Below, piece after piece: positions 1 to 64,000 of a DNA stretch of 64,000 nucleotides. The position numbers and the translations under genes were made by a program. This stretch comes from a virus. The DNA is taken from IMG/VR virus record IMGVR_UViG_3300042337_000070, positions 32,001 to 96,000 of that record; one strand, 5' to 3'. Under the pieces are notes generated by a model. That model was given only the letters and a program-made list of their open reading frames with translations. It had not been told where the DNA came from and did not search any database. Each line of letters opens with the position of its first letter. Positions within the stretch are counted from its first letter, which is position 1.

Positions 1-172
1 CAATTAGCATGAATCCTTTTTGTGTAAGAATGTCTGCCGTATCTTTATTCATGTTGTAAACGATAAGAGCCTTGTATCCATCGAAACCTGATTGCTCAAT
101 CGAGTTTGCCCAATACTTAATCTTATCCCAGTCGTAATGATCTACGACACCTACAATCAGGTCCTTAGCCAT
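1..172 (-). CDS. Partial CDS (runs off window start), probable glycosyltransferase-like phage protein
   Basis: Manual translation MAKDLIVGVVDHYDWDKIKYWANSIEQSGFDGYKALIVYN...; start overlaps the end of the GT2 gene; resembles N-termini of T4-like phage sugar-transferase genes. Confidence 0.55.
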   Translation of the reverse strand, partial: MAKDLIVGVVDHYDWDKIKYWANSIEQSGFDGYKALIVYNMNKDTADILTQKGFMLI

Positions 173-912
173 GGGAACTTACCTCCATAATATGCCTCTT
201 GTGTTTTGTTACCTTCAATAAAGAACTCTTCGGTAACTGAATTAGGATTACCATCTAGACGATAGCAAAGAGTATGCTTGCCGTTCGTATCATAGTTAGC
301 ATGGTCTTTGACTGAATATAAAAACTGTCTATCACCACCCCATCCAGAGTGCCAGAAATGACATGTTCTTTGAATGAACTCTCTCTTGAAACAGAAAGAA
401 GATGTATCGATTAGATAATGCTTACCATGAGGAGAGTGGCGAGATAGAAAGATTTCCCACTTGCCAAGACTCTCACAGTTATCGTCACAAAGATACTCTT
501 TATCAGGTGAAAAAATCTTGCGAAGTGAATAAGAAAAGTCTAGGTTCTTTGCTTCGATAGTCTTGACTAGTGTTTCAACATGGTCGGGTTCATACCAGTT
601 GTCTTCGTCTAGAAAAAGAATGTAATCTGAGTTGATTAGATGTGGATAGGCAGCATAGATACGATGACCATAAAAGTTGCCACCTGTCTTGCCCGTATTT
701 TCTGGCGCTGCAACGAATGTGATTCCATCACTATATGCTACACCTATACCACATGCATCAACAGCATTTTGCCATTTTTCAGGTCCATCTACCACAACAA
801 CATGCTTACACTTGTAAGTCTGTTTCTTTACAGATTCAATAGCGTCTAATAGTTTAGGAGAACCGATTGTAGGTGTGATAACTGTAACTGGTTTTTCAAT
901 CACTAGATTCAT
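157..912 (-). CDS. Glycosyltransferase family 2 (GT-A fold)
   Basis: VTVITPT start, VVVVDG, YILFLDEDNW (DxD) and GGDRQF motifs. Confidence 0.85.
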   Translation of the reverse strand: MNLVIEKPVTVITPTIGSPKLLDAIESVKKQTYKCKHVVVVDGPEKWQNAVDACGIGVAYSDGITFVAAPENTGKTGGNFYGHRIYAAYPHLINSDYILFLDEDNWYEPDHVETLVKTIEAKNLDFSYSLRKIFSPDKEYLCDDNCESLGKWEIFLSRHSPHGKHYLIDTSSFCFKREFIQRTCHFWHSGWGGDRQFLYSVKDHANYDTNGKHTLCYRLDGNPNSVTEEFFIEGNKTQEAYYGGKFPWLRT

Positions 913-931
913 AATAACCTCATTTGTAAAT

Positions 932-951
932 GGGGAGGGTTACCCCTCCCC
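932..951 (-). terminator. Putative intrinsic terminator after hsp20
   Basis: Minus strand GGGGAGGG-GTAA-CCCTCCCC followed by ATTT; a second hairpin (AACCTTC...GAAGGTT) lies just upstream. Confidence 0.6.
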
Positions 952-995
952 GATAAACCTTCTGGTGCGCCTAAGCGTGAAGGTTCTGATTATTC

Positions 996-1544
996 TTATT
1001 TAGGTGACATACTATCTGCGATCTTCTGTGCCATTGAACCCCAGTTCTTAGCACTTTCGTTCAATAGTTGCTTTGTCGTTTCCTGAACACCAAATGGATC
1101 TAAGATATCAATCTTCTTAGTTTTCTTCTCCTCAGGAACAAAGCGTTCAAGGAAGATTTTGAGCATACCGTTGGCGAGTTCAGCATTCTTCACTTCCACT
1201 GTATCTGCAATGGTGAACTTCCGAGTGAATGCTCGATTGGCAATACCCTTATGAAGGTAGTCGCCTTCTTCGGTTTCGGTACTGCCTGTGATTGTTAGAA
1301 CATCGCTCTTTAGTTCAATATCAAGATTATGCTTGCCGAAACCAGCAACAGCCATCTCGATCACATAATGTTCATCATCAATCTTCTTTACATTGTAAGG
1401 AGGGTATGCTGGAATCTTTGGTAGGTAATCATTTGCTTCTGCGATGCGTTGGAGCACCTGTTCAAATCCAATAGCACCCTTTGAGATATCATTAGCAAAG
1501 GTGAATGGATCAAACCAGAACTTATCTGTATTCTTGTTAGTCAT
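996..1544 (-). CDS. hsp20: Small heat shock protein (Hsp20/IbpA-like)
   Basis: YPPYNV, IEMAVAGF, YLHKGIANRAF, ANGML and IDI motifs; start moved to MTNKN (1544) after SD AGGAG. Confidence 0.93.
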   Translation of the reverse strand: MTNKNTDKFWFDPFTFANDISKGAIGFEQVLQRIAEANDYLPKIPAYPPYNVKKIDDEHYVIEMAVAGFGKHNLDIELKSDVLTITGSTETEEGDYLHKGIANRAFTRKFTIADTVEVKNAELANGMLKIFLERFVPEEKKTKKIDILDPFGVQETTKQLLNESAKNWGSMAQKIADSMSPK

Positions 1545-1604
1545 ATGTTTTCTCCTATAGTTAGCGAGAAGTAAAGAGAATGGTACCGTCGTGGCACCAT
1601 TCTC
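1542..1604 (-). promoter_or_regulatory. ROSE-like RNA thermometer in the hsp20 5' UTR
   Basis: 5' hairpin GAGAAUGGUGCC/GGUACCAUUCUC, then UUCUC-G-CU pairing with SD AGGAGAA leaving a bulged G (U(U/C)GCU ROSE signature). Confidence 0.75.
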
Positions 1605-1608
1605 AAAC

Positions 1609-1638
1609 ATTATATAGTAAACTTCACAGGTTTGTCAA
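1609..1638 (-). promoter_or_regulatory. Sigma70-type promoter for hsp20
   Basis: TTGACA-18bp-TATAAT. Confidence 0.7.
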
Positions 1639-1641
1639 GCG

Positions 1642-3840
1642 TTAATAATTTGTTCCGCCTGTGTTAAGAGTTGTGTCCGTTAAAGTACCTTTTGTCATTC
1701 GTGTGATACCTGTGTTATTTCTCGAATAGTAATCAGCTATTACGGTTGTATAACCCGCACGACCATCCATATTCTGTATGTTTCCTACGAAACCGTTGTT
1801 GTTGCCACCATACAGATAAACACAATTGAACATTTCTTGATTACTGGATCCTTTTGCACAAGCAGTATTTGTTATCGAAAAGTTTTTAACGCTTCCTGCC
1901 ACAATTCCATAATTTCCGCCAATAAAACTGTTATCATGTATATTAATTCCCATAGAAACACTATAAAAACCAGGATTTAGATAAAATGGCGGGCCTTGCA
2001 AAAAATCAATATAATTTTTAGCATCATAATTCCTTAATATAATACCAACAGTAAACAGGTTAAGACTGTTGGAATCAGACCAAGACACTGCTTGAAAATT
2101 TGCACATACGTTATCATGTATAAAGGTCATATAATAGTATCCTGTCGGATTAGTTATATCCATACATGAAGTTACACGAAAATTTTGATGTTTTGGATTT
2201 ATTGGTTCTACCTGTCCACCAGTAGGAACATTGTTAAAGATATTATCATGTATAAAAACCAAATATGTTCTATCTACCTTAACGCTTGTGGTCCAGGCGT
2301 TAGCATGACTATGAGCAAGAGTAAATAACATTCCTTGATCGTCACTAGGAGCATAGTTGTAACAAATATCACAATCGATCACAACAGAACTATCCACAAC
2401 AAACCCCTGGAATAGTTTACCAGTCAAATACATTCCTTGTTCAATATGCTCCATATTCATACCAGAGAAAATTCCCGTAGTAGTAACGCTGCCGTTTGTA
2501 CCTCTGAGAACTAGTCCTTTGATTCCTGTGCTTGTTGTATTTCTTCCAAGACCACCATATCCCCACGCACCGTTACACTTCGAGTCTTTGAACTGAAAAT
2601 AGTTCATGTTCTCAAAATTCCAGCATATTAGTGATCCCATGGCCTGTGTAACAGGTTGAACGTTTACGTTACTACCATAAAAATCAGGGTCGCTAGAAAG
2701 ATATCCAGAACCGTAAACAGGAGTAACAACGCTCAAAGCAGGATAGTTCATTATCAGTTTAAGAGGTACGATGTTAAAGTCTTTCAACACCGTTATGCCT
2801 TGTGGTTGCACCTTTGTAGTAGTATCTACACCATTTTTATAAACTGGTACTGCCATCAATACTTTAATGCCCGCAGGCGCAGTTTTTCCAGAAGAAAAAG
2901 TGATATTAAAAGTTGCACCTGAACCGCTTGACCCTCTTAGAGATGTGCCATGAGTCATCGGATTAGTTGGGGCAACAGTATATGCACCTCTATTCCAAAG
3001 TTCTGCGGCGCCGATTGGTCCTTTTGCCGGAGGGTCAATATAAACGCTAGGTGCAGCGGTGCATCCTGTTCCTGCGTATTCTAAAGTAATACTACTAACT
3101 GCGGTGGTAGTGGAATTGACCACCGCACGAGCTTTAATATTTTTACATCCGTTACTAGCAGCAACATAAACACCGGGAGGTTCAATAGAAGAATAACCGG
3201 ATCCTCCGTTCACTATAGTAAACCCAGATATACCTGGTTGTCCGGTGGTATAATTGGCAGTAGCAGTTGCATTGTTCGACAGTCTTGTAACATGAATTAC
3301 GCAACCCACATTGTCAGAAGTTAATGTTCCTCCTGCACAAGGCAATTCATCATTCATCGTGTAATTTGAACCGCCATTGACAACAGTTACAGTATTATCA
3401 GCACTTATTACGTTATTGGGAGGGTTCAATCTAAAGACACAACGGTTGCTGTTTCCATCCAACTTAAATCCAGTTGTAGAAACGTTGACTGTAATAACTC
3501 TAGTGATCGTATATACGTTGGTACATACTAATTGGCGGCCAGAATTAAGCCAGTTTTCAATAGCAGTCGAACTATCGGTACCAGTTCCATTTACAGAAGT
3601 ATCAGCAACAGCTCCATAATCTTCTGGTGATGCCAAGTTAGCAACTTTTGATGTTGGTATGTTCCAAATACCACCTGATGTGATTGTACCTAGATTGTAT
3701 TGACTACCTCCGATAACAACACCGAAAGCAGGAGGGTTTACTGTTTTATCAAGACCCCATGGTAGAGGACTATAAGCTCCTGCTTGAACTTGTGCTATTG
3801 AACTTAACAATAGCAGTAATGCAATTAATAATTTTTTCAT
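1642..3840 (-). CDS. Signal-peptide-bearing beta-helix (pectate-lyase-like/tailspike-like) protein
   Basis: N-terminal MKKLLIALLLLLSSIAQVQA; SPEDYGAVAD...TDSSTAIENWL tailspike-type motif; repeated IHDN beta-helix turns; NGGSGY fibre modules. Confidence 0.6.
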   Translation of the reverse strand: MKKLLIALLLLLSSIAQVQAGAYSPLPWGLDKTVNPPAFGVVIGGSQYNLGTITSGGIWNIPTSKVANLASPEDYGAVADTSVNGTGTDSSTAIENWLNSGRQLVCTNVYTITRVITVNVSTTGFKLDGNSNRCVFRLNPPNNVISADNTVTVVNGGSNYTMNDELPCAGGTLTSDNVGCVIHVTRLSNNATATANYTTGQPGISGFTIVNGGSGYSSIEPPGVYVAASNGCKNIKARAVVNSTTTAVSSITLEYAGTGCTAAPSVYIDPPAKGPIGAAELWNRGAYTVAPTNPMTHGTSLRGSSGSGATFNITFSSGKTAPAGIKVLMAVPVYKNGVDTTTKVQPQGITVLKDFNIVPLKLIMNYPALSVVTPVYGSGYLSSDPDFYGSNVNVQPVTQAMGSLICWNFENMNYFQFKDSKCNGAWGYGGLGRNTTSTGIKGLVLRGTNGSVTTTGIFSGMNMEHIEQGMYLTGKLFQGFVVDSSVVIDCDICYNYAPSDDQGMLFTLAHSHANAWTTSVKVDRTYLVFIHDNIFNNVPTGGQVEPINPKHQNFRVTSCMDITNPTGYYYMTFIHDNVCANFQAVSWSDSNSLNLFTVGIILRNYDAKNYIDFLQGPPFYLNPGFYSVSMGINIHDNSFIGGNYGIVAGSVKNFSITNTACAKGSSNQEMFNCVYLYGGNNNGFVGNIQNMDGRAGYTTVIADYYSRNNTGITRMTKGTLTDTTLNTGGTNY

Positions 3841-3851
3841 AGTTACCCCTT

Positions 3852-6800
3852 TTAATAACTATATATAGCGGTGACCACGTCACCAGGATTCACACTCCAA
3901 ACAGATGCGCCATTCCAAGTTATTGTCGTTCCCGACACTGAGAAAGGTGATGGCGAATCTGCCGGAGTGAAACACGTACCATTGACAATGAGCATGAACA
4001 TTTGTCCAGAATAGGTACTAGTCAAAGCAGGGAAAGTATTGATTACTGAAATTGTCATTGACTGCATTCTGATTCTGCTAACAAATGAATTGATGTTTCC
4101 TGAATGAATAAGAGTAGACGGGGATCCACAAGCAGATATATCAAGAGTAACACCACGGAACGGGGATGCTCCTTCGAATATACGAAGAGAGTTTGTGATA
4201 TTATCAATGATGATATTACCAGCCAACGTTGAGTTGGTGGCCTTTTCAACATAAAACTCACCACCTTCATTTGCATTGTCTTGCTTACGAACTGTGAAAC
4301 CTGAAGGAACACTTACTGTTCCTGCGAAAGTTGCAGAATTTAAATTCGATGCTCCTGCCGGATCTAGATAATATGCAGTGGTGATACTATCTACGAAAGA
4401 TGGTGCTCGGAAATCTGTAGAAGCGTGTCCGATACCAGAAATGTCTAGTCGATATGTTGCTCCAGGAACAGTTGTATCACCTTCTCCATAACCAGCACGA
4501 ATACTATGGGCAACGGTTAGTTTACCATCTGTAGAAAGAGACATGGCGCCCTGGGCACTAGTATGAACTTCATCACCCCACCAGAAACCTCTGGTGCTTG
4601 CATTGTTCATTTGGAAAGTCATAGCATAGTCATTAGCTATAGCACCAAATGTGAATGGAGAAGTCATACCAATAGTGTAAGAAGACGAGCTCCACACACG
4701 AACTTTATCTCTAGTGTTTACGTTCTGTCCACTTAATAGAGCATAATTAACCTGATTGACAATAGATGTGGCAGCAGGATCAATATAATATGCAGCATCA
4801 TCATTATCGTAATATCTTGATGCATATACATTAGGTGCGGTGATATTACCAACAGTGTTAAGAGTGCCACCTGCTGTCATACCATTGGTATTCAAGTTAA
4901 TGACAAGAGGCCACTGACCGTTTACTTGCGACCATGTTTCTGTATCACCTGTTCCTCTAAGAACATAGAATGTATTACCATTAACATGAATCATTGCAGA
5001 ATTGGATGATCCGTCATTATCACGCAAGTAGATTGTTGGTGATATGCCTCTTAGAACAAAATCATTTCCTGTCCAACGGACCGCAACGTCATCTGACTTA
5101 TAGAAGATAGGCGATCTACAAGAACCAGTAACAGTTGTATAACCTCCGGTACCACCTGCTAGAGTTAGTGTTACACCTGTGTCATTGTAAATTCCACCTC
5201 TTGCTTGTATTTGATTCTGGAAGTATGGTGTACCGCCAGATACATATAGACCATTTGGAATTGTGATATAGGATGATCCTGATGTAATAGTTGGATTAGC
5301 AGGTGATAGAGTTAAATTGCCAGGTATCGTAGTATTACCACTACCATCTAGTAGTGTTAATGTTCTAGTAACAGTAGCAAATGCCCCTGTGTATTGTCTG
5401 AAATAGATTGGTTCGGTTCCATTGTCGGCCGTCGCTATTTCTAACCATCCTGCGTCAGTAGCATCTGCTCCTATTCTAATTCTACAAGAATCATTATCTG
5501 CCATAAATCCAGAAACTAAATTAGTTCCGGTGGTTCCCGTTACTGTTGCTGTAACAGACCCGGCAGAACCAGTTGTGTTCTGATTAAGAGTTGGGAAGGT
5601 ACAGTTTGATAGGTTGCCACTTGTAGGTGTTCCTAGAATTGGTGTAACCAATGTAGGACTATTAGAAAGAACAACGCTACCAGAACCAGTGCTTGTTGAG
5701 ACACCGGTACCACCTCTTATGACTGCCAGTGTTCCTGCGTTCATATTTCCGACGTTTAGATAATATGAACCTTGTTGACCGTCAAGTAAGTCAGCATCTA
5801 GTCCTGATGCAGCACCATCGTTACCGGCATGCCAAATTTTATTCCATGCTGTAGTTCCTGAACCATTTGTTGCTCTATAATACAATGCATTAGAATCAAA
5901 GAAACTACCAGCGAACTGCATAGAGAAATAGTTTGAAAGATTACTATGTGTAGATGCTAGTAGATGATACCATGTGGATGTTGTTTCTGGCCATCCATTT
6001 GCAGTTGTAGCATATGCTGTTTCCCAGAAACCAGAATCTACTCTATTGTTAATAGTGTCATCATACGCAACACCAAATCCAGAAGCAGACTGAATAACAC
6101 GCCCTGTTAGAGTTCCTCCAGACAGTGGCAGATAGTTGGCTGATCCAGTTACACCTGTTACTCTACCATAAGCATCAACTGTGATTGCAGAGATACCAGA
6201 AGAATAAGTGGCCTGGCCGGCGCCGACAGTAGATAAAGCTAGTGTTAATGAACCTGTAGTGCCACCTCCAGTCAATCCTGTTCCAGCAGCGACACCAGTA
6301 GTTGCATAAGATCCAATACTTCCTGAATGAATATATGTTTGTGATGTATCTGTATAAAGTCTTCCTCCATACACATAAACATTCTTACCATTCTCAACTA
6401 GACGTAAATGATCGTTGTAGTTGGTACGCATCCAAAAGTTAGATGATCCTGTATCCCAAACACCCCACTGGCCGCCTGTTCCAACGTCGAATGATGATTC
6501 ACCAGAAATACCAATATTGATATTATTGTTCCATGTGATATTACCACTCCACACCTGTCCGGCTAATGTTAGTGTTCCGGTCATTGTTCCACCGGATAGT
6601 GGTAGATATCCGGATCCAGTTGTATAACCGGCAGATCCTGTTACAGATGTTACACGACCATAAGTATCAACTGTAATGGAGGAGATACCACCGGTTCTTG
6701 GGTTTGTGTCAGCAATAACGCCAGAAGCAAGATCAATAACAGGTGTTGTTCCACCGGTTGATGTTATTCTTCCTGATGAACCTGTAACTGTGGCAACTTT

Positions 6801-9800
6801 TGTATCAGCACGGCTGTTGGCACTATTTGCCATAACTCCTGCATAGTTATTTGCTGCTGTGGTAGATGTGTTAGTATATGCTCTAGAGGTTACTAGATTA
6901 GATGCTACAATCGATTCGGCATATCCATTGGCAGAGTTAGCCATAAATCCTGCACGGTTATTTGCTGCTGTGGTTGATGTATCAGTATATGATCTAGCTG
7001 TAGTCAAATTAGCTGCTACAATCGTGCTTGCTATACTATTAGATGCATTTGCCATAACTCCTGCATAGTTATTGGCTGCTGTGGTAGATGTGTTAGTGTA
7101 TGCTCTTGATGTAACAAGATTGGATGCTACAATCGATTCGGCATATCCATTGGCACTATTGGACATAAAACCAGAATAGTTATTGGCTGCTGTGGTGGAT
7201 GTATTGGTATAATCTCTGGATATTACTAAGTTGGATGCTACAATAGATGCGGCAATACCATTAGCAGAATTTGCCATCACACCAGCATAGTTATTAGATG
7301 CCGCAGTAGATGTGTTAGTATATGCTCTAGAGGTTACTAAGTTAGCAGCAACAATGGATGCGGCAATACCATTAGCAGCATTTGCCATCACACCAGCATA
7401 TCCATTGGCAGAGTTAGCCATAGCACCGGCATAGTTATTTGCAGCCGTCAAGTCTGGGCTTAGTGATGAAGCATAGGCATTAGCAGAATTTGCCATAACA
7501 CCCGCATAGTTATTTGCGGATATACCTACTGTTGCTGCATAAGCATTAGCAGCATTTGCCATTACACCGGCATAATTGTTTGCTGATATTACACTTGCAC
7601 CCCCTCCAAGAGAAAGAGCATAGGCATTAGCAGCATTTGCCATGGCACCAGCATAGTTGTTGGCTGATGTTAGTCCTGTTGCTAACGTTGTTTGAGTAGC
7701 AAATGTAGCAGATACCCAGGAATTACCTGAGTTAGCCATAAATCCGGAATAGTTGTTAGCTGATGTTAGTCCTGTTGATACCAAAGACTGTGTAGCATAT
7801 GTAGCGGCCGCATAACCATTGGATGAGTTAGCCATAACACCTGCATAGTTATTTGCAGAAGTGGCGTTGAAAGCAACAGTAGTGATTGTAGCAAATGTGG
7901 CAGACGCCCAAGAATTACCTGAGTTAGCCATAAATCCAGAATAGTTGTTGGCTGCTATTACCGATGTATTAACGTATCCTCTAACACCAGAGTCGGCAGT
8001 AGCAAATGCACCATTAACAGAATTTGCCATTACACCAGCATAGTTATTGGATGCTATTACCGAGACGTTAGTGTATTCTCTAGCAATAACTAGATTGGCA
8101 GCCACTATAGTAGCAGCAATACCGTTGGCACTATTAGCCATAAATCCAGAATAGTTATTTGCTGCTTCGGTAGATGTGTTAACATACAATCTTGCGGCCG
8201 CAACCGTGGATTCTATATTAGCATTAGCAGCATTTGCCATTACACCGGCATAATTGTTCGCTGCTACTGTAGCACTATTGGTGTATGCTCTAGCAGTTAT
8301 TAAGTTGGCTGCAACAATAGATGCGGCGATGGCGTTTGCACTATTCGCCATGAAACCTGCACGATTATTGGCCGCCGCCGTAGATGTATTAGTATATTCT
8401 CTAGAAATAACTAAATTAGCTGCTACAATCGATTCAGCATATCCGTTGCTACTGTTAGACATAACACCGGCATATACGTTAGCAGATATAGTAGCACTAT
8501 TGGTGTATGCTCTAGAGGTTACTAGATTAGATGCTACAATCGATTCAGCATATCCATTAGCACTATTCACCATTACACCTGCACGGTTATTAGCAGATAT
8601 AGTAGCACTATTAGTATATGCTCTAGCAGTTGTTAGGTTTGATGCTACAATGGATTCAGCATATCCATTGGCAGAGTTAGCCATCACACCAGCATATCCG
8701 TTGCTGCTATTGGCCATAACACCAGCATATGCGTTTGCAGAAATTTCTAAAGTGTTTGCTTTTTCAAATGCTGCAATCGTTTTGATATCTGTGTTAAAAG
8801 CAAATACGTTCGCTGAGTTTGCTTTGTTAAAGGCAGCGTTAGTTACGTCATATACAGCATTGATGAGACTCAAATTGTTTTGTAGATTGGCGATGTTTGC
8901 TGATGAGTTACCGCTTAGAATCTGAACCAATGAATAAGCATCATTTGCTTTATCAAATGCCGCTTCGGTAAATGTTATGGTTGAATATGTCGCAACAGTA
9001 TATGAGTTTACTGCATTAGACATAAATCCGGAGTATGCATTTGCCGCTACTGTAGATGTATTAACATACTGTCTTAGAGTTGTTATTGATGATGTTAAAC
9101 TAACATTCACAGCATTAGCCATAGCACCGGCATAGTTATTGGCTGCCACTGTAGCACTATTAGTATATGCTCTGGCAGTTGTTAGATTAGATGCAACAAT
9201 GGACTCGGTATACAAGTTACCGCTATTAGCCATGAAACCAGCATAGTTATTCGCTGATATGGTAGCACTATTGGTGTATGCTCTAGCAGTTATTAAGTTG
9301 GCTGCAACAATAGATGAAGCAAATCCATTAGCAGCATTTGCCATGGCACCAGCATAGTTATTGGCTGCTATACCTGTTTCATGAGCAAGAGAATTTGCTG
9401 CATTGGCTTTTGCAAATGCTGCTGTTGTGTTAGTAGCGGTACCAGCGTAGAATGCCAAATCATAAGCACTGGCTGCTAATGTGTATCCTGAGTTGGCTTT
9501 ATCAAATGCGGCATTTGCCGTATTAAATACAGGTGAAAAATCGACAGAGATAACAACATTATTTGCTTTGTTAAAGGCGGCGTTAGCAATGACACCGGCG
9601 GCATTTGCACTGTTATGAACATTATTAGAAGAGTTGAAAGAAGCAACTGCTAAATCATAAGCAACATTCGCTTTTGAAAAAGATGCAGTTATGATTGTCG
9701 TTAACCCATTAGCAAATCCGAATGATGCGTTAGCAACACCAAAAGATGCATTAGTAACAGTGTATGAGGAGTTAGTAACTGTATAGACTACGTTTACTAC

Positions 9801-10103
9801 GTCATATACAGCATTCGTATTGTTTGCTGCCGAATTAGCCACAAGATATGCAGCATTTGCTTTGTTAAACGGTGCTGATATATCAACGATAGCATTTGCA
9901 ACAGAGATAGCAGGTGCAGTTAGTGTTCCTGCCGCATCGACACTGAATATGGTATTACCATTGACCATAAGTTTGAAAACTTTTGAGGCCGGGTCATAAT
10001 TTGTAGCGGTGACACTCAAACCTAATCCAGTGTAAACTCTAGTATCTTCGGTCCATGTTGAAGTTAGATTAGCAATACTTACGTTGCTTATGACATTACT
10101 CAT
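3852..10103 (-). CDS. Giant tail fibre/adhesin (2083 aa) with long repetitive coiled-coil stalk
   Basis: Ala/Asn repeats; YLPLSGGT, ITVDTYGRVT, SGLDADLLDG and YYxDP fibre motifs. Confidence 0.8.
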   Translation of the reverse strand: MSNVISNVSIANLTSTWTEDTRVYTGLGLSVTATNYDPASKVFKLMVNGNTIFSVDAAGTLTAPAISVANAIVDISAPFNKANAAYLVANSAANNTNAVYDVVNVVYTVTNSSYTVTNASFGVANASFGFANGLTTIITASFSKANVAYDLAVASFNSSNNVHNSANAAGVIANAAFNKANNVVISVDFSPVFNTANAAFDKANSGYTLAASAYDLAFYAGTATNTTAAFAKANAANSLAHETGIAANNYAGAMANAANGFASSIVAANLITARAYTNSATISANNYAGFMANSGNLYTESIVASNLTTARAYTNSATVAANNYAGAMANAVNVSLTSSITTLRQYVNTSTVAANAYSGFMSNAVNSYTVATYSTITFTEAAFDKANDAYSLVQILSGNSSANIANLQNNLSLINAVYDVTNAAFNKANSANVFAFNTDIKTIAAFEKANTLEISANAYAGVMANSSNGYAGVMANSANGYAESIVASNLTTARAYTNSATISANNRAGVMVNSANGYAESIVASNLVTSRAYTNSATISANVYAGVMSNSSNGYAESIVAANLVISREYTNTSTAAANNRAGFMANSANAIAASIVAANLITARAYTNSATVAANNYAGVMANAANANIESTVAAARLYVNTSTEAANNYSGFMANSANGIAATIVAANLVIAREYTNVSVIASNNYAGVMANSVNGAFATADSGVRGYVNTSVIAANNYSGFMANSGNSWASATFATITTVAFNATSANNYAGVMANSSNGYAAATYATQSLVSTGLTSANNYSGFMANSGNSWVSATFATQTTLATGLTSANNYAGAMANAANAYALSLGGGASVISANNYAGVMANAANAYAATVGISANNYAGVMANSANAYASSLSPDLTAANNYAGAMANSANGYAGVMANAANGIAASIVAANLVTSRAYTNTSTAASNNYAGVMANSANGIAASIVASNLVISRDYTNTSTTAANNYSGFMSNSANGYAESIVASNLVTSRAYTNTSTTAANNYAGVMANASNSIASTIVAANLTTARSYTDTSTTAANNRAGFMANSANGYAESIVASNLVTSRAYTNTSTTAANNYAGVMANSANSRADTKVATVTGSSGRITSTGGTTPVIDLASGVIADTNPRTGGISSITVDTYGRVTSVTGSAGYTTGSGYLPLSGGTMTGTLTLAGQVWSGNITWNNNINIGISGESSFDVGTGGQWGVWDTGSSNFWMRTNYNDHLRLVENGKNVYVYGGRLYTDTSQTYIHSGSIGSYATTGVAAGTGLTGGGTTGSLTLALSTVGAGQATYSSGISAITVDAYGRVTGVTGSANYLPLSGGTLTGRVIQSASGFGVAYDDTINNRVDSGFWETAYATTANGWPETTSTWYHLLASTHSNLSNYFSMQFAGSFFDSNALYYRATNGSGTTAWNKIWHAGNDGAASGLDADLLDGQQGSYYLNVGNMNAGTLAVIRGGTGVSTSTGSGSVVLSNSPTLVTPILGTPTSGNLSNCTFPTLNQNTTGSAGSVTATVTGTTGTNLVSGFMADNDSCRIRIGADATDAGWLEIATADNGTEPIYFRQYTGAFATVTRTLTLLDGSGNTTIPGNLTLSPANPTITSGSSYITIPNGLYVSGGTPYFQNQIQARGGIYNDTGVTLTLAGGTGGYTTVTGSCRSPIFYKSDDVAVRWTGNDFVLRGISPTIYLRDNDGSSNSAMIHVNGNTFYVLRGTGDTETWSQVNGQWPLVINLNTNGMTAGGTLNTVGNITAPNVYASRYYDNDDAAYYIDPAATSIVNQVNYALLSGQNVNTRDKVRVWSSSSYTIGMTSPFTFGAIANDYAMTFQMNNASTRGFWWGDEVHTSAQGAMSLSTDGKLTVAHSIRAGYGEGDTTVPGATYRLDISGIGHASTDFRAPSFVDSITTAYYLDPAGASNLNSATFAGTVSVPSGFTVRKQDNANEGGEFYVEKATNSTLAGNIIIDNITNSLRIFEGASPFRGVTLDISACGSPSTLIHSGNINSFVSRIRMQSMTISVINTFPALTSTYSGQMFMLIVNGTCFTPADSPSPFSVSGTTITWNGASVWSVNPGDVVTAIYSY
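6820..9370 (-). repeat. Intragenic tandem repeat, about 111 nt / 37 aa with 26 aa and 11 aa variants
   Basis: More than 20 copies of the ANN(Y/R)(A/S)G(V/F/A)MANS/A core; full unit ANNYAGVMANSANGYAESIVASNLVTSRAYTNTSTTA. Confidence 0.9.
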
Positions 10104-10741
10104 AGCGTTACTCTATCTCCTGATTCTTCAACAACAGGATTACCATTTTCGTCGTAAACATAAATCAAGTTTGATGGATCTAAGGTTGTTGTGTAATTGG
10201 ACATAATAAATTTATTGTTTGATGTCTGACCAGTCAATACTTGTCCAGACAGGGATCCTAAACCAGCACCTTGTATATTCTTTAAAATAAGAAGACCGTT
10301 GTTTCCACCTACGTTTGTGAAGTTGTGAATCTGTCCTACAACCTGGCCAGCTACACTTACAATCTCACCTATGCTCAGATTACCAAAACCTTGTAGAATA
10401 GAACCCAGGCCGCCACCAAAACCACCGAGCATTCCATATGCCTGGACTTTAGTTGCGCCTGTCATTGGTGTGGGAAAATTTTGAACGTGGGGAATCATAC
10501 CCATAACGTCGGGCGCAGACTGATCAATCATAGCGACGATCATAGGAATGCCTTGCACCATAATCTGTTTGCCTGCCATACCGGAAGCAACAGAAACCAA
10601 TTGACCAAGCATGTTGTGACTATTAACGTCACCTTGAACAGCGGCCAATTGGTTTTCTATCATAACTTTTGTATTTAAACCAGTGCCTACAGTTACAGCA
10701 CCGCAGGCTCTTTTATCTCCTACCCTATGAGGTGGTGCCAT
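10100..10741 (-). CDS. PAAR-like spike-tip protein (gp5.4-like) with C-terminal extension
   Basis: HRVGDKRACGA, AAVQGDVNSH and terminal TGATKVQAYG pattern, followed by about 110 extra residues. Confidence 0.7.
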   Translation of the reverse strand: MAPPHRVGDKRACGAVTVGTGLNTKVMIENQLAAVQGDVNSHNMLGQLVSVASGMAGKQIMVQGIPMIVAMIDQSAPDVMGMIPHVQNFPTPMTGATKVQAYGMLGGFGGGLGSILQGFGNLSIGEIVSVAGQVVGQIHNFTNVGGNNGLLILKNIQGAGLGSLSGQVLTGQTSNNKFIMSNYTTTLDPSNLIYVYDENGNPVVEESGDRVTL

Positions 10742-11345
10742 TCTTTTTCGGTCTTCCTCTTCCTCGCTTTGGAGGTTCTTGTTTTACAAAATCTGGAATT
10801 TTAGGTTCTGTAATATTTAGGGTGATAGTTCCGTCTACTATTTCAGACACTCCAGTAGAACCCATACCACCGATACGACTTGTCTTAGGCAGAGGTCGCC
10901 ATACAGTCTCATTGATTTCATACTCGGCATCTTTGATTAGTTCTGCCTGAGCAATTCGATCACCATTGGTGATCTTGATAGCATTATCTGAAATATTCCA
11001 GATAAGCACCATCAGTTCTTCAACATAATCCGAATCGATAACACCCTCGGCGTTAGCGAGAACAAGACCCTGCTTTAATGATAGTCCTGACCGTGCATGA
11101 ACACGAACTGAATAACCCTGGGGAATGTCCATGATTAGACCTGTTGGAACCATGATACGATCACCAGGCTGAATAACAATCATACCATTCAGAGGACGAG
11201 TAAATGATTTATTCATACGAGAGAAACCTTTATATTCTCTCTTACCATGAGACTGAAACTGTAAATCAAAGCAAGCTGAACCTACGGTTGCTTTTCTAGG
11301 AACTTGATTTGCAGGATGTGTTTTCCAAACTTTCAATGTTGTCAT
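10725..11345 (-). CDS. dut: Trimeric dUTPase with C-terminal AT-hook-like tail
   Basis: SACFDL, ARSGL, GVIDSDY, GDRIAQ and RIGGMGSTG motifs I-V. Confidence 0.93.
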   Translation of the reverse strand: MTTLKVWKTHPANQVPRKATVGSACFDLQFQSHGKREYKGFSRMNKSFTRPLNGMIVIQPGDRIMVPTGLIMDIPQGYSVRVHARSGLSLKQGLVLANAEGVIDSDYVEELMVLIWNISDNAIKITNGDRIAQAELIKDAEYEINETVWRPLPKTSRIGGMGSTGVSEIVDGTITLNITEPKIPDFVKQEPPKRGRGRPKKNGTTS

Positions 11346-11360
11346 AACAAACTCACTTTC

Positions 11361-11783
11361 TTAATCGTCTTCTGTGTGTCTCTTCTTGCCTAGTGAATAC
11401 TTAGCAACCAAGTTCCACTCTGGTTTTTCTGTATATGAAATGATCTTGATTCTGTTTAGAGGAGTTAATGGTTCGTTACTCTTGTTTGAATCGACTAGAG
11501 TAACAAGTTCCCATTCTGCTAATAGATTAGCAATTGTGTTTCTACGTCCACGATCTTCTTCTGAGAAGTCTGTTGCTTTACCATCAAGCATGAACATCTC
11601 TTTGAAGTGAACAAGATAATAACGACCTTGCTTATGTAATATATGACAAGACTGATATAGTGTTTTATCTTTCTTAGATGCAACACCGATTCTCGTTAAT
11701 GTCTCTTTCACTTTTAAGAAGGCTTGAGGATCAGGAAGTTTTACTTCCACGAAGTCTTCTAGGTTTGCTGTCATTTGTGCCAC
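11361..11783 (-). CDS. regA: RegA translational repressor
   Basis: FLKVKETLTRIGVAS...LYQSCHILHKQGRYYLVHFKEMF. Confidence 0.97.
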   Translation of the reverse strand: MAQMTANLEDFVEVKLPDPQAFLKVKETLTRIGVASKKDKTLYQSCHILHKQGRYYLVHFKEMFMLDGKATDFSEEDRGRRNTIANLLAEWELVTLVDSNKSNEPLTPLNRIKIISYTEKPEWNLVAKYSLGKKRHTEDD

Positions 11784-12147
11784 CTTTATCTAATCTTTTT
11801 CTTATTTCTTCCAACTGGGTAGCAGTCAACAAAACCAAAGCCTCTTTTGCCTTTTCGTTAGAGTATTTGTAATACTCTTTCACAGCATCCAGGTTTTCAA
11901 TGGTTTCACGCTTCTCCCATTTTCTAAAAGGGCGTTTATAGCCTCTGATGCTATTTAGTAGATAATGGTATTGCATGGTACCAGGTAGATTAGGAAACCT
12001 ATTCATTTCATTAGCTTGCAAAATGCAATCATAGTGAAACGAGATTGCCCGGTTCACTATGAAAGCATTATACTGTTTGTCCTCCTCCAGCACAGGAGTT
12101 TTGTGCTGGAGGATGCTTGGTATTATATCTTTAAAAAGATCAACCAT
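11731..12147 (-). CDS. gp62: Clamp loader small subunit gp62
   Basis: YNAFIVNRAIS, ANEMN, VKEYYKYSNEKA; position next to regA. Confidence 0.92.
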   Translation of the reverse strand: MVDLFKDIIPSILQHKTPVLEEDKQYNAFIVNRAISFHYDCILQANEMNRFPNLPGTMQYHYLLNSIRGYKRPFRKWEKRETIENLDAVKEYYKYSNEKAKEALVLLTATQLEEIRKRLDKGGTNDSKPRRLRGSKTS

Positions 12148-13681
12148 TCACTACCTCTTTAGGATTAGGACGGGCACTTTGCATACGATTCTTTCCCGTC
12201 TCAATAACTTCATAGTTGCCCTTAATACGATGTCCGCCACGGGCAACAGGGACGATTTCATTCACTTCATACTTGTGTGACTCTGAAAGTGGAACACCAG
12301 CTTCAACAAGAGCCTCATCCCTTGACACACCTGAGCGGCTACCAACTTTAGCAATGATAGCGGCATTCTCTAGATTCGTCAAGTCTTCCTTGAGGTCTGC
12401 AAGGATATAACGAACACGTGCCCAATCAGTGAATGTATAACGTGAACCACCTTCACCTGTTACAGACTCCTTAGAAGAATGCTTCTGGTCACCGTTATGC
12501 TTATTGAATGACCATTCATGAGCAGACTTCTTTTGCTTCTTAGAAGAGGGAGAAGTGAAGAAAGAGTAGGTACCCGTAGCATTCAGGCGAGCATGTTCTT
12601 TATCAAGGAACCACTTTGCAAATGCACTAGCATTCTTGATAGTATATTGACCATCAATACCAATAGGCTTACTCCAGTTATTACCCTTCTGTAGCAAGAA
12701 GGAGATAGTATAGAACATGTTGTATAGGGAAGAACGACTAAACTTTTTTAGCTTGCTCTCGCCGTAGGCAACGCAACCATCTGCCATAATACGAAGAATC
12801 TTTGCGGTTAGTTCCTTATCTTTAGAAGAGATAACGATATTCATCTGAGGATCAGGATACGAACCCATGAACGCATTAAGATCACGTTCATTATATCCTT
12901 CGTAGGTGTTGCAGTTGATATAGCGAAGCATTTCGGCAACGAACAGAGTATCACCCTTATGATCCAAACTATACTCTCCGGACATCTGCTTAACTTTTGA
13001 TAGAGTCCAACGAAGGTTCATATCATCACGGCAAAGATCGATGATCCATCGATTGATTGGATTGTAATTGAGAATACGGCGCTCATGATTGGTCATAGGC
13101 ATCATGTCATTAGACGTAATGAACACCTGTGCCAACTCACGAAGATCACCAGTCCGATAGGTTGTAACAACCACAGGAATATCACGAAGATATTCCTGTG
13201 CCTCTTCTGGCATCTTAGAGAAAAGACCCTTAACGTAAATGCTACCGGACTCTTCTGGGTTCTTTAGTTCGATAAGGGAGAGAGGCTTGAAGTTAATACG
13301 GTCTTCAAAGTACCGAGCAATCGTATCAATACGATGCTGACCGTCAAGGACAAGATACTTAAAACCCTGATTTGAAATGTTCTCAAAGTATTCGAGATTG
13401 TCCTTGATAAACTCGTAGTTTGGTTCGTTACGAGTCAAACGACTGCGGAGACTTTCAATGATAGGATCAATTTCTGCAATCTGAAATAGATCCTTACATG
13501 ATCCGCCATTGAAAAGAAACGTCAAATAGGACGCCTTCTTCCAATCAATCCATTCAATTAGAAGTCGCTGAAGCTTTTCCCGATCATAGAAAAACTCCTT
13601 ATTGTGGTGCATTGCATAGATTTCACCAACGGTGAAAGCACGAACATTAGACTCAATCTGTTGGGATACATTCTGTAGCAC
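12140..13681 (-). CDS. DUF262 (GmrS/ParB-like) protein with degenerate C-terminal HNH-like domain
   Basis: LQR..W, VLDGQHR and F...N motifs; C-terminal YEVNEIVPVARGG...GNYEVI...N; GTG start at 13681 after SD GAGG. Confidence 0.7.
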   Translation of the reverse strand: MLQNVSQQIESNVRAFTVGEIYAMHHNKEFFYDREKLQRLLIEWIDWKKASYLTFLFNGGSCKDLFQIAEIDPIIESLRSRLTRNEPNYEFIKDNLEYFENISNQGFKYLVLDGQHRIDTIARYFEDRINFKPLSLIELKNPEESGSIYVKGLFSKMPEEAQEYLRDIPVVVTTYRTGDLRELAQVFITSNDMMPMTNHERRILNYNPINRWIIDLCRDDMNLRWTLSKVKQMSGEYSLDHKGDTLFVAEMLRYINCNTYEGYNERDLNAFMGSYPDPQMNIVISSKDKELTAKILRIMADGCVAYGESKLKKFSRSSLYNMFYTISFLLQKGNNWSKPIGIDGQYTIKNASAFAKWFLDKEHARLNATGTYSFFTSPSSKKQKKSAHEWSFNKHNGDQKHSSKESVTGEGGSRYTFTDWARVRYILADLKEDLTNLENAAIIAKVGSRSGVSRDEALVEAGVPLSESHKYEVNEIVPVARGGHRIKGNYEVIETGKNRMQSARPNPKEVVNG

Positions 13682-13762
13682 GGTATTTCTTCCTCTTCGG
13701 TTACAAGAAATGGGAAGGAAGCACTTCACTTCCTTCCCACTGTCGAAATCGACAGTATGTAT

Positions 13763-13791
13763 ATACTACTATATTGACTTAGGAATGTCAA
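13763..13791 (-). promoter_or_regulatory. Promoter for the DUF262 gene
   Basis: TTGACA-17bp-TAGTAT immediately after the gp44 stop. Confidence 0.65.
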
Positions 13792-13794
13792 GCA

Positions 13795-14733
13795 TTATTT
13801 CACTTCACATTCGATCATAATCTCAGTGAGGCAAGCAACAAGATTCAATTCTTGATCGGCAACAAATGCCGACTGATACTGATACTTTGCCAGTGTAACA
13901 ACCGCAACAGGGATTGTCTCTGGTTTCAGATACTCATACAGGTTATCATAAACAGAACGATAGATGCGAGTAGGATCGATGTCAGAATTTAACACAACCC
14001 ATTTACGCATGGCAGTGAAGTCTTTATCTTTGATAGACTTGATTAGTTCATTGAGGCTGCGAACGCTATCAAGTTGAGAAACAAGACCAGAATCAATGCC
14101 TCCAGAAACAGAATACCGTTGTAACTCATTAAGAGTTCTGCGATAATCCGGAAAATACTTTTCAACGACCTTTGCGAGGACTTGCTTGTCATATTCCACA
14201 CCCTCTTTTGAAACGATCTGTTCCAGACGCTTGAACATTCTGCCAGCCATTTGAGGCTTCTCGTTGTTCTTGAGCGTAAAGTCCACAACAGAACAACGAG
14301 AATGAATAGCGTCTTTGATCTTCGCTTTGAAATTACAAGTGAAGATGAATGAACAGTTAGAAGAAAACTTTTCGATAACACCTCTTAAGGCATCTTGAGT
14401 GTCAGGTGTTAGACCGTCGGCCTCGTCTAGAATGATAACCTTACGTCCGCCAGTCAGAGATACAGTTGACGCATATCCAACGACCTTCGTTCTTAGAACA
14501 TCGATACCACGTTCCTCAGATGAATTGATAAAGAGGTAGTTACAACCAATCTCGTCACACATGGCCATGGCTGCGGTCGTCTTACCGCAGCCAGCAGGAC
14601 CTGACAATAGAAGATTTGGAATCTCACCATTGTTCACATACTCTTGAAACGCTTTCTTTATCCGATCGGGGAGAATACAGTCCTCAATCTTATGAGGTCT
14701 GTAGCGTTCGACCCAGAGGAAGTCTTCACTCAT
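13795..14733 (-). CDS. gp44: Clamp loader large subunit gp44
   Basis: LWVERYRP, GPAGCGKTT, IILDEAD, HSRC. Confidence 0.96.
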   Translation of the reverse strand: MSEDFLWVERYRPHKIEDCILPDRIKKAFQEYVNNGEIPNLLLSGPAGCGKTTAAMAMCDEIGCNYLFINSSEERGIDVLRTKVVGYASTVSLTGGRKVIILDEADGLTPDTQDALRGVIEKFSSNCSFIFTCNFKAKIKDAIHSRCSVVDFTLKNNEKPQMAGRMFKRLEQIVSKEGVEYDKQVLAKVVEKYFPDYRRTLNELQRYSVSGGIDSGLVSQLDSVRSLNELIKSIKDKDFTAMRKWVVLNSDIDPTRIYRSVYDNLYEYLKPETIPVAVVTLAKYQYQSAFVADQELNLVACLTEIMIECEVK

Positions 14734-14890
14734 TGTCATCCTTTCCATAACGAATTGCATTCATATACATTATAACAGACACTAGCAGGAAAAACAACCA
14801 GTGCATAATGTCGTCATGGTCTAATGACCAGAAAACGAGAGCAGCCATAAGATTGGCTGCCCCTACAATTTCAAATGCTAGTTCAATCAT
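14726..14890 (-). CDS. Small hypothetical membrane protein (54 aa)
   Basis: Manual translation MIELAFEIVGAANLMAALVFWSLDHDDIMHWLFFLLVSVIMYMNAIRYGKDDNE; ATGA overlap with the upstream gene; fills the gap. Confidence 0.55.
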   Translation of the reverse strand: MIELAFEIVGAANLMAALVFWSLDHDDIMHWLFFLLVSVIMYMNAIRYGKDDNE

Positions 14891-15183
14891 GGTGCGGTCT
14901 TTCTTAGAACCTCATCATAGAAAGTTTCAAACTGATTGTTCTCTTCGACCTCATCATTGTAGTTTGCCTTGAAGTAAACCTTAGCGAGACGACGAATCAT
15001 TCGCTTATCCACACCCAACTTATCGAATGTCTCACCGATAATCTCTTTCTGTAAATCTCGCTCTGCACCAACACGAGTCATGGAGTCATTTAGTTCCATG
15101 ATTGCCTTACGAAGAACCTTTTTATCTTCTGGTGATAGAGCCTCGACAGAAGTGGTTGCGCTATTGTGACCGATCATACCCAT
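14887..15183 (-). CDS. DsbA-like dsDNA-binding protein
   Basis: KLGVDKRMIRRLAKVYFK...FETFYDEV resembles T4 DsbA. Confidence 0.7.
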   Translation of the reverse strand: MGMIGHNSATTSVEALSPEDKKVLRKAIMELNDSMTRVGAERDLQKEIIGETFDKLGVDKRMIRRLAKVYFKANYNDEVEENNQFETFYDEVLRKTAP

Positions 15184-15184
15184 T

Positions 15185-15478
15185 TCACTTTACTCCATCT
15201 TTTAGTTGAATGATTGCAGAAGGATTGATGCAAAGAAATCCATCACCATGTCCTTTCACATAGTCGAAAGGTTCGACAGCATATCCACCAGCATCAATGC
15301 ACGATTCTTTGAATGCTTTACGATGGGCCATCCATTCGTTTGAATCTGTGATAGCCCAGTAAAGAAACACTATCACAAAAAGTATAGTGCTGACAATGTA
15401 AGCGGCAAATGAGACTTCCGCCCACAGAATGTTTCCCTCATAATCTCTAAACATCACTTCGACTCCAAAGCGATCCAA
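15185..15478 (-). CDS. Hypothetical membrane protein
   Basis: One hydrophobic segment followed by a C..AGG...C pattern. Confidence 0.6.
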   Translation of the reverse strand: MDRFGVEVMFRDYEGNILWAEVSFAAYIVSTILFVIVFLYWAITDSNEWMAHRKAFKESCIDAGGYAVEPFDYVKGHGDGFLCINPSAIIQLKDGVK

Positions 15479-16107
15479 TACTTTAGATTACCTGATGTGT
15501 TTTCAAACTTGGCAAATGCACCCGCCTGAACCTCTACGGTATAATCATCAGGAAGAAGCTTGAGATTATCAGTCTTAAACGTGGCAGTGAAGTCCTTGCC
15601 AGCATAATCACCGATCTTCTGCACACCGTCATTAGACGTATCATTAGACTTCTCATGAATCTTAAGAAGCAACTCGCCGTCCTTGCCAATGACAGATAGA
15701 TTTGGTAGGTTAATCATTGATGCGACCTTGATTAGCTTTGCTGAGGTTGCATTAGGTAGAGAGAAACTTGTGGTGATATCCTTGAGAACAAGTTCCTTAT
15801 CTGGAGGGGTGATGATAAGGTTTGGTGAACATGCACGATAACTAATGACGAGTTCGCCGTCATTTAGTGTTACGGTCTCGCCATTGAATGAGATTTCTGG
15901 GTTCTTTAGAGTCGTCAGAATACCTAGAAACTGATTCAGATCATAGATGCCGAACTGAGTTGGAATATCGTCACCCAGAGTTGCTTCGACCAGAATGGAC
16001 TTTTCAGGAGAAATAGTTCGCTGTATTCTTCCTTTATTGAGGACTGCGCCGCTGTTGATAGAGGCAAAATTCTTAAGTACCGATAGAGTTTTTTCACTAA
16101 GTTGCAT
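15454..16107 (-). CDS. gp45: Sliding clamp gp45
   Basis: LSEKTLSVLKNFASIN, FGIYDLNQFL, C-terminal YWIALE. Confidence 0.96.
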   Translation of the reverse strand: MQLSEKTLSVLKNFASINSGAVLNKGRIQRTISPEKSILVEATLGDDIPTQFGIYDLNQFLGILTTLKNPEISFNGETVTLNDGELVISYRACSPNLIITPPDKELVLKDITTSFSLPNATSAKLIKVASMINLPNLSVIGKDGELLLKIHEKSNDTSNDGVQKIGDYAGKDFTATFKTDNLKLLPDDYTVEVQAGAFAKFENTSGNLKYWIALESK

Positions 16108-16120
16108 CCTATACTCCTTT

Positions 16121-16711
16121 TCAAGATTGTTTCATTATATGCGATTTATGTTCGACAGTCAAGAATATTTCGACTGACTTCTTTAGGTCCTCAATTGTTC
16201 CTTCGTTATGAATGATGAAGTCAACTGGCTCTTTCCTCCATGCAGTTTCCGACACATGCATCTTAGAAAGTTCTTCCTCAGTGGGTGAAGGGTCTCGACG
16301 CACCCAAACTATCTTACCGCCGACACTCCGGATAAACTCGATCTCATTCGGGAATCTACAATCAGAGATAACAACATCTTCATATCCCATCATGCGTTTC
16401 TCTAATGCAGCAATCCAGATGTTATCTGCGATGCCATGGCGACATGCCTCTGTTCCCATACGCTGTAGAATAAGACGAGGGGTTACCTCGTATCCCATCT
16501 TATTTGACCACCAAGGATCAACCTTCTCACGAAAGGTCCTTGAGGCATTCGAGTCACCTTCTAGAAGACCCCGAGGCCACATAAAGATTGTGGCAACGGC
16601 ATCTTTCAAAGCATCGGCAAATGCAAACTTGTGATACTGATGTTCCCTTACGAGAACATCAGCCACGGTGCTTTTGCCGGACCCAATGTATCCGACAATC
16701 CCAATAATCAT
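16121..16711 (-). CDS. gp1: Deoxynucleoside monophosphate kinase (gp1-like)
   Basis: IIGIVGYIGSGKST P-loop, FADALKD, TPRLILQRMGTE, ISDCRFPNE; start at 16711 (ATGA overlap). Confidence 0.92.
   Translation of the reverse strand: MIIGIVGYIGSGKSTVADVLVREHQYHKFAFADALKDAVATIFMWPRGLLEGDSNASRTFREKVDPWWSNKMGYEVTPRLILQRMGTEACRHGIADNIWIAALEKRMMGYEDVVISDCRFPNEIEFIRSVGGKIVWVRRDPSPTEEELSKMHVSETAWRKEPVDFIIHNEGTIEDLKKSVEIFLTVEHKSHIMKQS
16134..16162 (-). promoter_or_regulatory. Sigma70-type promoter for the gp45 operon
   Basis: TTGACT-17bp-TATAAT. Confidence 0.65.
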
Positions 16712-17538
16712 CTTAAGTTTCCTGACAAACTTGCAACTGCGGGGAGGTCTCCTTGGAACCCGTAGGTTCCAACGTGAGTGGTTTTCATCCAAGGACACAA
16801 CCAAACCTTAAGTCCAATTGCTCGTGCATTCTGACAGAACATATAATCTTCTGACAGATAACGATGTGACTGTGGGTCGATCACGGTATCAAAGTAAGCA
16901 TGAATGTATCGTGAACCATCAAAGTTTGCCTGACCAACATGGTCTGGCTTATAATGAAGGTGTGGAAACTCTTCGGCATACTTATCAAACACTTCACGCT
17001 TGACCATCATGAAACCTGTGCCGATTTCCATAACCTCTACAGGTTCGCTGATCTTGAATGATGTTGTGCCTGGGACTGGGTTGAATACAAAGTCACCTGT
17101 TACTCCATCTAGTTCACCAGGATTAAAACCTTCCTTCAACTTGATACCTTCATTTGTCTTGATGGAGTTACGAGTAACTGCGTTACAGATGTTGCTCCAG
17201 TTAATAGACTTCTTTGGATATGGTCCACCAGCAATGTCAAGATCAAGAGCTAGGAGAGCAAGGATGTCCTGAGGGTTGTATTGAATGTCTGAGTCAATGA
17301 ATAGAAGATGTGTGCATCCCGAACGAAGAAACTCATCAACAAGGTAGTTTCTAGCACGGGTGATTAGAGATTCATTAAAGATAAATGAGAAGCGGCATTC
17401 GATACCATACTGAATACAGGTTGCCTGTAGATCGAGGCAAGCCTTTGCATAAAGGCCGAAGCACTGTCCACCGTAACATGGTGTAGCGACAAAGATTTTC
17501 TTTTGTCTCAATTCATCACTTGAAATTTTTATTTCCAT
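16708..17538 (-). CDS. Glycosyltransferase-like protein (GT-A)
   Basis: FVATPCYGG, ESLITRARN, LLFIDSDI, GTGFM, YLSEDYMFC. Confidence 0.8.
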   Translation of the reverse strand: MEIKISSDELRQKKIFVATPCYGGQCFGLYAKACLDLQATCIQYGIECRFSFIFNESLITRARNYLVDEFLRSGCTHLLFIDSDIQYNPQDILALLALDLDIAGGPYPKKSINWSNICNAVTRNSIKTNEGIKLKEGFNPGELDGVTGDFVFNPVPGTTSFKISEPVEVMEIGTGFMMVKREVFDKYAEEFPHLHYKPDHVGQANFDGSRYIHAYFDTVIDPQSHRYLSEDYMFCQNARAIGLKVWLCPWMKTTHVGTYGFQGDLPAVASLSGNLR

Positions 17539-17608
17539 ATTGTTCTCCATAAGCGAATAGCGCAGGGACAAAAGTCCCCACGCTATTATATAGTAAAGTT
17601 TTTAGAAA

Positions 17609-17836
17609 TTATCCGTCAGCAAGGCGATAGAATGCGGTGCGCTTACCCTTTACATTGCGATAATTAGTGTAGATCGTATAACCCCACTCACGAAGGTCGT
17701 AAACTCGCTTTGCAACATTATCACGAGGAACACGGGCCATCGAAGCAATCTTGTCGGCGGTAACGCCGGCGCCAGTGTTATAACGGGCGAGAACAGTTTC
17801 AATCTTCTCAATCTGAGACTTGCGAGGTGTAGCCAT
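17609..17836 (-). CDS. Small winged-HTH DNA-binding protein
   Basis: VTADKIASMARVPRDNVAKRVYDLREWGYTI; start MATPRK after SD GGAG. Confidence 0.75.
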   Translation of the reverse strand: MATPRKSQIEKIETVLARYNTGAGVTADKIASMARVPRDNVAKRVYDLREWGYTIYTNYRNVKGKRTAFYRLADG

Positions 17837-17861
17837 TATATAATTCTCCATTCGTGTTTTA

Positions 17862-17929
17862 TTGATGCTGCTGGTCGTGAAAGGAAAGGCCCGTGTATAA
17901 CCAGCAGCATCAAAGTTATTATACACGGG
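17862..17929 (-). ncRNA. Structured leader with interleaved inverted repeats (pseudoknot or switch)
   Basis: 11-bp CCCGTGTATAA/TTATACACGGG stem crossing a 14-bp TTGATGCTGCTGGT/ACCAGCAGCATCAA stem. Confidence 0.55.
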
Positions 17930-17967
17930 TATTCATTTAGACTTTGGACCAATCGATTAGAGGAAAG

Positions 17968-18001
17968 ATTGGATACCCAAACTTATCGAGTATCCAATCT
18001 T
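17968..18001 (-). terminator. Hairpin after cobS (probable terminator)
   Basis: AAGATTGGATAC...GTATCCAATCTT followed by TCCTCT. Confidence 0.5.
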
Positions 18002-18035
18002 CACCGTTGATCCTTTTGACTGTATAATCTTTATT

Positions 18036-19295
18036 TCAGAAAGCGATCTCTTCTCCAACAACCTTCTGCTCTTCGGTAGCAGGAGCGACAGTCGGATCGA
18101 TTGTTTCGTCAACCTTCTTATACAGTTCCATAAAAGCGTTCTTAGTATCGATATCAAAGCGATTCAGACACAGCTCAATCGACTTGGCACGATTCTGATT
18201 GAAAATGGCATATGCCTCGCAGATATGAACCAGACGACGAGTGGAGATGATTTCGGACAAAGCACCTTCATAAAAGGACTTGCGAATAACATCAGCCCAG
18301 GTCACCAGCTTATCAACAAAGTCACCAGCATCAATACCAGAAGCACCGAGAACATTCTTTAGAATCTTAGTCTCGGTCTTGACCGGCGGATACTCCTGCT
18401 CCATTGTAATAGAGAAACGCTCCAGAAAGGCTTCGTTCATAACATTGGTGCCGATGAAGCGACCGTCGTCAGAACCCTTACCCTTAGTGTTAGCGGTCGC
18501 AATGACATTGAAACCAGACTCAGGAGTAACCAGTCGATTGATCTTTTTGAGAAACACCGACTTGCCCTCAAGGACAGGCTGCAAACACATCAGCTTGTTA
18601 GAACCGAGGTCAACCTCGTCAAGCAGAAGAATTGCACCACGCTGCATAGCGATAATAACAGGACCGTCCTGCCAGACAGTATGACCATCAACAAGGCGGA
18701 AACCACCGATCAAATCGTCTTCGTCAGTCTCAATAGTAACATTGACACGAACACACTCACGCTTTTCCGCAGCGCAAACCTGTTCAATCATCATCGTCTT
18801 ACCGTTACCAGAAAGACCAGTGATATAAGCCGGATAAAACTTCTTGGACTTGATAATAGCACGAACGTCGGCAAAGTTACCGAACGGAACGTAGCCAGAA
18901 GCCTTAGAAGGAACCAGCGACACTTCACTTGAAGTAGAAGTGGAAGGAGCAGACATAGCAACGGTCGGAGCCATAGCCACTACGCTATCGACAACAGGAA
19001 TATCCGACTGAATATTCGCAGGAGCGACCTTATTGGTAGCAGTCTTCTTAGGAGCCTTGACCTTAGTGACAGCGGGTGCCATAGCAACATTAACGGCAGC
19101 ACCATGCTCGGGAATAGCATACAGACCACGACCCACACGGCGGGAAGCGTCGTTCAAGAACCAGTGAGGCCAGGACAAATTATATTTTTCGACAACACTC
19201 TTGATTTGGGCACGGGACACTTCACGGACAGCACCAAATTCAAAACGCACCTTGTCAAGGAACTCGGTGCGGTTAACGGAAGAAGACTTAGCCAT
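18036..19295 (-). CDS. cobS: CobS-like MoxR AAA+ ATPase
   Basis: GLSGNGKT Walker A, LLLDEVD Walker B, TANTKGKGSDDGRFIGTNVMNEAFLERF. Confidence 0.92.
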   Translation of the reverse strand: MAKSSSVNRTEFLDKVRFEFGAVREVSRAQIKSVVEKYNLSWPHWFLNDASRRVGRGLYAIPEHGAAVNVAMAPAVTKVKAPKKTATNKVAPANIQSDIPVVDSVVAMAPTVAMSAPSTSTSSEVSLVPSKASGYVPFGNFADVRAIIKSKKFYPAYITGLSGNGKTMMIEQVCAAEKRECVRVNVTIETDEDDLIGGFRLVDGHTVWQDGPVIIAMQRGAILLLDEVDLGSNKLMCLQPVLEGKSVFLKKINRLVTPESGFNVIATANTKGKGSDDGRFIGTNVMNEAFLERFSITMEQEYPPVKTETKILKNVLGASGIDAGDFVDKLVTWADVIRKSFYEGALSEIISTRRLVHICEAYAIFNQNRAKSIELCLNRFDIDTKNAFMELYKKVDETIDPTVAPATEEQKVVGEEIAF

Positions 19296-19331
19296 ACGAT
19301 GTTTTCCTTTCACGATTTCAAATTATGACAT

Positions 19332-19369
19332 ATTATAGCAGAGGAAACGGGGGTTGTCAAGACCCCCGT
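19332..19369 (-). promoter_or_regulatory. Sigma70 promoter whose -35 box sits inside a hairpin
   Basis: TTGACA-17bp-TATAAT; ACGGGGG...CCCCCGT inverted repeat flanks the -35 box. Confidence 0.75.
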
Positions 19370-19384
19370 AACCTATTGTTTTTT

Positions 19385-21616
19385 CTACGCTACCTTCTTT
19401 GCTTTCCCAGTGACGTGGTCAATGAAATTGCGAAGAAGGACACGGTTGACAGCCTTTCTAGCGGCGAACTTGGAGAACGCTTTGGCCATATGCTTGGTAG
19501 ACTTGTTGGTATCGATTTCCAGATTATTATCTTCGAATCTAAGAGCCCTAGAATCGATCACATAATAATCATCGTATCCTTCACTCTTGACAGGATAGAA
19601 CTTGTTCTCCTTCCAGAACTTGGAGACCTTCTGGAGATAATCATAGTTGCCTTCAACACCAAAACGACGGGTGAAAGTTCCCCAAGATTCAGCGAAAAGA
19701 AAGAAACCGATTAGATTACAGTTCGTCTTCTCCTTGAGCAAACGAAGATACTGGACAGTGTTGGTAGCACGATTAGACGGACCCCAACCACGAGGATCGA
19801 TCTCATAAGTTTTACCAGTCTCCTTGTCATTGTAATAAAACTGCTTTTTACGAAGCGAATTTTTCGTCGTATCATGCACAAGACCAGAACAAACATTCGA
19901 CTCACCGTCAGTGAGAATAATGGTATTGACAACCTCCAGCTTATACTTTGCACGGAAATCATTGATGATCTTAGGTGCAACATAAATTGCCTCATTCAAA
20001 GGCGTGCCAGAGAGACCTTCACAGTTGAGACGATGACCATTACCCATAGCCCAGAGAAAAGCCATAGCGTCATTCAATTCAGTAAGATTCATCTTAGATG
20101 AAAGGAACTGACGCATAGTGAGATAACCAAATGCCATGCTATTTTCGACACTGCTGTGATCCCACGGAGACTTAGGATCATAATCATCGTCGGAATCCTT
20201 GAACGCATACACTTCAAACGGCACTTGAATCTGCTTGCAGAAGAGAACCAGAGTAAAGAGCTGCGACATGGTGTGTCGAAGATTATAGTCCATTGATCCT
20301 GACCAATCAAGAAACATGACAAAGCCATGGTTCTTACCCTCAGGGATAACAGACAGACGACGGAAGATATCATCGCTGTGCTTATAAGCATGGAGTTTGT
20401 TGGTATCGATCATACCAGTCTTAGCAGTTTGAATGCGAGAATAAATCTCGGCACTCTTACGCTGCTCAAACTCCTTGACGAGGAAAGAGATAGTCTCCTT
20501 TTCTTTCTGACGCCATTCGGTAAACTCACGACGGGCGTTTTCGAAAACCTCAACAGTCAGGCTGCGACTATAACGAGGATTAACATTCGTTATTTCTTTA
20601 CGCCAGTCATTCAGGACTCTTTTATAATCATGGACATGCTTGGCATAATTGAACTGAGGCATATTGACATAAACATAATCAACATTGGCATTCTGCACCA
20701 GTTCTTCACGCTTTTCTTCCCAAGCACGATCGGTCTGTGACTCGGGAACATTGTCCGTTACCTTACCCTGGGCACCAGCGCCAGAGCCAGACGAATTACC
20801 ATTTGAACCAAGATCACCCTGACCACGGGTTACACCACCCTCCGAATCGTCGTCGTTACCCTCGCCTTCACCCTCATCGGAGTCGGACTTGGAACCTTCA
20901 TTAGAATCGAAATCATCGGCAGAGTCGCCATCGCTATCCCAATCAAAACCATCATCACCTTCACCCTCCTCAGAATCACCGACACCAATATCGATATGCA
21001 TATCATTTTCAATCTGAGACTTGCAGAAACGATAAATCTGTTCGACAACATCGACAGTTTCATCGAACTTTTCAAGATTCTCAACCTTTTTGAGAAAGGA
21101 CCGCTCTTCGGGAGTAAACTCAATAGATAGATTGACATTACCGCCCTTGAAATAGATATTCAAGCGGTCGATGAAATTCATCGAATTGATATCACGACCC
21201 TTCGTGCCGAAAAAGTCACGTTCAATCAATTCCTGATAACCAAGAAGATAGTTTTTACGAAGACCAGGATAACGGCGCTTCTGGCGCTTATCGATACGGG
21301 CATCTTCGATAACATTCAAAAAGCCAGCGACGGTTCGCATAAGACGAGAATCAACATCGTCACCAAAGATACGCTTCGCAATACCCTGATAAGCAGTCTT
21401 ATACTCTTCGGCAGAAGGAGTATCGATAGCATGACCAGTCTCATGACCGATAAGCAAATGCTCCAGATCAGTAGAGATGTTCTGCCATACGGGAAGCATG
21501 AGAACACGATTCTTTAGGTCGAACATAGCGGTCTTGATACCAGACTGGTGCTGAACCGTAATGTTTTCAGTAGCAAGCAGTTTAGCAAGCAGAGAATTAG
21601 AGTTTACCGTTTGCAT
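19385..21616 (-). CDS. CobT-like protein: N-terminal zincin (HETGH), acidic linker, vWA domain
   Basis: LAKLLATENITV, GHETGH, EDARI, DWSGSM MIDAS, LTDGE. Confidence 0.85.
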   Translation of the reverse strand: MQTVNSNSLLAKLLATENITVQHQSGIKTAMFDLKNRVLMLPVWQNISTDLEHLLIGHETGHAIDTPSAEEYKTAYQGIAKRIFGDDVDSRLMRTVAGFLNVIEDARIDKRQKRRYPGLRKNYLLGYQELIERDFFGTKGRDINSMNFIDRLNIYFKGGNVNLSIEFTPEERSFLKKVENLEKFDETVDVVEQIYRFCKSQIENDMHIDIGVGDSEEGEGDDGFDWDSDGDSADDFDSNEGSKSDSDEGEGEGNDDDSEGGVTRGQGDLGSNGNSSGSGAGAQGKVTDNVPESQTDRAWEEKREELVQNANVDYVYVNMPQFNYAKHVHDYKRVLNDWRKEITNVNPRYSRSLTVEVFENARREFTEWRQKEKETISFLVKEFEQRKSAEIYSRIQTAKTGMIDTNKLHAYKHSDDIFRRLSVIPEGKNHGFVMFLDWSGSMDYNLRHTMSQLFTLVLFCKQIQVPFEVYAFKDSDDDYDPKSPWDHSSVENSMAFGYLTMRQFLSSKMNLTELNDAMAFLWAMGNGHRLNCEGLSGTPLNEAIYVAPKIINDFRAKYKLEVVNTIILTDGESNVCSGLVHDTTKNSLRKKQFYYNDKETGKTYEIDPRGWGPSNRATNTVQYLRLLKEKTNCNLIGFFLFAESWGTFTRRFGVEGNYDYLQKVSKFWKENKFYPVKSEGYDDYYVIDSRALRFEDNNLEIDTNKSTKHMAKAFSKFAARKAVNRVLLRNFIDHVTGKAKKVA

Positions 21617-21647
21617 ATGTTTACCTTTGTTTCACGAGTATGTAAAG

Positions 21648-21676
21648 ATTATAAGGGAAAGATTTAGGAATTGCAA
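21648..21676 (-). promoter_or_regulatory. Sigma70-type promoter for the cobT-like gene
   Basis: TTGCAA-17bp-TATAAT. Confidence 0.7.
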
Positions 21677-21678
21677 GC

Positions 21679-21706
21679 AAAAAAAGAGGGGTAGTTAACC
21701 CCTCTT
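21679..21706 (-). terminator. Intrinsic terminator
   Basis: AAGAGGGG-TTAACTA-CCCCTC followed by T7. Confidence 0.8.
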
Positions 21707-21718
21707 GAAATCAAGAAG

Positions 21719-21961
21719 TTACTGTTTAGTAGCAAGGAGAGACTTGTTCTTTTCAAGAAAAGACTTAATCTTTTCCGCTTCCGAGAGAATCTGTTCCCAC
21801 TGGGAACCATAAAGAGTCACAGGAAAGCGACCCATACCATAGAGAGATACAGCACCCTTCTGGGAGACCTTAAGAGTAAGAGGCTTCTTGGACTTGGCCT
21901 TAGTGACTTCGGCCTCAAGCTCAGCAATACGGGCGAGGAGGGCAGCATTCGTATCCGACAT
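21719..21961 (-). CDS. Conserved small hypothetical protein (coiled coil + KVSQKGAVSLYGMGRFPVTLY domain)
   Basis: Good SD (AAAGGA), own promoter and terminator. Confidence 0.8.
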   Translation of the reverse strand: MSDTNAALLARIAELEAEVTKAKSKKPLTLKVSQKGAVSLYGMGRFPVTLYGSQWEQILSEAEKIKSFLEKNKSLLATKQ

Positions 21962-21994
21962 TTGAGTTCCTTTCGTTTCAGCGACTATGGAAAG

Positions 21995-22023
21995 AGTATA
22001 GCGCAGGTGGAACGAAATGTCTT
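21995..22023 (-). promoter_or_regulatory. Promoter with weak -35 box
   Basis: AAGACA-17bp-TATACT, with GC immediately before the -10. Confidence 0.55.
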
Positions 22024-22027
22024 TGAC

Positions 22028-22162
22028 TTAAATCAAATCCTTGTCGTTTTTTGGTGCGACAACATGTCGCAGCCTGAGATCCTTAGTAGTCCAATAGTAT
22101 AGTGAAGCAAGTGTCCAGACTACACTGAAAACCGCAAGAGAAATCCAAGTAGCCTCAAACAT
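22028..22162 (-). CDS. Small hypothetical membrane protein (44 aa)
   Basis: Manual translation MFEATWISLAVFSVVWTLASLYYWTTKDLRLRHVVAPKNDKDLI. Confidence 0.4.
   Translation of the reverse strand: MFEATWISLAVFSVVWTLASLYYWTTKDLRLRHVVAPKNDKDLI
22055..22071. promoter_or_regulatory. Palindromic operator TGCGACA-ACA-TGTCGCA (RegR/PrrA/ActR-box-like)
   Basis: Perfect 7-3-7 palindrome matching GCG(G/A)C-N5-GTCGC, about 75 bp upstream of the predicted start site. Confidence 0.5.
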
Positions 22163-22206
22163 ATAATAATAGTCCCAAAGTTTATTGAAATTGAAATACT
22201 GCACTT

Positions 22207-23829
22207 TTACTTAACCTTTCTGAAAACGAAAACCGGTTCATATTTGAGCATGATCTTTTTACCATTATTCTCAATCTGACAAAAGTTTTTCATTTTACCT
22301 TCTAGGATTGTTTCTCTCTCTTCCTCACCGGTTAGTGGGTTGATTGTAACTGTCTCGCCTGTTTCGACCATTCGATTACCACCAGGCATCTGAGCAAGTG
22401 CCATCTTTAGAGTTGTAACATACTCCATACCTAGTTCTTTTAAAATGTTACAAGAATCTTCTTCTAGAGGCAGAAGATTGTTATCAAATGCAGCATCAGC
22501 AATATTCCAGAGAAGATAACGATCCTTTCTCAAATATCTAACGGCAGTCTCTAGAGTAGGTCTTAGAAATCCATCAACCCAATCTGCATACTGAGAAAAC
22601 TTATGACAAGATTGTTCGGGATCATCAGAGTAAACTTCCTTAGCAAAATAAGGAGGTGAGGTAAACACTAGATCGAGTTTACCTTCATATTTCTGAAATC
22701 CTGGTTGAAACTGTGCCATTTCAGATCCACACTGAAAAATTTCATATGTGTGTGACTTCGGGAACAGACTTCCAGATTCTCTAACCTGTTCATTGAAGAA
22801 ATCGGCCACTTCATGATATTTGGTTCGACCCGAATGGGTGTTATGATCGGTGTTAGGATCTGTACCTATGTAATGTATGTTGCGTTTATCATCCACTGAC
22901 ATAGCACCAACGATGCGGCCTGCCCATCCTGAGGAAGGATCCCATATATTGATCTGGTCCTGATCCCTGATGTGATCGGTAAAACGCTCATAAAGATAAC
23001 GAGCGGTGAGAGGTGGAAAGTTGACCGCATACTGACAGAAGGACACACGGAATGATTTGAGACCCATAGGGAACACTTTCTGTCCACGCTTAAAGAGCCG
23101 AATGTTGTATTTCATCGATCTATTAGGATTGACATTTGTGATGGTTCTTTCTGCTTGCTTGATAGCAAAGGTGTAGTCAACAATAACGTTCTGTTTTTTA
23201 CCCAAGGTGGCAGAGTACCCAGTGTATTGCTTGTCCTCTTTGACAGGACAAAACCAATAGTCCCACTCATCAGATTTCAATTCTTCCATTTTAGCAACAA
23301 ACTGTTCGGATGATTCGACAGAGAATGTTGAGTTACCAATCTTAACAACATCTCCGAATGAGATTGGTGTTGAGTGATGATAGAATGAGTCTCTTTTGAA
23401 ATGCCTTGAAGCATATGTAATAAAGGTTTCTAGATATGCGTCATCGGCGAAATAGTCATAGATCGACTTAGACTTACCCTTTGTCGAATATGAAATGCCT
23501 GTCTTCATCATGGTCGGGAACCACTGATTGACAGCATTACCTACTATAGAGGTATTACGAATAACATCTTTCTCACCCGTGCGAAGATCGACTGTCTCAA
23601 ACTCATGCACAGGGAAGCCAACCATCTTTTGAAAGTTATCAATGATACCTTCTTTATTAAATCCTACTCTTGGAGGAATGCCTTTGTTATCCCATAGATT
23701 GACTACGGTTTTTCGTAGGTCGATCACCCATTGACGAAATTCAACCTCATTCATCCATAACAGTTCCTCAAATGTCTTATTGACATGCGAGTTTAGGAGT
23801 TCATCGTTTCTTTCATAGAACCATTGCAT
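22207..23829 (-). CDS. Large SAM-dependent amino-methyltransferase (N4-C/N6-A type)
   Basis: WDPSSGWAGR SAM-binding motif, YIGTDPN, DLVFTSPPYF catalytic motif. Confidence 0.85.
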   Translation of the reverse strand: MQWFYERNDELLNSHVNKTFEELLWMNEVEFRQWVIDLRKTVVNLWDNKGIPPRVGFNKEGIIDNFQKMVGFPVHEFETVDLRTGEKDVIRNTSIVGNAVNQWFPTMMKTGISYSTKGKSKSIYDYFADDAYLETFITYASRHFKRDSFYHHSTPISFGDVVKIGNSTFSVESSEQFVAKMEELKSDEWDYWFCPVKEDKQYTGYSATLGKKQNVIVDYTFAIKQAERTITNVNPNRSMKYNIRLFKRGQKVFPMGLKSFRVSFCQYAVNFPPLTARYLYERFTDHIRDQDQINIWDPSSGWAGRIVGAMSVDDKRNIHYIGTDPNTDHNTHSGRTKYHEVADFFNEQVRESGSLFPKSHTYEIFQCGSEMAQFQPGFQKYEGKLDLVFTSPPYFAKEVYSDDPEQSCHKFSQYADWVDGFLRPTLETAVRYLRKDRYLLWNIADAAFDNNLLPLEEDSCNILKELGMEYVTTLKMALAQMPGGNRMVETGETVTINPLTGEEERETILEGKMKNFCQIENNGKKIMLKYEPVFVFRKVK

Positions 23830-24799
23830 TCAACATTCCTTCAAACTGTTCGTAATACTGATTAGGTGTTTTGATACGTTCAAACAATTTTTCTTTAACA
23901 GCATCAAACTTAGAGTTACTACTATCATACTTCAATTCATTAAATTTGTCAACATATTCTTGATACGATCCTATCCGTTGCCAATTACTGGCAACGAAGT
24001 TATCAGAAGAGTCATAATCTTGCCAGACAAACGGATAAACACCACATGATACCGCTTCAATATACCTAGCCGTTGTTGCTTTGTTGTCCATCCAGTTAAA
24101 GCAAAGAGTCGATTTAGCGGATAGTAGATAAGGAATAAGATCAATCATCTTCATCCACTTCTCATCTCTCTTAAAACCGTGAAAGCGTCCAATGAAAATG
24201 GCATTCATATTATTCTTATAAATCTCTTTTAGAATAGTGTGTCGTTGGTCACCTGATAGTTTACCATCAACGGTCTTACGCTTGTCTGATCCCCAATAGA
24301 TAAAGTCAACGAAACGGTCAGTCTCAAACAACCGTGTCTGATCCTTGATAAAGTGATACTTCATACCGTGAATGTTGCCGTCAAAGTCACATTCATCAAT
24401 CGTTTGATATGAGATATCGAGTCCAGGAAACACTTTTGTGCGATACAGTTCCTCATCATCTCGTCTATCGGAACGTAGAATGATAACTTTTTTACCATTT
24501 ATGAAAGGCTTGATCAGGTCTAAATGTTCATTTGATCTTTTAAGATCAAGTGTATGAATTGCCCCAGGGATCCAATATGTAAACTCTGCCTCAGAAGGAA
24601 TGATGATAATGTCCGCATTCTTGATAGCATCTATATCACGCTTGGGTTTCATGTTAAAACCAAAGTTGTAGTAATACCATTCATGCTCAGAATGCCTATT
24701 AACATACATTCTAAGCAATTCGAAGAACGAATCCATAATGTGGTGTAAAGGTTCGACATAGTTTGCCGAACTTCGAAGTCGAGCTATACAAATCTTCAT
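23813..24799 (-). CDS. T4 beta-glucosyltransferase-like DNA glycosyltransferase (GT-B)
   Basis: MKICIA start; DFIYWGS...SGDQR, TARYIEAV...VWQDYD and QEYVDKFNELK align by eye with BGT DVIYGGS..SGQR, TLRVWETM...IDEEFD and AELIDRVNELK. Confidence 0.6.
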   Translation of the reverse strand: MKICIARLRSSANYVEPLHHIMDSFFELLRMYVNRHSEHEWYYYNFGFNMKPKRDIDAIKNADIIIIPSEAEFTYWIPGAIHTLDLKRSNEHLDLIKPFINGKKVIILRSDRRDDEELYRTKVFPGLDISYQTIDECDFDGNIHGMKYHFIKDQTRLFETDRFVDFIYWGSDKRKTVDGKLSGDQRHTILKEIYKNNMNAIFIGRFHGFKRDEKWMKMIDLIPYLLSAKSTLCFNWMDNKATTARYIEAVSCGVYPFVWQDYDSSDNFVASNWQRIGSYQEYVDKFNELKYDSSNSKFDAVKEKLFERIKTPNQYYEQFEGMLNAMVL

Positions 24800-25602
24800 C
24801 CTGCTACATTCCATACTAAACACGGGTCTTTTCGGGAGTGTCCTCCGTGATATTCTTTCATCACATGCCACACTTTTGCGTCATAGGTAGGTGCAGAAGG
24901 GTATGGCGTCACATGTTCTTTCTTCACTGGCTTATCAAACTTGTAAGGCGAACGGTGATAGATTGCTCGCCCAATTTCTCTGGGTGTCATTGTATGACCT
25001 ACAGAGACGACATGAACCTCTGCATCAGGCCAGGCTAGCTGCAATGCTCTTGTGAGAGTGCCGCTTGATCCTACGGACCATACTTCTCGGGGAGAAATGG
25101 GTAGAGAACGAGCAACACGAATGAGACAAGCAATAGAAGTAGGATGTTCAACACCAATCGGCAAGAGGGATCTTGTGTCAGGTGATTCTGCAACATAGTC
25201 TTTTGCACGCTTTTGGGTAACAGGAAGCATTCCATTAGGTACCCAATGATAAGTTGCTCCAAGTTCAATGCCTCGTTGTTGGTATTCATGCAGTTTATCC
25301 ATTGATCTTTCTGCCATGAAGATCACGGCTTTTTTGTTATAGCGATTACAAATAAAGGGGAGAGAGATTTGTGCATATCCGGTAGCAGGTGATGATCCAT
25401 ACACCCACTCTTGTATGTTTGCATACTCAGGTGCATGACCAATCAGATAGTCACCTGCTCTTGCTTTAGACCCAACAGAAAGAAGGTCATCCCGAACAAC
25501 GTGATAACCTTCATGCTCTGTTATTACTGGTGGGGGATTGGGGTCAACCCAATTGCCGATAAGGCTTAGATAGTCTTCTGCTGTTTCATTGAATAATGTC
25601 AT
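24796..25602 (-). CDS. PLP-dependent enzyme (fold type II, ACC deaminase/Trp synthase beta-like)
   Basis: VVRDDL...GSKAR Schiff-base Lys, SVGSSGTL phosphate loop, TYDAK, LVWNVA. Confidence 0.82.
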   Translation of the reverse strand: MTLFNETAEDYLSLIGNWVDPNPPPVITEHEGYHVVRDDLLSVGSKARAGDYLIGHAPEYANIQEWVYGSSPATGYAQISLPFICNRYNKKAVIFMAERSMDKLHEYQQRGIELGATYHWVPNGMLPVTQKRAKDYVAESPDTRSLLPIGVEHPTSIACLIRVARSLPISPREVWSVGSSGTLTRALQLAWPDAEVHVVSVGHTMTPREIGRAIYHRSPYKFDKPVKKEHVTPYPSAPTYDAKVWHVMKEYHGGHSRKDPCLVWNVAG

Positions 25603-25775
25603 TTCCACCGTTCTTTAATTTCATTAACACGATCAACCATAAAGGATTCTAGAATCTCACGGACGTTATCATATTTAGGATTCGTTTTAACGTTATGCAA
25701 ATCTAGAGTGTATGCTGTCAGGATAATCTGTTCATGTGAATAATGATGCGTCTTGTGTGGATTAGTTTTTTCCAT
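25599..25775 (-). CDS. Hypothetical protein (58 aa)
   Basis: Manual translation MEKTNPHKTHHYSHEQIILTAYTLDLHN...KERWK; ATGA overlap with the PLP gene. Confidence 0.55.
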   Translation of the reverse strand: MEKTNPHKTHHYSHEQIILTAYTLDLHNVKTNPKYDNVREILESFMVDRVNEIKERWK

Positions 25776-25872
25776 ACTGCTTTCTCCAGAGATAATTGTT
25801 AAGGTATACGACTACTCCCACAATACCATCAACAAATCTACTATTCCAAAACCAGTGGTTATATCTTGTCAT
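25762..25872 (-). CDS. Hypothetical peptide (36 aa)
   Basis: MTRYNHWFWNSRFVDGIVGVVVYLNNYLWRKQYGKN; SD AGGAG; fills the gap. Confidence 0.4.
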   Translation of the reverse strand: MTRYNHWFWNSRFVDGIVGVVVYLNNYLWRKQYGKN

Positions 25873-25873
25873 G

Positions 25874-26137
25874 TTACACTCCTGCTAATGTTTTGCTAAT
25901 CATACCAACAAGGTATATCATAACAACAACAACCTGAACTGTGATGATTGACCACTTTCTCCACATAAGAGCAACGACCAACCATCCCAGATTACCGATT
26001 ATAGACACATACACATTTAGTGGATGCACATTCCATGCGGTTAGTGCTACACCTACTATCAATACTGTGGTAGATGCCCATTCAATATAAAATTCAACTT
26101 GCTTCGTCACTTTCGTTTCCCATCTGATATAAACCAT
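25874..26137 (-). CDS. Small three-TM membrane protein (half-PnuC-like)
   Basis: EW...IVGVAL...PLNVYVSIIGNLGW pattern. Confidence 0.6.
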   Translation of the reverse strand: MVYIRWETKVTKQVEFYIEWASTTVLIVGVALTAWNVHPLNVYVSIIGNLGWLVVALMWRKWSIITVQVVVVMIYLVGMISKTLAGV

Positions 26138-26181
26138 TCCAAAGAATGTCTAGGTTATAGACGAAGTAACCAAAAGGAGTA

Positions 26182-26475
26182 TTAAGTATTGTCATCATCA
26201 TTGTCCTCCATCATTTTTCTAAAGTCAAAGTTAGGATCGAGTCCAATATCTGATAGACGATCTAGCATGTTATTTATGTTGAAATCGATAATGGCTTCAC
26301 GAATCATGGAGTTGACTCTCTGACCACTTACCAGATCAAACTCTACCATAATCTCGCTGGTGCAAGCCAAACGCTCCATAATTCCTTTTGCGCTCGGTGC
26401 CCAAACAAAAGGAATCTCACCACTATCCATCATTCGCTCCGCTCTAGCCATTGCTCGGATGATTTCTCTATTCAT
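26182..26475 (-). CDS. Hypothetical protein
   Basis: SD AGGAG; upstream TTGACA-17bp-TATACT promoter at 26501-26529. Confidence 0.7.
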   Translation of the reverse strand: MNREIIRAMARAERMMDSGEIPFVWAPSAKGIMERLACTSEIMVEFDLVSGQRVNSMIREAIIDFNINNMLDRLSDIGLDPNFDFRKMMEDNDDDNT

Positions 26476-26511
26476 TTGTTTTCTCCTATTAACGGTGACC
26501 AGTATAGAGCA

Positions 26512-28233
26512 TCATTCATCTTTTGTCAAGACAGAAAAGTTTTTTACCTTTTCAAACTTAAGGATTCTTTGAAAACGATCTAACATGGTATCCTTGTGAG
26601 AGATAACGAAGATATTGGTTCCTTTGTCTCCCATCTCCCACATAATTTTAATGAACTCGTCAATACCAGTTGTATCCATTGCTCTATCCAAGATTTCATC
26701 AAACACTAAGATGTTGACGTTTACCGAGTTTTTAAGTTTAGCAATCTGACGCCATGTTAGGAGAATCGCAAGGTCAATTCGCAGTTTCTCGCCTTCACTG
26801 AAATTGTGGTAACTAAACTCGTCTCTGTAACGTGACTTGATACTTTCCTCGAAAGATTCGTTGATATTGAAATTGACGAAGAAACCAAGTTTCGCCAGAT
26901 ACTTGTTAATGTGCTTGTTGATAATAGGAAGATACTGCTTGATGATCTTCGTTTTAATGCCACCGTCTTTAAGGAGTGTGCTGGCCAGGTCGATGTATTG
27001 ACGCTCATCTAAAAAGGTCTTCTTCTCTTCTTCGAGGGTGGAAAGATCATGTTCGACCTCGGAGAGTTGTCGTTCTGACTCTTGGATAGTTTTGTCTGAT
27101 GTTGCGAAGTTTTCAATCTGCTCCACAACTTGTGAAAGATTATGACGCAGATTGTTATAGGAAGACTTAGAAGACGAAACTTCCAACCGAAGTTTGTTGA
27201 TTTGGACGACGATTTTTTCAATGGCATCAATCTCTAATAAGACAGAATCAATTTGTTGTTCAACCTTATTTAGTCCTTCACTAAGTTCATGAATTTTAGC
27301 ATGACCATCATCAACCATGCTCTTAGCAAACTCTGGGTTGATTTCTTGACGACAGGTTGGACAATTACCACTTTCCGCAAAGAAGTCAATATCTTTAACA
27401 TGCTTGTCACGATTGGCTTCCATCTTAGCACGAAAACCTAGTAGTTTTGAATGCTTGGACTTTAGAGGTGACAAATCGATGTTCTGATCTAACACAGTTT
27501 CGAGAGCGGATTCATGTTGTAGAACGATGCTCTTTTGTGTGTTTAGTTGATCTAATAAAGATGCTTCCTTACTTTTCAATTCAGCCAACTTCTCTTCGCT
27601 ATTTGCTCTAAGAGAGGCAAGCGTTCTTTCAATGTAAGACTTATTGTCAACCTTACTAGAAAGTTGAACACGATTACGTTCCAAGTTCTCACGATTGACC
27701 TGTAGTTTGTTTTTTACAACAGTTGACATAGCAGTGAAGATTTGAATGTCCAACAAATCTTCAATCACAGATCGTCTATCGTTTGCAGATAGCTGCATGA
27801 ATGGAACAAACGATGCTGAACCAAGAATGACAACCTGCGTAAAAGATTTGTAGTTCATACGAAGAATGTTCTTCTCCAAATGCTCTTGATAATCTTTAGC
27901 CGCAGCATCTTGATTGATCATAACACCATCGATATAGATTTGAAAGACATTAGGCTTGACACCACGAATGACTTTATATCGATGGTTGTTAATGGTAAAC
28001 TCTATTTCGGTCACACAGTTCTTACCGTTAATTGAGTTAACTACGTTACCTTTGTTCACCTTACGAAATGGCTTACCAAAAAGCACAAAGCACAGGGCGT
28101 CAAGCACTGTTGACTTCCCTGCGCCGTTGTGACCCATAATCAACGTGTTCTTATGGGAGTCTAGTTCAATTTCAGTAAACACATTTCCAGATGATAGGAA
28201 GTTTTTATATCTTATCACATGGAATGTAATCAT
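26512..28233 (-). CDS. gp46: Recombination endonuclease ATPase subunit gp46 (Rad50/SbcC-like)
   Basis: GHNGAGKST, CPTC hook, FSEGEK signature, LVFDE, ISH. Confidence 0.97.
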   Translation of the reverse strand: MITFHVIRYKNFLSSGNVFTEIELDSHKNTLIMGHNGAGKSTVLDALCFVLFGKPFRKVNKGNVVNSINGKNCVTEIEFTINNHRYKVIRGVKPNVFQIYIDGVMINQDAAAKDYQEHLEKNILRMNYKSFTQVVILGSASFVPFMQLSANDRRSVIEDLLDIQIFTAMSTVVKNKLQVNRENLERNRVQLSSKVDNKSYIERTLASLRANSEEKLAELKSKEASLLDQLNTQKSIVLQHESALETVLDQNIDLSPLKSKHSKLLGFRAKMEANRDKHVKDIDFFAESGNCPTCRQEINPEFAKSMVDDGHAKIHELSEGLNKVEQQIDSVLLEIDAIEKIVVQINKLRLEVSSSKSSYNNLRHNLSQVVEQIENFATSDKTIQESERQLSEVEHDLSTLEEEKKTFLDERQYIDLASTLLKDGGIKTKIIKQYLPIINKHINKYLAKLGFFVNFNINESFEESIKSRYRDEFSYHNFSEGEKLRIDLAILLTWRQIAKLKNSVNVNILVFDEILDRAMDTTGIDEFIKIMWEMGDKGTNIFVISHKDTMLDRFQRILKFEKVKNFSVLTKDE

Positions 28234-28234
28234 A

Positions 28235-30022
28235 TCAATATTCTCTTGTTGGCTTCTTCCCTACTAATAGATCCTTGATTTCTTGACCTGTTAGAGTTTC
28301 ATATTCTAGCAGACCTTGTGCTAGTGTGTCAAGGTCTTTTCTCTTTTCGGTTAGAATCTTCTTTGCCATGGTATATCCTTCCTCGACGAGGCGCTTGATT
28401 TCCATATCGACAATCTTTTGTGTCTCTTCGGCAATCTTAGCAGAATGAAATACATCAGCATTTGGTTCTGTATAAGCCATACGTCCTAGAAGTGGTGAGA
28501 AACCTAGCTGAGTAACCATTGCTCTTGCGAGTTTAGTTGCTTGCTGAATATCTCCTGCGGCGCCAGATGTAACTCTATGTTCACCAAAAATGATTTCTTC
28601 TGCTACACGTCCACCCATAGCCATAGCAAGTTGAGCAATCATTTCTTCGTAAGACTGTGAGATTTGGTCACGATCTGGAATTGATTGAACCATACCCAAT
28701 GCTCGTCCACGTGGTATGATAGTTGCCTTATGAATTGGGATCGAGCCAGTCATGTTGATAGAAACGAGAGCATGACCACCTTCATGATATGCTGTCATCT
28801 TCTTTTCATCATCAGTCATAAGAAGCGTTCTGTGTTCGGCGCCCATCATGATCTTATCACGGGCATCTTCAAATTCTTGAAGTGTAACAATCCGCTTTGA
28901 ACGGCGAGCGGCAAGCAATGCTGCCTCATTAACAAGATTTGCTAGATCGGCGCCAGAAAAGCCAGGTGTTCCCTTTGCGACAGTTCTAATATCAACATCA
29001 GGTCCAATTGGAACTTTGCGTGTGTGAACTTTTAGAATCTTCTCACGACCAACAAAGTCTGGATTAGGAACTTGAACCTGTCTATCGAAACGACCTGGAC
29101 GAGTTAGGGCTTTATCTAGAACATCTACACGATTGGTAGCAGCAATGACGATAACACCTTCGTTATCATTGAATCCGTCCATTTCTACTAGCATTGCGTT
29201 TAGAGTTTGATCACGTTCGTCATTACCACCCATACCTGTAGCTCTTGATCGACCAACGGCGTCAATCTCATCAATGAAGACAATGCAAGGTGCATTCTTC
29301 TTTGCTTGATCAAACATATCTCTAACTCTAGATGCACCAACACCAACAAACATTTCTACGAAGTCTGATCCAGAAATACTAAAGAAAGGAACACCTGCTT
29401 CACCAGCAACTGCCCTAGCTAGAAGAGTTTTACCTGTGCCAGGAGGACCAACGAGCAATACACCCTTTGGAATTTTACCACCAAGACGTTCAAACTTTTG
29501 TGGATTTTGTAAAAACTCTACAACTTCCTGCAAGTCTTCTTTTGCTTGATCAACACCAGCAACATCTTCAAATGTCTTTAGTGTAGAAGACTCAGTAAGC
29601 AGTTTTGCTTTTGACTTACCCATACCCATCATTCCACCAGGACCACCGGCCGAACGGCGAGATAGCCACACCCATAGACCAAAGAATAGAAATACTGGTA
29701 GAAGATTAATAAGTAGATTTGTCCAGAATGATGCTTCTGTGTTATCAGCCTTAACAGTAATATTAACCTTGTGTTCTTCTAACTTAGGTAGAAGAGAAGA
29801 AAGGCCAGCAACGGTAGTTCTAAACTCTCTGTTGTCTGCGTTAAAGTGTCCTGTTAGCTGATTTCCTGCTACATAAACATCATGAACGTTGTTGCGTTCA
29901 ACCTGACCGAGAAAGTCGGAATAACTAATTTCATTTGTTAGTTTGTGTTCGCCTGGCATAGCCATCCAATACAGGGCTACGGCCACAGCGAAAAAGATTA
30001 TAATAGGTAACGTTTTCTTCAT
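28235..30022 (-). CDS. ftsH: ATP-dependent zinc metalloprotease FtsH
   Basis: Two TM helices, [11 protein letters not shown] pore loop, IDEID, RPGRFDR, HEGGH, AEE, GAAGD. Confidence 0.97.
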
Positions 30023-30033
30023 AATACAGATCC

Positions 30034-31110
30034 TTATACTGTTTCAACTTGAAGGGCTTCATTATACACATCGATCATGAATTTTTTCATCTTAGCATTT
30101 TCTAATGGCAATGTCAACCCATCAATATACTTTTTAAGAATGGTAACGGTATCTTCCGCTTCATCAATTTCCGAATCTTCCTCATTGTCTATCATGATGG
30201 TCGGATCTTCGACTATCTGAATATCTAAAGGTCCTGTTTTGTAAATTGAATCGAAAAGAAGATCGAAAGCATAAGGGTTGCTTTTGTTTATGACAACAAT
30301 TTTTACATAGCAATTTTTATACTTACTGAAATCCGTTTGTTGAATCTTCTCTACAATGTTAGGGTTAGCAACATCATCATACTTTGCTATCTTAAACATT
30401 TTAGATGGATTCTGAATAAACTCTAGTCTTCTATTTTCAGTATCCAGGACACTAAACCCTCTAGGGTCTCCATAATCGTGCCAAGTATATTCACCAAGGG
30501 CGCCAATATAAGTGATATTACCAATTGTAGAACGATGGTGATAGTGGCCAGAATAAACAGCCTCAAAATTTTCAAAAAGTTTACGATCAAGTCCATGGTC
30601 TGATATCAATCCTCTATGCATTGTAAAACCGTTCAATTCAAGATGTCCCATGCAAATAGGTGCTTTAGGATTCTTGATTGCTTCATAGGCTTCCTGACGA
30701 TTAGAGTCAGTGATCCAAGGCATTAGTTGGATATCAAGCCCATCAATATTGATAAGAGTAGGTGTGCTATAAGTTCTAATGTGCTTATAACGCCCCACGA
30801 TAATCTCGTCTAGGGCGTTGACCTCGTGGGTGTCTTTATAATAAGAATCATGATTTCCTTGAATGATGTGAGTTTCAACACCTCGTCTCTCCAATGGTTC
30901 AAGGAAATCTTCCCGAAGTCGTTTGGCAGACATGAAGTTGATATACTTGCGGCGGTCATAGATATCACCAAGATGAATAACATTCTTGATATTGTTAGCA
31001 TCAATGTAATCAATGAACCATTGCCAACACTTCTTTTGATACTGCTGAAATGCAGGATTGTCATTCCTAACACCAGCATGTGTATCTGTAGGCATTGCGA
31101 TCAGCGCCAT
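30034..31110 (-). CDS. gp47: Recombination endonuclease nuclease subunit gp47 (Mre11/SbcD-like)
   Basis: TDTH, HLGD, GNHD, GHLE, SGHYH. Confidence 0.96.
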
Positions 31111-31148
31111 AACTTTTCCTTCATATCCATGTAAAGATTCATACTCAC

Positions 31149-31177
31149 AGTATATACTAGAAAAATGATCTCGTCAA
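31149..31177 (-). promoter_or_regulatory. Promoter upstream of gp47
   Basis: TTGACG-17bp-TATACT. Confidence 0.6.
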
Positions 31178-31356
31178 TCTTTTTTGGTAGCCACTTTATA
31201 GGTTTCAAGTTCTGACTCTCTAAGCCATCCGAGACTAATCATCCTTCTCATGATCTTCTCTTTATCATTAGGATTAATAGGAACTGGCTCTACAACTTTA
31301 TCACAGAACCATTCTATATTTCTATCTACCTCAGCTACGAAATCATCAATGTCCAT
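31174..31356 (-). CDS. Hypothetical protein
   Basis: TAATG coupling with the upstream gene. Confidence 0.65.
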   Translation of the reverse strand: MDIDDFVAEVDRNIEWFCDKVVEPVPINPNDKEKIMRRMISLGWLRESELETYKVATKKD

Positions 31357-31568
31357 TATCGTTTACCTTTTGGAAAGTGTAACCTTGGTGGAGCATCACC
31401 CATTTCTCTATCATAGTCGATAAGTGCTTCATCAATAACTTGCTTGATACTTGCTAGCCTCCTACGATAGTTACCACGAATATGAACTCTTTCTTGCTTG
31501 TTCTTCAATGTTTCAATCAATGTTTGAACCTGAAATGGTACCTCAAATTGATTCTGTTCCTTGCTCAT
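31356..31568 (-). CDS. Hypothetical protein
   Basis: Start MSKEQN overlaps the end of gp55. Confidence 0.6.
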   Translation of the reverse strand: MSKEQNQFEVPFQVQTLIETLKNKQERVHIRGNYRRRLASIKQVIDEALIDYDREMGDAPPRLHFPKGKR

Positions 31569-32118
31569 CTTCATTCTCCACGAATTTTTCAAGTCCTTCT
31601 TTCGCCTGCTTACGCTTCTCTTTTTTAAGACGTTCTTTGTTCTCAAAGTTCTTAATGAACTCATTCAAGTTATCATACATAGTAGACGTAATCATATGAT
31701 TGTCGTCACCATCTACCATAAGAGAAGCATCAGCGGTATCTAGAACAGACTCTTGAAACTTTTTATACATTATATAGCGATTCTTTTCTTCCTTAGCAAT
31801 ACGTCTATGGAAAGCAAAGTTTGTGATTTGAGTGAAGTATGCAAAGGGATTCTGACTGATGGCAGGGTTGAAATTATCAAAGTAAAGAAAACAGTTTTCT
31901 AGTGCATCCGACTTCATTTCGTCGATGAAAGAATAATTCATGAAGCGAGGCTTACGAGCGAGGTTCTCGGTGATAAGCCAAATACACTTACCACAATACT
32001 CGGAAACTCTAGGTTTCTCTCGTCCTTCAGAAGAAGCAATTTCAACTTTCTTTTTATATTCAACAATATCTTCTAAGAACTTCTTATTATCAACGTAGTG
32101 GTTTGCTTTCTTCGCCAT
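31543..32118 (-). CDS. gp55: Late transcription sigma factor gp55
   Basis: HYVDNKKFL, PRFMNYSFIDEM, NPFAYFTQI, RRIAKE. Confidence 0.95.
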   Translation of the reverse strand: MAKKANHYVDNKKFLEDIVEYKKKVEIASSEGREKPRVSEYCGKCIWLITENLARKPRFMNYSFIDEMKSDALENCFLYFDNFNPAISQNPFAYFTQITNFAFHRRIAKEEKNRYIMYKKFQESVLDTADASLMVDGDDNHMITSTMYDNLNEFIKNFENKERLKKEKRKQAKEGLEKFVENEDEQGTESI

Positions 32119-32145
32119 ACTGTAAGCCTTTTGTTAGTTTCAAGG

Positions 32146-32174
32146 AGTATATCATAATAAAAAAGTTTTGTCAA
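32146..32174 (-). promoter_or_regulatory. Promoter for gp55
   Basis: TTGACA-17bp-TATACT. Confidence 0.7.
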
Positions 32175-32189
32175 TCGGGTGGATTTTAC

Positions 32190-32218
32190 TTGACAAGATT
32201 TTTTGATGTTTGTATAAT
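32190..32218 (+). promoter_or_regulatory. Consensus sigma70 promoter on the plus strand with no convincing ORF
   Basis: TTGACA-17bp-TATAAT, back-to-back with the gp55 promoter. Confidence 0.75.
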
Positions 32219-32297
32219 GCCTATTGCAGCCAACCACCTAGATAAACGAGCCAAGAAAATGCAACCGTCGAGCGAAGCGAGACAGTTGCGAAGCAAC

Positions 32298-32597
32298 TCA
32301 CTTAGCAGTAAACCCTGGATCGGTAAGCATCGTTAGTTTGTCTATCTGCTTCTTAAGCACAGGACCACGATCCGGCCATTTGATAATGGGCTGATCGGCA
32401 TTCTTTGCTAGGTTCTGCAATAGAGGAAGATAAATCTTACGAATGGCTTGTAGTCTATTCTTAAGATCGCTAATCTCATCAGATACCGGTGATAAAGCTT
32501 CTGCTACAATATCATCCTCATTTCCAAATGAAAACCCAAAGTCGTCTGTTAGGTCCTTATCTTCAAATGTAAGATACGGATTTGTTTCAGTTGCCAT
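32298..32597 (-). CDS. Conserved hypothetical T4-like phage protein
   Basis: DDFGFSF, LPLLQNL, IIKWPDR motifs. Confidence 0.75.
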   Translation of the reverse strand: MATETNPYLTFEDKDLTDDFGFSFGNEDDIVAEALSPVSDEISDLKNRLQAIRKIYLPLLQNLAKNADQPIIKWPDRGPVLKKQIDKLTMLTDPGFTAK

Positions 32598-32989
32598 TAG
32601 TGCAGAGTCCTTTTTCCTGGTGGTTCATAATCATCCTCTATCTCTTCATTCTGAATTTCTTCTTCAACATGAGGTTTATTAAGAGTGAGTTCAACATTAT
32701 TCCAATAGTATATATTCATCTTCTCAGCAACGTCTGTATAGATAAGAATATCTTCGTCATGAAGGATGAAAACTTGTTCATCTACAATCTTAGAAAACAC
32801 CCAAGGTATGAAAGCCACGGATAACGATCCTTCGTTATCAACAGGCATGTAAACAACCTTAAGAGGATGGAAGAGAGTGTATATTGTACCGTCCCCATCT
32901 TCTGTTTCACTCACATCGGCGATGATATCATCACCATTTTGTAATCTTATAAACTTTACTAATGGTTTATCTTCATGAGTCATAATCAA
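32597..32989 (-). CDS. Hypothetical protein (Sm-like fold), conserved downstream of uvsW
   Basis: KFIRLQNGDDIIA...P...FIPW; C-terminal KRTLH. Confidence 0.75.
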   Translation of the reverse strand: MIMTHEDKPLVKFIRLQNGDDIIADVSETEDGDGTIYTLFHPLKVVYMPVDNEGSLSVAFIPWVFSKIVDEQVFILHDEDILIYTDVAEKMNIYYWNNVELTLNKPHVEEEIQNEEIEDDYEPPGKRTLH

Positions 32990-34455
32990 TCTTTCATGCT
33001 TACTTTGTAGACCTTGAACTTGAATTTTTCTTCATTATAGGTTTTGACTCGTTCAAAGAAGTGTTTTAGTGTGAAGTTTTCTCTTGCTTTCCAGCTAAAG
33101 TCGTCGGCAATGTCATAGAGCGTGGCGGATTTCTTAGTGTCCGATACTCTAAGTCCACGCCCGATGGATTGTAAGTTCCTAATCTTACTCTTGCTTGGTG
33201 ATGCAAAGATAACATTATTAAGGTTGACAATGTTAGTCCCAGTAGAAAGGACACCCACGCTACCAACAATGATTGCATTCCTTTCCACCTCCATAATGCG
33301 TCTAATCTCTTCTCTTTCATCAACATCAGTTCCTCCATGAATAAAGAATATCTTTCTATCTTTAGCCTTCTTATTTAGCATGTCGTATAGAACCTGGCCA
33401 TGAGACTCAACAAAGTTAAAGAGTAGTAGAGTGTTGCCTTCTAGAGACAATGCTAAGTTTACAACAAACTTATTTCTTTTAGGGTTTGATATGATATACT
33501 TAATCTCATCTTGATATGATGCATTTTTCATATACTGACATTCTTCATCAGAGTATTTGAGCAATAAACACTTGATCGTTAGTTCTGCCAATTGCTTCTT
33601 TTTCATTAGTTCGGCCGATGATGTTGCCTTATAGATAGCACCAAACAATCCAATAAGTTGCCATTCGTGGGCCTTAGCACCTGTCAAAGTTCCGGTTACA
33701 CCTAGTCTATATGTGGCTTTGGTGCATTTAGAAACAATGTCGGTGAGTGCCTTTGCTTGTGCTTGGTGCACCTCGTCAACTACAATGTAATCAAATTTCT
33801 CAAAATACTCTTTAGGCATCTTATAGAGTGACTGCCATGTAGAAATGCAAATTGGCTTGTCAGTTTCTTTGTCACGACCAGAATAGACACGATGACAGTA
33901 TTTCTCCATATCTTTACCATTCTTAACTGAATAGTCTTCGAAGTCGCTATACATTTGTTCTACGAGGGCAGAACGAGGAACAATTAATAGTCCTCTCTTA
34001 CCTTGTCTTAGAAGAAAGTTGCATACCATATAAAGCAATAGAGACTTACCAGAACCAGTAGGGGATAGGACAATCCTGCGCTTAGAGCGTATAGCATGAA
34101 TAAAAGCGTCAAGTTGATAATCCCTAGGTGGATGTTTGGGGTTAAGTTTTTCCACAAACTCTTTAGCTTCCTCAACGGAGAAAGAAGAATCGAAATCTTC
34201 ATCAACATATTCGTATGTATATCCTCTATCTGTAGCCCACTTAATAACCTGTGACACCAAACCACGATATATCATTCTTGATGCAGGGTTGAACAACCTC
34301 AAATAACCGTCCCAGAGCTTTTGCTTGTAAGAAGGAACAAACATAAACCCTGGAGGACGGAACGAAAAAGCATCTCTCAATTCCCATGCAACGGATTCGT
34401 CACAGTGAACTTTGATATATGTTTCGTCGTGATTGAGAATTGTCAAATGAGTCAT
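32986..34455 (-). CDS. uvsW: UvsW helicase
   Basis: PRDYQ, SPTGSGKS, DEVH, TGT, QSIGRGLR. Confidence 0.96.
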   Translation of the reverse strand: MTHLTILNHDETYIKVHCDESVAWELRDAFSFRPPGFMFVPSYKQKLWDGYLRLFNPASRMIYRGLVSQVIKWATDRGYTYEYVDEDFDSSFSVEEAKEFVEKLNPKHPPRDYQLDAFIHAIRSKRRIVLSPTGSGKSLLLYMVCNFLLRQGKRGLLIVPRSALVEQMYSDFEDYSVKNGKDMEKYCHRVYSGRDKETDKPICISTWQSLYKMPKEYFEKFDYIVVDEVHQAQAKALTDIVSKCTKATYRLGVTGTLTGAKAHEWQLIGLFGAIYKATSSAELMKKKQLAELTIKCLLLKYSDEECQYMKNASYQDEIKYIISNPKRNKFVVNLALSLEGNTLLLFNFVESHGQVLYDMLNKKAKDRKIFFIHGGTDVDEREEIRRIMEVERNAIIVGSVGVLSTGTNIVNLNNVIFASPSKSKIRNLQSIGRGLRVSDTKKSATLYDIADDFSWKARENFTLKHFFERVKTYNEEKFKFKVYKVSMKD

Positions 34456-34907
34456 TATTTACCTGATGAAAGTTGAAGATATTTCACATAGTTTCCTAAG
34501 TCCCAGGTTCTATTGTGAAGTGATTTGAGGACAGTTTCACAGTAAGAGACAATCTCTTCATGAGCAACCTTCTTTAACAACAGTTTATTTAGTTCGGCGT
34601 CTGTATCAAGTTTGCGAGCAATTTGTGGATTTGAAAGAACATGTTGACATGGTTCCCATCCACGTTCTTCTAATTCTTCTTTGGTTAGATGTCCCTGATA
34701 GTAATCTTCACGAAGACCTTTAAGCATTTTGTAATCAGATTCCATCTTACGGATAAGATGTCTATGATAGGACATTATGTTTAGATATTTGGAATGTAAA
34801 GAAGCAATTTTAAGCAACTCTTTTTCCATAGAGGTGGGATCGATATATGTATCTTCCGACCACTCTTTCATCAAAATTTCGATAGATTTTACCGGTGCTT
34901 TCAACAT
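34455..34907 (-). CDS. uvsY: UvsY recombination mediator
   Basis: W..D..ID, LHSKYL, YYQG, RTWDLGN; upstream TTGAAA-17bp-TATAAT at 34933-34961. Confidence 0.9.
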   Translation of the reverse strand: MLKAPVKSIEILMKEWSEDTYIDPTSMEKELLKIASLHSKYLNIMSYHRHLIRKMESDYKMLKGLREDYYQGHLTKEELEERGWEPCQHVLSNPQIARKLDTDAELNKLLLKKVAHEEIVSYCETVLKSLHNRTWDLGNYVKYLQLSSGK

Positions 34908-34938
34908 GATTCATTCCTTCCATAACAAAACTATTATA

Positions 34939-35466
34939 TCACATAAGGCGTTCGATTTCAAACCTATCGTATCGGAATGTAATGTCGCATGTAGGAATAG
35001 TATCAGCATCTACTTTAGTGTCGAAATTGATACCACTTAGATTTGTGGGATGACAATTGAGGAACTTGATACGCATGTTAGGATTATTAGCATTTGTATT
35101 GATAGTTAGGTAACCGTCAAAGTAAAGGTTTGTGGCAGGCTTAATGATTGTCTTACGAAGATATTCTTCATATTCTTTAGGACGAGTGAGACCTTGCAAC
35201 CACTTATATGTTTCTTCCCAAATTCGTAGGTCTTCATCAACTAATGCCGTGAGTGTTAGTGCTTCATATGCAAGTTTATCACCATGACGATATGTGGCAG
35301 AGAAAGGAGTAGGCACAGCAACCTCGGATGTTGATACACCAGGTAACACAACTGTCTGACAAAAATACTTCAAGAATGGCATGTCAGGAATAATGAACGT
35401 ATATTTTGTAGTCTGTAATAGACTAGTATTCTCGGGTGTGTTTGCTGTATAAGGTTCTATGGCCAT
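34939..35466 (-). CDS. gp3: Tail completion / tube terminator gp3
   Basis: YFCQTVVLPG, GDKLAYE, VDEDL, PTNLSGINF, FRY. Confidence 0.88.
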   Translation of the reverse strand: MAIEPYTANTPENTSLLQTTKYTFIIPDMPFLKYFCQTVVLPGVSTSEVAVPTPFSATYRHGDKLAYEALTLTALVDEDLRIWEETYKWLQGLTRPKEYEEYLRKTIIKPATNLYFDGYLTINTNANNPNMRIKFLNCHPTNLSGINFDTKVDADTIPTCDITFRYDRFEIERLM

Positions 35467-35550
35467 GTTAGTCCTCCGTAGAGGTATTTAGTTATTGTCA
35501 AAGTCCTTGTTTTACTATATACTATGTTAGATTGCGAACGAGGAGGAACT

Positions 35551-36114
35551 ATGGGTATCATCTACTGCTATACAAACAAGAATACAGGCAAAAAGTATAT
35601 TGGTCAAACAATTCATCCTGAGCAAAGAAAAGCTAATCATTTACATGAGGCAACCGTAAAGGGATCAGATTACTACTTTCATCGCTCTATTAGAAAGCAC
35701 GGATGGGATAACTTTGATTATGAGGTGTTGGAAGATAACGTTGAACAAAAGGACCTAAACGACCGAGAGAACCATTATATTGATATGTATGATACGTTAT
35801 GGCCTAACGGATACAACCAGTGTCCTGCTAACTCATTAGACGAGACTGCTATTGAGAAAATGAGAAAAACTAAGAAGGCACGTTTTGCTGCTATGACTCC
35901 TGAGGAACGTAGAGCATCGGTTGAAAAGATGGTTCAAGCAAACACGGGAAAAAAGGATAGCGAAGAAACACGTAGGAAGAAAAGCGAATCTGTGAAAAAA
36001 TACCTTGCGAAGAATCCTAGAGTTATCTCCGAAGAAACCAAGAGAAAGACAAGCGAATCTATGAAGCGAGCTAGGCAAGAAAAGTTTTGGACAACGAAAA
36101 AGGGCGGGGAATAA
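35551..36114 (+). mobile_element. Free-standing GIY-YIG homing endonuclease with NUMOD3 repeats (Seg-like)
   Basis: GIIYCYTN...KKYIGQT, SIRKHG, GYN, and SEETRRKKSES/SEETKRKTSES; SD AGGAGG; opposite strand to neighbours. Confidence 0.9.
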
Positions 36115-36125
36115 CCCCGCCCTTA
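36098..36125. terminator. Terminator after gp23, shared with the end of the endonuclease gene
   Basis: AAGGGCGGGG-AATAA-CCCCGCCCTT; T-run on the minus strand. Confidence 0.8.
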
Positions 36126-36156
36126 GTTGGGTTAGTTGTTCTAACCTTCTGATATA

Positions 36157-37542
36157 TCAGGTCAAATTTCTGACACGGAAAATGCGGTAGTAGATGTTGG
36201 CCTTACCAGCAACTTCTCTACCAGCAACCATGCCGTCACCGTCAGCGGTAGCAAATGGGTTTGCAACCATGCCGTAACGTGTCTTGAATCCAATCTTTGG
36301 CTGGAAGGTATCCTGACCGATTGCACGAACCATCTGTAGTGGAACGTATGGGCAGTAGAATAGACCAGCATCGAATGGGGATGTTCCCTTATAACCAACG
36401 GTTACAAGTTCGTCACCATTTGCTGAACCACCGAAGTAAGGATCGATGTAAACCTTGATACGACCATGTAGCATACCAACGAAGGTGTTGCCAGTGTCGT
36501 CAACGGTTAGATCAGCGGATAGCTGTGGGGTGTAAGATAGAACACCAGCCATGGCCATAGCGGAAGCAACGTCAGAAGAAACGATTAGGACGTTACCCTT
36601 ACCACGACGGGTTGCCTTGGAGATAGCATTACATTCACGCTCAATGTGGAAGATTAGACCCTTGAACTTTTCAACTGACCAACGACCGTTTGAGTCGGTG
36701 TCAAGATCGAATGTACCAGCGGTTGTAACACCATACTGAGCACCGATTGTAGCAGAACGATAGATTGTTCTGATAACTTCACGGTTGATTTCTGCTAGAA
36801 TCTCTGTTGAGAGAATGTTAGCAAGTTCTGTCTCTGCGTCAAGACCGTGGATTGCCTTTAGGTCCTGTGCAAGTTCAGTGGTGTATTCTGCCTTTAGCGC
36901 ACGGCTACGAGCAGTAACAGTAACCTTGTCGATGTTGAATGCCATTTCAGCGAAAGCATTAGCAGCACTGTCACCAAGTGCTTCTGCCTGTGATGTAGTC
37001 ATACCACGACCAACACCAAATGCAGTACCGTCACCTGAAAGGTCAGCAACTGGATTTGTGTTAGCAGCGTCACCGAATGAGGTGTTTGCCCATGAAGTGC
37101 CTGCTGCACCACCGGTGTTACCAGCAGCGTTCTTAGCAGAGAATGAAGTATTGGCTTCGAAGAATAGTGCTTCGTCGGTTGAACCTGCACCCTGTGCCTG
37201 CTGTGCCTTATAACGTGAACGCATTGCGAAGATTAGGCCGGTTGGACCGGTCATTGGCTGAACGCCGCAAACGTCATAAGCGATTAGATTTGGAAGGGCA
37301 CGACGAACTAGGGAGATAAGAATTGGGTCGTATGAACCAATTGCTGTACCGGTACCTAGACCACCACCAGCGTTAGTTGGGGCAGCTTCGTTTAGAGTGC
37401 GGGACTCTTCGGCCATTGCCTTTTCCTGGTTCTCTAGAACGACGGCTGTAACAGCACGACGATATGAGTCCTTGATTTGATTGAGACCACCGTGGTCCAG
37501 AACAGGAGCCCACTTCTTCTCAAGATTTTCTGTAAGATACAT
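36157..37542 (-). CDS. gp23: Major capsid protein gp23
   Basis: DPILISLVRRALPNLIAYDVCGVQPMTGPTGLIFAMR; YCPYVPLQMVRA. Confidence 0.99.
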   Translation of the reverse strand: MYLTENLEKKWAPVLDHGGLNQIKDSYRRAVTAVVLENQEKAMAEESRTLNEAAPTNAGGGLGTGTAIGSYDPILISLVRRALPNLIAYDVCGVQPMTGPTGLIFAMRSRYKAQQAQGAGSTDEALFFEANTSFSAKNAAGNTGGAAGTSWANTSFGDAANTNPVADLSGDGTAFGVGRGMTTSQAEALGDSAANAFAEMAFNIDKVTVTARSRALKAEYTTELAQDLKAIHGLDAETELANILSTEILAEINREVIRTIYRSATIGAQYGVTTAGTFDLDTDSNGRWSVEKFKGLIFHIERECNAISKATRRGKGNVLIVSSDVASAMAMAGVLSYTPQLSADLTVDDTGNTFVGMLHGRIKVYIDPYFGGSANGDELVTVGYKGTSPFDAGLFYCPYVPLQMVRAIGQDTFQPKIGFKTRYGMVANPFATADGDGMVAGREVAGKANIYYRIFRVRNLT

Positions 37543-37576
37543 TTTAGTTTCCTTCTTTCTTTTTAACTAAAGTTAA

Positions 37577-38986
37577 TTAACGTGGAAGAGTTCTTCCAAG
37601 AGCTTGAACGTAGCGGCCCATTGGTCCTTCGATGCTCTCTGTTAGAGACTGTGGATCATTGGTTTCTACGCTGTCTAGAACTGAATCATTCTTGACGGCT
37701 GTTGGAAAATAGTTCTCTTTCAATGTCTCGATTTTCTCGACAAATTCTTCATCACTTGTATAAGCGACGTTTTCTAGTAGACCAGCAAGCTTGTCTGCCT
37801 GAACGTCTGTTAGACCCTCACAAACAGAATAAATAAGTTCTGTCTTGCGAGCCTCAGCAATAATGCCGGATAGTTCGACACTGCGCTGAATTTCTTCATT
37901 AAGTTTTGCCTCTAGTTCCTCAACTGTTGCTGATAGTTCTTCAACTACGTCAACTGAGTCTTCTGGAACGTCAATGTAATGTTCTGCGAATAGGGCACGA
38001 AGACCTGAAATGAAGTCTTCTGTTAGTTCAGAGCGAAGTGCAGATTCAACGGCAACCTCATTCTCCTCGATCCACTGTTCGACAACGTAGTTTAGATAAT
38101 CGTCAACGTTGGAAGCAAGTTCTTCCATGATTTCGTTGACTCTTTCTTCTAGTGTCTCAGCATATGCTTGTTCTAGGAGAGCAACTTCTTCTTCTAGCTT
38201 TGCCTTTACAGCAGCTTCGAAAATTGTTGTAGCCTTAGCATGGAACTCTTCTGAAAGGTTCTCACCTTCTAGTAGAGCGTTGACATGCTCAGTCATGTCT
38301 ACTTCGTAATTCTCTAGTTCCTCAGCAATCTCTTCTGATTCTGTTTCTTCTGAAACAAATTCGAAGTTTTCATCAATAGCAGCTAGAATTTCTTCTTCGT
38401 TTAGACCAGCTTCAATGGCTTCTGCAATGAAGTCTTCTAGTTCTTCTGAAAGTTCTAGTTCTTCGTCGCACTTTTCCATCTTACCTTCGTGCTTGTCTTC
38501 CTTCTTGTCTTCTTTCTCATTTTCGTCCTCGTCATCCTTCTTGGACTTACGGGCTTCCTTGAGTGCTTTTAGACGTTCTGCAAGTGACATTGTGGTTGTT
38601 TCTTCAACTACTTCACCATCTTGCTCCATCTCTTCGGCTGCAAGCTTCTTTGTTGGTTCTGTGTTTGAACCAGAACCCTTTACTGATGTGTCTCTCTTCT
38701 TACCACCAGATGCCTTAGCACCTAGATTTTCTTTTGCTGTAGAAGTTGGTGTTGCTCCTCCAAGATCCTCTGCATGACCTGTTGGGTCTGGTGCACCTGG
38801 ATTTGGATGACGACCTTCAACTGCCTTAGAGCTAGGACGTAGTGTCTTAGCATTTGCTGTGGATGCTGTAGAAGGATCGACAGGATTTGGGTTAGAAATC
38901 TTACCTGGGGAAACCTCAGGATAAGCACCCTCCTGTAGAGTCTTACCTTCTAGAACAGCCTTAGCTGCTTCTGTTAGTGATGCCAT
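37577..38986 (-). CDS. gp22: Prohead core scaffold gp22
   Basis: LSEEFHAKATTIFEAAV, YLNYVVEQW, F..K.ETLKENYF; highly acidic. Confidence 0.93.
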   Translation of the reverse strand: MASLTEAAKAVLEGKTLQEGAYPEVSPGKISNPNPVDPSTASTANAKTLRPSSKAVEGRHPNPGAPDPTGHAEDLGGATPTSTAKENLGAKASGGKKRDTSVKGSGSNTEPTKKLAAEEMEQDGEVVEETTTMSLAERLKALKEARKSKKDDEDENEKEDKKEDKHEGKMEKCDEELELSEELEDFIAEAIEAGLNEEEILAAIDENFEFVSEETESEEIAEELENYEVDMTEHVNALLEGENLSEEFHAKATTIFEAAVKAKLEEEVALLEQAYAETLEERVNEIMEELASNVDDYLNYVVEQWIEENEVAVESALRSELTEDFISGLRALFAEHYIDVPEDSVDVVEELSATVEELEAKLNEEIQRSVELSGIIAEARKTELIYSVCEGLTDVQADKLAGLLENVAYTSDEEFVEKIETLKENYFPTAVKNDSVLDSVETNDPQSLTESIEGPMGRYVQALGRTLPR

Positions 38987-39007
38987 GTTTTAGATACTCC
39001 TTTTCCT

Positions 39008-39014
39008 TATTTAG
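39008..39014 (-). promoter_or_regulatory. Late promoter (gp55-type) upstream of gp22
   Basis: CTAAATA; the same (C/A)TAAATA motif precedes many late genes (35485, 39673, 42808, 44740, 45354, 51943, 54628, 57485). Confidence 0.7.
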
Positions 39015-39019
39015 TATTT

Positions 39020-39667
39020 TCAAAGTTTTGAAATATAGTTTTCAAAAATCTTCAAGGCAACTTTTTCAATGTCATGTTTAGAAGATTCACTGATAAGTTT
39101 TTTAGCATGATAATACTCTTGCTCTTTCCACTTACCGTTTTCAAATATCCATTCTTTACCTTCCATGATGCCTTGCACGAATGCGTCAGGTGCGCTAGGG
39201 TCTGCAACAATGTCTGCCGCTGTTGCTAACTTATAGTCGTCTTGGACTTGCTGATAACCATTGTGTGGACGAAGAGACCCTACGCCTCTTGTTGACACAC
39301 CAAGACTTGCACCACCATCTAGTAGACTCTTAACTATCTTTCCGTTAGGAGTATCTAAAATCTTTGCTTTACCAATAAAGTTTGTTCCATCTGCCTTTAA
39401 TGAAGTAATCATATGAGACACACGGTCTAGGTTGATTTGAGGATTCTCAGGATGACCTAGCTCACCAAAGGCTCTGTTCTTTTGAACGTATTCGTTATTG
39501 TATCTTGCTGCTTCTTTTGATAGAACAGACATAGGATATACACGACCGTTTCTATTCTGCTTTTCTGCTTGCATGAAGATGCCGGTGATAAAGTGATTCT
39601 TACCACCCTTACCATCGGATTCAACAAGGTACTTAACGTTTTGAATTTCTTCTCTAATAAGTTTCAT
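39020..39667 (-). CDS. gp21: Prohead protease gp21
   Basis: NRNGRVYP, GELGHP, RVSH, GVSTRGVGS, DIVADPSAPDA. Confidence 0.97.
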   Translation of the reverse strand: MKLIREEIQNVKYLVESDGKGGKNHFITGIFMQAEKQNRNGRVYPMSVLSKEAARYNNEYVQKNRAFGELGHPENPQINLDRVSHMITSLKADGTNFIGKAKILDTPNGKIVKSLLDGGASLGVSTRGVGSLRPHNGYQQVQDDYKLATAADIVADPSAPDAFVQGIMEGKEWIFENGKWKEQEYYHAKKLISESSKHDIEKVALKIFENYISKL

Positions 39668-39683
39668 AGACTTATTTATCCTT

Positions 39684-40223
39684 TTATTCTTCTAAACTAT
39701 TTAAACCGGATTCAAGACCTTTTAGTCCGCCTCTGATTGCTTTACCGGCAAGTCCTGCCAAACCTGGTCTCTTATTTCTTCTTTGTGTATCAGACATCTT
39801 AGGTTCTTTATGATCAATATCACGACCCATTAAAGCGTTACGAAACTTTTGTGCTGGTGTTACCACTCTTCGATTAACAACTCTCTTTTTTGGTTGCTCA
39901 GAACCTTCTGGATATTTTACAGATGCTCTTACTGCACCAAGCTTTGGTTCTTTCTCGGCAGTTCTAGTAGCAGCATATGCTCTTTCTGCTTTTCTTTGAT
40001 CAATCTTTGTTTTCCAAAACTCTCTTTTTTCAGCATCAGTCTTGCCAACTAGCGGACCAGACTTAGCACCAGTAGCACGATAACCTTGTAGTTCGTCCAG
40101 CTGCATGGAACGCTTTACTTCATAAAGTTTTTGTTCCATGATAGAATTTAGTCTATCATTAAAGTGTTCTTCCGCACGAACAAAATTTTTATCAATAATG
40201 TTTTCGATGAGTTCTTTAGACAT
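39684..40223 (-). CDS. Basic hypothetical protein, probable head internal protein
   Basis: Lys/Arg-rich body after an LDE motif; located in the head cluster. Confidence 0.65.
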   Translation of the reverse strand: MSKELIENIIDKNFVRAEEHFNDRLNSIMEQKLYEVKRSMQLDELQGYRATGAKSGPLVGKTDAEKREFWKTKIDQRKAERAYAATRTAEKEPKLGAVRASVKYPEGSEQPKKRVVNRRVVTPAQKFRNALMGRDIDHKEPKMSDTQRRNKRPGLAGLAGKAIRGGLKGLESGLNSLEE

Positions 40224-40729
40224 TATGGAATTCTCGCTGGGTTGAATGCGTTAGGATCTCTTGTCTGTCCCTGATCATAATCTGTACCATCTTTCTTTAG
40301 ATCGATGAATAGAGTGAAACCGTCACCAGATGCAACACCTGCGGCAGTATAAAGAATGTCACCTGTGCTGTTAGCAACATCTTTGATACCAATAGAGGCA
40401 GACAATCCTTCTGCATCAAAGTTATAATCAAACTGTCCATCGCCGATGCTAACGATACTATCAGTATTTGCACCAGCCCAAACTAGTGTGACGAAACCTT
40501 TAGACTTGAAATGTCCTTGTCCCCAAACACGCTTGATGGTTGTCTTATATACAGACTTTGGATGAGTATTGCTAGACATGATCTTACCATTAGCATTTAA
40601 TGAATATGCTAGGTTAGAAACGTCTAAAAGAAGATTGTTGGCAGATGCAGTATCAACGGTTGCCACATACTTGACAACTGATCTTCTATTTGAGTCTACC
40701 AACTTTTGCTCTTGTATTACGTTTGCCAT
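40223..40729 (-). CDS. Conserved hypothetical virion protein
   Basis: Beta-rich; TGDIL...FTLFIDLKKD...YDQGQTRDP.AFN. Confidence 0.7.
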   Translation of the reverse strand: MANVIQEQKLVDSNRRSVVKYVATVDTASANNLLLDVSNLAYSLNANGKIMSSNTHPKSVYKTTIKRVWGQGHFKSKGFVTLVWAGANTDSIVSIGDGQFDYNFDAEGLSASIGIKDVANSTGDILYTAAGVASGDGFTLFIDLKKDGTDYDQGQTRDPNAFNPARIP

Positions 40730-40731
40730 TG

Positions 40732-42072
40732 TTATTTCCTAATAGAGAAGTTTAACAGTTTCTTGAAGGACTCAAGGTCTTCGTTTAGCATACTTTCAAC
40801 AATCTTTTTGTTTTTAGTATTAACCGAGTCATATACTTCAAGTATTCTTTTAGCCATACTTGTATTTAGGGTTACCGATCTTCCATTGATATTCATTTCA
40901 TGTAATGTTTCACCGGAGTTAATCATGGAACGAATGTCAGAAATTTTGTTTTCGGCAATAGATGCTATTTCTTTTTTTCTAGCAGCATCATATTCTTTAC
41001 GCATAACGGTATTATGTCTAGACTTATCAATAGGAGAATCTCCACGGTTCATACCTGGTGTAGTTACTTTTGTCTTACTCTTTTTAATATCAGTGCTTAA
41101 CATCTTTTCAGGTTGTTGATTAGATGCACTATTATCATTGCTTTTTTTCTGTTGCTTTGTCTGGTCTTGATCTTCATCAGATCCACCGCTTGTAAAGTTT
41201 TTTGTAAAGTTTTTGAAAGTTTTATAAGCACCATAAGCCTTGATTGCTAAGTTAATCAAGTTCTCATTTTGTATTGTGCGCTTTTCTTCAAGTTTTGACT
41301 TAAACGATTCTTCGCAGTTCCAACGACGAAGCGCCTTGTTAATGCGTGAATCAGGATCTCTTGCTGTCTTAGCAGAGGTAAGTCTCTTCTTCATTCCACC
41401 CATGCGAGAACAGAATGACTTACGGCGGGAGGCTCTCTTACCTGTAGGATTCTTCTCTGTAACTGCGGTCTTTAGTTTAGAACCCGGATTCTCACGACGA
41501 TAAGCATTGACTGCCTTCTGTGACAAACCGTCTGTCTTATCTTTACGATTGACAGACTGCCAGTCTTCATGCATTTCATCTTTTGATTTATCATATGCTT
41601 TCTTAGCACCTTTATAGGCACCGTGAACCGCACCTACAACACCACCAATTGCTGCACCAGGTTCGGCTGCAACGGCAGCGCCTCTATAGAATCCTTTAGC
41701 AGCACCATGAGCTGCGCCCTTAACGCCTCCCTTAACTGCTTCCCACTTAGCCCCTTCACACAAATCTAACTCTTCTATTGTGTCATAGATAGTTGCTTCA
41801 TTGATGTTTAGATTGCCTGTAGGACCAAAAGGAATCGACAAATACTTATCAACTGCCTTAGAGTAATATAGTGCTACCGTCTGATGATCAGGATACTTTC
41901 TATACGTTACACGCCTAAACATAAGCAACGTTGGCATGACTTGTGGAGAAGGTACATCAAATGATCTTGACTTTTGTTTAGAATCGCCTGTCGCTTCAAG
42001 CATAATCTCATCGGTACTAACCGATAAAAAGTTACTATTATATTCTTCACGAATTTGCTTGAGCGTTTTCAT
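40732..42072 (-). CDS. Modular prohead core/internal protein
   Basis: MKTLKQIRE start; Gly/Ala segment; YRRENPGSKLKTAVT...SFCSRM...DPDSRINKALRRWNC module; gp68-like C-terminus. Confidence 0.7.
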   Translation of the reverse strand: MKTLKQIREEYNSNFLSVSTDEIMLEATGDSKQKSRSFDVPSPQVMPTLLMFRRVTYRKYPDHQTVALYYSKAVDKYLSIPFGPTGNLNINEATIYDTIEELDLCEGAKWEAVKGGVKGAAHGAAKGFYRGAAVAAEPGAAIGGVVGAVHGAYKGAKKAYDKSKDEMHEDWQSVNRKDKTDGLSQKAVNAYRRENPGSKLKTAVTEKNPTGKRASRRKSFCSRMGGMKKRLTSAKTARDPDSRINKALRRWNCEESFKSKLEEKRTIQNENLINLAIKAYGAYKTFKNFTKNFTSGGSDEDQDQTKQQKKSNDNSASNQQPEKMLSTDIKKSKTKVTTPGMNRGDSPIDKSRHNTVMRKEYDAARKKEIASIAENKISDIRSMINSGETLHEMNINGRSVTLNTSMAKRILEVYDSVNTKNKKIVESMLNEDLESFKKLLNFSIRK

Positions 42073-42081
42073 TTTTGATCC

Positions 42082-42792
42082 TTACTGTGCGAAATAAGAA
42101 GAGGCGATTTCTTTACGCTTTTCTTCAAGTTTTTCCATAGCCTTTTCCTGTAGAGCGGCCATGAAATTTTCTTTCATATCGACAAGGTTATTCTCTAAAA
42201 TATTGTCAAGGGCTTCATTGACAAGTTCTTTAGTATCCATTGTAGTTTCCTCTTTTATGTTTTCTTTAGTAGGTTTCTTTTTACCAGACTCGATAAACTT
42301 CTTTTTGATAGCATTCGATAGAGTCTTAGAGGCAGCTTCGCCTCTTCTCCAACGAGCATTAGAAACCTTGCCGACTAGTTCTGCGGAGATTTCGTCAATC
42401 TGTTCTTCCTTGACAGGAACGCAATTAGGAACCATACGGTTACCCTTTTTCTTTAGTCCTTTTGCTGTATACCCTTTCCAGCAAGTACCTTTAAGATCAT
42501 TTTTTTCTTCCACTTTAGCAACCTTTCTGCTACTGCCTGTAGGATCTCCAATTATATAATCGGACTCAGGACTTGTAGAGATACCTTCTTCAATCTTTTT
42601 TAACTTCTTATAGTAATCTGGTTTTTCGCCTATGTGATCTCTAGCAATCTCACGGGCCTCTTTGTCACTTTTTGTGTGTTCTTTTTCTACTTTAGCACCT
42701 TGATCGATAAGTCTTCTAATCTGATCTAGTGAAAGATTCCACTTCTTTGCCAATTGTGCTGCTGTTAATGTATTAACACTTTTAAGAGACAA
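42082..42792 (-). CDS. Modular internal head protein with gp67-like C-terminus
   Basis: GAKVEKEH...IARDH...PDYY and CWKGY...GNRMVPNCVP modules; ends KLEEKRKEIASSYF. Confidence 0.7.
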   Translation of the reverse strand: MSLKSVNTLTAAQLAKKWNLSLDQIRRLIDQGAKVEKEHTKSDKEAREIARDHIGEKPDYYKKLKKIEEGISTSPESDYIIGDPTGSSRKVAKVEEKNDLKGTCWKGYTAKGLKKKGNRMVPNCVPVKEEQIDEISAELVGKVSNARWRRGEAASKTLSNAIKKKFIESGKKKPTKENIKEETTMDTKELVNEALDNILENNLVDMKENFMAALQEKAMEKLEEKRKEIASSYFAQ

Positions 42793-42806
42793 AATAATTC
42801 CTTTTA

Positions 42807-44687
42807 CTATTTAGTTGGAGTTAGAATACCGTTTTCATTCAAATGAGTAACAACTCCAGAAGGAGATGCATACTTGTTGTTTCCAACATATACTAAACCT
42901 AATTCTTTAGCTTCTTCGGCAACAGTCTTTTTCTTCTTCGCAGGCTCTTTCTTGGCAGGTGCCGCAGACTTTTTAGATTGAATTGTAGCAAGTTTGATTT
43001 TCTTATCCATCATTTTGGATTCATGATCTTGATTGTTCTTTTCACCCTTGCTTGGTCCCTGATCAGGTCCAACTATCTTATCAACCTCTTTTTGTGTCTG
43101 TGCCTGAGCAATTTGAGATTGGGCATTAAACGCAATTTGATTTTGCATATCTTGTTGCTGTTGTGCCGCCTGTGCTTGGGCATCAGCTTGCATCTGTGCT
43201 TGCTGTTGCTGTGCTAGAATAGCATTTTCTTGTTGCATCTGAGCATTGATCTCTTCAATGTCATCATCTGTTTGTTGTAGAATATTCTTTCTAATCCACA
43301 TGATAGAGTAATACTTGCCAACAAATGGATCGACTTTGATTAGTGTATCGAGACGAACGTTTAATAGTTCTGCTTCTTTTAACTCATCAAAATTATTGTC
43401 TTTCTTATAGTCATACCAAATGTCTTCTTTGATTTCTTTCCATTCTTCTTCGGTACAAACTTTCTTAAGAACAAGTTGAACCCTAAGTAAGTCATCAAAT
43501 AGGGTTGAGAACTTGTTACGAAGACGGACAACAAACTTATTAAACTTTAGCTCGTCTCTTGTGATTTCTGTGGTGCGTCCTAGTGTGAATCCGGGACTCT
43601 GTTCCATACGAGAAACAGGAACACCAAGTGCTTTGTATAGTTTTGTTTGAAAATACTTGACATCTTCTAGTTCACCAAGATTTCTTGCACCTTCTAATGT
43701 TTCAATCTTTGTACCTTGTGAACCTTCACGGCGAGGTAGCCAGAAGTCTTCCAACATAGATAGATGCTTACGGTCGTCTTTGATTTCACCAGTATTAGAA
43801 TCGTAAACTAACTTGTTACGATACTTGACCATGATATCACGAATATACTGTTCCGCTTTAACTGTTGGCATGTTACCAACGTCAATATAGAATACTCTAC
43901 GCTCAGGAGCACGACTTAGACGATATATAACTGTAGCGTCCTCTACCATGCGTAGGTTATTGAATGGTTTGATGGCCTTGTGTAGATAAGAAAGAACCAT
44001 GGTCTTCTTAGGATCCATGATACCCGAGTTAACGTTTACAACAGAGTCGGTTGCAATCTTTGCACCTAGATTAGTGCCAGAACCAATCATACCTCTTTCG
44101 TTGTAAAGATAATACTCGATTTGTCTCTTGATTAGTTCAACACCTGTAGCAGGATCACGCATCTTTTGAATTTCACGGATCTTACGAATACGACGAGGGT
44201 CGATATACTTTACTTCCTGAATGCCGGCATTAGGCAATCCTTCATCAATAACAATTTGATAAAATAGTCTACCGTCTATATACCAACGACGAAAAACTTC
44301 ATGACCCATGTTACCAAAGTTAAGCAGTTTAAGAATATAATTGAACTCTTCTTCAATACGTTTCTTTAATTGAGGATTAAGTTTAACATCATCAAGATTG
44401 ATTTCTACAGATGTTCCGGAATCTTCGACAACGATGGCTTCATTAACAATTTCATCAATAGCAGATTCCATTTCGGGTTGAATGGATAACTCACGATACT
44501 TTGTGATTAATTGTGTTTCATTACGAAATGTACCATCTAAATCGACATATGTGCCATAGTAACCAGCACCAGAAACAGTTACAGCACCATCGTTATTTTC
44601 TGGTAAAGTAAATGTCTTCTGTCTTTGCTGATCCTCTAATCTTGGATCGATCTTATCAGCACCTATTTGAAATCCAAATAATTTCAC
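42807..44687 (-). CDS. gp20: Portal protein gp20 with C-terminal extension
   Basis: RRWYIDGR, IYRLSRAPERRVFYIDVGNMP, LEDFWLPRREG. Confidence 0.98.
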   Translation of the reverse strand: MKLFGFQIGADKIDPRLEDQQRQKTFTLPENNDGAVTVSGAGYYGTYVDLDGTFRNETQLITKYRELSIQPEMESAIDEIVNEAIVVEDSGTSVEINLDDVKLNPQLKKRIEEEFNYILKLLNFGNMGHEVFRRWYIDGRLFYQIVIDEGLPNAGIQEVKYIDPRRIRKIREIQKMRDPATGVELIKRQIEYYLYNERGMIGSGTNLGAKIATDSVVNVNSGIMDPKKTMVLSYLHKAIKPFNNLRMVEDATVIYRLSRAPERRVFYIDVGNMPTVKAEQYIRDIMVKYRNKLVYDSNTGEIKDDRKHLSMLEDFWLPRREGSQGTKIETLEGARNLGELEDVKYFQTKLYKALGVPVSRMEQSPGFTLGRTTEITRDELKFNKFVVRLRNKFSTLFDDLLRVQLVLKKVCTEEEWKEIKEDIWYDYKKDNNFDELKEAELLNVRLDTLIKVDPFVGKYYSIMWIRKNILQQTDDDIEEINAQMQQENAILAQQQQAQMQADAQAQAAQQQQDMQNQIAFNAQSQIAQAQTQKEVDKIVGPDQGPSKGEKNNQDHESKMMDKKIKLATIQSKKSAAPAKKEPAKKKKTVAEEAKELGLVYVGNNKYASPSGVVTHLNENGILTPTK

Positions 44688-44705
44688 TACATTATCCTTC
44701 TGCTA

Positions 44706-44732
44706 ATCCTACGGGGCAGAACCCCGTAGGAT
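44706..44732 (-). terminator. Hairpin after gp19
   Basis: ATCCTACGGGG-loop-CCCCGTAGGAT. Confidence 0.55.
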
Positions 44733-44753
44733 ATAGTTTTATTTAGTATGTTA

Positions 44754-45332
44754 TTATGGAACGAATCCGCCGCCTTCGCCACCATCAGTAGTTGGGAATG
44801 GGAATAGCGATTCCCACCACTGATAGGCGAATGTAACGCCGTATTCTTCGATCTGATCACCAGAAGCCCAGTCAAGATCAATAGCAGCAACGTCCACAGG
44901 GAACGCACCGTAAATCTTATACTGCTTGATGATTTCACCTGTCTTGGCATACTGGGTTACCATAGCCTGTGACTGGTAATTTACACCAGCACGGGCAGCA
45001 GGATTTCTAAGGTTACCAACGTGTGAGTTGATGTTGCTTAGCCAGATTTCAAGATTGTTACGAATGGTGAAGTTTTCATCATTGATAACAGTGAATGACC
45101 AGTCTGGGAATGTTCTAGTACCGGCTACCTTAATCTCACGACCAAAGTATGGAATGCTGATAGAAGAAATCGAATCGCCAGGTAGAGATGTTGCTCTAGC
45201 CTTAAAGATAATATCAGGGCTTAGAGGTGCTGACCCCAAGATTGGGGGCAGCGTCATCATTACTTCGAAGAGACTGGCACGTGCGCCGTCATCTACTAGT
45301 GATGCTCTGAATGTGTCAACATTAAATGGCAT
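44754..45332 (-). CDS. gp19: Tail tube protein gp19
   Basis: GARASLFEV, GREIKVAGTRTFPDWSFTVINDENF, IEEYGVTFAYQWW. Confidence 0.96.
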   Translation of the reverse strand: MPFNVDTFRASLVDDGARASLFEVMMTLPPILGSAPLSPDIIFKARATSLPGDSISSISIPYFGREIKVAGTRTFPDWSFTVINDENFTIRNNLEIWLSNINSHVGNLRNPAARAGVNYQSQAMVTQYAKTGEIIKQYKIYGAFPVDVAAIDLDWASGDQIEEYGVTFAYQWWESLFPFPTTDGGEGGGFVP

Positions 45333-45359
45333 TTGTTTTAACTCCTTTTCCTTTATTTA

Positions 45360-47111
45360 TTAGAACTTGCCAACAATTTCGGAGAAGGCGACACCGGTTC
45401 GAACAGCCACAAAGTTAAGATGAATATAGTTAATGCTGCGAGCAGGCTTGACGTAGATATCTCCTCTAAACTCGTTGCGGTCAATAACTTCTTGGGTGTT
45501 GTTTGATGTGTCACAAACTACCTTAAAGTCGTAGATACCACGACGGCCCTTAACGTCACGAAGGAAAGGTTCTACTAGAGCAACGAACTGGGCTCTTGTG
45601 AACTCATCGTTGAACTCGAATAGAGAATACTTGGCAGCCTTCGTGATTGTCTTTTCTAGGACAATGAATAGACGACGAACATTGATACGATCAAAGGCAG
45701 ATGGCTTGCGCTGCATTGTCTTATCGCCGTATAGAACAGTTCCTTCACCCTTGAATGAAACAACTGGGTTAATGTTTGCCTTGTATAGATCGTCTCTATT
45801 AGCCTTGGTTGGGTTCCAAGCAAGCTTGACAACGTTCTTAATCTGACCACGATTGAAACCAGCAGGTGAGAACCATGGGTCACGATCAAAGTCTGTTCTA
45901 GCACATAGACCAGCAATATCTCCGTTTAGTGGTACCCAACGATAGGTATTGTTATACTTATCGAACTGCTTCTTCCAGTTTCCGTCAAATACACCGTAAG
46001 ATGTTGAGTTGTAAAGGTTGATCTTTGAAGTAATATCACCTACTTCTGATCCTGCGTTATCCACGACGTTATTCATATCTGGAGAAACGAATCCAACGCA
46101 ATCCTTACGAACACCAACAATGCTTTCTAGAACATGTTCAGAAACAATTTGAGAGTGGGCGCCAGTCATAACTAGTGAAATGTCAACTAGTTCCGGATCA
46201 AGGAATAGCTCATATGATTGTTGTAGTTGAGCATCTGTAGGAGCAGCAACGACACCACCTGAGAAGTTCATAGTATAAGAAGCATTTGACTGTCCGTATC
46301 CTGTTGATACTAGATGTCCGGTTCCATTCTGAGTTGCAGACTCCATACCCCATGAGGATGTTTCTGAAACCTCAGTAACTTCATCCTGAGCATGTCTAAG
46401 AGCCCAAATATAATTTGATCTATTATTAACAACGTCAACATAAAAGTTTGATGATCCGTCGTCATTAACGGCATCTGATGCCTTAGATACGAATGAGAAT
46501 CTTTCTAGAACGGTGTTTGCGATACCATCAGATAGTTTACCTAGACGATCAACAACAATGATATGCATTTCGTCATTAGCACCACCCTTAGATGCGACAT
46601 ATGGAGATGTTCCTGTAACGCCTTCGAACTGTGACTTATATTCCCAAGTATCGTATGATACTGAATCTTCACTGGCCCAAATAGAAACTCTTAGTGAGTT
46701 ACCTAGTTCACCTGGATACTTAGCAGCAAACATACCATTGGTATTAGCAACAGTTGCAGATGTTCCGTTTAGAACATAGTTATTTTCGTAATCGTCTTCA
46801 TTCTTGATTGTTAGAGCAGTTGAACCAGTAGTTGCATTCTTTGCTACAGTTGTGTTAGCAGAACGAACTAGTCTTAGGTTATTGCCATAAGCTAGGAAGT
46901 TTGCAGCGGTAAACCATGATGTGAAGTTATTCTGGCTTGGCTTACCAAACCAACGAACAAGTTCAAGTTCATTGCTAATTGTCATAATCTGGTCGACAGG
47001 ACCCCAATCAAAGTTTCCGGCAAATGCCCCTTCTGTAGTAGATGCGGCAGGAACAATGGTCGTAAGATCGATTTCAGACCAAGTCACGCCTGGGGAAAGT
47101 GAATATGCCAT
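45360..47111 (-). CDS. gp18: Tail sheath protein gp18
   Basis: LSPGV, WGP, PWFSPAGFNRG, FDRINVRRLF, FEFNDEFTR. Confidence 0.98.
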   Translation of the reverse strand: MAYSLSPGVTWSEIDLTTIVPAASTTEGAFAGNFDWGPVDQIMTISNELELVRWFGKPSQNNFTSWFTAANFLAYGNNLRLVRSANTTVAKNATTGSTALTIKNEDDYENNYVLNGTSATVANTNGMFAAKYPGELGNSLRVSIWASEDSVSYDTWEYKSQFEGVTGTSPYVASKGGANDEMHIIVVDRLGKLSDGIANTVLERFSFVSKASDAVNDDGSSNFYVDVVNNRSNYIWALRHAQDEVTEVSETSSWGMESATQNGTGHLVSTGYGQSNASYTMNFSGGVVAAPTDAQLQQSYELFLDPELVDISLVMTGAHSQIVSEHVLESIVGVRKDCVGFVSPDMNNVVDNAGSEVGDITSKINLYNSTSYGVFDGNWKKQFDKYNNTYRWVPLNGDIAGLCARTDFDRDPWFSPAGFNRGQIKNVVKLAWNPTKANRDDLYKANINPVVSFKGEGTVLYGDKTMQRKPSAFDRINVRRLFIVLEKTITKAAKYSLFEFNDEFTRAQFVALVEPFLRDVKGRRGIYDFKVVCDTSNNTQEVIDRNEFRGDIYVKPARSINYIHLNFVAVRTGVAFSEIVGKF

Positions 47112-47158
47112 CTTTTACTCCTTTTTATAGGTTAGAATGGTTGTTTTCCATCTAATCC

Positions 47159-47166
47159 TATTTATA
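47159..47166 (-). promoter_or_regulatory. Late promoter TATAAATA upstream of gp18
   Basis: Exact T4 late-promoter consensus; also at 61196-61203. Confidence 0.8.
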
Positions 47167-47185
47167 GTTTTAAGTGTTTTCAGAT

Positions 47186-48862
47186 TTATAGCTTGCTGTT
47201 CCAGTCGTAACCTAAGTTATCAAAAGGATACATGCTTTCTCTCTCACGTTGCCATAAATCACCATTAGCATCCTGTTCCACATAATCATCTAAACCGTTG
47301 TCAATGAAACCAAATGGCACATTCTGAACATCTTGTAAGTATGATTGCTCTTTCTGTAGAGTATATCTGATATCATTTGAAACTGTTTCTTTAAAGAGTT
47401 TCTGTGCAGTTAACCAACCAAAATGAACTAGCGTCATTGCAAGGTCATCATTTGATCCTTCTTCTGCTTTAAACGTTTTCTTATCAGCCGAAAACGAAAA
47501 CAATTCTGTAATAGTATCTTCGTCGTTTAGTATGAGTTTATCATTTTCTACTAAAGTTTTTAGATTGGAACAACCAATCATTTTAGACTGTGCCGTTATT
47601 TTTAGACCAAAAGCCAACTTGTTTTTACCGGCAGCAAAACCTCCTGATGCCTGCATTCCTTGTTTACCTTTAATCTGAAACTTCAACAGATTTTCATATT
47701 CAAGTTCGAAGTGTAGAATGTCTGCAACCTGCAAACCGATAGAATTGATTTCAACAAGGACAAATGCCTCATTGTATTTCTTTGCTACCGAATAAATAAC
47801 AGCCGGTAAGAGCATAGGACTTATTTCATTATTACGGTATTTAGCTACTTGCCTGTAAGGTATTTGAGTTACATCAAAGACTGAAAATGCTGAGTAATCA
47901 AGTCCCTGACCTTCTGATACATCCACAGTAATAACATATGTATGTTTATGCTCAGGTTCTTCAAACACATCCATACATTCCATACGACGAATAGGTTCTT
48001 TCCAATGTAGAGATGCTAACTTAGCACCATTAATAAGAGTATTAGACGAACCAAGAAACTCACAACCAAACTCTTGGTCGAACTGACGCTGACTGGTGTT
48101 GCGAATAGTTTCTGCTGCCCACTCTGCATCTCTGCCAGGTACCATGCTCCAGTGAATCTCGATTGGAACATACGTGCTAGTCTTATCGACGGCCTTTGTC
48201 CACATCTTATAGAACAAGTTCATACCGTTTGGTGTAGAAACGATAACTACCTTAGAAGTCTTACCAGATGAAATGGTAGGATATGTTGAGTTGAAAAACT
48301 CTTCTGCGATATTGTTAGGAACGAACGCAAACTCGTCAAGAAAGATTAGATTGAACGAGAAACCACGAACAGATGATCCGCTAGTAGAGTCTGCCAATAC
48401 TCTTGAACCATTGGCAAGATAGATAGAACCCTTGTTCCATTCCTTGATGCCTTGCTTCAAAAACATAGGCAGATACTCAAAGGCCAGTTTTAGTTTGCCT
48501 AGTAGTTCTCTAGCAGTTGGTGCACGGTTAGCAAGAATAGCAACCACAAAGTTTTCATTGAACAATACCTGGTGTAGAATATATGCTACACTAGTAGTAG
48601 ACTTACCGACCTGTCGTGGTAGTTTGCAGATAGAGAAACGATTATCATGAAACGTTGAAAGCATACGTTCCTGAAAGTCCCACATTTCAAATGGGATTAG
48701 ACCACGGTCCACGTTGATGATCTTGATATACTTACGAGCAAAATAAACAGGATCCTCAGCACACTTGATATACTCGTCCAACTCATGTTGTGTGAATGAG
48801 TGGCGATATTGTTCATTAGGTAGATTTGGATTGTTCTGATAACTATACGGTGTTCTAGCCAT
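47186..48862 (-). CDS. gp17: Terminase large subunit gp17
   Basis: LPRQVGKST, FLDEFAF, VSTPNG, VDVSEG, DDLAM. Confidence 0.98.
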   Translation of the reverse strand: MARTPYSYQNNPNLPNEQYRHSFTQHELDEYIKCAEDPVYFARKYIKIINVDRGLIPFEMWDFQERMLSTFHDNRFSICKLPRQVGKSTTSVAYILHQVLFNENFVVAILANRAPTARELLGKLKLAFEYLPMFLKQGIKEWNKGSIYLANGSRVLADSTSGSSVRGFSFNLIFLDEFAFVPNNIAEEFFNSTYPTISSGKTSKVVIVSTPNGMNLFYKMWTKAVDKTSTYVPIEIHWSMVPGRDAEWAAETIRNTSQRQFDQEFGCEFLGSSNTLINGAKLASLHWKEPIRRMECMDVFEEPEHKHTYVITVDVSEGQGLDYSAFSVFDVTQIPYRQVAKYRNNEISPMLLPAVIYSVAKKYNEAFVLVEINSIGLQVADILHFELEYENLLKFQIKGKQGMQASGGFAAGKNKLAFGLKITAQSKMIGCSNLKTLVENDKLILNDEDTITELFSFSADKKTFKAEEGSNDDLAMTLVHFGWLTAQKLFKETVSNDIRYTLQKEQSYLQDVQNVPFGFIDNGLDDYVEQDANGDLWQRERESMYPFDNLGYDWNSKL

Positions 48863-49316
48863 TATCTTCTTTTTGTTTCTTTATAGCAGACAATAGTTCT
48901 GCCGCTGAACCAACAAAGACGGCTTGCTCAACGTTAATGTTACTCTCTGCATTCTTCTTACGAGGATCAGAGTCAGGGTTAGGATCTTTTAAGTCTTTTT
49001 TTGTCTTCTGGAGTGCGTATAGGTCTTTCGATGTTTCGCCAACAGTTTTGATGAGATTAGAAACAACCTCAAAACCTCTTGCACTTTCGTTTTGTCTAGC
49101 AATTGCTGCGATTTCTTCAATGGCGTCGTTCCCTTTTACGATAAGATTACGAAGGGTTTTTCTCACCAAAATGTAGTCTTCATCTTCATCTGTAAGATCA
49201 GGTGATGGATCGTAAGTAACGATCTCTTTACCTACTTCACCTGTAATCACTTCGACTTCCTTTGCGGGAACATATTCAATGCCTAGAGCATCGGACAAAT
49301 TTTTTTCAACACCCAT
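48855..49316 (-). CDS. gp16: Terminase small subunit gp16
   Basis: DY..VR..L..L, ARGFEV, AVFVGSAAELL. Confidence 0.92.
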   Translation of the reverse strand: MGVEKNLSDALGIEYVPAKEVEVITGEVGKEIVTYDPSPDLTDEDEDYILVRKTLRNLIVKGNDAIEEIAAIARQNESARGFEVVSNLIKTVGETSKDLYALQKTKKDLKDPNPDSDPRKKNAESNINVEQAVFVGSAAELLSAIKKQKEDNG

Positions 49317-49323
49317 AACTATA

Positions 49324-49644
49324 TTATCCTTGATCTTCCTCTGTTAAAGGTTCTGGAACAATTGCACCTGGTGGAGGAGGCACATCAGGCTTCAAAATAT
49401 CAGGAAAAATCTTTCTAAAGTCTTCGGCCTTTTTAACCTTATCTATATTAGGATCTTTTGTGATATCTCTAAGTGCTTGCTTCTTAGCAGCAATCTCGGC
49501 CTGTAATGTTGTGTCACCTGTCTCTACCGCTCTCATGAATTGTAGGTCTAAGTCTTCAAGCATAGGTGTTCTAGCACTTCTAAGAATATCTTTATAGATA
49601 TCTTTAGCCTTGTTCATATCTACTTTAATTACACTTTTGGCCAT
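49324..49644 (-). CDS. Tail fibre assembly-like protein
   Basis: R..R...L..LD..F.RAVE...KQALRDIT. Confidence 0.65.
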   Translation of the reverse strand: MAKSVIKVDMNKAKDIYKDILRSARTPMLEDLDLQFMRAVETGDTTLQAEIAAKKQALRDITKDPNIDKVKKAEDFRKIFPDILKPDVPPPPGAIVPEPLTEEDQG

Positions 49645-49937
49645 GGTTTTTCCCCTTCTGGAATGTCCGGTCTTGGTGGAATTGCACCCTGTTTCTCTGC
49701 TACCATTTTATTGATAACATCAGAATATCCCTGCCCATATCCGTCTGGTTTTGAAAAATCAACAACCCACGCACTTCTAAATGCTTGATCTGCTGGAATT
49801 TCAGATGCATCTAGAATTAGATATGGTGTTCCGACAGGGACATCTTTCTTTGCGACCTCCTCTGCCGGATATGGATCTGACGGCCATAATAGTGAAATTG
49901 ATCCGTTTCTATCAAATACGATTACCTTACTAGACAT
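49629..49937 (-). CDS. Fibre-associated hypothetical protein
   Basis: AKKDVP.GTPY.I...P.D..FR.AW...PDGYG. Confidence 0.7.
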   Translation of the reverse strand: MSSKVIVFDRNGSISLLWPSDPYPAEEVAKKDVPVGTPYLILDASEIPADQAFRSAWVVDFSKPDGYGQGYSDVINKMVAEKQGAIPPRPDIPEGEKPWPKV

Positions 49938-49946
49938 TTTTCATCC

Positions 49947-51914
49947 TTATCTAAAGATTGCCACATGAATGTGCTTGGCAGGATATGTACCTGGACCGTT
50001 CCAGTAGTAGTAGAAATAACCCCACCACCAATACCACCACCAATAGTTAGGTCCGCCCCAATGCCATGTGCATGATACTTCACAGAATGTAGTATGTAGC
50101 GTTCTGACAGTTAGCGATGTTCCTGATCCCCATCCAATTGTTCTAACTGGTGACTGAATACGGAAGAACTCTGGTGATGATGCTGTGCCTGTTACTGCAT
50201 AGTTTGTATCAGGCATTTCAAAATCGAAGTTTAGTTGATAACGGCCGTCACCAAGGTCTTCAACTGATGTGATGCCGCCGGCACCTCTGATTTGGGCTCG
50301 TTGAATATCACATGTACCGGTGAATGCCCAACCTGACGGGACATACCAACCATACACATAATACCACCACCACCACCAGAAGAACCAATACCAATAACCA
50401 TAGTATCCGTATGTATTAGGATACTCACACTCAATATATCCTGATGCTTGATTTACTGTTGTAATCTTATATGTTCTAGGATATCCTAGACGACGATTGC
50501 CGATAGCGAGCCAACAGGCAAACTGGAAACTATATCCATCAGAATGACGACGAATAGTTCCATTGCCTGTACCCGCAATATAAATTGTTGATTGAACTTC
50601 TAGGTCATTGTTAGCAGGGTCGGTGACATCAACTCTGAGAATGTTAGTGGTACCGTTTGCTGTGAATGTAAGACCTGTTAGTCCTGATGATGATGTTCCA
50701 TCAAAGTTAACCCAGGCACGACATCCATAAACTGGTGATGGATATCCATAACCAGAATCAAACTTAACGACACCGTTGGCATCAACAATAAGAGCATCTG
50801 CAATTTGATATGTTCCATCGTCTGCCTGTTTTAGAGTACCTGATCCGAATGGAATACCATTAGCAGAATAGAAATATCCACCGTATCCCTTTTCAGAGAA
50901 ACCTACAACACCGTTACCAGTATTAGCAGTACCAAATACACCATTACCTTTTTGTGCTAGTGTAAAGATAGCGTCATTGTTTGCGGTTGCTTCTGCTTTT
51001 AGTGAGTGATTGTTTGCTGATCTAGCGTAAACACCATACCAGTTATTTGATGTTCCATAAACACCGTTTGCAGATAGATTTAGAGTTCCACCAAACATTG
51101 TATTAGATGTGAACAATCTACCGTTAAATATTGCTCCGTCTGTATTTGGAAGAGCATTGTTAGCCACATTAAATGCAGCATTAGCAACTCTAAAGGCACC
51201 GTTGCCTGTTGTATATCCAGAGTTTGCTACAATATAACCTGCATTGATTGATGTATATGCCGAATTAACAACGGCGTAAGAGGTGTTGGTCTTAAAGGAA
51301 GCAGAGTTTAGATATCCATAAATTGCATTAGCTCTACTGAAAGATGCCTCTGCATTAGTTGCAACACCTAGAGCAAATGTATATGTACCTAGTGCAAGAT
51401 CGTAGGCATCATTTGCTTTTGTATATGCTCTGTTGAGTTTTGCGGCTTGTTCTAATGCTGTAGCATTAACATCAGCGATAGTGTTTGCTAGATTAAAAGC
51501 TGCATTAGCAACGGTAAACGCTGCATTAGCTTTAGTATGAGCATTAGCACTATTAAAGAAACTTCCATTAGCAAAATTGTATGCAGAATTGGCAATGATA
51601 CCTGCATCATTGGCAGTGTTAGCGGCGCTGTTAGCAATTCTAATGGCAGTCTGAGAAATGAGGATAAGATCATTTGCCTTATCAAAGGCTGCGTTTGCCG
51701 AATCAAATGCGGCCCCACCTAGTGTTAATAGATCGCCTGCATATGTTTCTAAATCTGTCTGTAGAGTTTCAACGTTAGCACTTAAGTTGGCCGCATGATC
51801 ATATAGTTCGGTAAAGTTATTATTGGTCTTACGATAAGCCACACGAATTGTATCGCCTGTACCATCGTTTGGATTATTACCAGTGTTAATCGTTTCTTTT
51901 GAAAAATCTGCCAT
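49947..51914 (-). CDS. Fibre protein: gp9/gp10-like N-terminus, ANxA coiled coil, C-terminal tip domain with W/Y-rich loops
   Basis: INTGNNPNDGTGDTIR..K.N.NF.ELY; CRAWVNFDG; GRYQLNF..MPDTNYAV. Confidence 0.8.
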   Translation of the reverse strand: MADFSKETINTGNNPNDGTGDTIRVAYRKTNNNFTELYDHAANLSANVETLQTDLETYAGDLLTLGGAAFDSANAAFDKANDLILISQTAIRIANSAANTANDAGIIANSAYNFANGSFFNSANAHTKANAAFTVANAAFNLANTIADVNATALEQAAKLNRAYTKANDAYDLALGTYTFALGVATNAEASFSRANAIYGYLNSASFKTNTSYAVVNSAYTSINAGYIVANSGYTTGNGAFRVANAAFNVANNALPNTDGAIFNGRLFTSNTMFGGTLNLSANGVYGTSNNWYGVYARSANNHSLKAEATANNDAIFTLAQKGNGVFGTANTGNGVVGFSEKGYGGYFYSANGIPFGSGTLKQADDGTYQIADALIVDANGVVKFDSGYGYPSPVYGCRAWVNFDGTSSSGLTGLTFTANGTTNILRVDVTDPANNDLEVQSTIYIAGTGNGTIRRHSDGYSFQFACWLAIGNRRLGYPRTYKITTVNQASGYIECEYPNTYGYYGYWYWFFWWWWWYYVYGWYVPSGWAFTGTCDIQRAQIRGAGGITSVEDLGDGRYQLNFDFEMPDTNYAVTGTASSPEFFRIQSPVRTIGWGSGTSLTVRTLHTTFCEVSCTWHWGGPNYWWWYWWWGYFYYYWNGPGTYPAKHIHVAIFR

Positions 51915-51945
51915 TGATTTGCTATCCTGGAAAGTTCTATTCTAT

Positions 51946-52956
51946 TTATGTTTCGGTATCAGGTGACTCGGTTATAGTAACTGTATAGCCATAATCGTCT
52001 GTTGGTTGTGCATTAACTGGATCTGGTTCAATTTTAATTTCAGCCAATAGTAATGGGTTCAAATCAAATGAACTAATCTGACATACACCATTTGTCGATA
52101 GGGCCCTAATGGTATCGTTTGCCTTGAACTGTCCCTGTGTAGCACCTAGAACAAGTTTACCTGTATTAGCAGAGTAATTGACAACAATACCATAGGCATT
52201 TGCTGTATTATAACTTGTTCCTGTGAACACATAATCTTCTGCTTTAAAGTTACCATTTGCATTGATAACATTTAACTTAGTAATATATCCACCAGCATTA
52301 AGTGAAGGATCATTGTAAATGTTTGCATACACTGTGCGAATGATCTTTGGATATGATATTGGACCATAGTAATGCATCTTCATGGTGAAGGTGAGAGTCC
52401 AATTAACATATCTTACCGAATCAAAGTTACCTTCATACTCGATATCATTAGCGACTGAGTTTAGAATAATAGGAATGTCTTTGATCGCACCTAAATCTGG
52501 AATCATATTCGTTGTAACGGTGAAATCTGGATTGAAGAACGGAAGAATCTGTTCAACAATATGTGTGCCGTCGTCAATATTACGAGCAAAGATATTCAAA
52601 GCAAATGTAACATCATATGGCACGCCCATATATGAGGCTGTTACATGAGTTGACGTATTTGATCTGGCTGCTCTGAGCATAGAATTTTGTTTACGAGTTG
52701 AATCGTAAGAGATGCCAGTAATTTCAAACGCCATGCGTGGCAAAATCTGTCCGACGCTTTTGAGCAAATCTGGATCAGAGAATAGACGAGTAACCATCTT
52801 TTCTTTAGGTGAATAGATGATAGGAACCAAAAAGCGTCCTGTCTCTTTACCTGTCTGATCGTTCTTACGAATGATTGTAATGTCGTCAAACAAACGTCCA
52901 AATAGAACAACTGCTTTTCTTGTTAGTTGGTGATAGAAATGACTGTTATCTAACAT
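51946..52956 (-). CDS. gp15: Tail sheath stabilizer/terminator gp15
   Basis: FYH..RK.V..FG.LF, VP..Y.PKEK, LPRMAFE, VEQILPFF.P. Confidence 0.93.
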   Translation of the reverse strand: MLDNSHFYHQLTRKAVVLFGRLFDDITIIRKNDQTGKETGRFLVPIIYSPKEKMVTRLFSDPDLLKSVGQILPRMAFEITGISYDSTRKQNSMLRAARSNTSTHVTASYMGVPYDVTFALNIFARNIDDGTHIVEQILPFFNPDFTVTTNMIPDLGAIKDIPIILNSVANDIEYEGNFDSVRYVNWTLTFTMKMHYYGPISYPKIIRTVYANIYNDPSLNAGGYITKLNVINANGNFKAEDYVFTGTSYNTANAYGIVVNYSANTGKLVLGATQGQFKANDTIRALSTNGVCQISSFDLNPLLLAEIKIEPDPVNAQPTDDYGYTVTITESPDTET

Positions 52957-53855
52957 TATGGTGTTCCAAACGGATTGCTTTCAGACAAGTCAAGAATACC
53001 GTCTGCCTCAGTCTTGAGGATCTGATTATCATAATCATCATATGGGTTGAAATCTGTCTTATCATCATAAGAGATAGAGCGGAAGTCTGCATGAGAAACA
53101 TTACCATACACATTAGCGTTTGCTCTAAACTGACCTACAACGTTGTGAACGAATAGAGCACCGTTTGCTTTATAATACTCAGAAACGGTTGCATATGCAA
53201 AGTTGTTTGCCCAAGTGCCATCTGTTGACTGATATACAACTTCTCCATCAAAGTAGTTTTGTTGAGCAAGATTGTATGCTGTATTACCGAGCATAATACG
53301 AGTTTTATATTGCACTTCTTCCGCAACTTGATCAATTTCATCAATACCTGTATTGATTTCTTCTTGACTATAACGGAATGCTTCACAACGCATTTCATAT
53401 ACAAATGGAAGACGGTTGCCAAGTGAATGAAACATAAGTTCCTGTTCAATAAACTTTATCTCAACCAAACTTTGTAATACAGGAATATATAACAAATCGC
53501 CCTCTTGCGGGCGCTGTCTAATAGTTGTTGGAAGCACTTTCTTGAATGCTCTTAGTGAGATAACAAGATTAGATGTTTCTCTAATCTCTAGTCCAAATTT
53601 AGAGAAGAAATCGTTGTCGCCTTCAAATCCTTCAAAACTACCTAAGTAGGCTTCAATTAGGTAGGCTTTCTCAAATCTAGATTTACTGTATTCACCAAAG
53701 ATCATATCACCTTCATCAAATGATTCTCTGGGAATGTAGTAGACGTTATGTCCCATAATCTGAATAGACTCAACAATAACGTCTTCCATGAGACGATATT
53801 CATTATTGAATCTATTCTGATTAGGGAAGTTATTGAAGTATCCGGATACGGCCAT
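52956..53855 (-). CDS. gp14: Neck protein gp14
   Basis: ESIQIMG..VYYIPRE, SKFGLEIR, RPQEGDLLY, SESNPFG. Confidence 0.93.
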   Translation of the reverse strand: MAVSGYFNNFPNQNRFNNEYRLMEDVIVESIQIMGHNVYYIPRESFDEGDMIFGEYSKSRFEKAYLIEAYLGSFEGFEGDNDFFSKFGLEIRETSNLVISLRAFKKVLPTTIRQRPQEGDLLYIPVLQSLVEIKFIEQELMFHSLGNRLPFVYEMRCEAFRYSQEEINTGIDEIDQVAEEVQYKTRIMLGNTAYNLAQQNYFDGEVVYQSTDGTWANNFAYATVSEYYKANGALFVHNVVGQFRANANVYGNVSHADFRSISYDDKTDFNPYDDYDNQILKTEADGILDLSESNPFGTP

Positions 53856-53856
53856 T

Positions 53857-54606
53857 TTATCCTACCAGAAAACCAGGAGGGGCTTCGTATGTATTTCTAA
53901 TCTCTTGTTCTACGGCTGCAATCTCATTCATGGCTTCCGAATAGATATCAGAGCCACGCATGGTGACACCACCGGGTAGTTGCATCTTATCAAACTTTGA
54001 CATGTTAGCACCCCACTGTTTCTTTACGTAAGCAGTGGCTAACCTTTTAAGCATACGATCATTCCAAACTTTTGTATATGTTGTTGGATCGGTAATAACA
54101 AACCCTTCAACAATAATAAACTCACCATCATCGACATCTGAATCCCAATCCCAATCGATATAGAATTTGTTTGTTAGACGATTGAATCTAACAGGTGTTT
54201 CTCCTGTAAAGATTAGGTCTAGAGTTTGTAGGTGCTGCATGGTCAATGAATAGTTGACATAAGATGTAGAAGACAAATCCCATAGATCGTTTAGTCGTAG
54301 CTGATAGCGTAGATCAAACATATTCATCGCCGTTTTACCTACACCGACTTTGAATACTCTTGTTGCACCTATTAGACCATCGCTAACCGTAATGTAACGA
54401 TTGATTTTGTCTTGTGCTGTTACTTGATGCTTAACGTATGTTCGTTCAGTTCCGTTAAAATGAAACTCATTCCAATATTCAAAAGCCATTTCAACAGCAT
54501 CGTTTACCTGCTCATCATCAACATTAATCTGAATAACAGGATGACCCAACTGTCTAAGACAGAAGTCCTTTAGTTCTTCACGATTTGCTGGTTGAGTTAT
54601 TGACAT
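53857..54606 (-). CDS. gp13: Neck protein gp13
   Basis: CLRQLGHPVIQINVDDEQ, KKQWGANMSKF, LPGGVT. Confidence 0.95.
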   Translation of the reverse strand: MSITQPANREELKDFCLRQLGHPVIQINVDDEQVNDAVEMAFEYWNEFHFNGTERTYVKHQVTAQDKINRYITVSDGLIGATRVFKVGVGKTAMNMFDLRYQLRLNDLWDLSSTSYVNYSLTMQHLQTLDLIFTGETPVRFNRLTNKFYIDWDWDSDVDDGEFIIVEGFVITDPTTYTKVWNDRMLKRLATAYVKKQWGANMSKFDKMQLPGGVTMRGSDIYSEAMNEIAAVEQEIRNTYEAPPGFLVG

Positions 54607-54640
54607 TGAATATCCTTATTCTTCTTATATTTAGTTACCG

Positions 54641-55099
54641 TTAGATATAAACAGGCATAGAAACAGGTACCATGTTCTGAGCATTCACATCAAATTCAAT
54701 AACAGCATTTGCAAACGATCTAAACTCGTTTATGCTATTGAATGTGTGTGTCTGTAGATCGGCACCGACCCAATCAAACGTGGATGCCCCACCAGGAAAC
54801 GTGCCATTCAAAGTATGATACATTAGAATAGAGTTAATTCTCTGTTGTGTATCCGGTCCATAAGCATATACACCTGTAATACTTGGATTTGTATTAGATA
54901 CGATTTCCATGAACATAGGTGGAAAGTAAGGGATAGGTTCTGGGTCTAGTGGTGTATTTCCTTCTGCTCTCCATGCCATATACTCGGCCCATTCATCGAT
55001 AAACTCTGGACCAATGATCATATTATCTGCTAGACGAACAACAGCATCAGTATCAAATCTTGCCTGATATCCTGTCAATCCAGTTGGTGTATTCGCCAT
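54641..55099 (-). CDS. Tail fibre assembly/chaperone-like protein
   Basis: V.RLAD...I...W.EY.AW.AEGNTP motif; start MANTP. Confidence 0.6.
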   Translation of the reverse strand: MANTPTGLTGYQARFDTDAVVRLADNMIIGPEFIDEWAEYMAWRAEGNTPLDPEPIPYFPPMFMEIVSNTNPSITGVYAYGPDTQQRINSILMYHTLNGTFPGGASTFDWVGADLQTHTFNSINEFRSFANAVIEFDVNAQNMVPVSMPVYI

Positions 55100-55113
55100 A
55101 TTTACACTTCCTT

Positions 55114-55704
55114 TTAGTTCCACCCGTAAAGGGATATTGTTCCTGATGATAAGTTACCTGCTGATGCGGCAATAACGATACCCTGAACTGTCAGAGTACC
55201 GTCGTTTGTAGAATCGTTATAGAATCCTCCGCCTATATTTATTCCGTTGTATCCGGATGAATACATGTATCCGTGCATATTCAACTCATAGTTCTTTAGA
55301 AGAATGTTACGTCTACAATCATAAATTTTGAAACTTCCCGAAATACCGCCACCAGCATAGTTTACAAAATGACCCGGATAGGTCAGAGGAATATAGTTAT
55401 AGTTTCCACCGTAGTTGATACCACTATTGTTACTCAATAGAGAATATAAAGAATTGTAATAATAGTTATCCGTCTGAGTTACATTGTTTGTAACTAGAAA
55501 TGCTTGTAAAGTTACTGATTGAGAAACAGGCACAACATTCCGAAAGACAACCTCATAATGTATAAAAGAACTGCTTGTGTTTAGACTAACGGAAGCAGAA
55601 TTGTTTAAAACGGTGTCGGATATAAACTGTCTGTTACCATCTGCCGTTGTCTGAATAGATGAATCGGGGAATAAGATTCCACTGTCATTTAGTGTTATTG
55701 GCAT
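55114..55704 (-). CDS. Small fibre-tip/adhesin paralogue 3
   Basis: GILFPDSSIQTT start; SGTISLYGWN end. Confidence 0.7.
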   Translation of the reverse strand: MPITLNDSGILFPDSSIQTTADGNRQFISDTVLNNSASVSLNTSSSFIHYEVVFRNVVPVSQSVTLQAFLVTNNVTQTDNYYYNSLYSLLSNNSGINYGGNYNYIPLTYPGHFVNYAGGGISGSFKIYDCRRNILLKNYELNMHGYMYSSGYNGINIGGGFYNDSTNDGTLTVQGIVIAASAGNLSSGTISLYGWN

Positions 55705-56285
55705 TAGTTATATCCATATACTTTGATTGTGCCTGATGAAATGTTACCGCTACTCATGTAATACTGAAATCCTTGAACAACTCCTGTTGATCCGATGTAA
55801 GTGCTACCAAATGTGTCCCTTACATTGATGGCCGCCGCATATTGCTGCCCATTTTGTGTACCTGTCAATCTTTTATAGTTTGAACTATTGGCATTCCAAA
55901 TGGTAACAACACCATCAATATTACCTTGATTGTAAACATATCCTGTGTTTGACAATGGTATATAAGATAAGTTACCACCATAATAACGAGATGCGGCACC
56001 AGCAATAGTAAAACTATAAGTCTGCCAGTGAGAGTTGTAATATGTACCTGTTGCCCAGGCATCAGCAATTCTGAATTGCATTCTAGCAGATACAGAATTG
56101 GTAACAGGAATGATTGTCGTCATAACTATCTCATAGTTATTGTAACTTGAACTGAAACCTGTATATGATAATGCTGCTGAGTTTGATGCTGTCAGGGTTG
56201 CTAAAAGAACTCTTGTTCCTCTGGCTTTTGTTTGTGTCGTGTTATCAGGATATGTTATACCTGTGCTTATTAATGAGGTTGCCAT
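55704..56285 (-). CDS. Small fibre-tip/adhesin paralogue 2
   Basis: GITYPDNTTQTKA start; SGTIKVYGYN end. Confidence 0.7.
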   Translation of the reverse strand: MATSLISTGITYPDNTTQTKARGTRVLLATLTASNSAALSYTGFSSSYNNYEIVMTTIIPVTNSVSARMQFRIADAWATGTYYNSHWQTYSFTIAGAASRYYGGNLSYIPLSNTGYVYNQGNIDGVVTIWNANSSNYKRLTGTQNGQQYAAAINVRDTFGSTYIGSTGVVQGFQYYMSSGNISSGTIKVYGYN

Positions 56286-56855
56286 TTAGTTCCATCCGTA
56301 GATATCAAGTGAACCAGAAATAATACTGCCACCTGTAGGAACAAGTTGAAATCCGTCTAGTGCAGATTGATTAGTGAGCCAAGAATTTCCTAGTATTAGC
56401 GTTACGTTATATCCTGAGGTAAAATAAAACCCTGTGACATGAACAAAAGAATGCTTGTAAGTATTGGTTGTTCTACAATTAGTAAACTGAATAGTTCCGC
56501 TTATACCACTGTTTGTGGCATTGTATGTGTATGGATCAATGATGCCATATGAAGTCTGTCCACCAATGGTGGCACCATTGAGAACATTGTGCCAATACAA
56601 TCCTGCATTAACGTATCCTGAGGATTGATACACGCTTCCGATATAGTAACGAAGACATGTATAGTATCCGCTTGTTACCATGATGTTGTTCAACACCACA
56701 TCATAGTGATTATATGTGTCGCTAAAATCTGTAAAGTTAAGAGAAGCAGAATTTGACGCTGTTAAAGACGATATGTATTGTCTCTTGCCTCGGGCGGAAC
56801 TTTGCCAGCTGTTATCTGGAAAAATTAAACCCGAGTCATTTATTGTAGTTGCCAA
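56286..56855 (-). CDS. Small fibre-tip/adhesin paralogue 1 (TTG start)
   Basis: GLIFPDNSWQSSA start; SGSLDIYGWN end; SD AGGAG. Confidence 0.7.
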   Translation of the reverse strand: MATTINDSGLIFPDNSWQSSARGKRQYISSLTASNSASLNFTDFSDTYNHYDVVLNNIMVTSGYYTCLRYYIGSVYQSSGYVNAGLYWHNVLNGATIGGQTSYGIIDPYTYNATNSGISGTIQFTNCRTTNTYKHSFVHVTGFYFTSGYNVTLILGNSWLTNQSALDGFQLVPTGGSIISGSLDIYGWN

Positions 56856-56870
56856 ATTCTGCTCCTAAAC

Positions 56871-57047
56871 TTAATTGATTATTTTATCAGATAGAGGACC
56901 TTGAGGTGCTTGCTGAACCTGACGGTCTGCCTGCTGACGAACAACATTAAAAGTCTCTAAACTAATTTCTAGAGGTAGCTTAGCAAGACCTGCTAGAACT
57001 GTGTTTAGCTGATTCAAAGTCACTTCAATCTTAATAGTATTTTCCAT
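56871..57047 (-). CDS. Small fibre-associated protein (58 aa)
   Basis: Manual translation MENTIKIEVTLNQLNTVLAGLAKLPLEISLETFNVVRQQADRQVQQAPQGPLSDKIIN; SD AAGGAG. Confidence 0.7.
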   Translation of the reverse strand: MENTIKIEVTLNQLNTVLAGLAKLPLEISLETFNVVRQQADRQVQQAPQGPLSDKIIN

Positions 57048-57060
57048 GATTATTCACTCC

Positions 57061-57459
57061 TTAGGTATTAGCAGTGTTGGCTGCTACATTTGCTGTTTCG
57101 GTTACTGGTTCGGATACAGTTTCAACCGGTGCCCATGGTAGAGGGGCATCTATAATAGGATTCTTAGCATCATTGATCTGCTTTAGAATCTGTCCGTTAA
57201 CATGTTCTTCATACGAATCGACAACAATTGCCTTGATCCATGAAAGAACATCTGCCTCAGTTAGTTGTTCAAATGGAATAAAAGTTACCCCTGCTGGCAT
57301 TGATTCTGCCGAGAAAGGTGTGGCACCGTTGAATGTACCTACGTTCCCATTCTCGTCTTCACCAATTTTTCTCCAGTAAGTCTGAACAACTACGTTTGGT
57401 GTATTATTTAGGGTAGTGGTTCTGATACCAAATACTTCCCATGTGTATGTGATAGCCAT
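57061..57459 (-). CDS. Fibre-associated hypothetical protein
   Basis: ITYTW, FIPFEQLTEADVLSWI, PLPW. Confidence 0.75.
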   Translation of the reverse strand: MAITYTWEVFGIRTTTLNNTPNVVVQTYWRKIGEDENGNVGTFNGATPFSAESMPAGVTFIPFEQLTEADVLSWIKAIVVDSYEEHVNGQILKQINDAKNPIIDAPLPWAPVETVSEPVTETANVAANTANT

Positions 57460-57502
57460 AATATATCTCCTTTATATGACTTTCTATTTAGTGTATCCAT
57501 AG

Positions 57503-60500
57503 TTATGGATGAGAACTCTTGTATTGATCAAACTCATTCTTCAAACTATCTAGTTTAGCAGAAAGTTCTTGGACTGCTTTTGTTAATGCGGCTGTTAGTT
57601 TTGGATAATCAACCGATAGTGTATCGTCGGAATTAATGCCGATAACTTCTGGTATAACTTGCTGAACTTCCTGAGCGCCAAAACCAATTTCTCTCTGAGC
57701 ACCAAATCGCACATGATCTTTCCATTTATACGAAATAGGATTTAGTTGAAGTATTGCAGCCAAACCATAAGTTATTGGTTCAATATTAGTTTTTAAAGTC
57801 AAATCTGAAGCCGTGTTTACTAGCTGTCCGCCGGAATCTGAGTAAACAAGTCTATTACCTGTACCAGTCAAAGCAGTGCCAACAGTCATTAGTGCGGTAC
57901 CAGCAAAGTTTCTGAAATAGTGGCCGCCAGCATCATAGAAATGTCCGCCGCCGGCGTTAAAGTCTAGCGTTAAATTGCCGGCAATACCTTGTATGGCTGC
58001 GGATGTTAATCCAGCAGTGCCGTTAACAACAGCAATTTTTGCACCAGGAGCTCCAGCATTGACGCCAACTCTTCCATTTGTTGTCACACGCATAACTTCT
58101 GCGTTATTAGCAGAAAGCAATAAAGGAGCATCTCTGGTACTATTTACAGTTGTTGATGAAGTTGTCGTCTGTATTCTGAAATATTCTGTATTGTTCACTG
58201 CTATAGAATAAATGCCACCCGTTGATCCGTTTGTGGTAACCCATCCATATCCAGAAGAAGAGAATGGTGAAGATGTACCAATACCTAGATTATTAACAAT
58301 ATACAATGAACCATTGAGAGTGCTAAGATTTCCAGGTGTTGCTAGTTGAAGTCTATAGGTGTTAACACCATCTGACCAACCACCAATCTTGAATATGTTA
58401 TCTGTATCAAGACCCATGTTGATAGCATAGGCGCCTGCTCTATGAAATGTCATGACAGCAGGAGCAGTTGTAGAACCTCTTGCAGAATATGAACCAGAAT
58501 CATTTGAAACAGATACGTTAGCAACGGATGCAGTTCTACCAATTATAAGTCCAGTTGCAGTTAGTCCAGCAAATGTTGGTGCTGCTGTAGTAGCAACATC
58601 TTGACCAATAGCAATAGTCCATGATCTATTAGCAGTAAGATCAAGAGAACCAGAAGATGTTACAGTAACACCGGTACCTTGAACAATACCAATTGTTCTT
58701 CCTGTAGGCACAGCACCAATAGAGTTATGTGAAATAGTTACAGCAGCAGAACCATTGTAAGTTGTTCCTGATGCAGAACCTGATCCACCATTGTTGATAG
58801 TCAAAGCATTGGTCACTGATGATGCAGAACCAACGATGTTCATTGTCTGTCCGCTAATGAAAGATGCTACTTTTGCAGCACTAGCAGAGCGGTGATAGTT
58901 ATCACCAAACTTGGCTACGATGTTAGAAATCGTTCCCGCATTAACATCGTCTGTAGTATTGATATAATTTGAGAAAATGTAACCATTAGCATCTCTGGCA
59001 ACAATAGTAGATGCACCAGCAGCACTAGATGCATTTAGACCGTCAAGTAAGTCAGCATCTAGGCCTGATCCCGATCCATCACTTAGTTCTGTCCAAATCT
59101 TATATTCGGTTACATCAATATAAGTTCCTGTTGGTGCTGTAGCGCCATTGTTTGTGCCGCTGTGTGTCCAACTAGTACCATTGTGTGAAATCTCATAAAA
59201 CGATGTACCAGAATTTGTTCCAAAATTGGCATGAACAACATAACTTGTGGTGCTGGATTGAACAATTCTAATTGTTGTAGGTGCGTTAGTATTAGGACCA
59301 AACGTAAAGGCATAAGCATCGCCATAGAATCCACCAACATTACTAATTCCATTTGATGTTTTAAAGTATAGTTCTGTAATCTGATTCTGACTGTTAAGTG
59401 CGTTATAACCATTGAGAGCATTAATTTTGATCTTGAGAACGTCACCGTCTTGGGTACAAGCAAAGGTGCCTAGATTGACCCATCCTGTTGCTCCAGCTGT
59501 ATTAGGTATTGGATAGCGTTGAATATAAGAAGATGCGGATAATCCGTTAAGATACGTTGCGTTATTTGCTGATCCGGTAACACTAATACCCCATGTTCCA
59601 GATGCACCCGTACCAGTTAGAGTTGGTGCATAAGAGTTATAATTAGCTGTATGAAGTAATATAGAAGATGCGCCAGTGGCGCATGATGCAAGATCAAGAT
59701 ATCCTCCACGAGCGGTGCCGCCACCTTCGAAAATACGAATTATAGAACCGATTGTATCAATAGTAACATTACCAGAAAGAGTTGAGTTGTTTGCTTTTTC
59801 TAGAGAAAATTCTCCACCTTCGGTAGTATCATTTTGTCTACGAAAAGATAATCCGGCAGCAACGCTATGTAACACTGACATGGATTGCGGATTGAGATAA
59901 TAACCGGTATCATTACTATCATAATAATATGGAGAATACATATTGCCAGCCGCAGTTAAATTACCACCAAAAACAGCATCATTATTTGTTAGATTGATAT
60001 ATAATGGCCACTGACTATTTACTTGAGTCATCGTCTCAGTGTCGCCAGTACCTCTCAGAATATAAAAGAAGTTGGAGTTACAATGTAGCGCCGCTGTTGT
60101 TCCATCAGTATCACGTAAGAAAATTGATGGCGAGGCGCCTCTCAACACAAATACGTTATTGTCCCAACGAACATTAGCATCATCAGAATCATAAAAGATA
60201 GGAGCTCTAACAGAAGCATTAGAATAAATTATGCCTGCCGCAGAGATACCTTGTTGTGCAGCAACGAAACCAATTGAAGATGCGTTTATACTATGTGGAT
60301 TATATGTGAGAGGTGAATCTCCAGCAAACAAAGATCCGTCTGCTTGAACAGACATTTGTCCTGGTCCAGAAGCAAATGTGAATAGTTGTGATCCTGCACC
60401 GCCTGAATATAGCATACCTGTTACTGAGTTAGCACCAGATATATTACCACCCCACGCACTGGTTCCAAAATACCATAAACCACCTCCAGTATTGTTAACT

Positions 60501-61177
60501 GTCGATGGTTGAATATTACCCTGCATTGAAATAGTATTCAATACTGATGTGCTAAGTGGATCAATATAGTAAGCAGTATTGTTTGAGTCTTTAAAGATAG
60601 GAGCACGGACTTCGTGGCTTACAATCCAAATACCAGCATTATCTAATACAGCATAAAAATCTGTCTGATTAGCAGTTGTGCTATTAAAGTATCCATAGAA
60701 ACCCATAGTAGCGTCGGCCAAACGACCTAATGTAAATGTATTGTTGGCGTTTGTTGATCTAATGAATGCTTTATAGGTATTATACTGAGCCTGTGTATTG
60801 TATTCTTGAATAGGAACATCTTTAGCAGTTTTTTGAGAAATGAATGAACTACCTGATGTAGTAATGATACCACTACCAATAGACACATTTCCATAAAATG
60901 GAACAAGTGTAACTAACTGTGAAGTAACATTGACATCAATAAGAGGAATACCAGAAACATCATTGACTGAGAAGATTGAACCAGTCAAGTCGTTTGTAAT
61001 AGAGAACAACTGACCAGCCGAACCCTCAAACGACAATGTTCCATTTGCCTCGGGATATGCTCTGAGAGTAATATCGGTATTGACGCTAGTATTAGCGCCT
61101 GAGAATACAATCTTAGGATCGTCTGTTGATGATCCTCTATTAGGAGTGATTACAATGTCTTTATAAGAATTGGCCAT
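57503..61177 (-). CDS. Long tail fibre with C-terminal intramolecular chaperone (peptidase S74-like)
   Basis: LSFEGSAGQLFSI N-terminal module, SGLDADLLDG, ASDLTLKTNI, GFGAQEV, coiled-coil end. Confidence 0.88.
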   Translation of the reverse strand: MANSYKDIVITPNRGSSTDDPKIVFSGANTSVNTDITLRAYPEANGTLSFEGSAGQLFSITNDLTGSIFSVNDVSGIPLIDVNVTSQLVTLVPFYGNVSIGSGIITTSGSSFISQKTAKDVPIQEYNTQAQYNTYKAFIRSTNANNTFTLGRLADATMGFYGYFNSTTANQTDFYAVLDNAGIWIVSHEVRAPIFKDSNNTAYYIDPLSTSVLNTISMQGNIQPSTVNNTGGGLWYFGTSAWGGNISGANSVTGMLYSGGAGSQLFTFASGPGQMSVQADGSLFAGDSPLTYNPHSINASSIGFVAAQQGISAAGIIYSNASVRAPIFYDSDDANVRWDNNVFVLRGASPSIFLRDTDGTTAALHCNSNFFYILRGTGDTETMTQVNSQWPLYINLTNNDAVFGGNLTAAGNMYSPYYYDSNDTGYYLNPQSMSVLHSVAAGLSFRRQNDTTEGGEFSLEKANNSTLSGNVTIDTIGSIIRIFEGGGTARGGYLDLASCATGASSILLHTANYNSYAPTLTGTGASGTWGISVTGSANNATYLNGLSASSYIQRYPIPNTAGATGWVNLGTFACTQDGDVLKIKINALNGYNALNSQNQITELYFKTSNGISNVGGFYGDAYAFTFGPNTNAPTTIRIVQSSTTSYVVHANFGTNSGTSFYEISHNGTSWTHSGTNNGATAPTGTYIDVTEYKIWTELSDGSGSGLDADLLDGLNASSAAGASTIVARDANGYIFSNYINTTDDVNAGTISNIVAKFGDNYHRSASAAKVASFISGQTMNIVGSASSVTNALTINNGGSGSASGTTYNGSAAVTISHNSIGAVPTGRTIGIVQGTGVTVTSSGSLDLTANRSWTIAIGQDVATTAAPTFAGLTATGLIIGRTASVANVSVSNDSGSYSARGSTTAPAVMTFHRAGAYAINMGLDTDNIFKIGGWSDGVNTYRLQLATPGNLSTLNGSLYIVNNLGIGTSSPFSSSGYGWVTTNGSTGGIYSIAVNNTEYFRIQTTTSSTTVNSTRDAPLLLSANNAEVMRVTTNGRVGVNAGAPGAKIAVVNGTAGLTSAAIQGIAGNLTLDFNAGGGHFYDAGGHYFRNFAGTALMTVGTALTGTGNRLVYSDSGGQLVNTASDLTLKTNIEPITYGLAAILQLNPISYKWKDHVRFGAQREIGFGAQEVQQVIPEVIGINSDDTLSVDYPKLTAALTKAVQELSAKLDSLKNEFDQYKSSHP

Positions 61178-61198
61178 AGTTCTCTCTTTTTAATCTAT

Positions 61199-62905
61199 TT
61201 ATATACCGAATCTTCCACGCAATGAATAATAATTTTGCTTGATTTCAGATGGACTCAGAACTCTATTGTATATGCGTCCTAGAGCAATCTTACCGTTAAA
61301 GAACTCATCACCACCGGGATGATTGACGCCTAGAGTTAGATATGAACTTGCCACTGTAGGAAATACAGATATAGCAAATGTGCCACTATTGTTCAATGCA
61401 CCGTTGATATAAATTCTCCAAGCACCACTGGCAAAAGTTGCTACGATATGATACCAAGTATTGGTTGATAATGCTGTAGAGGTACCTTGATACCAAGTTC
61501 CTGGCCAGTTAGTTGAAAAGTAAAACTTAGAATCTGTTGCCGTCCATAGAGAATATTGCTCTCCTCCGTCAGCACCGTAAGTAAAGATAGCGCCTGCTCC
61601 AACAAACACATTGACATTTACCAATGCTTCAAGTGTTATATTGTTTGTAATGTTCAATGATGATGAGGTAACAGTCGCATTCGTAGTTGATCCGTCAAAC
61701 ACCATACTGTCTGTGTAGCGATCAAAATAAATACCGTTCCAAAGTGTGAGATCGTTAGAATTACCGCTTAAGTCTTTCAGTGTATTGGTTGAAGCCGGTA
61801 TTCTATTATTCATCCAACCAAGCATCGCAAACTCATCGTCAGCACTGTCATTGATACAAATGAAAAATGGAGCAGTTCCTTCCCACTTCCATAGTGTAGC
61901 ACCTGATGCCATATTTGTGGCACCACCACTGACAATCGTTGCTGTTACACCAGGTCCATTGGTTCCGTCTCTCTGAACCTGTCCTGGAGAAGTTTGTGTT
62001 CCTGTAAGTGTATGTGTATCCCATACTACCCAAGATGACCCATTCCAATAAGATGTGACAATGTAGCAATTATTAGGTGCTACAATAGCATAATCAGAAA
62101 GAACATTGCCCCACGAATAACGATCTGAAAGATACTCATAACCCAATCCTTGTGCAGCGTCGCCACCGCCACCGTCAGCAATATTCATTGCCATAACATT
62201 GTAAGTATTATCATAAGTTACATATGGACCGTAAACTGTCGGAGTGATATTATTTGTTGTATTGAAACTAGCCTGATATCGTTGATAGACATATCTTGTC
62301 ATAGGACTTAGAATAGTCTTATCTGCACCTGTCTGAGTTGCTGTTGCTATCACTGGAATATTCGAAGATATCCACATATTTTGTAGATTGTTTGATGTGA
62401 ATGTATTACTTGCACCCTGAGTAATAGTCAATGTTGATGTTGGTGTACCAGCAAGACCTGTTGCAACACCATCGTAAAAGTTTACTACAGCGGATCCAAA
62501 TGGTGAATATACATATAGAGTTGCTGGATTGTTACGAGCAGCATAATACCAAAACTGCTTGCCTGCCATAGTTAGAGGTGCTAGATTTTGATGCCCATCC
62601 TCTACAACAAGATTCATTGGGCCACCTCTACTATAATAGGTATTTCCTGCTGTTACTGAGAAAGATCCTCTAGTAGGTCCTGTTGATGTTGAAACAACAG
62701 TAGATATAACGCCTGCACTAGTTCTTTCATAGATGGTAACACCAGAACTCACGATAGAGTAAGTTGCTGTTCCTGATACGAAGCAATACCAGTCAGCATA
62801 ACCATGGTCACCTTGTCCTGGTAAAGTCAGACTATTGATGTTCTTAGCATCTATAGCAAGAACCAGTCCGCTATTGTTTATCTCAGGTCCTGCGTAAGCA
62901 CTCAT
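61199..62905 (-). CDS. LamG/ConA-like lectin-domain virion protein with a large insert
   Basis: GLVLAIDA, DLSGNSN, NTWYHIVAT, IYNRVLS..EI.QNY..LRGRFGI. Confidence 0.8.
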   Translation of the reverse strand: MSAYAGPEINNSGLVLAIDAKNINSLTLPGQGDHGYADWYCFVSGTATYSIVSSGVTIYERTSAGVISTVVSTSTGPTRGSFSVTAGNTYYSRGGPMNLVVEDGHQNLAPLTMAGKQFWYYAARNNPATLYVYSPFGSAVVNFYDGVATGLAGTPTSTLTITQGASNTFTSNNLQNMWISSNIPVIATATQTGADKTILSPMTRYVYQRYQASFNTTNNITPTVYGPYVTYDNTYNVMAMNIADGGGGDAAQGLGYEYLSDRYSWGNVLSDYAIVAPNNCYIVTSYWNGSSWVVWDTHTLTGTQTSPGQVQRDGTNGPGVTATIVSGGATNMASGATLWKWEGTAPFFICINDSADDEFAMLGWMNNRIPASTNTLKDLSGNSNDLTLWNGIYFDRYTDSMVFDGSTTNATVTSSSLNITNNITLEALVNVNVFVGAGAIFTYGADGGEQYSLWTATDSKFYFSTNWPGTWYQGTSTALSTNTWYHIVATFASGAWRIYINGALNNSGTFAISVFPTVASSYLTLGVNHPGGDEFFNGKIALGRIYNRVLSPSEIKQNYYSLRGRFGI

Positions 62906-63687
62906 AGTCCGAATCTTCCTCTAAGAGCATCGAAGTTCTGTGCAATCTCGGCCGCTGTCAATGCTCTATTATACATTTTCATATTACTGAAATCCATCTT
63001 AGACCACCAACAATAATCGGCAGTGCCACCAGTCCATTTAGCACCACCTATTGATATGTCATTAGAAGTATATGCACCTTCCGAAACTGGTGTGGGTGTA
63101 TATGTAGCAGTTCCTCTAGAAACACTATTGAAATACATCGTATATAGATTGTTTTTTCTAGTTACTACTACTTGATGCCAATTTCCTTGAACTAATGTGT
63201 TCGATCCGTTTGAAACTATAAACTCATAGAAAGTTGGTCCTGTAGCACTTAGAATACCAAAACGCATATCTGATGCTGTATAGTAGAAACCTTGGTGCCA
63301 TCCTCTAAAAACAGAAACTACACTTACACCTTCAGTAGCATCATAAGACGATGGATTCAAATCATTTGGTTTAAACCAAACTTCCCAAGTAAAATCGCTG
63401 TATAGAAAGATATGAGGCTTTGCAGCGGCAGTCGTCATTGTTGTTAGATACTGATCACCAGCCGTTTGTTTGACTGCCTGAGTTGCCGAACCTGCTAAAC
63501 GGCTGAATGTAATATATCCTGCACTATTATAGGTAGCATAACTTGTCGATGGATTAGTTCTACTGAATGTTGAAGTTGTTACAACTGAATTTGCTGAGTT
63601 GCCACTTGTATAGTTTACAGGATTACGGAAATCTATACTTAGCAATAGATTATTTGTAACAATATTAGGAGAATGATTTAGTGCCAT
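62902..63687 (-). CDS. LamG/ConA-like lectin-domain virion protein
   Basis: FTWEVWF, WHQVVVT, MYNRALTAAEIAQNFDALRGRFGL. Confidence 0.8.
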   Translation of the reverse strand: MALNHSPNIVTNNLLLSIDFRNPVNYTSGNSANSVVTTSTFSRTNPSTSYATYNSAGYITFSRLAGSATQAVKQTAGDQYLTTMTTAAAKPHIFLYSDFTWEVWFKPNDLNPSSYDATEGVSVVSVFRGWHQGFYYTASDMRFGILSATGPTFYEFIVSNGSNTLVQGNWHQVVVTRKNNLYTMYFNSVSRGTATYTPTPVSEGAYTSNDISIGGAKWTGGTADYCWWSKMDFSNMKMYNRALTAAEIAQNFDALRGRFGL

Positions 63688-64000
63688 TAGATACCGTATC
63701 TTCCTCTAATAGCAAAAAAGTTTTCTTTAATTTCTTCATCGGTCAATACACGATTATAAATGTGTAGAGGGCCCATTGTCATCAATCCGGCTATAGCACC
63801 ATTAAATATGTAGATAGCAGAGGATCCGGATGTTTTGGGATTTGCTAAAGTGGCGCTGGTATTGAAAGCACCATTAATATATGATCTACCAGCAGCGCCG
63901 TTTTTAGATACTCCGACATAATACCAAGTATCAATTAGAAAGTCGGTTGTATCGCTATTAAGACAAATACCCGAAAATCCCGTATTGCCTGGATCGTATC
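63687..64000 (-). CDS. Partial LamG-like protein (runs off window end)
   Basis: Manual translation ...DTWYYVGVS...IYNRVLTDEEIKENFFAIRGRYGI. Confidence 0.75.
   Translation of the reverse strand, partial: YDPGNTGFSGICLNSDTTDFLIDTWYYVGVSKNGAAGRSYINGAFNTSATLANPKTSGSSAIYIFNGAIAGLMTMGPLHIYNRVLTDEEIKENFFAIRGRYGI

Follow-up and report, generated by a model that had tools for sequence, protein, structure and literature searches.

In an uncultured marine myophage of the T4-like kind, a relative of Pelagibacter phage HTVC008M, three enzyme genes form an island that we read, from comparative evidence and with slightly more conviction than doubt, as a modular base-modification system that most likely acts on DNA and in which a PLP enzyme would be functionally tied to a methyltransferase. 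A decarboxylase relative, a look-alike of T4 DNA beta-glucosyltransferase (BGT) and a methylase-type enzyme stand together here without base-preparing genes, and the DNA of this phage thus probably bears a hitherto undescribed decoration. The window analyzed is a 64,000-nucleotide stretch of IMG/VR record IMGVR_UViG_3300042337_000070 (positions 32,001 to 96,000 of that record).

The initial annotation had described four overlapping minus-strand genes, and all of these ORFs and junctions were confirmed. From 5′ to 3′, they encode a 58-aa ORF (s58, 25599..25775), a compact fold-type-II (PALP) PLP enzyme of 268 aa (PLP268, 24796..25602), a 328-aa GT-B glycosyltransferase (GT328, 23813..24799), and a 540-aa protein in which an N-terminal domain precedes an SPPY amino-methyltransferase fold (MT540, 22207..23829). 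The first two are translationally coupled through ATGA at 25599-25602 (s58 stop TGA 25601-25599, PLP268 start ATG 25602-25600), PLP268 and GT328 share ATGA at 24796-24799 (stop TGA 24798-24796, start ATG 24799-24797), and GT328 overlaps MT540 by 17 nt at 23813-23829 (MT540 start ATG 23829-23827, GT328 stop TGA 23815-23813). Homologue lengths indicate that these ATGs, and not the GTGs of the longer mechanically listed ORFs, are the true PLP and GT starts. The small s58 had no family match in Pfam, PHROG or NCBIfam searches and is kept immediately upstream of the MTase gene in two collinear relatives (L033 and L034) that lack both PLP and GT genes; it is thus only a conserved neighbor outside the module, and its proposed membership of the unit was not borne out.

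The surrounding genes belong to DNA replication and recombination, and the island itself occupies a plastic slot flanked by gp46 (SbcC-like) and a CobT-like peptidase. This slot is a hotspot for varied cargo (dCMP deaminase, PAPS reductase, aspartate carbamoyltransferase, other MTases, Asp/Asn hydroxylases), so that part of the adjacency of the PLP, GT and MT540 genes may be positional. The MTase gene may have a promoter to itself: a sigma-70-like match (TTGACA-17-TATGAT, 11/12, minus strand, 23924..23952) lies ~95 nt ahead of its start codon, inside the GT gene near the 3′ end. This is a consensus match only, and the total of promoter-like sites in the region was no higher than in shuffles. 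Downstream of the MTase gene and two small ORFs, ahead of the CobT-like peptidase gene, a terminator-like hairpin (minus strand, 21684..21706; 9-bp stem and T run, again a consensus match only) likely ends the transcription unit.

By homology, PLP268 is a member of the M6 gp52 family, decarboxylases of DNA-attached amino acids. Its assignment as a fold-II PLP enzyme held up, with a match to phrog_7093 at 6e-35 (the PHROG that M6 gp52 itself matches at 2e-159) and with K46 and the GSSGT loop invariant among 25 homologues, K46 sitting in an RDDLxxGSKxR motif. Comparison by hhalign (A2 versus M6 gp52; prob 97.8, E 8e-13) gave ~27% identity over 228 columns and placed the Schiff-base lysine K46 opposite K36, the lysine named for gp52 in PMC8989533. 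The two proteins are similar in length (268 vs. 278 aa) and share the PALP fold and a C-terminal signature, PFPSxPxYDxKAW...FWNVG; PF00291 was above cut-off in relatives (M6 gp52, R6L gp1 and the Mae-JY30 homologue), and a phmmer search of the phage's own record with M6 gp52 recovered the PLP268 ORF at 2.8e-6. In Pseudomonas phage M6 and Salmonella phage ViI, gp52 and gp226 are the PLP decarboxylases of thymidine hypermodification (PMC8989533, PMC5889632), acting on the DNA-borne C-alpha-GlyT and O-SerT (PMC8989533), and, as here, the PLP gene is phage-encoded and lies among DNA-metabolism genes. Membership of this family thus gives the idea of DNA hypermodification more substance than sequence alone had allowed; at so remote a homology, the reaction need not be preserved in PLP268.

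The likeness of GT328 to BGT, initially noticed in its C-terminal half, is real, and in structural comparison it is not confined to that half: a two-domain GT-B fold with BGT topology runs along the entire chain, and T4 BGT (351 aa; PDB 1qkj, 1j39, 1bgt) is the nearest solved structure. A whole-length GT-B fold encoded by a T4-like phage is thus common to GT328 and the T4 enzymes BGT and AGT, whereas at the sequence level hhalign relates GT328 to BGT only marginally, over the C-terminal half alone (prob 20%, E 1e-3). A phmmer search against PDB returned nothing, and among Pfam, PHROG and NCBIfam no family includes GT328 by sequence. In the low-probability hhalign alignment, the invariant R245 and E248 fall opposite the RVWE segment of the BGT C-domain, whose Arg and Glu are presumably UDP-sugar binding residues. 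The acceptor of GT328 cannot be that of T4, since neither a dCMP hydroxymethylase nor an hmC pathway of the dCTPase type was found here. Another glycosyltransferase of the window, an Anp1-like GT-A protein (minus strand, 16708..17571; phrog_1574 1.2e-64, Anp1 6.8e-5), is a possible further contributor to the modification; it matches GTA290 of the marine myophage locus L013 (phmmer, 5e-113), and its family lies directly after the PLP gene in L013 and L016.

The description of MT540 as an SPPY-type SAM enzyme was likewise sound. A conserved N-terminal domain without family assignment (residues 1 to ~265) is followed at ~270-540 by a class-I SAM-dependent amino-methyltransferase fold carrying motif I (DPSSGWAGR, 297-305) and motif IV (TSPPY, 390-394). 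It is a self-sufficient enzyme of this fold: MT540 occurs without PLP in 32 of the 59 loci with room for it, and stands alone in complete or near-complete genomes (G010, 100%; G009, 86%).

The PLP gene, in turn, is almost never without an MT540-type enzyme or a GT immediately downstream, and is a dependent accessory. Counting as partners any MT540 and/or GT gene ≤3.6 kb downstream on the same strand, PLP precedes a partner in 58 of 60 informative PLP-seeded IMG/VR loci (an unbiased set, from 67 unique PLP sequences), namely MT540 in 43, a BGT-like GT plus MT540 in three, a BGT-like GT in three, GT457 in seven and GTA290 in two. When every fetched locus is counted (97 unique PLP sequences, MT- and GT-seeded loci included), the first partner overlaps PLP or lies ≤60 nt away in 55/88. 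Three records with PLP+GT only at the site (G003, G004, G006) keep MT540 elsewhere, and PLP+GT pairs are found in another context (UDG ... RNase H), with MT540 ~40 kb away in the same genomes. Among 80 GT-seeded loci, 17 have the complete trio of PLP, BGT-like GT and MT540; they come from at least three diverged lineages, whose GTs are 45-74% identical. L033 and L034 miss exactly PLP+GT as one block, which shows that GT328 entered here jointly with PLP268 as a single indel unit. The dependency runs one way, PLP needing an MTase or GT partner, and neither of these needing PLP.

The same pairing extends to siphophages. Erythrobacter vB_EliS_R6L (gp1), ZS04 and Microcystis phage Mae-JY30 encode the same PLP family (36-39% identity), physically or translationally coupled, as here, to an MTase that shares with MT540 the signature (S/C)PPY...EVYSDDP and the placement of motif I before motif IV. 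In the Erythrobacter phages, the PLP domain is inserted between motifs I and IV of this MTase type: in R6L gp1, ParB is followed by MTase motif I (330-370), PALP (396-623) and finally 'DFVFSCPPYGDLEVYSDDP' (654-705), this last segment matching MT540 386-406. Mae-JY30 has the reversed order, the same MTase type being a separate gene directly upstream of PLP. Unlike MT540, these proteins carry a ParB domain in place of the N-terminal domain, and the phages have no BGT-like GT; the products are annotated merely as “DNA modification methylase,” their chemistry being unreported.

The foremost alternative is that three independent anti-restriction or accessory genes merely share one hypervariable slot, MT540 being an ordinary orphan m6A/m4C DNA MTase, GT328 acting on DNA hydroxylated by another enzyme or on a non-DNA acceptor, and PLP268 belonging to a separate metabolism. 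Such independence would fit the solitary MT540 genes of complete genomes, the unrelated cargo of the slot, the possible promoter upstream of the MTase, and the identical motifs of MT540 with and without an adjacent PLP gene, between which no position was differentially conserved. It would also fit the GT328 family, which in 59 of 80 GT-seeded loci, the cultured HTVC008M among them, has neither PLP nor MTase beside it; unlike BGT, its members pair either with PLP and MT540 or, in HTVC008M and 54 other loci that have neither, with a DruA-like protein. HTVC008M-type phages use this GT family with PLP and MT540 both absent, which counts against a module. Independence is nonetheless unlikely against the 58 of 60 partnered PLP genes and their tight spacing, the PALP domain within the same MTase type in unrelated siphophages, the PLP+GT pairs that persist in a different context with MT540 kept at a distance, and a PLP family known for its action on DNA. 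Were MT540 an ordinary methyltransferase, the PLP substrate would go unexplained. The original proposal of one multi-step adduct built by three enzymes nevertheless finds only partial support, since these genes are modules that can be separated: the enzyme assignments and the recurrence of the trio stand, and an obligatory trio with a joint adduct is contradicted by the MTases without PLP, the GTs without either partner, and the block absent from L033 and L034.

A second alternative places the target in RNA (tRNA or rRNA) or protein, with MT540 as a Trm11/TrmN-like exocyclic-amine MTase or 3-amino-3-carboxypropyl (acp) transferase whose product PLP268 and GT328 would elaborate. Transfer RNA is known to carry both acp and glycosyl modifications, MT540 falls just below the curated Pfam N6_N4_Mtase threshold (25.4 vs. 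26.7 bits, profile positions 2-61 only; many of its homologues do carry a precomputed PF01555 match), and its best solved-structure matches are tRNA m2G methyltransferases, for which reason we keep an RNA target in consideration. These matches, however, exceed generic methyltransferases by <2 Z units and are limited to the Rossmann core (~180 residues), whereas the closest of the viral structures carry DNA-methylase annotations, at far better E-values. Together with the ParB-type DNA-binding domain of the fused relatives, the DNA-acting character of the PLP family and of the nearest GT structures, and the replication/recombination setting, this makes a target other than DNA improbable.

If DNA is the target, as we favor, the base does not appear to be prepared in the usual way. 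The hmC and hmU partners had been reported missing from the window, and for three families this holds beyond it: PF00303 (ThyA-family hydroxymethylase), PF18724 (ADDT; positive control recovered in M6) and PF18748 (HMUDK, 5-hmdU DNA kinase) had no match in the phage's own record (G000), in a 100%-complete close relative (G001), or in G003, G004 and G006. The thymidylate synthase of the own record and G001 is of the ThyX type only, and a phmmer search of the own record with T4 gp42 found nothing. A search for Tet_JBP likewise found nothing, but lacked a positive control. The usual route to amino-acid- or sugar-bearing pyrimidines, through dCMP/dUMP hydroxymethylase, 5-hmdU kinase and amino-acid:DNA transferase, was not found here. 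In contrast to M6 and ViI, where these dUMP-based steps and a radical SAM isomerase accompany the PLP enzyme (the isomerase, too, not being found here), the PLP gene here is invariably partnered by an enzyme of the SPPY methyltransferase fold, a glycosyltransferase, or both.

Of the enzymes present, only MT540 could provide a gp52-type decarboxylase with an alpha-amino-acid side chain, and for this reason it may transfer the acp group of SAM. With a base flipped out, its exocyclic amine would receive this group from MT540, instead of or besides methyl; decarboxylation by PLP268 would then leave an aminopropyl group, and GT328 would add a sugar to the aminopropyl product or to another acceptor. 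TYW2-like RNA enzymes, in which a Rossmann methyltransferase fold moves the amino-acid part of SAM onto a nucleobase, offer a precedent for making such a substrate, albeit on RNA; none of the sequence or structural matches obtained was to these enzymes, and our literature search found no description of an acp modification in DNA. The scheme is weakest at the GT step and in which base it assumes. An aminopropyl amine is an unusual GT acceptor, which counts against the proposal. We regard the specific acp-to-aminopropyl chemistry as tentative and rather doubtful, and the fuller proposition, that MT540 is the first DNA acp transferase, with a gp52-like PLP enzyme yielding an N-aminopropyl base that BGT-like or other GTs decorate further, as unlikely. 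It is also quite improbable that PLP268 acts on the cofactor, altering SAM or SAH bound by the MTase (e.g., by decarboxylation) to change the transferred group or ease product inhibition: pairing and domain insertion do put the PLP site beside the SAM site, and we take RDDLxxGSKxR to be an ACC-deaminase/DcyD-like motif, but characterized relatives use DNA-borne amino acids rather than free SAM, PLP also pairs with glycosyltransferases apart from the MTase gene, and an altered cofactor without sequence change in MT540 would not redirect the group transferred.

Known entries to bulky phage DNA modifications are hydroxymethyl-pyrimidines, 7-deazaguanines and Mom-type adenine chemistry, and the gp52 family is, to our knowledge, the one PLP family with proven activity on DNA. 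Here, a member of that family is wired to a methyltransferase-fold enzyme by adjacency, reversed adjacency and domain insertion, across hundreds of ocean phage contigs without a hydroxymethyl route. Should the island yield merely m6A or m4C beside unrelated cargo, the finding would be ordinary. Should the acp route be true, a hypermodification that needs no hydroxymethyl-pyrimidine would be widespread among marine phages of the T4-like kind. A new adduct made by the pair would represent a new entry point into DNA hypermodification, possibly with a SAM-dependent enzyme able to install amine handles on DNA, and would be relevant to restriction evasion by abundant marine phages.

The putative PLP enzyme PLP268 (24796..25602, minus strand) falls within a family shown to act, by decarboxylation, on amino acids attached to DNA. 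PLP268 matches phrog_7093 ("threonine dehydratase") at 6e-35, a family whose founding type is gp52 of Pseudomonas phage M6 (2e-159), and direct alignment to gp52 with hhalign gave 97.8% probability (E 8e-13, 228 columns). K46 of PLP268, within the motif RDDLxxGSKxR, is aligned to K36 of gp52, the lysine named in PMC8989533, and the C-terminal signature PFPSxPxYDxKAW...FWNVG is common to both proteins; K46 and a GSSGT loop are kept across 25 PLP268 homologues. With purified protein, PMC8989533 shows both gp52 and its Salmonella phage ViI counterpart gp226 to be PLP proteins with decarboxylase activity on C-alpha-glycinyl-thymidine and O-seryl-thymidine in DNA. Searches of the PDB, by phmmer or by hmmsearch with a PLP profile, returned nothing useful for PLP268.

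The gene overlaps described in the initial annotation were recovered when the junctions were re-read: the ATGA junctions at 25602-25599 and 24799-24796 as well as the 17-nt overlap at 23829-23813. Judged by the lengths of homologues, these ATGs are the true starts (268 aa for the PLP enzyme, 328 aa for the glycosyltransferase, GT), and none of the four cassette proteins matched NCBIfam. Two consensus matches, weak evidence only, bear on transcription: a sigma-70-like site (11/12; 23952-23924, minus strand) ~95 nt upstream of the start codon of the methyltransferase (MTase), and a good hairpin of terminator type (21706-21684, minus strand).

The parent record, of which the window covers bases 32001-96000, is a single 107.9-kb viral record with a completeness estimate of 65%, and its source is an uncultured T4-like marine myophage. 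Nearly all window genes lie on the minus strand, and the cassette is surrounded by a gp46/SbcC-like gene (26512-28233), an FtsH-like protease gene, a CobT-like "peptidase" (19385-21616) and CobS (18036-19313), the same gene order as in Pelagibacter phage HTVC008M (Kyanoviridae); the 3.6-kb stretch gave no match to cultured phages by blastn in distant mode. Between gp46 and s58 lies an 87-aa DUF6552 protein (25874-26137, minus strand, 1.4e-15), kept in close relatives both with and without PLP and GT. Directly upstream of gp46, the phage encodes a full-length FtsH-like AAA protease (28235-30022, minus strand; FtsH_ext, AAA, Peptidase_M41 at 7e-64), with 77-85% identity in the closest relatives. 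The largest ORF of the window by far is a single 2083-aa frame at 3852-10103 (minus strand). Two further glycosyltransferases, a GT2-family enzyme (157-912, minus strand, Glycos_transf_2 at 6e-12) and an Anp1-like GT-A enzyme (16708-17571, minus strand, phrog_1574), lie elsewhere in the window; in other marine myophages (loci L013 and L016) a member of the latter family is the gene immediately after PLP.

To evaluate how these genes are associated, IMG/VR loci were fetched with each protein as a separate seed. The PLP-seeded set comprised 67 unique PLP sequences, of which 60 had sufficient DNA downstream, and 58 of these 60 had a partner on the same strand within 3.6 kb downstream: MT540 in 43, a BGT-like GT plus MT540 in three, a BGT-like GT in three, a 457-aa GT-B in seven and an Anp1-like GT-A in two. 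Taking every fetched locus together (97 unique PLP sequences), 55 of 88 had a first partner that overlapped the PLP gene or lay no more than 60 nt from it. In a different genomic context (UDG ... RNase H), PLP was paired only to a GT in three records, all of which carried MT540 ~40 kb away. PLP was lacking at 32 of the 59 MT540 loci with upstream room, and no PLP gene was present anywhere in five large records with MT540, among them a 167.8-kb terminal-repeat genome (100% complete) and one 86% complete. Overall, these loci show the MTase-fold enzyme to be autonomous, and the PLP enzyme to depend on the MTase, or on a GT that lies within an MT540-bearing genome.

The two domains also occur fused. 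Erythrobacter phage vB_EliS_R6L gp1 (807+ aa) has the domain order ParB, N6_N4 motif I (330-370), PALP (396-623) and DFVFSCPPYGDLEVYSDDP (654-705), this last segment being the MT540 motif-IV signature (386-406 in MT540). A PLP domain is thus inserted in a methyltransferase fold, which is strong evidence that both work together. Erythrobacter phage ZS04 likewise carries the MTase-PLP unit. The PLP gene of Microcystis phage Mae-JY30 has this MTase type immediately upstream as a gene of its own (294 aa, with motif I preceding motif IV). The R6L genome also carries a PAPS-reductase-family gene near its fusion.

Of the 80 loci fetched with the BGT-like GT as seed, 17 had the full trio; these fall into three lineages, in which GT identity ranges from 74% to 45% and MTase identity drops to ~30%. 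Another 59 had neither PLP nor MT540. The trio proposed as one unit therefore recurs, but MT540 and the GT each also occur alone. In two relatives (MT540 protein 79-84% identical) collinear with the window, only 23830-25600 is missing, so that PLP and GT form one indel unit; s58 (25599..25775), first taken as a member of a four-gene unit, is a mere neighbour. The slot is a cargo hotspot: in relatives, genes found between PLP and MT540 include those for a PAPS-reductase-family protein (7e-42), a dCMP deaminase, an aspartate carbamoyltransferase or a small class-I methyltransferase (L249:4720-5469; L216:4844-5308; L218:4771-5754; L234:4765-5316). The 359-375-aa ORFs following MT540 in L024 and L028 were considered as GT homologues and rejected.

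The GT family is clearly also found in a second setting, next to a DruA-like partner. A 380-aa DruA-like gene (Pfam DruA 5.5e-18) follows the BGT-like GT, at the position of MT540, in 54 of the 59 GT-seeded loci without PLP and MT540, and in none of 21 PLP-containing loci, making the two partner sets mutually exclusive. HTVC008M, the only cultured phage with a GT328 homologue, is one of these 59 and has the GT followed by the DruA-like gene (L001:6007-8717, i.e., KC465899 84548-87258), as do 54 further IMG/VR loci among L122-L191. In this arrangement a phage-encoded relative of a Druantia defence protein is coupled to a DNA-GT-like enzyme. A 175-aa JmjC-like cupin lies between the two genes in HTVC008M, and in three loci by phmmer. 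The DruA-like protein was rejected as an MT540 relative (hhalign probability 0.5).

For GT328 (23813..24799, minus strand), no sequence family was found in Pfam, PHROG or NCBIfam, or by phmmer against the PDB. An AF2 model built from 43 homologues (pLDDT 94.6, pTM 0.91) returned the two T4 DNA glucosyltransferases as its top 14 Foldseek matches. In sequence, alignment to T4 beta-glucosyltransferase (BGT) is confined to the C-terminal half and is weak (E 1e-3); it places the invariant R245/E248 opposite the BGT RVWE segment. Given strong structural and weak sequence matches, the "BGT-like" label holds as a structural statement, and does not extend to sequence-family membership or to an hmC acceptor.

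MT540 (22207..23829, minus strand) has motif I DPSSGWAGR (297-305) followed by motif IV TSPPY (390-394), and its N6_N4_Mtase match is sub-threshold (25.4 vs. 26.7 bits). Its AF2 model (pLDDT 86.7) contains a Rossmann methyltransferase domain, and the viral structures that match it best carry annotations as N4-cytosine/DNA methylases (E 3e-13 to 3e-9). Residues 1 to ~265 are conserved among homologues; no family was found for them by whole-model Foldseek or VIA structure searches, whose lists the MTase domain fills, or in the protein atlas (scores 0.82 or less). In cultured phages, tblastn recovered partial matches (aa 224-489) in Twort-like Staphylococcus, Vibrio and Bacteroides phages, and the full two-domain form was absent.

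The usual hypermodification partners, noted as missing from the window, are absent beyond it too: no ThyA-family hydroxymethylase, amino-acid:DNA transferase (ADDT; search validated on M6 as positive control) or 5-hmdU kinase was found in the parent record or in G001, a 174.5-kb, 100% complete relative with the same cassette (PLP identity 91%) that encodes ThyX only. Neither genome yielded a known supplier of DNA-attached amino acids. In the parent record (65% complete), phmmer found no JmjC, Asp/Asn hydroxylase or 2OG oxygenase, and nothing with M6 gp51, gp53 and gp54, T4 gp42 or BGT as queries; a Tet_JBP search was uninformative because control genomes, like those searched, gave no match. 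In relatives, by contrast, the PLP gene often has Asp/Asn beta-hydroxylase-like, JmjC-like or 2OG-Fe(II) oxygenase genes at its side (L027:1092-4219, L029:287-727, L216:2926-4020).

We lean slightly towards reading the module as a DNA-modification island in which PLP is functionally tied to the MTase; its target may also be RNA. It is tempting to speculate that SAM would be the source of the amino-acid side chain, with MT540 transferring a 3-amino-3-carboxypropyl (acp) group that PLP268 would turn into an aminopropyl group; GT328, or other GTs, would act in a later step. This specific acp-to-aminopropyl chemistry is rather unlikely: no position was found that discriminates PLP-linked from unlinked MT540, the GT family has its other partnership with the DruA-like protein, and unrelated cargo occupies the same slot. 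Literature searches turned up no PLP-methyltransferase DNA modification and no acp-DNA, and nothing relevant on ACC-deaminase-type viral genes; a pelagimyophage survey ascribed phage glycosyltransferases to host O-antigen modification, leaving the cassette genes unmentioned. The proposed DNA-modification island resembles known phage DNA hypermodification in its gp52-type PLP enzyme and BGT-type GT, and would differ in its methyltransferase-fold entry step.

Follow-up and report, generated by a model that had tools for sequence, protein, structure and literature searches.

The window, a 64,000-nucleotide stretch of an IMG/VR record (107,942 bp, rated 65% complete), derives from a T4-like myovirus that encodes gp55, a helicase, gp23, gp22, gp20, gp18, gp17, CobS and a CobT-like protein. 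Its nearest cultured capsids are those of Pelagibacter phage Mosig (64%), Methylophilales phage Melnitz (62%) and cyanophages (~61%). On the minus strand, a gene for an FtsH-type membrane protease lies between gp47 and gp46 (Table 1), and an AGGA Shine-Dalgarno-like motif ahead of ftsH overlaps the gp47 stop codon.

Table 1. Features of the ftsH locus, of other genes in the same phage genome and of the pmoC-linked cluster in related contigs (coordinates without a prefix are positions in the window)
Feature	Coordinates	Strand	Remarks
ORF with Hsp20 domain	996..1610	-	domain at 1104-1385
CobS-like AAA protein and CobT-like 743-aa protein	18036-21616	-	phrog_249; phrog_459 ('peptidase')
gp46, SbcC/Rad50-like ATPase subunit	26512..28233	-	phrog_77; start 1 nt past ftsH stop
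ftsH CDS, full-length ATP-dependent zinc metalloprotease without C-terminal tail	28235..30022	-	595 aa; ORF and profile matches
Peptidase M41 domain	28268..28822	-	residues 401-585
Strong sigma-70-like promoter match within ftsH 3' end	28303-28332	-
Zinc site HEGGH	28772-28786		residues 413-417
AAA+ ATPase core (Pfam AAA)	29066..29461	-	residues 188-319
N-terminal module (TM1, periplasmic domain, TM2)	29657..30022	-	residues 1-122
Spacer, gp47 stop to ftsH start	30023..30033	-	11 nt
gp47, SbcD/Mre11-like nuclease subunit	30034..31110	-	phrog_100
Sigma-70-like promoter match within gp47 3' end	30089..30117	-	TTGACA-17-TAAGAT, TG-extended; weak evidence
gp55 late sigma factor	31543..32118	-	conserved T4-like synteny gp55-gp47-(ftsH)-gp46
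pmoC, same phage genome	G000:C1:22844-23572		PF04896, 362.6 bits
C-terminal acyl-CoA dehydrogenase fragment beside pmoC	L091:2823-3695		G000:C1, outside the window
Cluster pmoC, hsp20, M15 peptidase, ftsH in related contigs	L152:7902-11782; L004:3093-6998		M15 peptidase endolysin-like, phrog_17001

The original prediction described spacers of 11 nt to gp47 and 1 nt to gp46 and read them as the splitting of a normally close gene pair, and this reading holds. In cyanophage S-PRM1, the same order appears as gp55-gp47-(90-aa ORF)-gp46, with just the 90-aa ORF between gp47 and gp46; ftsH thus does sit where the two genes normally lie close together. The two promoter matches within the 3' ends of gp47 and ftsH could drive ftsH and gp46 separately; the former lies in coding sequence and its -35 hexamer is kept in the five nearest relatives only, for which reasons it is given no weight here.

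As had been noted from the sequence, the codons of ftsH are AT-rich and phage-like, with a GC3 of 0.284 as compared with a window mean of 0.339 +/- 0.061 (33 ORFs) and with 0.82-0.87 for host ftsH genes. The gp47-ftsH-gp46 order recurs in 14 other IMG/VR contigs, whose FtsH proteins are 75-84% identical to that of the window. A chimeric assembly at the junctions, which had been raised together with the initial description, or bacterial contamination of the locus therefore has a negligible chance of explaining the gene. Nothing was found in favour of contamination here, although several database 'phage' records with FtsH do look bacterial; the order shared with 14 contigs, the phage-like GC3 and the tight spacers on both sides speak against an artefact.

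Domain architecture and conservation of the phage FtsH

The window FtsH scores 802.4 bits against the TIGR01241 FtsH equivalog model (cut-off 600) and exceeds every Pfam cut-off for FtsH_ext, AAA, AAA_lid_3 and Peptidase_M41. Specifically, the FtsH_ext domain (PF06480) covers residues 7-91 with 38.8 bits (cut-off 25.5) and is flanked by two hydrophobic segments, at residues ~3-25 and ~98-122. The ATPase core contains Walker A (GPPGTGKT, residues 192-199), the aromatic FVG pore loop (MFVGVG, residues 224-229), Walker B (DEID, residues 251-254) and the second region of homology (TNR...RPGRFDR, residues 296-314) with the arginine fingers in RPGRFDR (residues 308-314). Downstream of the HEGGH zinc site, EEIIFG (residues 475-480) aligns with the AEEIIYG region of the E. 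coli protein, which contains the acidic ligand. Hence the description of a complete FtsH, with two TM helices, Walker A and B, the FVG loop, the second region of homology and HEGGH, is borne out in every element.

The alignment with E. coli FtsH (PDB 7vhp) extends over residues 7-588 with 52% identity (E 2e-194), and the phage protein has the full domain architecture and all catalytic motifs in common with this housekeeping FtsH/HflB (TIGR01241). Unlike bacterial FtsH/HflB, the window protein is phage-encoded and tail-less, and no HflK/HflC (Band_7) partner was found in the five phage genomes searched. The catalytic residues of Walker A and B, the pore loop, the arginine fingers and the zinc site do not vary among 16 phage FtsH proteins that are 70-88% identical to that of the window, and pairwise dN/dS among the phage ftsH copies ranges from 0.03 to 0.16. 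Taken together, these sequence data show that the phage gene encodes a complete, catalytically competent-looking FtsH, kept by purifying selection in an uncultured freshwater clade of T4-like phages.

Phage pmoC and distribution of ftsH among phages

The phage genome also carries a pmoC gene, 37 kb from ftsH (Table 1). This stand-alone pmoC, together with the T4-like gp23, gp20, gp18, gp17, gp22 and gp55 genes in the window, places the phage among the pmoC-phages of Chen et al. 2020 (PMC7674155). It is of the same kind as their alpha-type freshwater-lake phages, which are T4-like, measure ~160-175 kb when complete, share with it the stand-alone Methylocystis-type pmoC, Hsp20 and an acyl-CoA dehydrogenase fragment beside pmoC, and were predicted to have Methylocystis hosts. 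The fragment beside pmoC in the present genome comprises the C-terminal part of the enzyme (Table 1), and one was reported beside pmoC in phage LM_8 too (PMC7674155). Neither FtsH nor any protease is mentioned in that paper or its five supplementary files. The phage PmoC proteins form one clade within the Methylocystis pmoC1 type and are 87-90% identical to the host copies; because the orphan and operon copies are identical within a genome, the tree does not assign the phage PmoC to one or the other.

Across 5.8 billion proteins searched, the best 120 matches are all 69-88% identical to the window FtsH and nearly all 582-612 aa long, bar two fragments of ~520 aa, on contigs of up to 176 kb. 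IMG/VR holds 31 other contigs with an ftsH copy at least 67% identical to that of the window; FtsH proteins beyond these 31 contigs reach at most 56% identity and come from other viruses or bacterial DNA. Megablast of the locus against GenBank phages gave no match, and a convincing FtsH was seen among GenBank phages only in the Pseudomonas jumbo phages PA5oct and MIJ3. As far as it is described in the literature (Imam et al. 2019, cited in PMC7318152), this FtsH is host-like and full-length, belongs to a lytic myovirus and is transcribed during infection. It is 38% identical to the window FtsH and represents an independent acquisition from another host lineage; moreover, PA5oct and MIJ3 are jumbo phages whose ftsH has no link to a metabolic membrane enzyme, whereas the window phage is T4-like.

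In the literature searched, the PA5oct/MIJ3 protein is the only published phage FtsH, and ftsH in the present phage clade is not reported. The possibility that ftsH was already documented as a routine gene of these phages, which the original prediction had raised, thus stands in part: the gene is routine in the uncultured clade, given the 31 other IMG/VR contigs, but is described in no paper searched.

Some database records were set apart. The Microcystis phage MaAM05 record (MW495066.1, L205, 197320-206876) was considered as a precedent for a phage FtsH and rejected, since the ftsH neighbours glgX, proS and lepA indicate that this stretch is probably bacterial DNA, and small unannotated 'phage' records with FtsH (Listeria, Salmonella, Staphylococcus) are likewise bacterial-looking. 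A 259-kb 'viral' record, IMGVR_UViG_3300001580_000005 (L156, L284), encodes an FtsH and a PmoC that are 49% and 67% identical, respectively, to those of the window phage, and probably represents a piece of a methanotroph chromosome or a provirus, not a pmoC-phage.

Among near-complete alpha-type pmoC-phages, ftsH is present in three genomes (G050, G059 and G060) and absent from two (G061 and G063). In addition, a 169-kb genome with terminal repeats (G001) has ftsH and lacks pmoC, and ftsH is absent from all seven gamma-type pmoC-phage records checked, including one complete 372-kb genome. The gene is therefore an accessory of the Methylocystis-associated branch, and neither ftsH nor pmoC needs the other to be phage-borne.

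Cellular origin of the phage FtsH

The closest cellular FtsH proteins are those of Methylocystis (69-70% identity), Methylocapsa aurea (68%) and other Beijerinckiaceae, followed by Rhizobium at ~62%. Every cellular (Rhizobiales) FtsH examined carries a C-terminal tail of ~45 aa, which is Pro-rich and ends in GG-x-x-P-x-P. This tail is absent from the phage copies, which stop right after GKKPTREY. Maximum-likelihood analysis joins all 24 tail-less sequences in a single clade (SH-aLRT 100), sister to Methylocystis/Methylocapsa (SH-aLRT 99) and nested in Rhizobiales, and in a tree of the cytoplasmic part the phage clade falls inside the Methylocystis/Methylocapsa clade without a resolved position. 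These trees and the composition of the gene show a phage clade that arose once from the Methylocystis/Methylocapsa lineage and then lost the tail and shifted to phage codon usage. The earlier view of a Rhizobiales-like FtsH that lacks its C-terminal tail and was acquired and domesticated long ago is upheld by the phylogeny against hosts, GC3 and dN/dS; the missing tail measures ~45 aa, and the source is narrowed by the tree to Methylocystis/Methylocapsa.

A probable older arrangement of ftsH beside pmoC

In eight contigs, whose FtsH proteins are 67-73% identical to that of the window, ftsH belongs to a pmoC-hsp20-M15 peptidase-ftsH cluster (Table 1) with 1.3-2.8 kb between pmoC and ftsH, and the gp43 DNA polymerase gene directly follows ftsH in both of the two such contigs checked. 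When the phage FtsH tree is rooted with host sequences, the lineages with this cluster are early-branching and paraphyletic, and the 15 gp47-ftsH-gp46 sequences form one derived clade (SH-aLRT 100). The position between gp47 and gp46 is therefore best explained by a single later relocation out of the older, pmoC-linked arrangement.

This history bears on the 'proteostasis kit' into which the original prediction had grouped ftsH, Hsp20 and a MoxR/vWA pair. The latter is a CobS/CobT-like pair, the CobT-like gene of which has an equivalent position in the gene order of cyanophage S-PRM1, while for Hsp20 the literature reports core-gene status in cyanophages. Both are largely lineage-wide, which speaks against a dedicated kit, whereas the position of hsp20 between pmoC and ftsH in related phages retains a part of the idea.

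The pmoC-linked host paralog and the N-terminal module

In Methylocystis sp. SC2, a monocistronic pmoC adjoins an ftsH ('FtsH1'), an arrangement also present in strain Rockwell, and a role of the SC2 pair in pMMO quality control has been speculated on (Dam et al. 2013, PMC3794950). Of 41 Methylocystis species genomes, 16 have the two genes side by side, with ftsH preceding pmoC on one strand and gaps of ~250-530 bp, and one alphaproteobacterial MAG has the pair too. The form is reversed (pmoC-ftsH) in three of these 16 genomes, in part on probable plasmids, as well as in Methylocapsa aurea. On one contig of 121,432 bp (G032:C4), ftsH (89-1885) and pmoC (120519-121247) lie at opposite ends, which suggests a circular plasmid whose closing point is spanned by a pmoC-ftsH pair; this pair is also present on G028:C4 and C5.

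In the full-length tree, the phage clade joins the pmoC-linked FtsH of four Methylocystis genomes (SH-aLRT 95), apart from their housekeeping copies. The two host paralogs have 39 fixed differences, every one of them within residues 1-122, and in three of the four genomes (L095/L096, L097/L098 and L100/L101; G020, G037 and G028) the housekeeping and pmoC-linked copies have identical cytoplasmic domains, a mosaic that looks like gene conversion sparing the membrane/periplasmic module. Because these cytoplasmic domains are identical, the N-terminal and cytoplasmic parts of the protein carry contradictory signals, and the full-length AU test, in which a phage placement outside all core Methylocystis copies is not rejected (p = 0.51), is uninformative.

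In the N-terminal module, the split of phage and pmoC-linked copies from all others has a support of 97/97, and of 99/96 after removal of the long-branched reversed (PF) form. The rejection given by the corresponding AU test (p = 9e-5) is confounded, as housekeeping N-modules group with those of other genera regardless of the phage, and branch support is therefore relied on instead. In line with this split, 17 of 18 phage N-modules are nearer to the pmoC-linked type, with a mean identity of 43.5% as against 37.5% for the housekeeping type, and the phage modules share 10 states with the former and 3 with the latter. The earliest-branching phage N-module is 60% identical to the pmoC-linked type as against 40%, while the window's own module differs by a small margin (39.7% versus 36.8%). 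These comparisons suggest with moderate to good confidence a descent of the phage gene from the pmoC-linked paralog, a grade set by a signal that comes from ~120 residues.

Phage FtsH and Methylocystis FtsH1 (loci L093, L096, L097 and L101; PMC3794950) accordingly have the same type of N-terminal TM/periplasmic module, are ~76% identical in their cytoplasmic domains and are both linked to pmoC, the phage gene by sharing a genome with it or, in related phages, by lying no more than 2 kb away. They differ in that FtsH1 has the Pro-rich ~45-aa tail and a GC3 of ~0.86, whereas the phage protein is tail-less with a GC3 of 0.28. Additionally, FtsH1 directly adjoins the orphan pmoC, whereas the window ftsH sits between gp47 and gp46, 37 kb from pmoC, and in the phage cluster the order from pmoC to ftsH is the reverse of the host ftsH-pmoC order.

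Possible roles of the phage FtsH

We propose that the phage FtsH is an active, domesticated protease that serves the quality control or the turnover of pMMO subunits, a reading to which we give a probability of about 0.5. The gene would be expressed together with early replication and recombination genes, and its product would insert as a hexamer into host (intracytoplasmic) membranes, where it may extract and degrade pMMO subunits that are damaged, unassembled or of the host type, chiefly PmoC. Together with phage or host PmoC and Hsp20, this activity would keep methane oxidation, and hence the energy supply, running through infection. By analogy, the scheme resembles the FtsH-dependent D1 repair cycle fed by cyanophage psbA, in which the phage likewise carries a labile membrane subunit of a host energy-harvesting enzyme. 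D1 repair is driven by host FtsH, whereas the pmoC phage carries the protease too, PmoC turnover by FtsH being the hypothesised counterpart. Several observations weigh against the proposal: the window ftsH lies amid DNA recombination genes and far from pmoC, near-complete genomes have one gene without the other (ftsH in G001, pmoC in G061 and G063), the assignment to the pmoC-linked paralog draws on ~120 residues, and the linkage of pmoC and ftsH may reflect no more than a shared host source.

Since the membrane/periplasmic module is all that distinguishes the host paralogs, specificity for a substrate or partner should be sought there. A more far-reaching and distinctly more tentative form of the proposal is that the phage runs its own pMMO exchange-and-repair cycle, in which the N-module would steer FtsH to pMMO in intracytoplasmic membranes, damaged or host PmoC would be removed, and phage PmoC and Hsp20 would refill the complex. 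If so, this would be the first known case of a virus with both a replaceable subunit and the protease that clears it, and would provide the first handle on the function of the unexplained orphan pmoC-ftsH modules of methanotrophs.

The strongest rival to a role in pMMO turnover is general membrane and cytoplasmic proteostasis with no special tie to pMMO, in which the phage enzyme supplements host FtsH so that a slow-growing host survives a long infection, or breaks down general substrates such as the heat-shock sigma factor or LpxC-type regulators. Such a function has been proposed for the only published phage FtsH, that of MIJ3/PA5oct (PMC7318152), and it would suit both the window ftsH, which sits amid early DNA-metabolism genes, and the complete genome G001, which has ftsH without pmoC. 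We consider it possible but clearly less probable than a role in pMMO turnover, since the N-module that has been kept is that of the pmoC-linked paralog and not of the housekeeping type, ftsH is clustered with pmoC and hsp20 in the earlier-branching lineages, and the gene was seen in no phages other than the alpha-type pmoC-phage lineage and close relatives of it among those compared.

A function in lysis or envelope control, with FtsH degrading a holin, antiholin, spanin or regulator of envelope synthesis and thereby timing lysis, gains some appeal from the endolysin-like M15 peptidase immediately upstream of ftsH in the pmoC-hsp20-M15-ftsH architecture. This adjacency is lost across the whole clade of the window, however, no holin or regulator was identified, and the origin from a pmoC-linked paralog would be left unexplained, which makes lysis control unlikely. 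Even less probable is counter-defence, that is, removal of membrane-bound host defence effectors or their regulators: FtsH proteases can extract membrane proteins, and this general capacity of the family is all that speaks for it, whereas no defence or anti-defence genes were seen beside ftsH in either architecture and the origin from a neighbour of a metabolic gene points elsewhere. The suggestion in the original prediction that the phage copy poisons host FtsH hexamers as a dominant-negative subunit fares worst of these roles and appears very improbable. An identity of ~75% to host FtsH in the cytoplasmic domains could allow mixed hexamers, but every catalytic motif is invariant across the 16 diverged phage sequences under purifying selection (dN/dS 0.03-0.16), and a poison subunit would not need all of them.

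A large share of the methane that lakes and wetlands generate is consumed by methanotrophs, whose activity pmoC-carrying phages are thought to alter. An intact FtsH of the pmoC-linked type turns this notion into a concrete hypothesis of pMMO turnover, which rests on the retention of an intact FtsH in a Methylocystis-infecting branch, on its descent from a host type tied to pmoC and on the ancestral pmoC-hsp20-ftsH cluster. The hypothesis would cover not only infection but also uninfected methanotrophs, in which the orphan pmoC-ftsH pair has been unexplained since 2013.
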